A DNA stretch of 64,000 nucleotides from Macrostomum lignano (GCA_002269645.1 NIVC01000691.1:248001-312000), one strand, 5' to 3'. Counted from the first letter of the stretch, positions 1 to 64,000 are shown. Notes: generated by a model from the letters alone, not told the origin. Translations and numbers: made by a program.

Positions 1-1715
1 CAGATTAGCACCACTCCTCCAGATTAGCACCACTCCTCCAGATTAGCACCACTCCTACAGATTAGCACCACTCCCCCAGTTTGCACCACTCCCCCAGATT
101 AGCACCACTCCTCCAGATTAGCATTACTCCCCCTGCTAAGCACCACTCCCCCAGATTAGCACCACTCCCCCAGATTAGCACCACTCCCCAGATTAGCACC
201 ACTCCCCAGATTAGCACCACTCCCCCAGATTAGCATCACTCCCCAGATTAGCACCACTCCCCCAGATTAGCACCACTTCTCCAGATTAGCATCACTCCCC
301 TAGATTAGCACCACTCCCCAGATTAGCATCACTCCCCCAGATTAGCACCAGTCCCCCAGATTAGCACCACTCCCCAGATTAGCACCACTCCCCAGATTAG
401 CACCACTTCCCCCGCTAAGCACTCCCCCCGCTCCCCCTGCTTAGCACCACTCCCCCCGCTAAGCACTCCCCCAGAGTGCTTAGCACCACTCCCCAGATTA
501 GCACCACTCCCCCAGATTAGCACCACTCCCCCAGATTAGCACCACTCCTCCAGATTAGCACCACTCCCCCAGATTAGCACCACTCCTCCAGATTAGCACC
601 ACTCCTCCAGATTAGCACCACTCCCCCAGATTAGCACCACTCCTCCAGATTAGCACCACTCCCCCAGATTGGCACCACTCCTCCAGATTAGCACCACTCC
701 TCCAGATTAGCACCACTCCACCAGATTAGCACCACTCCCCAGATTAGCACCACTCCTCCAGATTAGCATTACTCCCCCTGCTAAGCACCACTCCCCCAGA
801 TTAGCACCACTCCCCCAGATTAGCACCACTCCTCCAGATTAGCACCACTCCCCCTGCTTAGCACCACTCCCCCAGATTAGCACCACTCCTCCAGATTAGC
901 ACCACTCCCCCAGATTAGCACCACTCCTCCAGATTAGCACCACTCCTCCAGATTAGCACCACTCCTCCAGATTAGCACCACTCCCCCAGTTTGCACCACT
1001 CCCCCAGATTAGCACCACTCCTCCAGATTAGCATTACTCCCCCTGCTAAGCACCACTCCCCCAGATTAGCACCACTCCCCCAGATTAGCACCACTCCCCA
1101 GATTAGCACCACTCCTCCAGATTAGCACCACTCCCCCAGATTAGCACCACTCCCCAGATTAGCACCACTCCTCCAGATTAGCACCACTCCCCCAGATTAG
1201 CACCACTCCCCCAGATTAGCACCACTCCCCCAGATTAGCACCACTCCCCAGATTAGCACCACTCCCCCAGATTAGCACCACTCCCCCAGATTACCACCAC
1301 TCCCCCAGATTAGCACCACTCCACCAGATTAGCACCACTCCCCGAGATTAGCACCACTCCCCCAGATTAGCACCACTCCCCCTGCTTAGCACCACTCCCC
1401 CGCTTAGCACCACTCCACCAGATTAGCACCACTCCCCAGATTAGCACCACTCCTCCAGATTAGCACCACTCCCCCAGATTAGCACCACTCCCCCAGATTA
1501 GCACCACTCCTCCAGATTAGCACCACTCCTCCAGATTAGCACCACTCCCCCAGATTAGCACCACTCCCCCAGATTAGCACCACTCCCCCAGATTAGCACC
1601 ACTCCCCCAGATTAGCACCACTCCATCAGATTAGCACCACTCCCCCAGATTAGCACCACTCCCCCAGATTAGCACCACTCCCCCAGATTAGCACCACTCC
1701 CCCAGATTAGCACCA
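1..1715. repeat. Minisatellite, 19-21 bp unit CAGATTAGCACCACTCCCC(C), running off the window start
   Basis: Directly visible tandem array. A variant block at about 71-140 recurs at about 981-1050. Confidence 0.97.
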
Positions 1716-1907
1716 GTAAAACAAATCTGTAAAAGTAAGAAACCCGGAAAATTTTGCAGCATCACGTGACTATCTCGAAATTCACAAGTCGACTCGGCCG
1801 CAAAAGTTCAACATCCAGAAGCTGCCTATGAACTCCAAATTATTAGATAGGTAGAACAAATTTTTAAAAGTCAATCACACACGCGACTGCTTCCCAGTTT
1901 CTGCTGG

Positions 1908-3479
1908 TCAACCCCATCGATTATTCTTAGCTTTGGCCGCATCTCTAGACGCCTTCAGGGCCTCCTCGGCTGCCTTCTTAGCCGCCTCGGCCGCCTCTCT
2001 GGCCGCCCGCTCGGACGCCTCTTTGGCCGCTTTCTCGGCCGCCTGGGCCGCCGCCCGCCTAGACGCATCGGCCGCCATTTTAGCCTCAATTTTGGACACC
2101 CGTTTGGCCACTTCATCGGGTTTGTGAATTTTGTCGGAGATTTTGTACAGCTGCTTGTTGACTTTCTTCTGGCCGAAGTTGAACGCACTCTTGGTGACCT
2201 CCTTTGCTATTTCTGCGGTCGATACGGTTGGTTGGTACGCGGAGTATCAAAATAAAGTGTGACTTTGCTAAAAATTTGGGGTCAGTAACATTAACATGCA
2301 CAAGTTAGACATTAGCCTTTGTACGCGTGTACATCATGTACTTTAGGCTAGCTAGGATTTTTGCACGGAGCTGTAATTTAAGTTTGAATAACTTATTAAG
2401 TATCTGATCACGCATTAAGAAATGCATATCAGCGAGAAAATACACAGAACGACTGTTCAGAAGGAAATGTCATTTGCAGCGGGGACATGTCCCCCCCCCC
2501 TACAGTAAAAAATAAGGAGGAACATGCCAATGCTTCGTCTCCACACCCCACCTTTGTTGACCAATTATTAAAATCAATAATTTTGCTTCAGGTCGACAAA
2601 ACAGTCCCTGCGGCGCTAAAATGAGGGCCTGCGGCGCTAAAATGGTGTCTGCAGCGCTAAAATGAGTGCCTGCAGCGCTAAAATGAGTGCCTGCGGCGCT
2701 AAAATGAGTGCCTGCGGCGCTAAAATGGTACCCTGAAGTGCTAAAAGGAGTGCCTGTGGCGCTAAAATGGTACCCTGAAGTGCTAAAATGAGTGCCTGTG
2801 GCGCTAAAATGAGTGCCTGTGGCGCTAAAATGAGTGCCTGCGGCGCTAAAATGAGTGTCTGCGGCGCTAAAATGAGTGCCTGCGGCGCTAAAATGAGTGC
2901 CTGCCGCGCTAAAATGAGTGCCTGAAGTGCTAAAATGAGTGCCTGAAGTGCTAAAATGAGTGCCTGTGGCGCTAAAATGAGTGCCTGTGGCGCTACAATG
3001 AGTGCCTGAAGTGCTAAAATGGTACCCTGAGGCGCTAAAATGGTACCTGCGGCGCTAAAATGAGTGCCTGTGGCGCTAAAATGAGTGCCTGCGGCGCTAA
3101 AATGAGTGCCTGCGGCGCTAAAATGAGTGCCTTAAGTGCTAAAATGAGTGCCTGCGGCGCTAAAATGAGTGCCTGTGGCGCTAAAATGAGTGCCTGCGGC
3201 GCTAAAATGAGTGCCTGCGGCGCTAAAATGAGTGCCTGCGGCGCTAAAATGAGTGCCTTAAGTGCTAAAATGAGAGCCTGTGGCGCTCAATCTGTCCTGC
3301 TCCCTACCATAAAATCCATGGCGACGTCCCTGGTCATATGTACGTGTATGCTTGTGCAAGACTTACCAACAAATTAATAACTTACTAATGGGGCAACACT
3401 CTGCACAGCGGAGAATCCAAAGCAGCAGACAAACTCCAAAGATAATTTGAGACGTGGCAGGCTTCAAGGCAAAGTTCAT
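1908..3479 (-). CDS. Small secreted protein 'A' (132 aa): signal peptide, Lys-rich segment and Ala/Glu/Lys-rich helical tail
   Basis: Exons 3479-3386 and 2212-1908. Exon 1 reads MNFALKPATSQIIFGVCLLLWILRCAECCPI, with donor A|gtaagt (phase 1). The acceptor ccgcag| continues in frame: KIAKEVTKSAFNFGQKKVNKQLYKISDKIHKPDEVAKRVSKIEAKMAADASRRAAAQAAEKAAKE...AKNNRWG*. The intron holds a 21-bp array, like other introns here. Confidence 0.65.
2616..3288. repeat. 21-bp minisatellite GGCGCTAAAATGAGTGCCTGC in the intron of gene A
   Basis: Visible tandem array. ORF 3060-3377 (MSACGAK repeats) is a by-product. Confidence 0.95.
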
Positions 3480-6137
3480 TTGAATCTGGATTGCTAAATG
3501 CTATATTAGTCGTATTCATGCAAATACATGTGCATGTGACCGTCACATTTACGACAAAAAGATCGCTTTTAGAAAATTGAGAAACACCACAAAAAAGAAA
3601 ATATTTGTATATGAACTGCAGATTGGCTAATTTAATTATAAACTGCATGCAATAAAAAATCAAATGGATTAAGCCACAGACAAAACCATGGAGTTAATTA
3701 TATTTACGGAGGAAAATATGTATTTCATAGAAAAAATTGGCAATCATGGTATATACATGTAGTATGTAGCATAGGTAAGATTGTGGGAGTGTGGGGCCAT
3801 GCATGCAATAAGATGTATGTTATATATTACATCTCATGTCCGTATAAAATGTCTTAACTATGAAATGTATACTATACTGACAGAGTGCAGGGCTCAAGCG
3901 GCGCGATTACACCGCGAGGCCCCTAATCGCAATGCAACTTCAAGGTACATGTAAAATACATTTATTTAAACCAAGGTTTAACCTTGGGCTGCGCCCTGCA
4001 GCCCCCGCCAGTAGTCGGCAGGTTCACTGAGGAGACATCGGCGACCCTCATCCGGTGCGGCCCGGTGTCCGACGAAGGTGCGAATGTCACGGATGTTATG
4101 CGGGGTCGTCAGCTCTCGATTTGCTGGACGTGGCCGAGGGAGGCCGTTTTTTAATTACCGCGCCAAATTGAAGTAAATTGGCAGAAGTTGACGTGCAGTG
4201 ATGCTCCGCGGTCTCCAGCTCTTATGAAACAGAAGAGCAGGTGGGAGCGCAACCGGTTTGCAACGAGATGTCTCAGCAGGAAGAATCCATGGCTGGTTAG
4301 GACCATGCACATCTCCCTGAGGTCTACTACTGTTAAGTGAGATCAGCTAGCTACGTGTGTAATTCGATTAGAGATTTTTCCGATCCTGTTCAGGTGTTTG
4401 GCATTGCAGTGCATGCATGCAGGTAGCTGCCTGTAGTCAGCTAGTGCAACTGTTTCAGTGAAGCTGTTGTTGCTAATATTGCGGGAGATTTGCGACCTAA
4501 TGTATTGCAATAGGAATGGGTAAGCATCACCAGACGTGAATTACATAATTGGGTGCTGCCATGCAGCTCCTTGGCGAGGAAATCGCGAACTCATTTCCCA
4601 GCATATTGCTGTGACCGGGTGTCTATAGAATTCTAATCCTGTTAAAAACTGAGAGAGACTACATGCAATACTGCAACAAACTTATTGTATATGTATGTTA
4701 CGAGTACATGTTGTTTTTGATCCATGGTTCTGACTGCATCAAATTTGAACCATTTTTTCTTGTGCCGACTCATCAATTGCCGACATTTTGATCTGATCAA
4801 CGAAACAAAATTCTGCCAAAAGTTTTCTGAAATTTTTCCCAACTCCAGGGAAGATGATCCATTCAAAGAAATAGGAATCAAACCAAAAGCAGCGACTAAA
4901 ATTCACTTACACTACGGTACTATAAAAGCAGGCAAACTACAAAATTGAAATGCAGATTAGATCAATTCAGTTGTCGATGTTGCATCGAAATAATGCAAAA
5001 TATAGCTATACTCTTAAACATAATGTAAAACTATTATATTAAGCAAGCAAATAAGCAAATTTGCTGATACTTAGCTCTGGCTTAATTTTTTGCATCGTTT
5101 CATTTGTCGTTATTATAGAATTTTCACGTAAACAGCGAAGTTACGAAAGTTTGATATTTAAATAGTTTTTTAATTTATCGTACTAGTTAGATATAGATCG
5201 TTCGCTCAACTGTTCAAGCTGCGAACGATGACTGTGATTTGTATAATACAAGATTTGGAATCGCTAACGCAGTCGCAGTCGCCTTGGTAGTTTATTGCAT
5301 GGCTACACTGAATTCTATTTAGCTTTAATATATGTAGCTAACTTCGGAATGTGCAATGACAACTTTAAAGAATGGCTTGTAAAATGACAAATTTGTTTAT
5401 AGCTGAATTAAACATTCTTTCACTCAAATTCTGACCTTAAAATTGGGTGAAACATGCACTGTGCTTTAGTATTTTATTTATAATATTTTATGTTACAATG
5501 AAAAGGGCAAAAATATTTTATATTTTATAATGAAAAAGGTTTGTTTGCTGTTTTGCATGATAAAAATCTATAATGATAACATTTATTAAATACTCAGGTA
5601 TAGAGATAGTAATTACTTAATAACTGAAAAATAATAACTAATAACACTAAAAATATCATTACTATTCAAGTTGATTCTTCTATATTGATTGTATTATTAT
5701 TAATCTAAGCCACTTAGCTAATTCTAAAACAGTTAATATTTTTAATTTTAGCAATGCCTAGTTGTCCAAAGTGGTTATAAAACAAGTGACGTATAGGCTT
5801 TAGATAGAAGTCATTTCATAGCTGAAATTCAAGTAAAAAAATTGAATAAAAATATACCACTATGCTCACTATATTCAGATTTCAATATTGATTCTTAGTA
5901 TAGGGATTTTTCTTAGTATTAATTAGGTGCTTCGCATTCTTAAAAAACAAGAATATAAAAAGAGTGCAGATCATTTCATTATGCTCAGAAATTAAATGGC
6001 TGTTGAAACTTTGATAAATTTTTATAACTTTAGCTTTTGTATAGCTATTCACATATTTGAATAGTTGACTGAACTCTATTTTGCAATTTTCCTTTTCAGT
6101 TTCAAACTATTTATTTTTTTAAGTCTATAAATAAGCC

Positions 6138-13472
<7,335 letters not shown>

Positions 13473-13504
13473 CTGCTTGCCTGCCCTTCAAGACGGTCTG
13501 GATG

Positions 13505-14305
13505 ACAACCTACCAGATCCCCAGTTGCTGGGCCAGCCTCCCAGAGTGTCAGTTGCTGGGCCACCCTCCCAGATCCTCAGTTGCTGAGCCACCAGCCTCC
13601 CAGATCCCCAGTTGCTGGGCCAGCCTCCCAGATCCTCAGTTGCTGGGCCAGCCTCCCAGATCCTCAGTTGCTGGGCCAGCCTCCCAGATCCTCAATTGCT
13701 GAGCCACCAGCCTCCCAGATCCCCAGTTGCTGGACCAGCCTCCCAGATTCTCAGTTGCTAGACCAGACTCCCAGATCCTCAGTTGCTGGGCCAGCCTCCC
13801 AGATCCCCAGTTGCTGGACCAGCCTCCCAGATTCTCAGTTGCTAGACCAGCCTCCCAGATCCTCAGTTGCTGGGCCAGCCTCCCATATCCTCAGTTGCTA
13901 GGCCAGCCTCCCAGAGTGTCAGTTGCTGGGCCAGCCTCCCAGAGTGTCAGTTGCTGGGCCAGCCTCCCAGATCCTCAGTTGCTGGGCCAGCCTCTCAGAT
14001 CCTCAGTTGCTGGGCCAGCCTCTCAGATCCTCAGTTGCTGGACCAGACTCCCAGATCCTCAGTTACTGGGCCAGCCTCTCGGATCCTCAGTTGCTGGACC
14101 AGACTCCCAGATCCCCAGTTGCTGGGCCAGCCTCCCAGATCCTCAGTTGCTGGGCCAGCCTCCCAGATCCTCAGTTGCTGGGCCACCCTCCCAGATCCCC
14201 AGTTGCTGGGCCAGCCTCCCAGATCCTCAGTTGCTGGGCCACCCTCCCAGATCCTCAGTTGCTGGGCCACCCTCCCAGATCCTCAGTTGCTGGGCCAGCC
14301 TCCAG
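13505..14305. repeat. 28-bp minisatellite (CAGATCCTCAGTTGCTGGGCCAGCCTCC) just after the ankyrin stop codon
   Basis: Visible array. It explains the overlapping ORFs 13451-14381. Confidence 0.95.
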
Positions 14306-15029
14306 ACCACCTCATTTTATTGGGCTCTTAGGCGTACATCAGAGCAGAATTTTTTATCGCTTTAAGCAAACATACGAGTAATACACACGTAATATCGGAT
14401 TTCTTCTGAAAAAATTACCCACTTCTACAATGAAGAGTTTTTTTATTAACCCGCGCGCCCCGTGTGATAATGTAAAACTCTAAGGCGGTCTGAGTTTGTT
14501 GCACAGTTTTATCTCTACATGTACTGCACATTGCACAATTATAGGAATTGCTTAGGCTTTTTCTTTATTCCTGGCTGTCGTCCTGTTTGCCTTGCTAGTC
14601 TTTGTGATATTTGTGAAGTTATTTTGTGTTTGGGAGAAATTAGCGCTTTTAGTAGTCATTCCGCTAACCGCCTGAGCACGGGGCACGCAGCTCACACAGG
14701 GTGTACTCGTACAGCGGCCCAGACTTTCAAATCGTCAGTCATGTACATGCACTCTCCGTGCCCTGCAGGTTGGCCTTCAAGCTGAAGTTTTATGATCGAA
14801 ATCTAACTTCAAAGCCACATCGTATATTTGGCGAGCTGCATCATCAGGTTATTTACTTGTTTGCGCGTGTTTATTTTTACATTTATAATTGTAGATGTTG
14901 TTGCTTTCAGACAAAAGAATATAATTGTTTTAACACCCTCCTCTTTTTCTTGCTTTTGTATCTGTCAGAATTTTAATTAAAAAATTATTGAAAACTGGCT
15001 TTTTTGTTTACTTTGATATCCCTATCCTT

Positions 15030-16725
15030 GAGAATCCTCTGCCTTTCCGCTCCATCAATTCTTGAGAATCTGCCTCTCCGCTCCATCAGTCCTTGAGAAT
15101 CTGCCTCTCCGCTTCATCAATACTTGAGAATCTGCCTCTCCGCTTCATCAATACTTTAGAATCTGCCTCTCCGCTTCATCAATACTTGAGGATCTGCCTC
15201 TCTGCTCCATCAATTCTTGAGAATCCTCTGCCTCTCCGCTTCATCAATACTTGAGAATCTGCCTCTCCGCTTCATCAATTCTTGAGAATCTGCCTCTCGG
15301 CTTCATCAATACTTGAGAATCTGCCTCTCCGCTTCATCAATACTTGAGAATCTGCCTCTCCGCTTCATCAATACTTGAGAATCTGCCTCTCTGCACGGAC
15401 TACTAGTGGTCCTTGCCTCTCTGCTTCATCAATACTTGAGGATCTGCCTCTCTGCTCCATCAATACTTGAGAATCCTCTGCCTCTCGGCTTCATCAATAC
15501 TTGAGAATCTGCCTCTCTGCTCCATCAATTCTTGAGAATCCTCTGCCTCTCTGCTTCATCAATACTTGAGGATCTGCCTCTCTGCTCCATCAATTCTTGA
15601 GAATCCTCTGCCTCTCTGCTTCATCAATACTTGAGAATCTGCCTCTCCGCTCCATCAATTCTTGAGAATCCTCTGCCTCTCTGCTTCATCAATACTTGAG
15701 AATCTGCCTCTCCGCTCCATCAATTCTTGAGAATCCTCTGCCTCTCTGCTTCATCAATACTTGAGAATCTGCCTCTCTGCTTCATCAATACTTGAGGATC
15801 TGCCTCTCTGCTCCATCAATACTTGAGAATCCTCTGCCTCTCTGCTTCATCAATACTTGAGGATCTGCCTCTCTGCTCCATCAATACTTGAGAATCTGCC
15901 TCTCTGCTCCATCAATTCTTGAGAATCTGCCTCTCTGCTCCATCAATACTTGAGAATCTGCCTCTCTGCTTCATCAATACTTGAGGATCTGCCTCTCTGC
16001 TCCATCAATACTTGAGAATCCTCTGCCTCTCTGCTTCATCAATACTTGAGGATCTGCCTCTCTGCTCCATCAATTCTTGAGAATCCTCTGCCTCTCTGCT
16101 CCATCAATACTTGAGAATTTGCCTCTCCGCTCCATCAATTCTTGAGAATCCTCTGCCTCTCTGCTCCATCAATACTTGAGAATCTGCCTCTCTGCTCCAT
16201 CAATTCTTGAGAATCCTCTGCCTCTCTGCTCCATCAATACTTGAGAATTTGCCTCTCCGCTCCATCAATTCTTGAGAATCCTCTGCCTCTCTGCTCCATC
16301 AATACTTGAGAATCTGCCTCTCTGCTCCATCAATTCTTGAGAATCCTCTGCCTCTCTGCTCCATCAATACTTGAGAATTTGCCTCTCCGCTCCATCAATT
16401 CTTGAGAATCCTCTGCCTCTCTGCTCCATCAATACTTGAGAATCCTCTGCCTCTCGGCTCCATCAATTCTTGAGAATCCTCTGCCTCTCTGCTCCATCAA
16501 TACTTGAGAATTTGCCTCTCCGCTCCATCAATTCTTGAGAATCTGCCTCTCTGCTCAATCAATACTTGAGAATCTGCCTCTCCGCTCCATCAATACTTGA
16601 GAATCTGCCTCTCTGCTCCATCAATTCTTGAGAATCTGCCTCTCCGCTCCATCAACACTTGAGAATCTGCCTCTCCGCTCCATCAATTCTTGAGAATCCT
16701 CTGCCTCTCCGCTTCATCAATCCTT
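15030..16725. repeat. 31/34-bp minisatellite (TTGAGAATC(CTC)TGCCTCTCYGCTYCATCAATWC)
   Basis: Visible tandem array. Confidence 0.96.
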
Positions 16726-17214
16726 GACGATCTCTCATTTTACTTTTACCGGTAGTCACTTTAAAGTCTACAGTCTAAAAATAAACAATAATTATCGGGG
16801 CCATTTTATCAGAAATAATAATATATCAATAGGTATATACGGAGCTAAGAAGTGTTTTAAAAAATCTGTTCTATTGGTCTGTCTGTGTGTATATATTTCG
16901 CATATTTTCACCGAAATCTCGGCATTGACAAAATTCTCAAAAATATAAATTTTAAAATGCTAGATTACATTTTTGTACTGATTAAAAATCGAATACTATT
17001 TTTTATATACTAACAAACGTATCGCTTAGTTAACAGGGGGAAATAATATACATATTTAATTTATGCGACATAGCAAACAACATCAACAATGCAGAAACTA
17101 TTGTGAGAGTGAAAGTACTCAAGACAAGACAACATGTAAACAGTTTAAAGAGATCTAATGACACTGGATTTTAAGTTCACTATCGGATCCCGATTTACCC
17201 AGCTTTGAGGTTCA

Positions 17215-17620
17215 CAAAAAGCCAATTCGACAGCAACAGAACTGATGACAGCCAATTCGACAGCAACAGAACTGATGACAGCCAATTTGACAGCAACAGA
17301 ACTGATGACAGCCAATTTGACAGCAACAGAACTGATGACAGCCAATTTGACAGCAACAGCAGAACTGATGACAACCAATTTGACAGCAACAGCAGAACTG
17401 ATGACAACCAATTCGACAGCAACAGCAGAACTGATGACAACCAATTTGACAGCAACAGCAGAACTGATGACAACCAATTTGACAGCAACAGCAGAACTGA
17501 TGACAACCAATTTGACAGCAACAGCAGAACTGATGACAACCAATTTGACAGCAACAGCAGAACTGATGACAACCAATTTGACAGCAACAGCAGAACTGAT
17601 GACAGCCAATTTGACAGCAA
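17215..17620. repeat. 30/33-bp minisatellite (AACTGATGACAACCAATTTGACAGCAACAGCAG) downstream of the AIP stop codon
   Basis: Visible array. It explains the repetitive ORFs 17145-17844. Confidence 0.94.
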
Positions 17621-17648
17621 TTAAGACAGTACCGTACAGAACAGACTG

Positions 17649-20564
17649 TCACTCCCCAGCAATGAGTTTTCCCCTAAGCTGCTCTTTCTCCAGGCGCTCC
17701 CTCTCGCGCACCTTATCAGTCAAGTCGCGTACAGCTGCATCGCAGGCCGCAGCCAGGCCCGGGTCCAGCTGGGCAGCCCTAGAGAAATCCTGCTTGGCCT
17801 CAGCCACATCCCATACGGCTGCGTGCGCTTTGGCCCGACGATAAACAGCCTTTACGTTGTCCGGCTCGCGGCTGAGGGCCTCGGTGCACAGCCGGATGGT
17901 CTGGTAGTTGTCGCCTAGCAGCAGCTGGCACTGCGCCAGGTTCAGCAGGAATGGCACCTGAGGAGCGGTTGGACCAGTGCGAGCAGATAGTTGAAAGTAA
18001 ACATTCTTGCTCATGGGGCGCTGTCTTGATGGGCCTGTCTTTAGGGGGTGTCTTGACGGGGTGTCTTAAGGGGGTGTCTTGAGAGGGCTGTCTTGAGAGG
18101 AGTCTTGAGGGGGTGTCTTGAGAGGGCTGTCTTGAGGGGGTGTCTTGAGGAGCCTGTCTTTTTGACCTTTTTGAAAGGGGGCCTTTTTGAAACGGGTGTC
18201 TTGAGGGGTTTGTCCTGAGGGGCCTGTCTTGAGGGGATGTCTTGAGGGGATGTCATGAGGCCTGTCTTGAAGGGGTGTCTTTAAAAGGCCTGTCTTGAAG
18301 GGGTGTCTTTAAAAGGCCTGTCTTGAAGGGGTGTCTTTAAAAGGCCTGTCTTGAAGGGGTGTCTTTAAAAGGCCTGTCTTGAAGGGGTGTCTTTAAAAGG
18401 CCTGTCTTGAAGGGGGTGTCTTGAGGGGTGTCTTGAGGGGCCTGTCCTGAGGGGCCTATCCAGAGGGCCTGTCTTGAGGGGCCTGTCTTGAGGGTTTGTC
18501 TTGAGACCGAGGGGTCTTGTCTTGAGGGGGTGTCTTGAGGAACCTGTCTTGAGGAACCTGTCTTGAGGAGCCTGTCTTGAGGAACCTGTCTTGAGGAGCC
18601 TGTCTTAAGGGGGCCTTTTTGAAACGGGTGTCTTGAGGGGTTTGTCCTGAGGGGTCTGTCCTAAGGGGCCTGTCTTGAGGGGATGTCTTGAGGGGATGTC
18701 TTGAGAGGCCTGTCTTGAAGGGGTGTCTTTAAAAGGCCTGTCTTGAAGGGGTGTCTTTAAAAGGCCTGTCTTGAAGGGGTGTCTTTAAAAGGCCTGTCTT
18801 GAAGGGGGTGTCTTGAGGGGGTGTATTGAGGGGCCTGTCCTGAGGGGCCTATCCTGAGGGCCTGTCTTGAGGGGCCTGTCTTGAGGGGGTGTCTTGAAAG
18901 GCCTTTCTTTAAATGGTGTCTTGAGGGCCTGTCTTGAGGAGCCTGTCTTGAGGAACCTGTCTTGAGGAGCCTGTCTTGAGGAACCTGTCTTGAGGAGCCT
19001 GTCTTGAGGAGCCTGTCTTGAGGGGGCCTTTTTGAAAGGGGTGTCTTGAGGGGTTTGTCCTGAGGGGTCTGTTTAGAGGGGCCTGTCTTGAGGGAATGTC
19101 TTGAGAGACAGTTTAAAGTGCCAAATAAAATAAAATTGAATAAAATGCAGCAACACCAACCCACACCCACCTTGGCCTTATCCAACTCCAGCCACTTTGT
19201 ATCCTGCGGCCGCTCCATCGCGGCCAGATCCTCCAGCATCGCCAGAGCCTCGGTATACCTGGCAGCCGCATCGGCAGTTTTGCCAGCTTTATAAAGATCG
19301 TTGCCTTCCTGCCGCAGCTGGGGCAGCGCGGCGCGCTTCTCCTCCGGTCGCATAATCCAAGCCTCCTTGCGGAACTCGTGCGGCAGTTTGGCCTCGCGCA
19401 GGTGAAACTCGAATAGTAAGCGCTGCGGCTTTGCCAAGAGGTCGTCAAGGTCTGCGTAACTGCGTATAGGTTTAGGGAGAATTTGAGTGATGATGATGGG
19501 TCACACAGTGGGATAGTGTTTATGGCCACGACATTAGGGCGACGGGATACTTGAGGGGCCTGTAGGAATTAACGACAGTGGGATAATTATAAACTCGGGG
19601 AAATAAGGGATAATTAGGAGATGTGGAACATTAAGGAGTTGGGACTTAGGGATTTGGGATAATTAGAGATGTGGGATAGTTAGGGATGTGAGATAATTTC
19701 AAGATGTGTGGGATAATTACGGATGTGGGATAATTAGGGATGATGGATAATAAAGTATGTGGAAACATTTTAGATTTCAGATAATTATGGATTTGGATTT
19801 GGGATAATTAGGGATTTGGAATAATTTGTGGTGCTGGATAAGGATATTTAAGGATTTGGAATAATTAGTGATGCGGGATAATTATGGATTTGGAATAATT
19901 AGGGATTAGGGATAATTAGGGTTGTGGGATGATTATGGATGTGGGATAATTGGGATGCGGGATAATTAGGGATGTGACATAAATAGTGTGGGATAAATAG
20001 GGAATTGGGGTGATTAGGAATGTGGGATAATTGGGATGCGGGATAATTAGGGATTAGAGATTAATGAGTAGGAATAAGAATGAAGCATAAAACCATATGG
20101 AAATAAAGTATTAAAAACTCCAAACAAAAGTGCAACTTAATAACTAACCCTAATCCGCCACCATCTCGAACTCCGGCCATTCCACAGCAGTGAGCAGACT
20201 TCCTATCCAGCAGGTAATCCCGCAGCTTCCTGTATTGCACAGGGAACAGGCCCAGCTGCTCGGGCTCCACGGCGAACTCCGCCACCTCGCCAGGTCGCAT
20301 GGTTTCCAAGCAGGTCTCCCAGAAGCCGATCTGGAAGCCGCGGCCGCTGTACAGGGAGACTGGACGCTTTGGATGAAGTCGGGAATCGTCAAGCACAGCG
20401 CCTGTGGTAGCAACTCGAACCACGAAATCGAATGCGAAATGACTCTCTGTTGGATAGGACGGCGGAGATGAAGCACTGCCGGAGTCTGGGGCGGTGCTCA
20501 AAACTCTCTTGCTGATTCCATCGGCTATGGTGACAGTGTCAGGGGCTTCATTGGTAGTGGCCAT
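17649..20564 (-). CDS. AIP: AH receptor-interacting protein (AIP/AIPL1 family): FKBP-type domain plus TPR repeats, 337 aa
   Basis: Exons 20564-20149, 19459-19171, 17957-17649, phases 2 and 0. Motifs match human AIP as I recall it: DDSR..GRGFQIGFWETCLETMRPGEVAEF, HCCGMA, LGYADLDDLLAKPQRLLFEF, RQEGNDLYKAG, PFLLNLAQCQL, DNVKAVYRRAKAHAAVWDVAEAKQDF..LDP. Confidence 0.93.
18020..19110. repeat. GTCTTGAG-core degenerate minisatellite filling AIP intron 2
   Basis: Visible array between exons 2 and 3. Confidence 0.92.
19570..20080. repeat. Degenerate GGGATAATTAG repeat in AIP intron 1
   Basis: Recurrent GGGATAATT motifs at short, irregular spacing. Confidence 0.8.
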
Positions 20565-20751
20565 GGTGTTGGGGTTTAGCAGGAATAGTTAAAGTACAGA
20601 TGCTAGATAGTGAAAGCCAAAATGGCTAGGTTTACAGCAAAACTGGTTACTTTTTGTGAAAAACCTTTATATCAATGATATAGCAAAATAATTCATATAA
20701 TCCATATACCAATACATACGACAATAATATTAAATAATAATTGATTACACC

Positions 20752-21248
20752 CCATAGTCAGGAAGGTGTCCAGTGTATGCTGGAATGATGAATGAGAATT
20801 TTTTCTGTGCACACCACATTACACCAAAGTGCAAAACCCCAAAATAATTACCTGTGGGCCACATACCAAAGTCAATAATTGAAATATCAAAAAATCAAAA
20901 TATTGAAAAATATACTTACCATACATTACTATAACAAAACAATTTTAATAATAGCAATTTTTTTAATGAAGTTGCCATACCATATAAAATATGGCCATTT
21001 CAGTTTATTTTAAACTTTCTACTATCAATATAGTAAAATAATGTTTACAAATTTGAATGTGAGTTAAATAGCATTATATATATGTAGACATAGACACAAT
21101 GTTGAAGGCATAGCTTTCAGCATGCCAAATTTCTTAGATTCTAATATAAGCCAAAAATTTTCTAGAGCCATAGCGCACGCCAAACTGTACACCAAGATTT
21201 TTTTGCATACCAGAATTCTCTAGTGTATGGATGCCTTCTAGGCTATGG
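20752..21248. mobile_element. MITE copy 1 (TIR CCATAGTCAGGAAGGT family), degenerate
   Basis: Left TIR at 20752-20767 and a degenerate inverted copy at 21232-21248. Flanks ATTACACC and ATTATACT match 6/8 as a putative TSD. Confidence 0.55.
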
Positions 21249-21341
21249 ATTATACTTGCCCTAATGGCTGTTCAGTCTAACAAATAGGGGGTTGCCACAA
21301 CCAACGTCAATTACCCTAGCTAATGCTGGTATCCACTTTAA

Positions 21342-22037
21342 CTATACTCAGGAAGGTAGCCTGCACGCGGGAATTTTCCCGCATGCACAAGCCACGCTAA
21401 AATTTTGGTGTGCAAATTTGGCATGCAAATAGGGGTCTCAAGCCACGCCTAAATTTTCAGCGCACAAGTTTTTTACTTGGCGTGTAACCTTGGCGTGCAA
21501 TTACAAATTGACAGTATATCAACAAGTCAGATATAGATGTATACACTATATATATACAATATATAAAGTTAAACGTGAACAATTGAATTTGAATATTGAT
21601 TAAACCAACTAGTTGAGGCTACAGCATACAGCCTAGCCTACAGCCAGGCCTACACTCTACAGCCTACATTAAAATTAAAATATCCAATAACTTTTAAACG
21701 CTCTTATTTTGTGACTCTTATAGACTTTTAGTTTATTTGTTTCTTGAAATGTGAAGAAAAAGTTTTTGATACTCACTATGTTCTTTGTAGCAAATTTCCT
21801 TTTTTTATATAAACTTTGTTTAACGTAAGTAGAAAATTTATTTAAAAATAGTATCTAATACGGTTAATATTCAAATCACACATACATGAGGCATACATGA
21901 TTTTTGGTATTCAAGATTTTTGGTGTGCAACAGAAATGTCATGTTAAGGGTTTTAAAAAATTGGCGTACATTGGCATGCACCAAGGATTTTTCTATAAAT
22001 TGATTCCCGCGTGCACTTGCCACCTTCCTGACTATGG
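21342..22037. mobile_element. MITE copy 2, about 33-bp TIRs and 8-bp TSD (hAT-like)
   Basis: CTATACTCAGGAAGGTAGCCTGCACGCGGGAAT (21342-21374) is inverted to ATTCCCGCGTGCACTTGCCACCTTCCTGACTATGG (22003-22037). Flanks CACTTTAA and CACTTTAC match 7/8. Confidence 0.75.
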
Positions 22038-22106
22038 CACTTTACAGCTGTGTGAACTGAAGCTGTGCAGAGTTAAATGTATTACTCAGACACAAATTTT
22101 TCCAAT

Positions 22107-22175
22107 GGGATCAAGAATCAAACCCCTAACCTTCAAGCCATGAGTCTGATGCTCTAACCACCAGGCTATAACCAC
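22107..22175 (-). pseudogene. Degenerate tRNA-Met(CAT)-like sequence (tRNA pseudogene or SINE head)
   Basis: The minus strand reads TAGCCTGGTGGTTAGAGCATCAGACTCATGGCTTGAAGGTTAGGGGTTTGATTC. It has an A-box-like part, CAT in an anticodon-loop context and a decayed T-loop. The stems do not pair fully. Confidence 0.5.
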
Positions 22176-24062
22176 TAGGATATATAACCATACATGTCTA
22201 AAATTTTTGAATTCCAAGATGCATATGAAGCACAGATTTTTAAAATCCTCAGGTTCCCCAACAGATTTTATACAAATATTGATATGTTTAAAATGCCTTA
22301 TAAAATTTTATTATTACTATATAAACAAGGCCTAAGCAATATGCTTAGCATATCAATAAGAAACATTCTCTACCCAATTCATCCTACCCATTTTTGGTAG
22401 TCTTGGAAATCAAACAATTAGGTCTAAGCCTTTTAAATAGTTATATAATAGATTTGAACTATATTTTTTTTCAAATTCAAGTAAGACAAAGAAATGAAGT
22501 TTATAGACTTAATTTAGATTAAGATTTGTCATTTGAATACTAAGTAATTGGGTAATGTTACTAATAATTAACTTTTAATAAGTAGCCTAAAAAAGATTCA
22601 AGACTAGCTTACATAATAGGCCCCCTAATCTTTAATAATAATACATAATGCTATAATTAATAGGCATAGGCCTATCTACAAAAAAATTTAATTCTATGTG
22701 GCATGCTGAGTTTTGAAGCTAAATATGCACTAGGGCCTAGTGACTAACTAAAATTTAAATTTAATTTGAATTGATAATATAGATAGAAAGCCTCTAGGTA
22801 ATAAAATTTTATTGGAAGTGCTTATCCCCATGATCCCATGCTGATAATTCCAATTTTATCCACATGGATCCATGTTGATAATTTCCAACTTATCTCCACA
22901 GCAGCTTATTGAAATAGCTGCTACCATTCAAGTCTATAGGCCATGTCAATAATTCCAATTTTATCTACACAGATCTGTGTTGATAATTTTTAGCTTATCC
23001 CCATGGCAGCTTATTGGAATAGAGAACCTTAAAATAAATCTGTTAAAAACTCATATCTACCACTGTATCACCAATACGAACTACTTAGTAACTGCATGTT
23101 ACATGTACACACACTTGGATGGATCCTGGAAGTGCAGTGTAAGTCCACGTCAATGATAGATGCGATTGATGTCATGATGTGAGTCGTGACCCTTACTTGG
23201 CCAGCCAGGGCTCCATTGAACAAAAAAATATTAGCGGCCCCTCCCATTTGAATTTAGCGTTTATCCTGGAATTTAGAAACGGTGGTTTATTTAAACAAAA
23301 AGCACTCGTCGCATTTCATTAATTATTGCTGCTAGCATTCTCTTTTATAAAAAGGGTAGCTTGGTCTCCGACTAAAAACAAAAAAATTATTGCCCCTAGC
23401 TTGAACTTCGAAAAAACTACAAAGACGTAATGTAACTTCGGCTCATTTAATTTTTTTTCGGACTAGACTAGCTAACGTCGGAATCATTGATGCAAGACCA
23501 AGGACCAAGTTGTTATATTTACATCGCTTGAATAGGCTTATACCACAGGCACAAACTCACTGACTACAAGGTAAAACCTTGAATAATTGAATAATTGAAG
23601 TAATATGCTTTTTCGTGGACTATACATGTATAAGTTTAGAAATCTAGATCGACCATGCAAATATTGTCGTTGATCCAGTCCCGAGTATTGAGCAGTCCTT
23701 GGTCAGGGAATAGATGCAGAATTTAATACTAATTTTAACACGTTTTAAGACGCACTTAATTAAGGAAGTATTGCGCCTAGTGTTCATTGGCCCTTTTATA
23801 AGAATTATTTGGCTCTATACTAGCAATAATTGTCTCTAAGATCCTCAGTATTGTCCCCTGCATGCATGCAGTCTCCTGCTTCCAAAATATATTATCAAGA
23901 TATTAGGCTATAAGGTATACGTCAGGTAAAATCTTGGCTACAGTCTGTACTCCATCCATCATAATTAATTTCGGCAAAGACGCTTCTCCATTACCTCCAG
24001 CTATCATCGTCACTATTATTTCTTGCATGTAAAATGTAATTTATATGTTGCACAGCACATTC

Positions 24063-24410
24063 TCATTCTCGTAAACCTTCGCTGCTTTCATTGGCATCTG
24101 GAGCGGCACTTATACTTGTACTGTACACTCAGAAGATCTACATGTAGATCCACAGGTACACCTGTACATGCATATACATGTAGTTTCTCACAGGACTGCA
24201 GGCTCTGGCCGCGGTATCACGTACTTGCTTGATTTCCCGCACTTTCTATAATACACTGGCTATGGTTGAATTAGCAGTCAGAATTAAATTTGGTTGTTAA
24301 TGAGATCCAAAAACTCACAGAACTGATGGCGAAAATATGCTTCATGGGGTTATTTTTAAAATTTTTATGGCACTCTCCACATCTTCCCCAGTCTCTTTGG
24401 CACCTTTCGT
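24063..24410 (-). CDS. Three-exon 3' part of an unknown small Cys-containing protein
   Basis: Exons 24410-24319, 24259-24192, 24120-24063, with GT-AG introns of 59 and 71 nt and consistent phase: xERCQRDWGRCGECHKNFKNNPMKHIFAISS-PVYYRKCGKSSKYVIPRPEPAV-LTSISAAPDANESSEGLRE*. It needs a phase-1 upstream exon. Confidence 0.4.
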
Positions 24411-24569
24411 CTGCGGGGGAGTACTATAGTTCCTCAATCCGTCCTTTCTTCAATCACAATTTCTCAATAATCTATTCCGACGTACATGTATAGCTATATG
24501 GACTCTCCTGAGGATCGGCACGAAGCGCGCGGATACGTACGCATACTCACACTCCTGCTGGGTGTATGG

Positions 24570-25535
24570 CACCATGGTGCTGGCGCCCCTGGTTCTGGCG
24601 CCCCTGGGTCTGGCGCCTCTGGCGGTGCTGGCGCCCCTGGTGCTGGCGCCCCTGGTGCTGGCGCCCCTGGTGTTGGCGCCCCTGGTGCTGGCGCCCCTGG
24701 TGCTGGCGCCCCTGGTGCTGGCGCCCCTGGTTCTGGCGCCCCTGGGTCTGGCGCCTCTGGCGGTGCTGGCGCCCCTGGTGCTGGCGCCCCTGGTGCTGGC
24801 GCCCCTGGTGTTGGCGCCCCTGGTGCTGGCGCCCCTGGTGCTGGCGCCCCTGGTGCTGGCGCCCCTGGTGCTGGCGCCCCTGGTGCTGGCGCCCCTGGTG
24901 CTGGCGCCCCTGGTGCTGGCGCCCCTGGTGCTGGCGCCCCTGGTGCTGGCGCCCCTGGTGCTGGCGCCCCTGGTGCTGGCGCCCCTGGTGCTGGCGCCCC
25001 TGGTGCTGGCGCTCCTGGTGCTGGCGCCCCTGGTGCTGGCGCCCCTGGTGCTGGCGCCCCTGGTGCTGGCGCCCCTGGTGCTGGCGCCCCTGGTGCTGGC
25101 GCCCCTGGTGCTGGCGCCCCTGGTGCTAAAGCCCCTGGTGCTAAAGCCCCTGGTGCTGGCGCCCCTGGTGCTAAAGCCCCTGGTGCTAAAGCCCCTGGTG
25201 CTGGCGCCCCTGGTGCTAAAGCCCCTGGTGCTAAAGCCCCTGGTGCTAAAGCCCCTGGTGCTAAAGCCCCTGGTGCTAAAGCCCCTGGTGCTAAAGCCCC
25301 TGGTGCTAAAGTTCCTGGTGCTAAAGCCCCTGGTGCTAAAGCCCCTGGTGCTAAAGCCCCTGGTGCTAAAGCCCCTGGTGCTAAAGCCCCTGGTGCTAAA
25401 GCCCCTGGTGCTAAAGCCCCTGGTGCTAAAGCCCCTGGTGCTAAAGCCCCTGGTGCTAAAGCCCCTGGTGCTAAAGCCCCTGGTGCTAAAGCCCCTGGTG
25501 CTAAAGCCCATGTTGCTAAAGCCCCTGGTGCTGCA
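24570..25535. repeat. 15-bp GC-rich tandem array GGTGCTGGCGCCCCT grading into GGTGCTAAAGCCCCT, possibly coding
   Basis: Visible array. All length variants keep the frame, and it is open in several frames on both strands. Confidence 0.95.
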
Positions 25536-26075
25536 TGGCGAACTGCTAAAGCTCCTGTCACAGGAACCAAAACTAATTTTCTTTATAAATGCTGAAATAT
25601 AGTACAGTAGCCTGTACATACATGTAGAAACAGACCGTGCAACCCTCAAACATTAGCTACTTGGTCTAAAACATGAATTTAGAAACATGAACTGTTTTGC
25701 TAATTAAGTAAATAATACACTGGCAAGTCATACTGTACGGACAATTAAAAACTACACGCACTGCACATACTACTACACTTACAAATGTGTATATATTCTA
25801 CTGCTAGAGTAGCATGTACATCTCAATGACTTTAATCTAGTATATTTTTTATCAGCCGTAGTACAAAATGAAAGTCTATACGTATAGACGTATAGACCAG
25901 GTGGCATTTACATCTTCCTTATCTTTGTAATAAAAAATATATAAAAGCATTTTACTGACAACTCTACTGAGGCTAAATTCAAAGCAAATTGAACAAACCT
26001 GTACATAAAAAATATCGAGTTAGAAAATGTTGATCTCAGAGTGTTTAAATGATGCCGAAATGATAGCAAGCTGAT

Positions 26076-27286
26076 TTAATGATAGCCCATTAGTCTGCCA
26101 TCCACTGGCGAGTACATTGGGTTGTGTCCCTTCGCCACTTTCTTGTAGCCGCCCAGGAAGTTTAGCGTATCTGCGAGTGTTCAGGGAGTCAAGGGATGGG
26201 TCAAGTGAGTCAGGGATATCTAGTCAAGTGAGTCAGGGATATTTAGTCAAGTGAGTCAGGGATATTTAGTCAAGTGAGTCAGGGATATTTAGTCAAGTGA
26301 GTCAGGGATATTAGTCAAGTGTGTCAGGGATATTTAGTCAAGTGAGTCAGCTAGGATGTTAGTCAAGTGAGTCAGGGATATTAGTCAAGTGAGTCAGCTA
26401 GGATGTTAGTCAAGTGAGTCAGGGATATTAGTCAAGTGAGTCAGGGATATTTATTCAAGTGAGTCAGGGATATTTAGTCAAGTGTGTCAGGGATATTAGT
26501 CAAGTGAGTCAGGGATATTAGTCAAGTGAGTCAGCAATATTTAGTCCAGTGAGTCAGGGATATTAGTCAAGTGAGTCAGGAGATAATATTCAAGTGAGTC
26601 AGGGATATTAGTCAAGTGAGTCAGGGATATTAGTCAAGTGAGTCAGCAATATTTAGTCAAGTGAGTCAGCAATATTTAGTCAAGTGAGTCAGGGATATTA
26701 GTCAAGTGTGTCAGAGATATTTAGTTAAGTGAGTCAGGGGATAATATTCAAGTGAGTCAGGGATATTAGTCAAGTGAGTCAGCAATATTTAGTCCAGTGA
26801 GTCAGGGATATTAGTCAAGTGAGTCAGGAGATAATATTCAAGTGAGTCAGGGATATTAGTCAAGTGTGTCAGAGATATTTAGTTAAGTGAGTCAGGGGAT
26901 AATATTCAAGTGAGTCAGGGATATTAGTCAAGTGAGTCAGCAATATTTAGTCCAGTGAGTCAGGGATATTAGTCAAGTGAGTCAGGAGATAATATTCAAG
27001 TGAGTCAGGGATATTAGTCAAGTGTGTCAGAGATATTTAGTTAAGTGAGTCAGGGGATAATATTCAAGTGAGTCAGGGATATTATTCAAGTAAGTCGGGA
27101 TGTTAGTCGAGTGGGTCAGGAATCTTCAGAAAGAATTTTCAGAAAGAAAGTAGAAAAGCAGAAGAACAGGTTGCTGCTGGTGCGGAACTTACCTCTGGCG
27201 CAGCAGTAAGTGGTGTGGAGCCCAATCAGGAGAATTAGCAGGCACAGGACTAGCTTGGCACTTCCGCCACTGCGTTGCCAAAGCAT
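26076..27286 (-). CDS. Small secreted peptide precursor 'B' (62 aa)
   Basis: Exon 27286-27193 reads MLWQRSGGSAKLVLCLLILLIGLHTTYCCAR, with donor G|gtaagt. Exon 26170-26076 follows acceptor ctcgcag| and reads DTLNFLGGYKKVAKGHNPMYSPVDGRLMGYH*. The N-terminus is hydrophobic and signal-like, and the intron is repeat-filled. Confidence 0.65.
26205..27120. repeat. 22/23-bp minisatellite (AGTCAAGTGAGTCAGGGATATT) in the intron of gene B
   Basis: Visible tandem array. Confidence 0.95.
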
Positions 27287-27589
27287 AGAAAATCAGTTTA
27301 AACAGCAGTTTTAGTAATAAAATAAAACTGAGATTTATTGAACTTCAATACATTCAACAAGTTGATCTGCGCAATATAATTAAAATCCATAAAATTGTTT
27401 TTTATAGTTTCTGTCATAGACATTTTCAGAACGGTTTTGTAGATTGAAACTGATTGGATTAGATTTGGCGCATGCAAAACTTCTGACAGCAAACCGTTGC
27501 AAATTTCGAATAATAATATAGATATTGAAAATACGCCATACATAAAATACATGCAGAGCAGCAAGTGCCTTACCTGTTACGGACAGATC

Positions 27590-27952
27590 TTTTTAGAAGC
27601 AGGGGTTGTGTGCACCCTGGTGCACTTTAAGCGACATTGTCACACAACCGGCGAGAGGCATTGCTGCCCATTCCGCCGGCTCCCCTGAGCAGGCATACAA
27701 GCGCGCGGATACGTACGCAGTCACACGCACAGGCACACACACAGGAGTGTACAGCAGCCCTAACTCTATTTATCGTTAGGCATGTACACTTTAATGTGCC
27801 TTGGGAGTTGGAGCTCAAGGCCGTTAATTGCACGAGCAGAGCCAAGCCGAGATTCCAATTTAGCCCCAAATTAATGTGACTGCACTTGAAATCGAGCCTG
27901 GGCCGCTGGCACACCAGAGCGCCGCATTGGACCACTGGGCTACGGCACCCCC
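27590..27952 (-). mobile_element. tRNA-derived SINE-like element
   Basis: The minus-strand 5' end GGGTGCCGTAGCCCAGTGGTCCAATGCGGCGCTCTGGTGTGCCAGCGGCCCAGGCTCGATTTC has A-box-like and B-box-like motifs without a full cloverleaf. A body segment recurs at 24508-24552 (exact 21-mer at 24523-24543 and 27699-27719). The 3' boundary is approximate. Confidence 0.6.
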
Positions 27953-27968
27953 TGTTTTAGACAGATGC

Positions 27969-28590
27969 CTCACCTGTCACCTGTCACCTGTCACCTTTCA
28001 CCTGTTTCACCTTTTACCTGTCACCTGTCACCTGTCACCTGTCACCTGTCACCTTTCACCGGTCACCTGTCACCTGTCACCTGTCACCTTTTACCTGTCA
28101 CCTTTTACCTGTCACCTTTTACCTGTCACCTTTTACCTGTCACCTTTTACCTGTCACCTTTTACCTGTCACCTTTTACCTGTCACCTTTTACCTGTCACC
28201 TTTTACCTGTCACCTTTTACCTGTCACCTGTCACCTGTCACCTGTCACCTGTCACCTTTCACCGGTCACCTGTCACCTGTCACCTGTCACCTTTTACCTG
28301 TCACCTTTTACCTGTCACCTTTTACCTGTCACCTTTTACCTGTCACCTTTTACCTGTCACCTTTTACCTGTCACCTTTTACCTGTCACCTTTTACCTGTC
28401 ACCTTTTACCTGTCACCTTTTACCTGTCACCTTTTACCTGTCACCTTTTACCTGTCACCTTTTACCTGTCACCTTTTACCTGTCACCTGCCACCTGTCAC
28501 CTTTTACCTGTCACCTGTCACCTGTAACCTGTCACCTGTCACCTGCCACCTGTCACCTGTCACCTGCCACCTGTCACCTGTCACCTGTTA
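27969..28590. repeat. 7/14-bp minisatellite (CACCTGT / CACCTTTTACCTGT)
   Basis: Visible array. Confidence 0.95.
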
Positions 28591-29033
28591 CTCGTAGAGA
28601 ACAAACAGATTTCCATTACAAGTAAAATAAACAAACGGCTTTTTCAGGCCGATCAATAAATCAATTCTAGAAAAAAATCAAATAAAAAAAAATCTAGTTA
28701 GCGAACGGGGGCCGCCAATCCCCAGCTTCTCCTCGCTGATCCCCTCATCATCGTGTGAAATCCTTAAAACGGCCCATCACCCCAGCGCTCTGAAGAGGGT
28801 CCTTCGCTCCGTCTTTTGTCGGGCAGCCACTCGCGAGGCCAGTTGAAGTGACGGAGCGCCGGCTTGCCTTCCTTTCCGGCTGGGTCGACAGTCAGCAAAA
28901 AAGGCATTGGCGAAGGTTTCTTCTAAAATGATATTGATTTCTCCCATTCGGAGCCTCGGGTGTCGGTTCCGGGTCACAGATTCTGCGCGCTCACTCTTTA
29001 TCCCTTTAATCCAACGAAGAATGGAAAGGCCGA

Positions 29034-32749
<3,716 letters not shown>

Positions 32750-32826
32750 GTAAGGTATCGACCTGACTGCGAGCTGCCCATGGCAAACTTTCAGTATTCA
32801 GGGATGTTAGGTAAACGCTTTGAGCA

Positions 32827-35188
32827 TCAAAGGCAGCAAGGGTTTTTCTACAGTGGGAAATAAAGATTGTGAATATGAAGTTTCGAGCTTGTGAAGATTA
32901 AAGCTTGTGAAGATCTAATCTTGTGAAGATTCGAGCTTGTGAGGATTCGACCTAGTGAAGTTTGAGCTTGTGAAGATTCGAGCTTGTGAGGATTCGAGCT
33001 TGTGAGGATTCGAGCTTGTGAGGATTCGAGCTTGTGAGGATTCGAGCTTGTGAGGATTCGAGCTTGTGAGGATTCGAGCTTGTGAGGATTCGAGCTTGTG
33101 AGGATTCGAGCTTGTGAGGATTCGAGCTTGTGAGGATTCGAGCTTGTGAGGATTCGAGCTTGTGAAGATTCGAGCTTGTGAAGATTCGAGCTTGTAAAGT
33201 TTGAGCTTGTGAAGATTTGAGCTTGTGGAGATCCAATCTTGTGAAGATTCGAGCTTGTGGAGATCCAATCTTGTGAAGATTCGAGCTTGTGAGGATTCGA
33301 GCTTGTGAAGATTCGAGCTTGTGAAGATTCGAGCTTGTGAAGATTCGAGCTTGTGAGGATTCGAGCTTGTGAAGATTCGAGCTTGTGAAGTTTCGAGTTT
33401 GTGAAGTTTCGAGCTTGTGAAGATTCGAGCTTGTGAAGATTCAAGCTTGTGATGATTCGAGCTTGTGAAGATCCAATCTTGTGAAGATTCGAGCTTGTGA
33501 AGATTCGAGCTTGTGAAGATCCAATATTGTGAAGATTCGAGCTTGTGAGGATTCGAGCTTGTGAAGATTCGAGCTTGTGAAGATTCGAGCTTGTGAAGAT
33601 TCGAGCTTGTGAAGATTCGAGCTTGTGAAGATTCGAGCTTGTAAAGTTTGAGCTTGTGAAGATTTGAGCTTGTGAAGATCCAATCTTGTGAAGATTCGAG
33701 CTTGTGAGGATTCGAGCTTGTGAAGATTCGAGCTTGTGAAGATTCGAGCTTGTGAGGATTCGAGCTTGTGAAGATCCAATCTTGTGAAGATTCGAGCTTG
33801 TGAGGATTCGAGCTTGTGAAGATTCGAGCTTGTGAAGATTCGAGCTTGTGAAGATTCGAGCTTGTAAAGATTCGAGCTTGTGAAGATTCGAGCTTGTGAG
33901 GATTCGAGCTTGTGAAGATTCGAGCTTGTGAAGTTTCGAGTTTGTGAAGTTTCGAGCTTGTGAAGATTCGAGCTTGTGAAGATTCAAGCTTGTGATGATT
34001 CGAGCTTGTGAAGATCCAATCTTGTGAAGATTCGAGCTTGTGAGGATTCGAGCTTGTGAAGATTCGAGCTTGTGAAGATTCGAGCTTGTGAGGATTCGAG
34101 CTTGTGAAGATTCGAGCTTGTGAAGATTCGAGCTTGTGAAGATTCGAGCTTGTGAAGATTCGAGCTTGTGAAGATTCGAGCTTGTAAAGTTTGAGCTTGT
34201 GAAGATTTGAGCTTGTGAAGATCCAATCTTGTGAAGATTCGAGCTTGTGAGGATTCGAGCTTGTGAAGATTCGAGCTTGTGAAGATTCGAGCTTGTGAGG
34301 ATTCGAGCTTGTGAAGATCCAATCTTGTGAAGATTCGAGCTTGTGAGGATTCGAGCTTGTGAAGATTCGAGCTTGTGAAGATTCGAGCTTGTGAAGATTC
34401 GAGCTTGTGAAGATTCGAGCTTGTGAAGATTCGAGCTTGTGAGGATTCGAGCTTGTGAAGATTCGAGCTTGTGAGGATTCGAGCTTGTGAAGATTCGAGC
34501 TTGTGAAGATTCGAGCTTGTGAGGATTCGAGCTTGTGAAGATCCAATCTTGTGAAGATTCGAGCTTGTGAGGATTCGAGCTTGTGAAGATTCGAGCTTGT
34601 GAAGATTCGAGCTTGTGAAGATTCGAGCTTGTGAAGATCCAATCTTGTGAAGATTCGAGCTTGTGAGGATTAGAGCTTGTGAAGATTCGAGCTTGTGAGG
34701 ATTCGAGCTTGTGAAGATTCGAGCTTGTGAAGTTTCGAGCTTGTGAAGATTCGAGCTTGTGAAGATTCAAGCTTGTGAAGATTCGAGCTTGTGAAGATTC
34801 GAGCTTGTGAGGATTCGAGCTTGTAAAGATTCGATCTTGTGAGGATTCAAGCTTGTGAAGATCCAATCTTGTGAAGATTCGAGCTTATGAGGATTCGAGC
34901 TTGTGAAGATCCAATCTTGTGAAGATTTGAGCTTGTGAAACGCCCCGATTAACGAACTCACAAGCAGATACTCAACAAGGTTCAGCATCACATGCTCTCT
35001 TTCTAGACTGGACATTTGTGGCTATAAAAGAATTCGTGCTTTGAAAATGGGGTATTATTCGTACTTCACTAGAGCTAAGTCAATACAGGCCAATATGGTC
35101 ATACCTCAAATTTCCATATCTCTCCTTAGCAGCACGCGCAACCAAGGCCAACGGTTGTGCTGCTCAATATCTGGAATGCTCAGATTTT
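32827..35188 (-). CDS. Possible 3' exons of an unknown antisense gene (...QPLALVARAAKERYGNLS-LEREHVMLNLVEYLL-KNPCCL*)
   Basis: Candidate exons about 35162-35105, 35007-34962 and 32847-32827. Donors are |gtatga and |gtgagt, with a strong acceptor tttatttcccactgtag|. The upstream structure is unresolved and interrupted by stops and the gap. Confidence 0.3.
32876..34938. repeat. 16-bp minisatellite (TTGTGAAGATTCGAGC) with a 543-bp higher-order repeat
   Basis: Visible array. The near-identical ORFs 33441-33779 and 33984-34322 are offset by 543 bp at both ends. Confidence 0.97.
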
Positions 35189-35714
35189 CTGTAAAATAAA
35201 AAAATTGAATTAGCAAGTCGGTTATCGCCGTGACCCCCGGCCGTTGAGTAGCGCGCAGCATTTCAACTCTTAGCTCGTACTCTCCAACTCTCCGAATCCA
35301 CTCTCTTCTCTTCTTTGAAAACATGCGGCAAGACTCTCGAGACGATCTCTTTGCAGAATTCCGTATGTTGCCCGGGCAAGTGAAACTTTTCATTCGAGAG
35401 GGAATCATATAGTGGGCGAAGGCAGCAGGCAGTAGCCGTATAAAAAATAATATGAGTTAGTAATATAGTGAAAATCCAATCTAAGTCAAGTCATGCCAAG
35501 CAGCTAATAAAAAAGTCTTTCTTTTTTCCGGCACTACCCAAAGTCTCTTGGCGGCTTGGCGAGCACTTTAATTGCAATAGTATTTTCACTAAATGTAGGT
35601 TATCCTATCTTTTTCTGGGGGCTAGATGACTGCTTGAGCTCTGGGTCGAGTCGATGTGCGGTTCGTCACTCAATTGCTGTTTTGCTAGTAGCTGTCTAAC
35701 AACCAACGCTGACG

Positions 35715-36239
35715 NNNNNNNNNNNNNNNNNNNNNNNNNNNNNNNNNNNNNNNNNNNNNNNNNNNNNNNNNNNNNNNNNNNNNNNNNNNNNNNNNNNNNN
35801 NNNNNNNNNNNNNNNNNNNNNNNNNNNNNNNNNNNNNNNNNNNNNNNNNNNNNNNNNNNNNNNNNNNNNNNNNNNNNNNNNNNNNNNNNNNNNNNNNNNN
35901 NNNNNNNNNNNNNNNNNNNNNNNNNNNNNNNNNNNNNNNNNNNNNNNNNNNNNNNNNNNNNNNNNNNNNNNNNNNNNNNNNNNNNNNNNNNNNNNNNNNN
36001 NNNNNNNNNNNNNNNNNNNNNNNNNNNNNNNNNNNNNNNNNNNNNNNNNNNNNNNNNNNNNNNNNNNNNNNNNNNNNNNNNNNNNNNNNNNNNNNNNNNN
36101 NNNNNNNNNNNNNNNNNNNNNNNNNNNNNNNNNNNNNNNNNNNNNNNNNNNNNNNNNNNNNNNNNNNNNNNNNNNNNNNNNNNNNNNNNNNNNNNNNNNN
36201 NNNNNNNNNNNNNNNNNNNNNNNNNNNNNNNNNNNNNNN
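35715..36239. other. Assembly gap (525 N)
   Basis: Run of N. Confidence 1.
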
Positions 36240-36296
36240 GCACAAATTGTCCAAAAAAATTATTCGGTGCACACTGTGCTACCTTCCTGACTATGG
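36240..36296. mobile_element. Right end of a further MITE copy (…ACCTTCCTGACTATGG) emerging from the gap
   Basis: 36281-36296 is the exact reverse complement of CCATAGTCAGGAAGGT at 20752-20767. Confidence 0.6.
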
Positions 36297-38141
36297 ATTG
36301 ACTAGATAGTGATCCTGAGTTGGTATTAATAGTATGGGTTTTCCATATAGGTCCTAAATATTTAGAGTCTAGACATAGGCCTAGGGCCTATTCAAAACAA
36401 TTATATAGGCTAGGCCTAGTACTGGCACTAGGCCTATGGGTATGGCTATAGTATAATATAATGGTTAGGCTTAAACAATAAACTGGGCCTATAAGATAAA
36501 TATATTGATTTTTATCTGCAGTTACATTATATATATATGCAGTCTAGTTAATCTGTCTAGTTAATGTCTAGTTGTCTAGTTAATAGAATAGTCTTAATCA
36601 GGCCTAAGTCTTGACTCTAAATATACATCATGTATAGAAACAGAAACCCATCCACAAAACTAAATTAACCAGGCTTTTGATAGAGCCAAAAGGCAGAATG
36701 TCAGAAACTCACTGTCATGACTTGGCTTGCCGATCATGCCCCTTGACTTGACAGTCACTCCCGACAGGAGGCCTAGTATAATAGTAGGGCTTACAGTCGA
36801 CAAAGTATAAGATTACAGTATGAACATTGAAACTCTGGTATGGACTAATTATTTTGTTGTTCAATTTTCGTTGAACTATGCTTCAGCATGTTAAATATAT
36901 ACTTTGAATCTTGATACTCAATTGCCAATTTATACATACGAGCAATCCTAGCATAGGCCTACTGAACATCACTACAACATTACTCAACTCAAGCAAGCAA
37001 GTTAGAGAAATTTTAATCCCTTGACTTGTGTTTTAAAATTTTGGCTTATTAGAAACGTTGAAGAAATCGTATATTAAAACGCTGCTTAGGCCCTATTAAC
37101 TTTAAAAATCCACAAAAAACAATTTAAAGGCGAAACTGATAGTTTAACGCGTATTTAGTCTTCATTTTTTTAATCAGTGTAAATCTATTTGTTAAGCTTA
37201 GCAAAAGTCGATCAAGCAAGCATACGTAACCGGTCGAATGCGTAAACGGCGGCCTTTTGCTGATTAACAGTAGAAATACCAAGCCATTTTTCCGCTGTCA
37301 AACTACCAAGGGATGGGGGAATTTTCTGACCTATTTTTTGCTGCGCTGGAATGGCGCAACGAATTAGGCACACGCCCACGAAATTTAAGAACACTGCATG
37401 GCTAACTTTTTGTTTCCTACTCAAACAAGAATAAATTGCAAGTCGCTAGCCTCCGAACCGTCGAGATTCAACGATTCTGCCAGAAGGTCGGAAGCGCTAG
37501 TGTATTCAACACCACTGTTGCGCCTGCAATCAATTTACTGCACGCCTCAGTGCAGTCTTGCCAAGGCTTCCAAATTTCATCAGCACCTTCGATCACATCT
37601 GTCTGCATCCTATAGCTCTCTGACTTCGTTGGTCACTTGCCTTCACCCAGGAGGAGCTTCTGGACCTTCAACTAAGCATGCGTTTACAGGGAAATCCTTT
37701 GCTATACATTATAATATGTAGTCTCTCAAGCATTCCGGCATCCTCAGCGAAGTCGTCGGCATCTCCAAATCAGATTGCGCCAGGCGACTATTACACTCTG
37801 ATGCGAATTTCTCTATTATTTCGTTGATCAAGCCTTGACAGTAGGCAATTGCCTCAACTGCTGGACATCCTTGGGATTTCCCTTAAGGGGGGGGGGGCTT
37901 GTTGGGTATATAGTTTTACTGTTCATTGCGTTTGTGTTAAAAAATTAAGAAAATTAGCTTTCAACTTCTTAATAATCTAACTGATATACCAGAGAGGATA
38001 AAACATAGTTCTTACATTACATGGACATTCATGTTTACTTATGTGTCACCGAGCAAAAAAGATGCAGCAGTTTATGCGCGGACAGTGACTAGGTTTTACA
38101 TTCGACCCCCTTCGACCCCCTTGCAAGTCCGTGTGTGGCTT

Positions 38142-38302
38142 CTGACTGACTGACTGACTGACTGACTGACTGACTGACTGACTGACTGACTGACTGACTG
38201 ACTGACTGACTGACTGACTGATTGACTGACTGACTGACTGACTGACTGACTGACTGACTGACTGACTGACTGACTGACTGACTGACTGACTGACTGACTT
38301 GA
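38142..38302. repeat. (CTGA)n microsatellite
   Basis: Visible array. Confidence 0.97.
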
Positions 38303-39132
38303 TGACTGACAAACAACTTACATATGTATGCATGTACATTGAATTTTTAATGCATACACGATGGAACCATATGTTCATGTACGTCAAATAGCTTGACATC
38401 TTGACAGAATCTTGATGGAATATGCGTCAGCGTCTTTTCTGAGAAAATCAGAGAAAAAAAGCCAAAACATTTGGAAAAAAAGAAATTTAGACAAAGCGTG
38501 TATTAATTTTTTTCAAAACTAAGGCGCATGACTTATACGGCCAAAATATAGCCAAAAACCTAGACGGTTTTCATGTGATTAATTCTATTTTGGAAGATAC
38601 GAATGTTTAAAAGCGATAGTGCGCATGCGCATAATAAACTTACTGTAAAACAATAAAAATCGATTAGAAGTAGACTATCGGTATTATTAAACGTATGTTG
38701 CATGCATAATCGGCTAATTAAATATTTTGTATTTAAAAAATCGAATAATTAAATAATTATCAGTTCAGAAGAAATTCAATGTTTGTAAGAGCTATAATAA
38801 TAAAATGATGATATAAACAGTTTCTTCAATATATTGATTTTCCGAAATATCACCTGTAGCTCGTACTACCTAATTAGATTATTGCAAGCCTTAGTATCGT
38901 GGCTGACTGGAGTGGAGCATGCAAAAAATCAGTTAAATAAATGAGCACAATATCGATCTGTAAAAGTTGAATAGGCTTCCAAATACAAAAACTTGCACGA
39001 AAAAAGTTTTTATAAGCAATAATAATTTGACAAAAAATATTCAATAAAGTTTCTTGACATAAAAGTACATTTAAGACAGAATAACTCGTATTGCGATCTT
39101 CCCATTGAAGATACGAGCATGGTAAAACGGCA

Positions 39133-39345
39133 GTAGAAGGACGCGCTTAAACAAACTCAATTTTCTTAGAAATGTCGAGCTGGAAGGCGTTAGAGAGCGT
39201 GTTTACGAGTACAGATTTTTCTAGCGCTGATTTTTGACCATCTAGCGGGGTCACAAATGATACGATAAATATACGACGGTCGTATTACCGCGGTCGCCGG
39301 CTTTTTTCTAAGAAAATCGAGCTGTAGCGATGCGTGTCCTTCTAC
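39133..39345. mobile_element. Small MITE-like element with about 40-bp imperfect TIRs
   Basis: GTAGAAGGACGCGC...ATTTTCTTAGAAA (39133-39172) is inverted to TTTCTAAGAAAAT...GCGTGTCCTTCTAC (39305-39345). No clear TSD. Confidence 0.5.
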
Positions 39346-39907
39346 ATTAATTGTCCATAAATACGAGCGTATATTATTGCGTTTAAGTTTCGAATTAGCA
39401 CCAAAAATAGAATAATAAACACAAAAACTAATTAATATATTATTGCACCAATACATCAAAAGACAAAATAAAACATTGAGTGTAAACGGCTTATTTGACA
39501 GGGAAGACTGAAAAGGCAAATTATAGCAGTATCGAGAGAGTGGACACAAAACCGTGTAAAAGTTATTCATATGTGACAAAACGCTTTAAACCTATTGGGG
39601 ACATTTGAAGGCCGAACTGTAATACTTGAAACAGCGATGAATAAATTAGCCGAAAGTCAAACTTACTTAATTATCTAAACAAGATAACCAAATTTTAGGG
39701 TCTAATCATCAAGTCGTCACTACGAGTATCTAATCCTCTCTCCAAACCCCCATTCCGCTGTCATCAAGGTTGGTTTTAAGCTACAAAAAATTGCGTTTCT
39801 AAGCTAATCTAAGCATAAAAATTGAAGTTTTCCATATTTTAAAGTTCAATAGATTTGAACTGTGTGCATCCTCTGACTACCTGTGGTCCTAGACTCGATC
39901 TTCCAGC

Positions 39908-44451
<4,544 letters not shown>

Positions 44452-46614
44452 TTTGTCCTCTTGGTGCTTGGCATAAAAGTTTTTTGAGAAATTGAACCAA
44501 ACAGCTAAAAAATAAACATTGACAACTTAAAAAAAGCATGAACTATTGGTAGTTCAAAATTGTGGATATTTAAAATACAAAAAGACATATATAAACTATG
44601 GTATTAATTCACACAATCTATTTCTATTACTAAACTTTCTATTTGATATCACTTCTGTTTTGCAATATGCACTCAAAAACCCCAGTAGTATACAAAATAA
44701 TAAAAATACTATACAATAAAAAGTCATTTAATTAAATCTCATTTATCAGATTCTATTGTAACGCCTCTCTTTGAATGTTTTAAATGTTTACTTTATTATT
44801 TATGAAAAAGATACAATAATAAATAGATAGCATAAGAGTTGCAGTAATAATAGCACCTAACCGCTAGTCAGTGGTAAGAGATTAAATTTGCTGATAGATG
44901 CTTTTCTATATAGTACTTTATACATAAATTTATTATACTTAACAATTTGAAGTCATAAAAATAATTCATCACTTTATTTTAACTTTATTATTACATTATA
45001 ATTATTACCAGATAGAATCTGTTTCATAAATATTTAATCAAATGGACTCCAGCTATCTTTCATACTGGTCCTGTTCTGCAAATGTCTTCAAAATTATTAT
45101 ACTGGATACAGACATACAAACAAACTAATCTTAGACATTTGGTATAGCTGGATTTTACATAGCATCATATTTTATTCATGTTGAAAGTTCGACTGATGGG
45201 TTTTAGCTGTCGAATAAACAAAAAACAAACAAATCATTGTCCAGTTTTCTTGGCTTAAATTTTTATGTTATCTTTTATAAATGATATTTATATTACTATA
45301 AAGCTTGAATAAGTTTACCCGAAATCGGGATTTTATAACAGGTTAAATTTATAGTAAGCTGAACCTAACAACAAGATTTATTTAATTTTACAATTAAAGA
45401 AGTTGTTAAACAAAATTACATAACTCTCTTCTCATTTATAGTGATATAAGTTTAAACAGCTATCATTTTGCAATACTTTAGACATTTAATTTTGTTAAAA
45501 CACTGGAATACCGGAGTTGCTATTCAGTCAGTGCTGGTTGCTAACCTGCAAAAGGCAGAGTAGGAAGGAAAATCAAATTAAGCTTTAACGAGGCTTCAGA
45601 AACAGCTAAAATATCTATAGGAGACTACTCAAGGAACATATAAGGATTGGATGAAAAATGTAACATGAGCAAGACGAGACGCTCACACGTCTCGGAAATA
45701 TTTAATGAGGCTCACGCCGCATAACAGGCAGAAATAGACTCGTTTGAACTTTCATTACAGTGAAAGGTACATATTTATGAAAATGCAAAGTGTATTAGAT
45801 TAGTTCCAAAAATCTTTCAAAAGTTTTGTTTACACCAAAAGTTATACAAAAGTACCACACGGTACATTTCAAGTACATATTTACCTGCAAAAATACACGC
45901 TTACACATTTGTAAATGTCATAAACGACATTAATCCTTCTACACCCTACGGAACCTCCCGTCCCGTCATCATCTGTTACCTATTTTAAAAGATAAAAAGC
46001 TTAACCATTTCTATTTTGATTTTTTGCTTCTGTTTGTGAAACTGTAATGCAAACAAACCCTAAAGATTATGTATTTGTACACGTATGCTGTACGTATAGC
46101 TCGTAGTAGGCATGTAACTAAAAAAGACTTAGAAATCTGGAAATGACAAAGCTGTGGTGTGCGGTATTATCTTCTACATGTATATCTATTGTGCTGACGC
46201 GACCACCACAGCAAACTTGAAGCTGTCATATCTGCTACCGCTGGATGCCTATTGCAATAATTAATTAAAGCGCGCCGTGCACTGCATGGATTACATGTAA
46301 GCCTTTGGTCTGGGGATCGAATGAATCCCCGATTCAAACTGCGAGGCCGCGCCGAGGGCCTCGCAGTTTGAAGATTGAAGTTATCTCGTAGCAACCAGAA
46401 GAGCTCTTTGATCTCAATCTCAGCAGCTTGGGTGGCAGATGCGAGGCGATAATTTACGAACTATGGGGTCAGGTGTTGCATCACTTGTCCCTACAGTAAG
46501 GCTGCCGTAGAGGATGCCTTGAATTTGACGCCTCAAGCCTCTTCATCAATTCTCTTCAATTTTTAAGGGGTCGCGCGAGGAGTTTGGGGGCCGGCTGAAA
46601 TCTCATCTGGAAAA

Positions 46615-47215
46615 GAGGGGGAGCGCCAAGCTTGCTGGAAAGGGGGGCGCCAAGCCTGCTGGAAAGGGGGCGCCAAGCCTGCTGGAAAGGGGGGCGCCAA
46701 GCCTGCTGGAAAGGGGGGCGCCAAGCCTGCTGGAAAGGGGGCGCCAAGCCTGCTGGAAAGGGGAGAGGCGCCAAGCCTGCTGGAAAGGGGGGAGGCGCCA
46801 AGCCTGCTGGAAAGGGGGAGGCGCCAAGCCTGCTGGAAAGGGGGCGCCAAGCCTGCTGGAAAGGGGGGCGCCAAGCCTGCTGGAAAGGGGGGGCGCCAAG
46901 CCTGCTGGAAAGGGGGGAGCGCCATGCCTGTTGGAAAGGGGGGAGGCGCCAAGCCTGCTGGAAAGGGGGGAGGCGCCAAGCCTGCTGGAAAGGGGGGAGG
47001 TGCCAAGCCTGCTGGAAAGGGGGGGGGCGCCAAGCCTGCTGGAAAGGGGGGAGCGCCATGCCTGTTGGAAAGGGGGGAGGCGCCAAGCCTGCTGGAAAGG
47101 GGGGAGGCGCCAAGCCTGCTGGAAAGGGGGGAGGTGCCAAGCCTGCTGAAAAGGGGGGAGGTGCCAAGCCTGCTGAAAAGGGGGGAGGTGCCAAGCCTGC
47201 TGGAAAAGGGGCGCC
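46615..47215. repeat. About 24-26-bp G-rich minisatellite (AAGCCTGCTGGAAAGGGGGG(A)GGCGCC)
   Basis: Visible array with variable G-run length. Confidence 0.95.
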
Positions 47216-47402
47216 ACATGCTTTGCCAGCCGATGGGAGGCGTAGCCCCCCTTGCCCGTGCTTCCAGATTTCTAAAAAACCGAGTTCAGCAGCGTTCAGC
47301 ATCAGTTTTTCAGTGTCAGAACGTAGCGATTAAGAATAATCTAAATTCAAATGCAAAAGCTTTTTTCTCTTATATTTTGCTAGTTCATAAACGGTAGAAA
47401 CA

Positions 47403-47707
47403 GCGTGAACAGCATGAACAGCATGAACAGCATGAACAGCATGAACAGCATGAACAGCATGGACAGCATGGACAACATGAACAGCATGAACAGCATGAAC
47501 AGCATGAACAGCATGAACAGCATGGACAGCATGGACAACATGAACAGCATGGACAACATGAACAGCATGAACAGCATGGACAACATGAACAGCATGGACA
47601 GCATGAACAGCATGGACAACATAAAAAACATGGCCAACATGAACAGCATGAACAGCATGAACAGCATGAACAGCACGAACAGCATGAACAGCATGGACAA
47701 CATGAAC
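47403..47707. repeat. (AACAGCATG)n 9-bp repeat upstream of Lhx2/9
   Basis: Visible array. Confidence 0.95.
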
Positions 47708-47769
47708 AGTATAATTGCCCCAGATTTCAAGTCAAACTGCTACAGTTCGTCAACACAACACACCATCAG

Positions 47770-47830
47770 CTTCCATTGGTCGAATAGTTGCCGCCCTTGA
47801 ATTCAGCGGCTTCAATCCTATTGGCTGAGG
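47770..47830 (+). promoter_or_regulatory. Candidate Lhx2/9 proximal promoter: two inverted CCAAT boxes flanking a GC box
   Basis: ATTGG at 47775-47779 and 47820-47824, and CCGCCC at 47791-47796, 130-185 bp upstream of the ATG. This is a short-motif match only. Confidence 0.3.
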
Positions 47831-47957
47831 CCACCGCCAACAGGGAGTTGCCCATTTATTAATGAGATCGCCTGCAAAAAAAACTCGCAACAATTGAAGC
47901 AAGGCGCGAACTCGCAGCACCGCAGCTCGATTCCCTGATTTCTGGGTCCCTTCGCCA

Positions 47958-50900
47958 ATGCTGACTCTCCTAGACGCAGAAGGTTGCCAGCAGCTGTTGT
48001 GTCCCGACAGCCAGCCGCAGTCGTCCGTCGTCACGTCGTTTCAGTCGCGTCAGAACTGCTCCGGCTGTGGCGAAGAAATCCGCGAGCGCTACTTTCTTCA
48101 GACTGGTGACAGCGGCTTCTGGCACGCCGAGTGCCTGCGCTGCGCCGCCTGCCAGACAGCGCTGGCTCACGAGGTCACGTGCTACTGCAAGCACGGACTG
48201 GTGTACTGCAAGCAGGACTATGCTCGGTGAGTGCTTGTCTGCCAATATAGATCAAGCTGATTTGTGCGATGTTATTTATCATGCAAATATCGGGGCATGC
48301 CAGAAGAGCCGACAATAGAGTCAGGAGTGTCGTGTCAGGAGAGCTGACTACAGAGTCAGGAGTTTAGTGTCAGGAGAGCTGACTACAGAGTCAGGAGTTT
48401 AGTGTCAGGAGAGCTGACTACAGAGTCAGGAGTTTAGTGTCCGGAGAGCTGACTACAGAGTCAGGAGAGCTGACTACAGAGTAAGGAGTTTAGTGTCAGG
48501 AGAGCTGACTACAGAGTCAGGAGTTTAGTGCCAGGAGAGCTGACTACAGAGTCAGGAGTTTAGTGTCAGGAGAGCTGACTACAGAGTAAGGAGTTTAGTG
48601 TCAGGAGAGCTGACTACAGAGTTAGGAGTTTAGTGTCAGGAGAGCTGATTACAGAGTCAGGAGTTTAGTGTCAGGAGAGCTGACTACAGAGTCAGGAGTT
48701 TAGTGTCAGGAGAGCTGACTACAGAGTCAGGAGTTTAGTGTCAGGAGAGCTGACTTCAGAGTCAGGAGTTTAGTGTCAGGAGAGCTTACTTCAGAGTCAG
48801 GAGTTTAGTGTCAGAAGAGCTGACTACAGAGTCAGGAGTTTAGTGTCAGGAGAGCTGACTTCAGAGTCAGGAGTTTAGTGTCAGGAGAGCTTACTTCAGA
48901 GTCAGGAGTTTAGTGTCAGAAGAGCTGACTACAGAGTCAGGAGTTTAGTGTCAGGAGAGCTGATTACAGAGTCAGGAGTTCAGTGTCAGGAGAGCTGACT
49001 ACAGAGTCAGGAGTTTAGTGTCAGGAGAGCTGATTACAGAGTCAGGAGTTTAGTGCCAGGAGAGCTGACTACAGAGTCAGGAGTTTAGTGTCAGGAGAGC
49101 TGACTACAGAGTCAGGAGTTTAGTGTCAGGAGAGCTGATTACAGAGTCAGGAGTTCAGTGTCAGGAGAGCTGACTACAGAGTCAGGAGTTTAGTGTCAGG
49201 AGAGCTGATTACAGAGTCAGGAGTTTAGTGCCAGGAGAGCTGACTACAGAGTCAGGAGTTTAGTGTCAGGAGAGCTGACTACAGAGTCAGGAGTTTAGTG
49301 TCAGGAGAGTTAACTATAAAGAGTCAGGAGCATAGTGTCAGGAGAGCTAACTAGAAAGTCAGGAGCATAGTGTCAGGAGAGCTGACTATAGAGAGTCAGG
49401 AGCATAGTTTCAGGAGAGCTAACTATTAGAGTCAGGAGTAATAGTGTCAGGAGAGCTAACTATTAGAGTCAGGAGTAATAGTGTCAGGAGAGCTAACTAT
49501 TAGAGTCAGGAGTAATAGTGTCAGGAGAGCTAACTATTAGAGTCAGGAGTAATAGTGTCAGGAGAGCTAACTATTAGAGTCAGGAGTAATAGTGTCAGGA
49601 GAGCTAACTATGGAGTCAGGAGTAATAGTGGCAGGAGAGCTAACAATAGAGTCAGGAGTAATAGTGTCAGGAGAGCTAACTATAGAGTCAGGAGTAATAG
49701 TGTCAGGAGAGCTAACTATGAAGTCAGGAGTAATAGTGTCAGGAGAGCTAACTATAGAGTCAGGAGTAATAGTGTCAGGAGAGCTAACAATAGAGTCAGG
49801 AGTAATAGTGTCAGGAGAGCTAACTATAGAGTCAGGAGTAATAGTGTCAGGAGAGCTAACTATGGAGTCAGGAGTAATAGTGTCAGGAGAGCTGACTACG
49901 AGTATAGAGTCACGAGTACTTTATAATTAGAATGAAGCATTGTTCAAATCGATGGCAATAAACGCCATGCATTCAGAAAACAGTGCGGCAGTCAATCATA
50001 AATAATCGCTGAACAATGCCTGCAGGCAAGTTTACCGATCTGCCGTTAAAGTTGTAGTCAAAAGCAAGCGGAGAGAGATTCAAGGACTATATATACGAGC
50101 TATTATATAGGCGACTTAAATCGCCTGCGGTAGGTTCAGAGTTCAAGCTGTATCGAGTAGAAGTTTAAGAGGGATCGGCTCCTTCAAAGTGGCACCCTGC
50201 GGTGCGGTGTGAACCTCCGGAGGGGTTGGTGGGGGTTGGAAGACCACTGTATATAATGGAGCGAAGACAGACTGGTGGGGGTCTGCAGTTGCTATCGGGG
50301 GTCTGTAGCCTAGTATATTGTCCGTCCCCGATTCTTCCTAAAATAGCTCTTAGGCGAATCGCCATTCCAACAATTGAAAAGCTCTCCAAGTGGCATCGGG
50401 GGGGGGGGGGGTGCTTCAGGCGAAAAATCCTCAAAGCGGTGTGGGCTGTGGTTGCGAATTTCATTTGAGGGCATTGGACGCGCTCACACACACAGACACA
50501 CACACACGCTTAAAATCTTTCGCAACAAAGCTTGAAGGAACAGGGGGAAGAAGCAGAGGCGGCCGTGATAAAAGAGGCCGCACATCTGCCGCAGTCGATG
50601 GAGTTTCCTCATACACTGCAGAGCCAAGCGCGCCTGGATTCAGCATAGTATAGGAACAATCCGGACCCCCGCTGAGACCCCACTGGTCTAAGGAGCGCCC
50701 CATGCTGAGCAGACAAGCTGCCGCTCTCCTTTGCGGCGCTCTTCCTGCCCGCAACAGCCTCTGTATTCGAGTAGACTAAAAGTATTTAGATGTCGATCCT
50801 TCTGCGAGCGACTTCTGTACAAGACTTTGCGTTGAAACTGCAGTTTTAGTTTCACTTCATTAGTGAAGTGAAATCTGTGCAATCTGTGCAAAGTCTACAA

Positions 50901-53900
50901 ATAAACCCATGGGAGCTATTGATTCGAATCGAGGATGACAACAAAATCACAAATCCTGCGCACCGTACCGCCTCGGGTGATTGGGTGCTTGCTTGCAAGG
51001 TGTAACAGGAGAGTTAGTTGATTTTGCAGTATAAGATCGAATCCCTTGCCTATGGCGCATGTTTGCTGGCAGACTGAGGCTACAGGCGGTCGCAAAAATG
51101 AGCAAAACGAGACTAGATCCATACTATGGCTAGAGGAAATCAGCTAGCGTCATGCGCGTCAGCCCCTTGCTTCTTCTTTCTGCATGCCTCGAGGCTATAA
51201 TATAGAATTCTACGTTGAGCTAACCTCAGCGGAAGCTGTTCCAGTATAGGATTTCACCACACTGGCAGTCTCTGTAGCCGTGTGCGCATTGACACTCTCT
51301 ACATCAGGCTAAATGCCCATAGGCGGCAGCAGCTCAGTCAGCTCACAGTGAATCTCTGACGGATGCGTTTCAAAACTGCTTGACAAAGGCGGAGCCAACT
51401 GTGGATGAGAGAGTCTGTTTCCTTTGAAGGTGCCTCCTCCCCTGGCCCTACGTGCTTGATAGAAGAAAGGGGTAAAAGGCATTGAAATATTGCAAAGATA
51501 AAAGTGTTCACTCAAGCGGGGGCAACAAAGGAATTCGAATAATATGCACCCGCCGAGCGACCGCGCGCCTGCTTGCCTTTCATCACTGAGCAGGAGCAAC
51601 TCGCTAGCTAGATGATGAGTTTGCCTCTTTGAGACCAATTATAATTAGCCGCATTTTCTCCATTTCCGGATCAACAAACTGATGCCGAATGGCATTGCGT
51701 CAAGACTGATGCGACTCGATAAAAAAACGCTTCTTAGAGCGCTGTTGCTAAATCTGTTGACCATGGACCATTTGAAGAAGTCACTGTCGTTAAACTTCGT
51801 TCATTCTTATAAGGAGTCTTTGTTTTTAGCTCTGAAAAACTCACCTGTTGGAAATTGCAGGTATAGGAAGGACTTTTCTTGCAGGGAAGATTCCTGTAAA
51901 TCACGATACGATGATAGATGCGATACTCCATAAGTGTGCTTTGATGCGAAAATTCGACATCACAGAGTTACTCTTCAGTCCCCTGTTCTATCAGGAAAAG
52001 TAACCCTCATTTCAACACATTTTCAACAAATACTCGTCACTTCTTCAGCATCTTCAAGTGCGGCACATGCGCCAGATGCGGGCAGAAAATCGACACGAAC
52101 GAGCTGGTGATGCGAGTGCCCGGCCTGGTGTTCCATTTGGACTGCTTCGTCTGCGCCACGTGCAGCCGGCGTTTGAGAACCGGTGAGCTCTTCGGCCTGC
52201 AGGAGGGCATCGTGTACTGTCGAGACGACTACGAGATACTGTTGCAGACGTTGCGGCATCGCCGACTGTCGGAGGCCTCGTCGACGTCTTTTTGCGCCCA
52301 GGCTCCGGCCTTCTACAACGGGACCGGCGCTGTGCAGAAGGGCCGGCCAAGAAAGAAACGGATCGATGAGGTGGCTTGTGAGTTCAAGCGTTTTGAAATC
52401 AGGGGCTGCAGTTGTGTGCGGTTTCGTGTTCTGCTGGTTTCTAAGAATCAGGGGCTGCACTGCAGTTGTGTGCGGTTTCGTGTTCTGCTGGTTTCTAAGA
52501 ATCAGGGGCTGCAGTTGTGTGCGGTTTCGTGTTCTGCTGGTTTCTAAGAATCAGGGGCTGCAGTTGTGTGCGGTTTCGTGTTTTGCTGGTTTCTAAGAAT
52601 CAGGGGCTGCACTGCAGTTGTGTGCGGTTTCGTGTTCTGCTGGTTTCTAAGAATCAGGGGCTGCAGTTGTGTGCGGTTTCGTGTTCTGCTGGTTTCTAAG
52701 AATCAGGGGCTGCACTGCAGTTGTGTGCGGTTTCGTGTTCTGCTGGTTTCTAAGAATCAGGGGCTGCAGTTGTGTGCGGTTTCGTGTTCTGCTGGTTTCT
52801 AAGAATCAGGGGCTGCAGTTGTGTGCGGTTTCGTGTTCTGCTGGTTTCTAAGAATCAGGGGCTGCAGTTGTGTGCGGTTTCGTGTTCTGCTGGTTTCTAA
52901 GAATCAGGGGCTCAATGTGAATCTGTAAAGTTTCGTGTTCTGCTGGTTTCTAAGAATCAGGGGCTGCACTGTGGATCTGTGCGGTTTCGTGTTCTGCTGG
53001 TTTCTAATAATCAGGGGCTGCACTGTGGATCAGTGCAGTTTCGTGTTCTGCTGGTTTCTAAGAATCAGGGACTGCACTGTGGATCTGTGCAGTTTCATGA
53101 TCCGATGGTGTCCAAGTTGTGAATCTGCGCTGGTTTCCGGGAAGCACATACGAAATTGTCTCTACAAGCTTTTGTGCAGGGCTGCTTTGAAACTTCAAAC
53201 ATTTTTCTTGTTTTTTTTCCAACTCACTTCATTCTCCACTTCCCTCTCTACCTCACCCCTCAAGTGCCTATAAACCTGTTGAGCACTAAATCTTTTTGAG
53301 CTTCCTTTTCTGCTCGTTAGAGAATTTGTTGAGCCAATCTGATCAGTGATATTTCATTACAGATGAAGAGGCTCTTGAATTGAAAAAATGCTCTCATGAC
53401 CAAATGTATTAGATGATGCATTTCATAGACCTGACCGCCATCTTGCATGTTTAGAATGTATCGAAAGCCTAAAGCTCCAGCAACAAGTTGAGAGGCATGA
53501 TTCAATTGTTGTCGGGTCTCCCCATCTCTGTCTCAGCTGAGCATCACAAACTTTTTTTATTTACAGCTCGTAGCTTTACATTTTAAGCTTATTATCGAAA
53601 TTAATAAAATGGCAATAAAACTTGGATTCCAGTGGAGGACTTCGACCATCGCTCGGAGGAGTACAGCCTCAATAGTCCGCCAAGACAGAAGCGCATGCGA
53701 ACTTCGTTCAAGCACCACCAGATTCGCACTATGAAAGCCTACTTCGGTCTCAACCATAATCCAGATGCCAAAGATCTCAAACAGCTGGCTGAGAAGACTG
53801 GCCTATCGAAACGGGTGCTTCAGGTGAGGCTTTAAAATTTCTGCCCCCTTCCTAGCATTTAAAATTGTTTTTTAACTGCAATTAGGGGAACCATCTAGGG

Positions 53901-56900
53901 GAGGTCAGTGGGGTCAGATGCCCTTCTAGTGAATATGGGGGTCATACGAGCTATTCTCTCAAAAAATCTTGCCTCCATCGCAAAAAATTGGCGCTAAAAT
54001 CTCACCGGCGGCTAGCGCTAAATTGGCGCTAAAATCTCACCTGCGGCTAGCGCTAAATTGGCGCTAGAATCTCACCTGCGGCTAGCGCTAATTATTTGGT
54101 GCTAAAATCTCACCTGAGGCTAGCGCTAAATTGGCGCTAAAATCTCACCTGAAGCTAGCGCTAAATTGGCGCTAGAATCTCACCTGCGGCTAGCGCTAAT
54201 TAATTTGTGCTAAAATCTCACCTGAGGCTAGCGCTAAATTGGCGCTAAAATCTAAATATACTAAATCCTATATACTAAAAATGGTCTGTCTGTGTCTATG
54301 TGATCGATTAGAGAAAAAATGGCTGGACCGATTTTGTTCGAACTTGCACTGTTCGATCAGAAATTTTCCCGTGACGGTACATGCATCGTGGCTAAGAAAT
54401 TGCTCGATGCTAAAGGCATTAAATATTCGAAAAACATGCTTTTTTGCAAAGGTCAAGCAAACTTTTCGACTTGAAATGCATTGTAAGAATGCTAGAGAAA
54501 AAACTGACTGGTTGAATTCTGATTCTGAAATAGATTGCATCATAACTGAATTGTAACTCAGTGTGGAAGCGTAGCACCAGACTTGATTTAAATTGCGTAA
54601 CCATATTGTTAACTGATACTGACTGACTGAGAAACTGATTATGTCATAACTGCTTCGTGTAATTTACTCTATGCTTGGATTTTAAAGTGTTGAATTATAT
54701 AAGTGCAAAATTTGATGTTATCAAAACGATGAGAGCTAGCCTAGAGGTGAACAAACTGAACTGCTAAATGCAGTTTGGTTCGAATTGGTTCGAATTTTCA
54801 TAGAGTATAATTTTTTTAATTAAAGCTTTTCAACATCAGGAAAACTAAAAGACTTTTTAAAAAGAAGCGTCATGTAAAAATCATAGAAGCGTCATGTAAA
54901 CAATCATAGAAGCGTCATGTAAAAAATCGTAGAAGCGTCATTTAAAAATCATAGAAGCGTTATCTAAAAAAATCATAGAAGCGTAATTTAAAAAAATCAT
55001 AGAAGCGTCATGTAAACAATCATAGAAGCGTCATGTAAACAATCATAGAAGCGTCATAAAAACAATCATAGAAGCGTCATGTAAAAAATCATAGAAGCGT
55101 CATGTAAACAATCATAGAAGCGTCATGTAAACAATCATAGAAGCGTCATGTAAAAAATCATAGATGCGTCATGTAAAAAATCATAGAAGCGTCATTAAAA
55201 AATCATAGAAGCGTCATTTAAAAAATCATACAAGCGTCATGTAAACAATCATAGAAGCGTCATGTAAAAAATCATAGAAGCGTCATATAAAAATCATAGA
55301 AGCGTCATGTAAAAAATCATAGAAGCGTCATGTAAAAAATCATAGAAGCGTCATGTAAACAATCATAGAAGCGTCATGTAAAAAATCATAGAAGCGTCAT
55401 ATAAAAATCATAGATGCGTCGTTTAAAAAGTCATAGAAGCGTCATGTAAAAAATCATAGAAGCGTCATTAAAAAATCGTAGAAGCGTCTTTTAAAAAATC
55501 ATAGAAGCGTCATATAAAAATCGTAGAAGCGTCATGTAAAAAATCATAGAAGCGTCATGTAAACAATCATAGAAGCGTCATGTAAAAAATCATAGAAGCG
55601 TCATAAAAACAATCATAGAAGCGTCATATAAAAATCGTAGAAGCGTCATGTAAACAATCATAGAAGCGTCAAGTAAAAAATCATAGAAGCGTCATGTAAA
55701 CAATCATAGAAGCGTCATGTAAAAAATCGTAGAAGCGTCATATAAAAATCATAGAAGCGTCATTTAAAAAATCATAGAAGCGTCATGTAAAAAATCATAG
55801 AAGCGTCATTAAAAAATCGTAGAAGCGTCTTTTAAAAAATCATAGAAGCGTCATATAAAAATCGTAGAAGCGTCATGTAAACAATCATAGAAGCGTCATG
55901 TAAACAATCATAGAAGCGTCATGTAAAAAATCATAGAAGCGTCATAAAAACAATCATAGAAGCGTCATATAAAAATCGTAGAAGCGTCATGTAAACAATC
56001 ATAGAAGCGTCAAGTAAAAAATCATAGAAGCGTCATGTAAACAATCATAGAAGCGTCATGTAAAAATCGTAGAAGCGTCATATAAAAATCATAGAAGCGT
56101 CATTTAAAAAATCATAGAAGCGTCATGTAAAAAATCATAGAAGCGTCATGTAAACAATCATAGAAGCGTCATTTAAAAAATCATAGAAGCGTCATATAAA
56201 AATCGCAGAAGCGTCATGTAAACAATCATAGAAGCGTCATTTAAAAAATCATAGAAGCGTCATGTAAACAATCATAGAAGCGTCATGTAAACAATCATAG
56301 AAGCGTCATGTAAACAATCATAGAAGCGTCATGTAAAAAATCATAGAAGTGTCATGTAAACAATCATAGAAGCGTCATGTAAACAAACATAGAAGCGTCA
56401 TGTAAACAATCATAGAAGCGTCATGTAAAAAATCGTAGAAGCGTCATGTAAACAATCATAGAAGCGTCATGTAAACAATCATAGAAGCGTCATGTAAACA
56501 ATCATAGAAGCGTCATGTAAAAAATCGTAGAAGCGTCATGTAAACAATCATAGAAGCGTCATGTAAAAAATCGTAGAAGCGTCATGTAAACAATCATAGA
56601 AGCGTTATGTAAAAATCATAGAAGCGTCATGTAAGCAATCATAGAAGCGTCAAGTAAACAATCATAGAAGCGTCATGTAAACAATCATAGAAACGTCATA
56701 TAAATCATAGAAGCGTCATGTAAACAATCATAGAAGCGTCATGTAAAAATCGTAGAAGCGTCATGTAAACAATCATAGAAGCGTCATGTAAAAAATCGTA
56801 GAAGCGTCATGTAAACAATCATAGAAGCGTCATGTAAAAAATCATAGAAGCGTCATGTAAACAATCATAGAAGCGTCATGTAAAAAATCATAGAAGCGTC

Positions 56901-59900
56901 ATGTAAACAATCATAGAAGCGTCATGTAAACAAACATAGAAGCGTCATGTAAACAATCATAGAAGCGTCATGTAAAAAATCGTAGAAGCGTCATGTAAAC
57001 AATCATAGAAGCGTCATGTAAACAATCATAGAAGCGTCATGTAAACAATCATAGAAGCGTCATGTAAAAAATCGTAGAAGCGTCATGTAAAAATCATAGA
57101 AGCGTCATGTAAAAAATCGTAGAAGCGTCATGTAAACAATCATAGAAGCGTTATGTAAAAAATCATAGAAGCGTCATGTAAGCAATCATAGAAGCGTCAT
57201 GTAAACAATCATAGAAGCGTCATGTAAACAATCATAGAAACGTCATATAAAAATCATAGAAGCGTCATGTAAAAATCATAGAAGCGTCATTTAAAAATCA
57301 TAGAAGCGTCATGTAAACAATCATAGAAGCGTCATGTAAAAATCGTAGAAGCGTCATGTAAACAATCATAGAAGCGTCATGTAAAAAATCGTAGAAGCGT
57401 CATGTAAACAATCATAGAAGCGTCATGTAAAAAATCATAGAAGCGTCATGTAAGCAATCATAGAAGCGTCATGTAAACAATCATAGAAGCGTCATGTAAA
57501 CAATTATAGAAACGTCATATAAAAATCATAGAAGCATCATGTAAAAATCATAGAAGCGTCAAGAAAAAATCATAGAAGCCTCATTTAAAACTAATGAAAG
57601 TGTCATTTAAAAAATTAGGAAGCGTCATGGTAGAATAAAAGAAACGTCATGTCAGACATGAAGGGTTCATGTAAAAATTAAATGCAACTATAATGCTGTG
57701 CTGGGGAGAAAAACTGAGACGTAAAGGCTCTCAGAGAATAACTGAGATTACGGGGGGGGGTTTCTGAGATGTCAAAGCAAAAGTCAGAAGCTACTTCAAA
57801 GTTCATGTACTTTACTCCATTTTTTATTGCATTCTTTGTTGGCTCGTCACGGGGGGGGCGCTGATAGAAGAAGAGTCATGTAAAAAATAAAAGTAGCACT
57901 ATGTATACATAAAAGAAAAGTCATGTCGAAGTTAAAAGATTCATTTGGGAATTGCTACGATGTCAAAGCTAGGTGGAAATCGTTATAGTGCTGTGATTCT
58001 TAAAGAAGGAATCACTAAAATGTCAAGGCTTAGGGGAGAAGAATTGCTGAGATTTCAAGGCTTTAGGTTGGGTTAAAGTTAGGTTTAGGTCAGGTGTGGG
58101 TTGAGGGTTATATTTTATCGGGTTTCAAGGTTAGCAGGGGATTTTTCAGATTTCAAGGTTTATGGGGGCCATCGCTGACATGTTAAGGCTTACGGGGGGA
58201 ATAGCTGAGATGTCAAGGCTCACGGGGGTATAAATGAGATTTCAAGGCTAAAGTCAGAAGCTACACGTTGTAGTTTATTGAAAACTTTTTATTACATTAT
58301 TTGATGCCTCCTCAGGGGAGGGATCGCTGATAAAAAAGCGTAATGTAAAAAATAAAAGAAGCTTCATGTCAAAGTTAAGAGATTCATTTGGGAATCCCTA
58401 CGATGTTGAGGCTTGCAAGGAATCGCTATAATGCTGTAGTAGTGCTATAATGACTCTTAGAGAGAATTACTGAAATTTCAATGCTTTAGGGTTAGGGTTA
58501 GGGTTAGGGTTAGGCTAGGGTTAGGGTTAGAAGGTTGACAGATATTTTTAGATTTCCAAGGCTTATTGGGGGCATTGCTGAGATGTCAAGGGGGGAAGTT
58601 GATATGTTAAAGCTTGTGGGGGGGGGAATTACTGACATGTCAAGGCTTACAAGGTTTGACAGGAGATTTTTTAAGATTTCAAGGATACATGTAGCTTATT
58701 AAAAAAACGTGTATTGCATTTCTTTGGCTCCCCAACGGGGGGCGTAGATTGCTAGTCTCACCTGAAGCTAGCGCTAAATTGGCGCTAAAATCTCACCTGC
58801 GGCTAGCGCTAATTAATTGGTGCTAAAATCTCACCTGAGGCTAGCGCTAAATTGGCGCTAAAATCTCACCTGAAGCTAGCGCTAAATTGGCGCTAAAATC
58901 TCACCTGCGGCTAGCGCTAATTAATTGGTGCTAAAATCTCACCTGAGGCTAGCGCTAAATTGGCGCTAAAATCTCACCTGAAGCTAGCGCTAAATTGGCG
59001 CTAAAATCTCACCTGAAGCTAGCGCTAATTTGGCGCTAAAATCTCACCCGAGGCTAGCGCTAGTTAATTGGCGCTAAAATCTCACTTGTGATGCTAAAAT
59101 GGCCTACAAATATCACGGCTTAAGTCATATTCTACAAAAAAAAGTTTTAATTTTCAATGCATAAACTTCGCTCATTAGTTGCCTCGCCTAAGCCACTGAC
59201 TCTTCAACTCACCCATACCTCACACTCGCACTCAGAAGCACCCCAGAGGCCCAAGTGCCGGTGGCTCAGACCATGTCAGTGGGCACACCAGACTCTCTCC
59301 TGTTCGCCTCCAGTAAGCCAGTTAATTGGACATTGCACGCAACATTTCTCTGCTTGACTCTCTTCATCTTGAGAGATTTTCTACCTTTTTGCTTTGTCTT
59401 ATCTTTCTATCGATTTCGTAGCGGCGGGAACTGCAGATCGATTTGGTTGATTAATCAATACCTGGGAGATTAGCAGGTAAATCCTGAAAAAACGAGCACT
59501 TTTTTCTGCTATAAAGTCGCTGCTAGTCTGTTGGAAATCTTCTCCAGAGCTTGTGAGTCACGTGACTATACAGATAATTCGAAAATGCACGCAAAATCAG
59601 AAATTACATATTTAAGACAGTGTTCGAATCGCTTTTTGCTTGCATTTTGCAAAAAATGGTGAGCAAAGTTAAGCAGGATTTGGTCACGGTTAGAAAGCTC
59701 AAATTATTAAATACGATGCATGTTCAGTGACAAATTAATTTGAAGTCCAGCTTATTCAGATTATTCCACATAATCTGATTCTTATTCTTATTCCACACTC
59801 ACATTGTCCACTCTCCCAATGTCCACTCTCACATTGTCTACTCTCACATTGTCAACTCTCACATTGTCCACTCTCACATTGTCAACTCTCACATTGTCTA

Positions 59901-60383
59901 CACTCGCATTGTCCACTCTCACGATGTCACTCTCACATCGTCCACTCTCACACTGTCCACACTCGCATTGTTCACTCTCACATTGTCCACACTCACATTT
60001 CCACTCTCACATTGTCTCTCCCACAACAGGTCTGGTTTCAAAACGCCAGAGCCAAGTTCCGTCGCAGTCTGCTGAGACAGGAGGTGACGCCAGGTAATCC
60101 GGACTCTACTTCTGCTGCCGCTGTGGCCGCCGCCGCCGCCGCCGCCGCCGCCGCCTCCGACTGCCCAGCAGAGGCCGCAGACGAGTCTGCCACCGTTGGC
60201 GTAGCCGACCTGGACCTTCTGGCTGCCAGCAGAGTCGACTCCATCTCGGACACTAGCTCCGATTACCTGGAGCTTCGCCTGACGAATGGCGCAGCCGAAT
60301 ACTCTGACTCGGTGCTCGACGACAACTCGAGCTCGGCGATGCAGCCTGCAGATGCCTGCTGCTCGTCAGGGCTATCGAGCTGA
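47958..60383 (+). CDS. Lhx2/9: LIM-homeobox transcription factor, Lhx2/9 (apterous) class, 380 aa
   Basis: Exons 47958-48226, 52049-52377, 53633-53823, 60030-60383, phases 2, 1 and 0. Two LIM domains (CSGC..WHAECLRCAAC..C; CARC..FHLDCFVCATC..C), the linker FYNGTGAVQKGRPRKK, and the homeodomain KRMRTSFKHHQIRTMKAYFGLNHNPDAKDLKQLAEKTGLSKRVLQ|VWFQNARAKFRRSLLRQE. Confidence 0.96.
48316..49905. repeat. 35-bp minisatellite grading into a 36-bp variant (TCAGGAGTTTAGTGTCAGGAGAGCTGACTACAGAG) in Lhx2/9 intron 1
   Basis: Visible array. Confidence 0.96.
52395..53095. repeat. 49/54-bp minisatellite in Lhx2/9 intron 2
   Basis: Unit GTGTGCGGTTTCGTGTTCTGCTGGTTTCTAAGAATCAGGGGCTGCAGTT, starting about 20 nt after the donor. 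Confidence 0.95.
53985..54250. repeat. 35/39-bp minisatellite (GGCGCTAAAATCTCACCTGAAGCTAGCGCTAAATT), left half
   Basis: Visible array that resumes at 58756 after the Helitron. Confidence 0.93.
54860..57620. repeat. About 23-bp satellite (ATCATAGAAGCGTCATGTAAAMA) inside the Helitron
   Basis: Visible array of about 2.7 kb. Confidence 0.97.
58486..58530 (+). repeat. Short interstitial (TTAGGG)n tract inside the Helitron
   Basis: About 7 telomere-type hexamers, two of them variant. Confidence 0.85.
58756..59085. repeat. 35/39-bp minisatellite, right half
   Basis: Same unit as 53985-54250, continuing in register. Confidence 0.93.
59790..60018. repeat. 15-bp minisatellite (CATTGTCCACTCTCA) abutting the acceptor of Lhx2/9 exon 4
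   Basis: Visible array. Confidence 0.92.
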
Positions 60384-60514
60384 GCAGCACATCGAGCAGT
60401 CAGACACTGTTTACACTCTGTTTTGGTGATACTTTACTGTTTGTAGTCTCTTCCAAACTCGTTTCATTGACTATCTGATTTTTTTTCTATCGGCCTAGAG
60501 AATTAAGAAGCAGT

Positions 60515-60930
60515 TGCTTCTTGCACGGGTCTCTTCTGTCAAGCCGTCATGTCTTGCACGGGTCTCTTCTTTCAAGCAGTCATGTCTTGCACGGGTCTCT
60601 TCTATCAAGCACTTATGTCTTGCACGGGTCTTTTCTATCAAGCAGTCATGTCTTGCACGGGTCTTTTCTATCAAGCAGTCATGTCTTGCACGGGTCTCTT
60701 CTATCAAGCAGTCATGTCTTGCACGGGTCTCTTCTGTCAAGCAGTCATGTCTTGCACGGGTCTCTTCTATCAAGCAGTCATGTCTTGCACGGGTATCTTC
60801 TGTCAAGCAGTCATGTCTTGCACGGGTATCTTCTGTCAAGCAGTCATGTCTTGCACGGATCTCTTCTATCAAGCAGTCATGTCTTGCACGGGTCTCTTTT
60901 ATCAAGCAGTCATGTCTTGCACGGGTATCT
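60515..60930. repeat. 33-bp minisatellite (GTCATGTCTTGCACGGGTCTCTTCTATCAAGCA) downstream of the Lhx2/9 stop codon
   Basis: Visible array. It explains the ORFs 60495-60996. Confidence 0.95.
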
Positions 60931-63900
60931 TTATTTACTCGCTTTTGTCGTACTCAATTAAGTTTTTGTGTAGTGCTGATTAAAAAAATTATATAATGGA
61001 TGCTTTACCCAGCCACTGCTACAAGAGTCCATCGGTTTCTCTGTCGTACTCAACTTACCACTCGAACAATATCAATCATAACCGTGCATAGCTCTAAACT
61101 AGCGCGCCGGCAGCAGATGCACCCAAGGACAATTCGAAATAAATTCGATTCTCTCTCTATAGCTGTACCGCAGTTGCCAATGCACTAGCTATTGAACCAA
61201 TATTGCACCCTGGCACCACATTTTGCACCTTCTGTAATTACTTGTTAATTAGCACAATTAGGAACTACATTATCTATCTAGCCGCAGTTTATTAGCTCAG
61301 CAACAATACTACACGGGGATTTCTAAGATTCAGCCTGAAATGAACTTATTAGGAACCAAGTGACTGTTTTGCTTAAATGACTTAGTTTTTATTAGTTCAG
61401 TGCAAAATTGGTTTCCAATTGAGTTAGCTATTGAAATACATATATATCTGTGCATCGAATGTAAATATTGGACTGTGGCTAGTTATATAAAGAAACGAAT
61501 TTGATCAAAAAATTTATTCTTTGCTTTTGTTGCTTTTAAAAGCCGGATTGTTAGAAGCCAATAAAACTCTTAAAAATCTTTACAGTTAAATCCACCAAGA
61601 AACTGTCAGGGAAACCGCTGGTGAAAAACTTACACAGGAAAACATTTAACTCGAGTGAGTCTAGTCATCGAACTCAAGGGTTCCCTCTGGTTGAGAAGTG
61701 GCCAATGGCAGCTCAAGAGTTCCAAGATTTGCCGCCGCGCACTGAAGAACTGATGGTGGCATCCCGCTGTGCCAGCGCCATTCAAGATGAAGAATGCAGA
61801 ATTAATGGCAAAAAAAGATTGAGCCGGAGAAACATCGCAGATGAAAACATCCTCTTGACGCTGCGTGCTTCGATTTGAAATCCGACACCAGCAGTTCCAC
61901 CGGCTTCTGGGTGACAGTTCAGCTCACAGTAGGCCTCTCCACTGGACTCCGGTTTCCTCTCGAGTCCGCCTGGCTAATCCTATTGTTAAGCCTTGTTGAT
62001 ATAAGAGGTCGCCGTTGCATGACGTCATTTGATCCGTTTTGACTCGGCCTCTCCTTGGTCGGTGCTGGGGCCCAAGGTTGCCGATATCATTAGACACACA
62101 GTTACCTGAGTAGACATTTAGGCACTGGCTTGTTGCTAAAATATTTTATTTATGTAGATACCTGCTTAAACACATAGTTTCACAAGTCCTAAAATTAGAA
62201 CTCAAAATGTATGCTCTTGATTTTATGGGCTGCATTGTCTTAGACATAAACCACAGGGATACATCATTTTCTTTTGCTTTCTAAGAAACATGACATCAAG
62301 CCTGACTTAATGGTCCAAGCAAAAACTGATTTCAAAGCTACTAACTCCCATCTGTTGTGGTTCTACAAGTTGAAACAGACGCCATCGCAGTCTCATCCAG
62401 TTGCAATTCGTAAATGACTGCATAGAAACTTTTTAATTAGTGAAAAAGGCATCTTCAACTACAGGCCTACCTACTGTGGCAGGGTCGCCAAAAAGCATAC
62501 AATCAGCGGGGACGCACAACTCGATACAGACACCCCCCAAAGTGATCTGTCTGACTGCTTGGGAACAGCCAATCCCCCTGTTTTGTAACGAACAGCCTCC
62601 GAAAATGCCAGGTCAGTGCAGCTGCGCAAGTTGCGCCAGATTTGCGAAGCTGTGCTAACGAGCAAAAAGCGATCGATGTAGAAAACCGGTTTAAGAAGAC
62701 GACACCGAAGGTGCAAAAATATGGCTTTAGTGTCGCATATTGCAGATACAACACCGAATCAGTTGAATTTATACGCTATAGCCCATACAGTTTCTGTTGT
62801 TGAAATTTTTTTCTCGCGAATCTTGAAAAGCTAAAAAGCAGATATTCATTCATGCATGGGATCCCGCTCTAGAAGATCTGTAGGACAGTGGGGAAAAAGT
62901 TTTTTGAACGCATCTTATGGGATTGCATAATCTATCTGGCTACCTGTCCCTCAGACCCACTCAGCAGCTCCCGGCTCTGTTCACTTCTCTCTGGGCATCC
63001 CTACTGCAAAGAATCAGGCCACAATAAGTGGCCTCGTTAATCCGTAACAAGGCTAAAAGACAACTGTGTGTCTTCGCGGGGGTGCTTTTCCGATGTCTTC
63101 ACCCAAAGATATTCATTTTATTCCCATGCATCCACATATTGACTTTGACTGGAACATTTTTCTCTTCTAAGAATCAGATCCGTCTCACTCGCCCCACCTT
63201 TTTTATACCTCGAGGGCAGGTAGCGAGCCCTGTTCCGGCATTACTGTGGCTCATTTATTCGCTGGTTCGAGTTGGATCAGACAGACGGACTGACAGACTA
63301 AGATTCCCTGTGCTTCTCCTTATCTGGGGAAGGACATCACAGAAGGATTAATCCATGATGAAAAAAATTATCTTCACATATTTCTCTCTCTCCCATTTGT
63401 CTTTGACTGACTATGGCTAAAGTGAATAAGATTAGTTCCGGAACTGTAATAGGGACTTAGACTTAGCTCTAGATAGCATTTTGACTTTCTGCCTCCGGGG
63501 CTAAGAACCATTAGCCAGTCAGTGGCTGCTGTGCTGGCATCCCTATTTGTGCTGATGTCTATGATCAAATTATCTACTTGGTTTTCTTAACTATCAACTT
63601 GGCTGACAAAAGCAATAGTATTCTTTTGAGTATGTAAGCTGACAATATCCGTTCCCGCCGGGATGGTCATCAGGACTGTCCATAGACTATAGCTGCCCCC
63701 ATACAGTTGACTGGGCTGTACATTGCACTGTACATTGCTTATTGCTTATCAACTCATTTCATTACTTTTACCATAGACAATCCAGAGTGAAACGAAAAAC
63801 TGTCTAAATAAAAACTTTAAATGGTTTCCATTTACATAAGAATGCTTTAAATAGGAAAATGAAAAACGAAAATTTAATATGCATGTCGGTTTTCTTGAAA

Positions 63901-64000
63901 ATAGACTGAGAAAGTTGTTAAGGCTTTATACGCAATTTGAAGCGCATGACAGTTTCAATTTCTTTATGGAATTCAAAATATTTGCCTAAAGTAGAAGTAT

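Follow-up and report, generated by a model that had tools for sequence, protein, structure and literature searches.

Gene A (Mlig027090), one of two transcribed two-exon genes for small, putatively secreted proteins in a stretch of Macrostomum lignano contig NIVC01000691.1 (~248,001-312,000; the 64,000-nt window that we analysed), is by its sequence a member of a lineage-restricted, undescribed tandem family of Lys-rich, predicted helical secreted proteins. Its clear relatives do not include the second gene of the window, B (Mlig014890); they are genes C (Mlig007395), D (Mlig011746) and the unannotated E, each of two exons, located 5-13 kb past the left edge of the window. The explanation that we favour as a whole, at a probability of roughly 0.55, combines the gene structures, the family and its cluster with a function for the products as membrane- or surface-active peptides, and places B as an outlier or orphan. 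Its structural part taken alone is highly probable; its functional part taken alone is doubtful.

Gene models of A and B

The exon coordinates on the minus strand, the 94-nt first coding exons, the phase-1 GTAAGT donors and the Cys-Cys pair that a preliminary description had given for A and B are all present in the sequence (Table 1). Splicing yields products of 132 residues for A and 62 for B, each with C28-C29, and both are identical (100% over 100% of the length) to annotated M. lignano proteins (GenBank PAA51526.1 and others for A; PAA46534.1 and others for B). On either strand of the window, open exons of the form ATG-N91-GTAAG occur in A and B only, and these two genes are also the only ones in the window with a hydrophobic ATG exon followed by a phase-1 GTRAG donor. 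The earlier view of A and B as real small genes whose N-termini resemble signal peptides, which is a heuristic prediction, is borne out as well. The further suggestion that annotation had missed them does not hold: because the M. lignano annotation was made solely from RNA-seq transcript assemblies (PMC5730564), the two genes, both entered as proteins in GenBank, were not overlooked.

Table 1. Features of genes A and B, with positions counted from the first nucleotide of the window
Feature	Position	Strand	Description
Gene A (Mlig027090), coding exon 1	3386..3479	-	94 nt, 31 codons plus 1 nt; ATG at 3479
Gene A, exon 1 product			MNFALKPATSQIIFGVCLLLWILRCAECCPI; predicted signal peptide, then Cys-Cys-Pro-Ile; GTAAGT donor, phase 1, next
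Gene A, intron	2213..3385	-	1173 nt; acceptor ...CGCAG
Gene A, coding exon 2	1908..2212	-	305 nt including TGA stop
Gene A, family-defining module	2124..2212	-	Module sequence CPIKIAKEVTKSAFNFGQKKVNKQLYKISDKIH, of which residues 32-61 lie here; conserved in C, D and E
Gene B (Mlig014890), coding exon 1	27193..27286	-	94 nt; ATG at 27286
Gene B, exon 1 product			MLWQRSGGSAKLVLCLLILLIGLHTTYCCAR; predicted signal peptide, then Cys-Cys-Ala-Arg; GTAAGT donor, phase 1, next
Gene B, intron	26171..27192	-	1022 nt
Gene B, coding exon 2	26076..26170	-	95 nt including TAA stop; product DTLNFLGGYKKVAKGHNPMYSPVDGRLMGYH

Both introns consist mostly of minisatellite sequence. In A, a 21-nt unit in ~33 copies (2603-3287) makes up 58% of the intron; in B, 93% of the intron is tandem repeat (array at 26200-27120) with a unit of ~22/45/68 nt that is unrelated to the unit in A. 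Repeat filling had been counted as a trait common to the pair, and it is indeed there, but it does not rise above background: because tandem repeats make up 41% of the whole window, it is a generic feature.

A contiguous tandem family in M. lignano

A, E, C and D form a contiguous array on the same strand, in the order A - E - C - D, with A as the 5'-most member and an M16 peptidase gene at the end. Among called genes the order is B - AIP - Ank - A - C - D - M16 peptidase, found on 3-4 near-identical assembly copies. Modelled with two exons, C and D yield products of the annotated lengths. A six-frame HMM scan detected E, which encodes 83 residues and is intact on 3/3 copies; its 91-nt phase-1 signal exon carries Cys-Cys. 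The paralogy is significant throughout. BLASTP returns E values of 1.4e-15 for A-C, 1.5e-10 for A-D and 7.5e-10 for C-D, Smith-Waterman scores among these three proteins lie above all shuffles, and leave-one-out HMMs score D at 37.9 bits and E at 25.0 bits, both above all 1000 shuffles. E, C and D were found through exon-2 similarity, independently of the Cys/phase-1 hallmark noted earlier in A and B, and all three show that hallmark as well: their signal exons close with a Cys or Cys-Cys, a few further codons and a phase-1 donor. Across 87 kb of the contig, a phase-1 GTRAG donor with a Cys 3-5 codons ahead of it occurs in 5/5 genes (A, B, C, D and E); the only other real signal-like exon in these 87 kb, that of the M16 peptidase gene, has no such Cys.

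The four family members have in common a predicted signal peptide, a Cys or Cys-Cys, usually accompanied by Pro, at the predicted cleavage site, and a phase-1 intron 7-10 nt past the Cys codon. Exon 1 (94, 91, 91 and 85 nt in A, E, C and D, respectively) ends in [G/C]-C-(N)-P-x plus one nucleotide; C and D carry a single Cys at this point, A and E carry Cys-Cys, and Pro follows the Cys directly in A, C and D and two residues later in E. The introns measure 0.75-1.5 kb, each with a different minisatellite. Exon 2 then opens with a conserved Lys-rich stretch of ~30-33 residues, predicted to form an amphipathic helix, with the consensus K-[SA]-x-[FY]-K-x-G-Q-K-x-V-N-K-x-L-Y-x-[LI]-[AS]-D-K-I-H; in A, residues 29-31 (CPI) of this module are encoded in exon 1 (3387-3395). 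Past the module the tails are wholly different: D has none, that of C is rich in Pro, Gly and Lys, that of E is rich in Arg and Lys, and that of A is an Ala/Glu/Lys-rich predicted helix ending in ...NNRWG, made in part of a weak in-frame 12/24-nt repeat (1986-2044).

The preliminary description had expected the signal exon to be conserved and the mature exon attached to it to evolve fast, and the family shows the reverse. Its signal peptides are divergent and align poorly, with ungapped nucleotide identities in exon 1 of 32-39% among A, E, C and D (27-39% over all pairs including B, with A-B at 37%, near the random level), and it is the start of exon 2 that is conserved. On these figures we rejected assignment to the class of frog-skin dermaseptin-type genes, in which a conserved signal/pro-region exon is joined to a hypervariable mature exon. 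The likeness to those genes lies in the two coding exons, the first of them encoding the signal peptide, and in the formation of lineage-specific tandem families of secreted peptides; besides having the opposite polarity, A, E, C and D lack an acidic pro-piece.

Relatives elsewhere were not detectable. Both a profile search of 5.8 billion proteins and a full HMMER search against 1.84 billion representatives found A, C and D alone, the profile searches with the family returned no protein of a trematode, and there was no homologue in Pfam, PDB sequences, Foldseek-PDB or metagenome contigs; this orphan status is limited in that a 25-bit relative such as E fails E = 0.001 among 1.8 billion proteins, and in that the Macrostomum data searched were this one assembly. 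The Pfam-A matches listed in an hmmscan of A, B, C and D (E <= 1) were all far below the cut-offs, and the cecropin family (PF00272) was not among them. UniRef names D an 'NTR domain-containing protein'; an NTR/TIMP domain spans >100 residues and has several disulfides, whereas D has 62 residues, a single Cys after the signal peptide and no Pfam match at E <= 1, and its name appears to be an error of automatic labelling.

These data also bear on the reading that the models are annotation noise, that is, short open reading frames in spurious, untranslated transcripts of a repeat-rich region, which we regard as very improbable. The proteins are very short and without homologues beyond the species, and E is unannotated and neutrally evolving, but noise would not be expected to produce signal-peptide-like N-termini, canonical GTAAGT...CAG sites in a common phase or significant paralogy of four genes, and the models derive from RNA-seq assemblies. 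Moreover, the assembly copies of B and of D differ only synonymously, with 4 synonymous and 0 non-synonymous changes in each gene and flanks that differ by 4-5% for B and by 1.3-5% over B and D. The copies of E differ by 10 non-synonymous to 3 synonymous changes, which is about neutral, and by 6% in exon 2 versus 4-5.6% in the flanks; because it is near-neutral between copies and absent from the transcript-based annotation, E may be decaying. The copies of A are near-identical in flanks and intron too, and so are uninformative about constraint on this gene.

Relationship of gene B to the family

A lineage-restricted, undescribed secreted family, as had been proposed for this locus, thus exists in A, E, C and D, but the kinship of B, the gene with which A had originally been paired, is unproven. 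Gene B is on the same strand as A, 22.6 kb upstream of it, with AIP and opposite-strand ankyrin-repeat genes between them. Either it is an outlier that has diverged strongly or it is an orphan gene with no relation to the family, with about even odds as far as its sequence indicates, because its BLASTP match to A is weak, the family HMM covers its hydrophobic stretch and Cys-Cys only, and its exon 2 is missed. The A-B match has E = 0.036 in a two-sequence search; pairs drawn from A, C and D reach 1e-15 to 1e-10. B exon 2 is also missing from the ~60 matches (E <= 10) of a six-frame HMM scan in which all the other members appear. These results do not support A and B as a family pair.

That A and B nevertheless belong to one family, recognizable by its signal exon (94 nt, Cys-Cys at 28-29, phase-1 GTAAGT), has a somewhat less than even chance; the mature exon of B would then have diverged past recognition or been swapped by exon shuffling across the phase-1 intron. 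Exon 1 of B does encode a cleavable signal peptide, according to heuristic prediction, and its Cys is placed exactly as in A, C and D, with C29-A-R, one nucleotide and GTAAGT (last Cys codon, two codons, one nucleotide, donor). Its Cys-Cys is found in A and E as well, and apart from A the window contains no small secreted-protein gene but B, which lies at the stated distance from the array and on the array's strand. In addition, the five-sequence family HMM gives B 5.3 bits, a score reached by 0.5% of shuffles, a mature-only HMM gives 1.9 bits (p = 0.016), and the motif F-x-G-G-x-x-x-V-x-K of B aligns to C without gaps.

Against this common origin, the null for the 5.3-bit score is lenient because shuffling destroys any signal peptide, and the aligned part is confined as noted above. 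The combination of 94 nt and Cys-Cys is not a family signature, since exon 1 varies in length among the four members and C and D have one Cys. A phase-1 intron at the end of a signal peptide is not special either: the M16 peptidase gene nearby has an intron there too, and such introns are common in animal genes generally. B has no Pro after its Cys and no Lys-rich helix at the start of exon 2 (the 1.9 bits compare with 25 for E and 37.9 for D), and its mature peptide is weakly cationic (+3) with three Pro residues. Of the exon-2 motif that A and B had been said to share, both versions are there, NFGQKKVNK in A and NFLGGYKKVAK in B, but the match is not above chance: in Smith-Waterman comparisons against shuffles, the exon-2 peptide of B is non-significant with every member (p = 0.06 for A, 0.18 for C, 0.35 for D and 0.89 for E). 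B is also set apart from A by two unrelated genes.

Predicted properties and possible functions

Signal peptides and cleavage sites were assigned by heuristics, namely a hydrophobic run and the (-3,-1) rule. Every gene encodes an uncharged hydrophobic run of 12-18 residues, IIFGVCLLLWIL in A and LVLCLLILLIGL (12 residues) in B. Small residues occupy -3/-1 before the conserved Cys (GHG/CP, ADG/CP and, in A, AEC/CP, the slash marking the putative cut), and candidate sites in B are TYC/CA and CCA/RD. The 62-residue precursor of D, with its single Cys after the signal peptide, would release a mature peptide of 37 residues. Counted from the Cys, net charges are +8 for D, +12 for A and +18 for C. 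Hydrophobic moments range from 0.54 to 0.59 (0.59 in A), and against shuffles the amphipathicity is at most nominally significant (p = 0.013 for A, 0.028 for C and 0.118 for D). AlphaFold2 predicts A to be all-helical (helices 30-61 and 63-131) with no compact fold (pLDDT 75.6, pTM 0.32).

Composition and predicted helicity suggest that the family could act as membrane- or surface-active cationic peptides. The A, E, C and D proteins would enter the secretory pathway, be cut beside the conserved Cys and be released as strongly cationic, unfolded-to-helical peptides, which might bind anionic surfaces (microbial membranes, mucus or glycans, for instance) as linear amphipathic host-defence peptides do. 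A lone N-terminal Cys may permit disulfide-linked dimers, and amidation may be signalled by the Gly at the end of A and the Gly-Arg at the end of C.

The same C-termini (...RWG in A, ...AMGR in C) would also suit neuropeptide or hormone precursors, processed by signal-peptide removal, cuts at basic sites and C-terminal amidation, and KK, KR and RRR sites in A, C and E, small genes, secreted products and the lack of a known domain agree with this. Such precursors are nonetheless quite improbable here: what is conserved is a helix of 30 residues at the mature N-terminus, neither short nor flanked by dibasic sites, D and E (like B) have no amidation signal, and basic residues occur all along the helix, an amphipathic-peptide pattern, without marking repeated copies of a peptide.

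An unlikely, if somewhat better, alternative is that the family comprises gland products unrelated to defence, such as seminal-fluid (prostate), adhesive- or releasing-gland, or rhabdite/mucus proteins. In Macrostomum, proteins of these classes tend to be confined to a lineage and to evolve fast, and an orphan family with tandem duplication and variable tails is in keeping with them, as is the rapid evolution of Macrostomum reproduction-related genes reported in PMC7336406. The five gene ids are missing, however, from the available supplementary text of that three-species Macrostomum RNA-seq study and of a germline/neoblast re-analysis (PMC5816591), which is weak evidence because the supplements may be incomplete or use other identifiers.

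As surface-active peptides, the family products would resemble in form the linear cationic amphipathic alpha-helical host-defence peptides, such as cecropins and pleurocidin/piscidin-type peptides, with a small precursor, an N-terminal signal peptide, an intron near its end, a Lys-rich mature peptide of predicted helix-hinge-helix structure (mature D), a possible C-terminal Gly amidation signal (A and C) and tandem clusters. There is no sequence relationship, with no Pfam cut-off reached, the conserved N-terminal Cys-Pro does not characterise those peptides, and the tails of A and C (70-85 residues) far exceed the classical peptides in length. Trematode helminth defence molecules (HDMs), small secreted cationic proteins compared here by description only, come from the same phylum and likewise have ~60-130-residue precursors, a signal peptide, a predicted amphipathic helix and a narrow taxonomic range; the conserved helix is N-terminal in the M. 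lignano family, whereas the amphipathic helix of HDMs is C-terminal. As M. lignano is free-living, a host-directed, HDM-like role is inapplicable. Hydra arminins and periculins have no sequence similarity to the family, which lacks the anionic pro-region of arminins, but they too are lineage-only orphan genes with tandem duplication, a signal peptide and a cationic region.

Gene models, annotation and coding constraint of A and B

The models, coordinates and descriptions of the minus-strand two-exon genes A (Mlig027090; protein P0001) and B (Mlig014890; P0002) match the sequence base for base; Cys-Cys occupies residues 28-29 in both, and the exon-2 motifs quoted in the preliminary description are found in each. 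Neither strand of the window holds an open ATG-N91-GTAAG exon other than those of A and B, which are also its only hydrophobic ATG-initiated exons with a phase-1 GTRAG donor, indicating that these exons are not random-sequence artefacts. It had been claimed that annotation misses the two genes; in fact both are GenBank hypothetical proteins, A as 'hypothetical protein BOX15_Mlig027090g1' (PAA51526.1, PAA78408.1 and PAA90413.1) and B as 'BOX15_Mlig014890g1' / 'Mlig005836g2' (four accessions). RNA-seq is the sole basis of the GenBank annotation: transcripts were assembled with genome guidance by StringTie/TACO and supplemented by a de novo transcriptome, and TransDecoder called the ORFs (PMC5730564). 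The public runs behind it are SRP082513 and SRR2682326. The proposed splice junctions of A and B are thus those of assembled transcripts, and their RNA support is indirect but real. From the spacing of the genes, the window corresponds to about 248,001-312,000 of contig NIVC01000691.1 (assembly GCA_002269645.1).

Coordinates of genes and repeat arrays (window positions unless a contig or locus is named)
Feature	Coordinates	Strand	Details
Gene A, coding exon 1	ATG 3479	-	94 nt, MNFALKPATSQIIFGVCLLLWILRCAECCPI + 1 nt
Gene A, intron		-	1173 nt, donor GTAAGT
Gene A, second exon	2212-1908	-	product 132 aa
Gene A, conserved stretch			CPIKIAKEVTKSAFNFGQKKVNKQLYKISDKIH
Gene B, coding exon 1	ATG 27286	-	94 nt, MLWQRSGGSAKLVLCLLILLIGLHTTYCCAR + 1 nt
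Gene B, intron		-	1022 nt, donor GTAAGT
Gene B, second exon	26170-26076	-	product 62 aa
Gene C (Mlig007395)	about 238,276-240,230 on NIVC01000691.1		146/141 aa; 91-nt exon 1; conserved stretch CPISLTKSIVKSSFKGGQRFVNKKLYQLADKIH
Gene D (Mlig011746)	about 235,283-236,325 on NIVC01000691.1		62 aa (37 aa mature, predicted); 85-nt exon 1; conserved stretch CPKRVAIAVLKAPYKIFKKEANKGLFKLADKIH
Gene E	18449-18539 + 19432-19592 on assembly-copy locus L003; about 241,888-243,031 on NIVC01000691.1	-	83 aa, MHLATRALLLVGVLLLLSEFIQTGDCCNPAKVIKF...; 91-nt exon 1; exon junction about 242,941/242,048 on NIVC01000691.1; conserved stretch CCNPAKVIKFITKAPLKASKKFFNKYMRRRSHR
Ankyrin-repeat protein gene	6138-13472	+	
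AIP-like FKBP/TPR protein gene	17649-20576	-	
ASC/ENaC-type channel gene	31616-~37000	+	amiloride-sensitive sodium channel; large exon 31616-32863
ODAD1-like coiled-coil protein gene	41177-44451	-	outer dynein arm docking
LIM-homeobox gene	52000-60383	+	LIM domain 52107-52547; homeodomain end '...VWFQNARAKFRR' at 60012-
19-mer x 91 array	1-1715		
16-mer x 129 array	32876-34939		
23-mer x 121 array	54863-57629		

The assembly contains the region running from B through the AIP-like and ankyrin-repeat genes to A, E, C and D in three to four copies (NIVC01000110.1, NIVC01000691.1, NIVC01003410.1 and NIVC01004815.1; loci L001-L010), which are roughly 95-99.8% identical over the non-repeat segments compared. 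This multiplicity fits the assembly redundancy that the genome paper describes for the DV1 line, a carrier of additional large chromosomes; owing to changes in minisatellite copy number, intron lengths vary among the copies. Against its most divergent copy, B has four synonymous and no non-synonymous changes, with flanks that differ by 4-5%, and is a constrained coding gene. D likewise shows four synonymous and no non-synonymous changes between copies, with flanks 1.3-2.8% divergent. Identity among the A copies was rejected as a sign of purifying selection, because the flanks and intron are equally identical. For E, 10 non-synonymous changes accompany 3 synonymous ones and exon 2 has diverged by 6%, about as far as the flanks, a pattern that marks the gene as roughly neutral; E is possibly decaying, which would fit its absence from the transcript-based annotation.

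A paralogue family whose mature exons open alike

Gene calls on three assembly copies place two more small two-exon genes, C and D, downstream of A; the reconstructed models give the annotated product lengths, and in both G-C-P-[IK] is followed directly by a phase-1 GTAAG donor. An HMM built from the conserved region and run in six frames detected, between A and C, a further gene, E, whose first exon ends in CCNPA plus one nucleotide before a GTAAGC donor. E is intact in all three assembly copies and does not appear in the protein collection, and is therefore unannotated. Counted from window position 1, the three genes C, D and E are 5-13 kb further left (E itself 5-6 kb), and an M16 (insulysin-like) peptidase gene comes after D.

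A, C, D and E are paralogues. BLASTP gives E-values of 1.4e-15 (A-C), 1.5e-10 (A-D) and 7.5e-10 (C-D), and Smith-Waterman comparisons of gene E with the others, judged by shuffled sequences, reach p < 0.0002 (A), 0.0004 (C) and 0.0026 (D). Leave-one-out HMMs score D at 37.9 bits and E at 25.0 bits, with all shuffles lower. What is conserved is the Cys and about 33 residues onward, including the Lys-rich amphipathic helix that opens exon 2, whereas the tails beyond this module are mutually unrelated and exon-1 DNA and signal peptides show no conservation (27-39% ungapped identity in every pair). In this family, therefore, the signal exons diverge and it is the beginning of the mature exon that is conserved. 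The polarity is opposite to the conserved signal exon and fast-evolving mature exon first proposed, the arrangement of the toxin/dermaseptin model.

Repeat-filled introns, initially listed as a trait shared by A and B, turned out to be background. Tandem repeats, mostly minisatellites of 14-35 nt, make up 41% of the window (1-64000), and almost every intron and intergenic stretch has its own array; the M. lignano genome contains 15% simple and tandem repeats and has a mean intron of 1.1-1.4 kb (PMC5730564). Given these values, a repeat-filled intron of ~1 kb is not a shared derived character. The intron repeats were also rejected as evidence of common origin, as the five introns hold five different units.

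A lineage-restricted secreted family exists and the exon-1 hallmark, a Cys shortly before a phase-1 GTRAG donor, belongs to it; the clear relatives of A are found beyond the window, and its pairing with B is unproven. Single-sequence homology searches outside the species returned nothing, and no relatives were found in Pfam, in PDB sequences (best E = 0.29), in metagenome contigs or by Foldseek against the PDB (0 matches). Profile searching across 5.8 billion clustered proteins gave no relatives either, nor did a full HMMER run over 1.84 billion representatives; for proteins so short all these searches have limited power, and the only Macrostomum genome covered was the present assembly. The UniRef name of D, 'NTR domain-containing protein' (P0004, UniRef100_A0A1I8IU74, 62 aa), is unsupported, as the protein lacks a Pfam NTR or TIMP match and has one Cys after the signal peptide; automatic mis-annotation is the probable source of the name. 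A/E/C/D is an undescribed case of a familiar type, the orphan tandem cluster of small secreted cationic peptides.

Relationship of B to the family

B shares the exon-1 design, and its membership of the family stands at roughly even odds. In favour of membership, B matches A, C and D exactly in the spacing of Cys codon, two codons, one nucleotide and donor; its CC recurs in A and E; and it lies near A on the same strand. Across 87 kb of contig the hallmark occurs in all five genes, A-E, and the sole other genuine signal-like exon, that of the M16 peptidase, is in phase 1 but lacks the Cys. Against membership, two-sequence BLASTP searches with B give E = 0.036 (A), 2.6 (C) and 2.9 (D), its exon-2 peptide compared with the four family members yields p = 0.06, 0.18, 0.35 and 0.89 against shuffles, and the mature-module HMM scores 1.9 bits (p = 0.016). 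Exon 2 of B was not among the matches of the six-frame HMM scan. A five-sequence HMM reaches 5.3 bits on B, aligning the hydrophobic stretch and CC only, against a shuffle null that is lenient because shuffling destroys signal peptides. B also lacks a Pro after the Cys, has three helix-breaking prolines and carries a net charge of +3 compared with +8 to +18 in the others, and the AIP gene and the opposite-strand ankyrin-repeat gene lie between it and A. Inside the window, A is paired with B by features that are generic in part: a phase-1 intron behind the signal peptide, and repeats filling that intron.

A doubtful reading is that a Macrostomum-specific signal-exon cassette, with a CC end and a phase-1 intron, was combined with mature exons that are not related to each other. 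The mature exon of A/E/C/D would encode a cationic helix, its tails having arisen from minisatellite-like repeats in frame, and that of B another short peptide. On this reading the locus would be a young, lineage-born factory of secreted effector peptides for defence or reproduction that is still diversifying.

Protein properties, candidate function and genomic setting

All five proteins have a short N-terminal region followed by 12-18 uncharged hydrophobic residues, and all five have small residues at -3/-1 right ahead of the conserved Cys; the predicted cleavage lies just before or inside CC/CP. The helical hydrophobic moment of the module is high, at 0.54-0.59, which for A and C nominally exceeds that of shuffled sequences. 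AlphaFold2 predicts for A a signal helix (7-25), a helix at 30-61 and a long helix at 63-131 without a compact fold (pTM 0.32); for B, structure prediction gives a single helix fading into disorder. C and D have one Cys each past the signal peptide. The C-terminal Gly of A and Gly-Arg of C may serve as amidation signals.

Judged from this anatomy, the best-supported mechanism (probability about 0.3-0.35) is that A, E, C and D would be secreted as helical, amphipathic peptides of strongly cationic character and would act on anionic surfaces in a host-defence-like manner, possibly as Cys-linked dimers. That they are instead gland, seminal-fluid or mucus proteins is unlikely, and a role as prohormones is quite improbable. 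Our literature search found no expression or functional data for the gene identifiers: Mlig027090, Mlig014890, Mlig005836, Mlig007395 and Mlig011746 are mentioned in none of the full texts searched and are absent from the text supplements of PMC5730564, PMC5816591, PMC5946080, PMC7336406, PMC12896417 and PMC12732829. Searches for Macrostomum antimicrobial peptides or a single-cell atlas found nothing relevant.

As a flatworm, M. lignano serves as a transgenic model, and to our knowledge the molecular side of innate defence and of secretory-gland biology in flatworms has been little explored; a cluster of orphan secreted cationic peptides that is compact and promoter-defined would open an accessible route to either. 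The exon-architecture cue of the preliminary description led to a real family, and the locus shows how short secreted proteins diversify, with the N-terminal helix kept and tails freely replaced, one of them partly from an in-frame repeat. In exon 2 of A, an imperfect and weak in-frame 12/24-nt repeat (1986-2044, minus strand) encodes part of the Ala/Glu/Lys-rich tail, which suggests growth of this tail by repeat expansion inside coding sequence.

An assembly gap of 525 N (35715-36239) lies within or beside the ASC gene. The cores GGCGCTAAAAT and CCTGCGGC are common to the 21-mer in the A intron (2603-3287) and the 35-mer arrays of the LIM-homeobox region (53985-54253 and 58756-59085), suggesting a dispersed family of related minisatellites, possibly derived from a mobile element.
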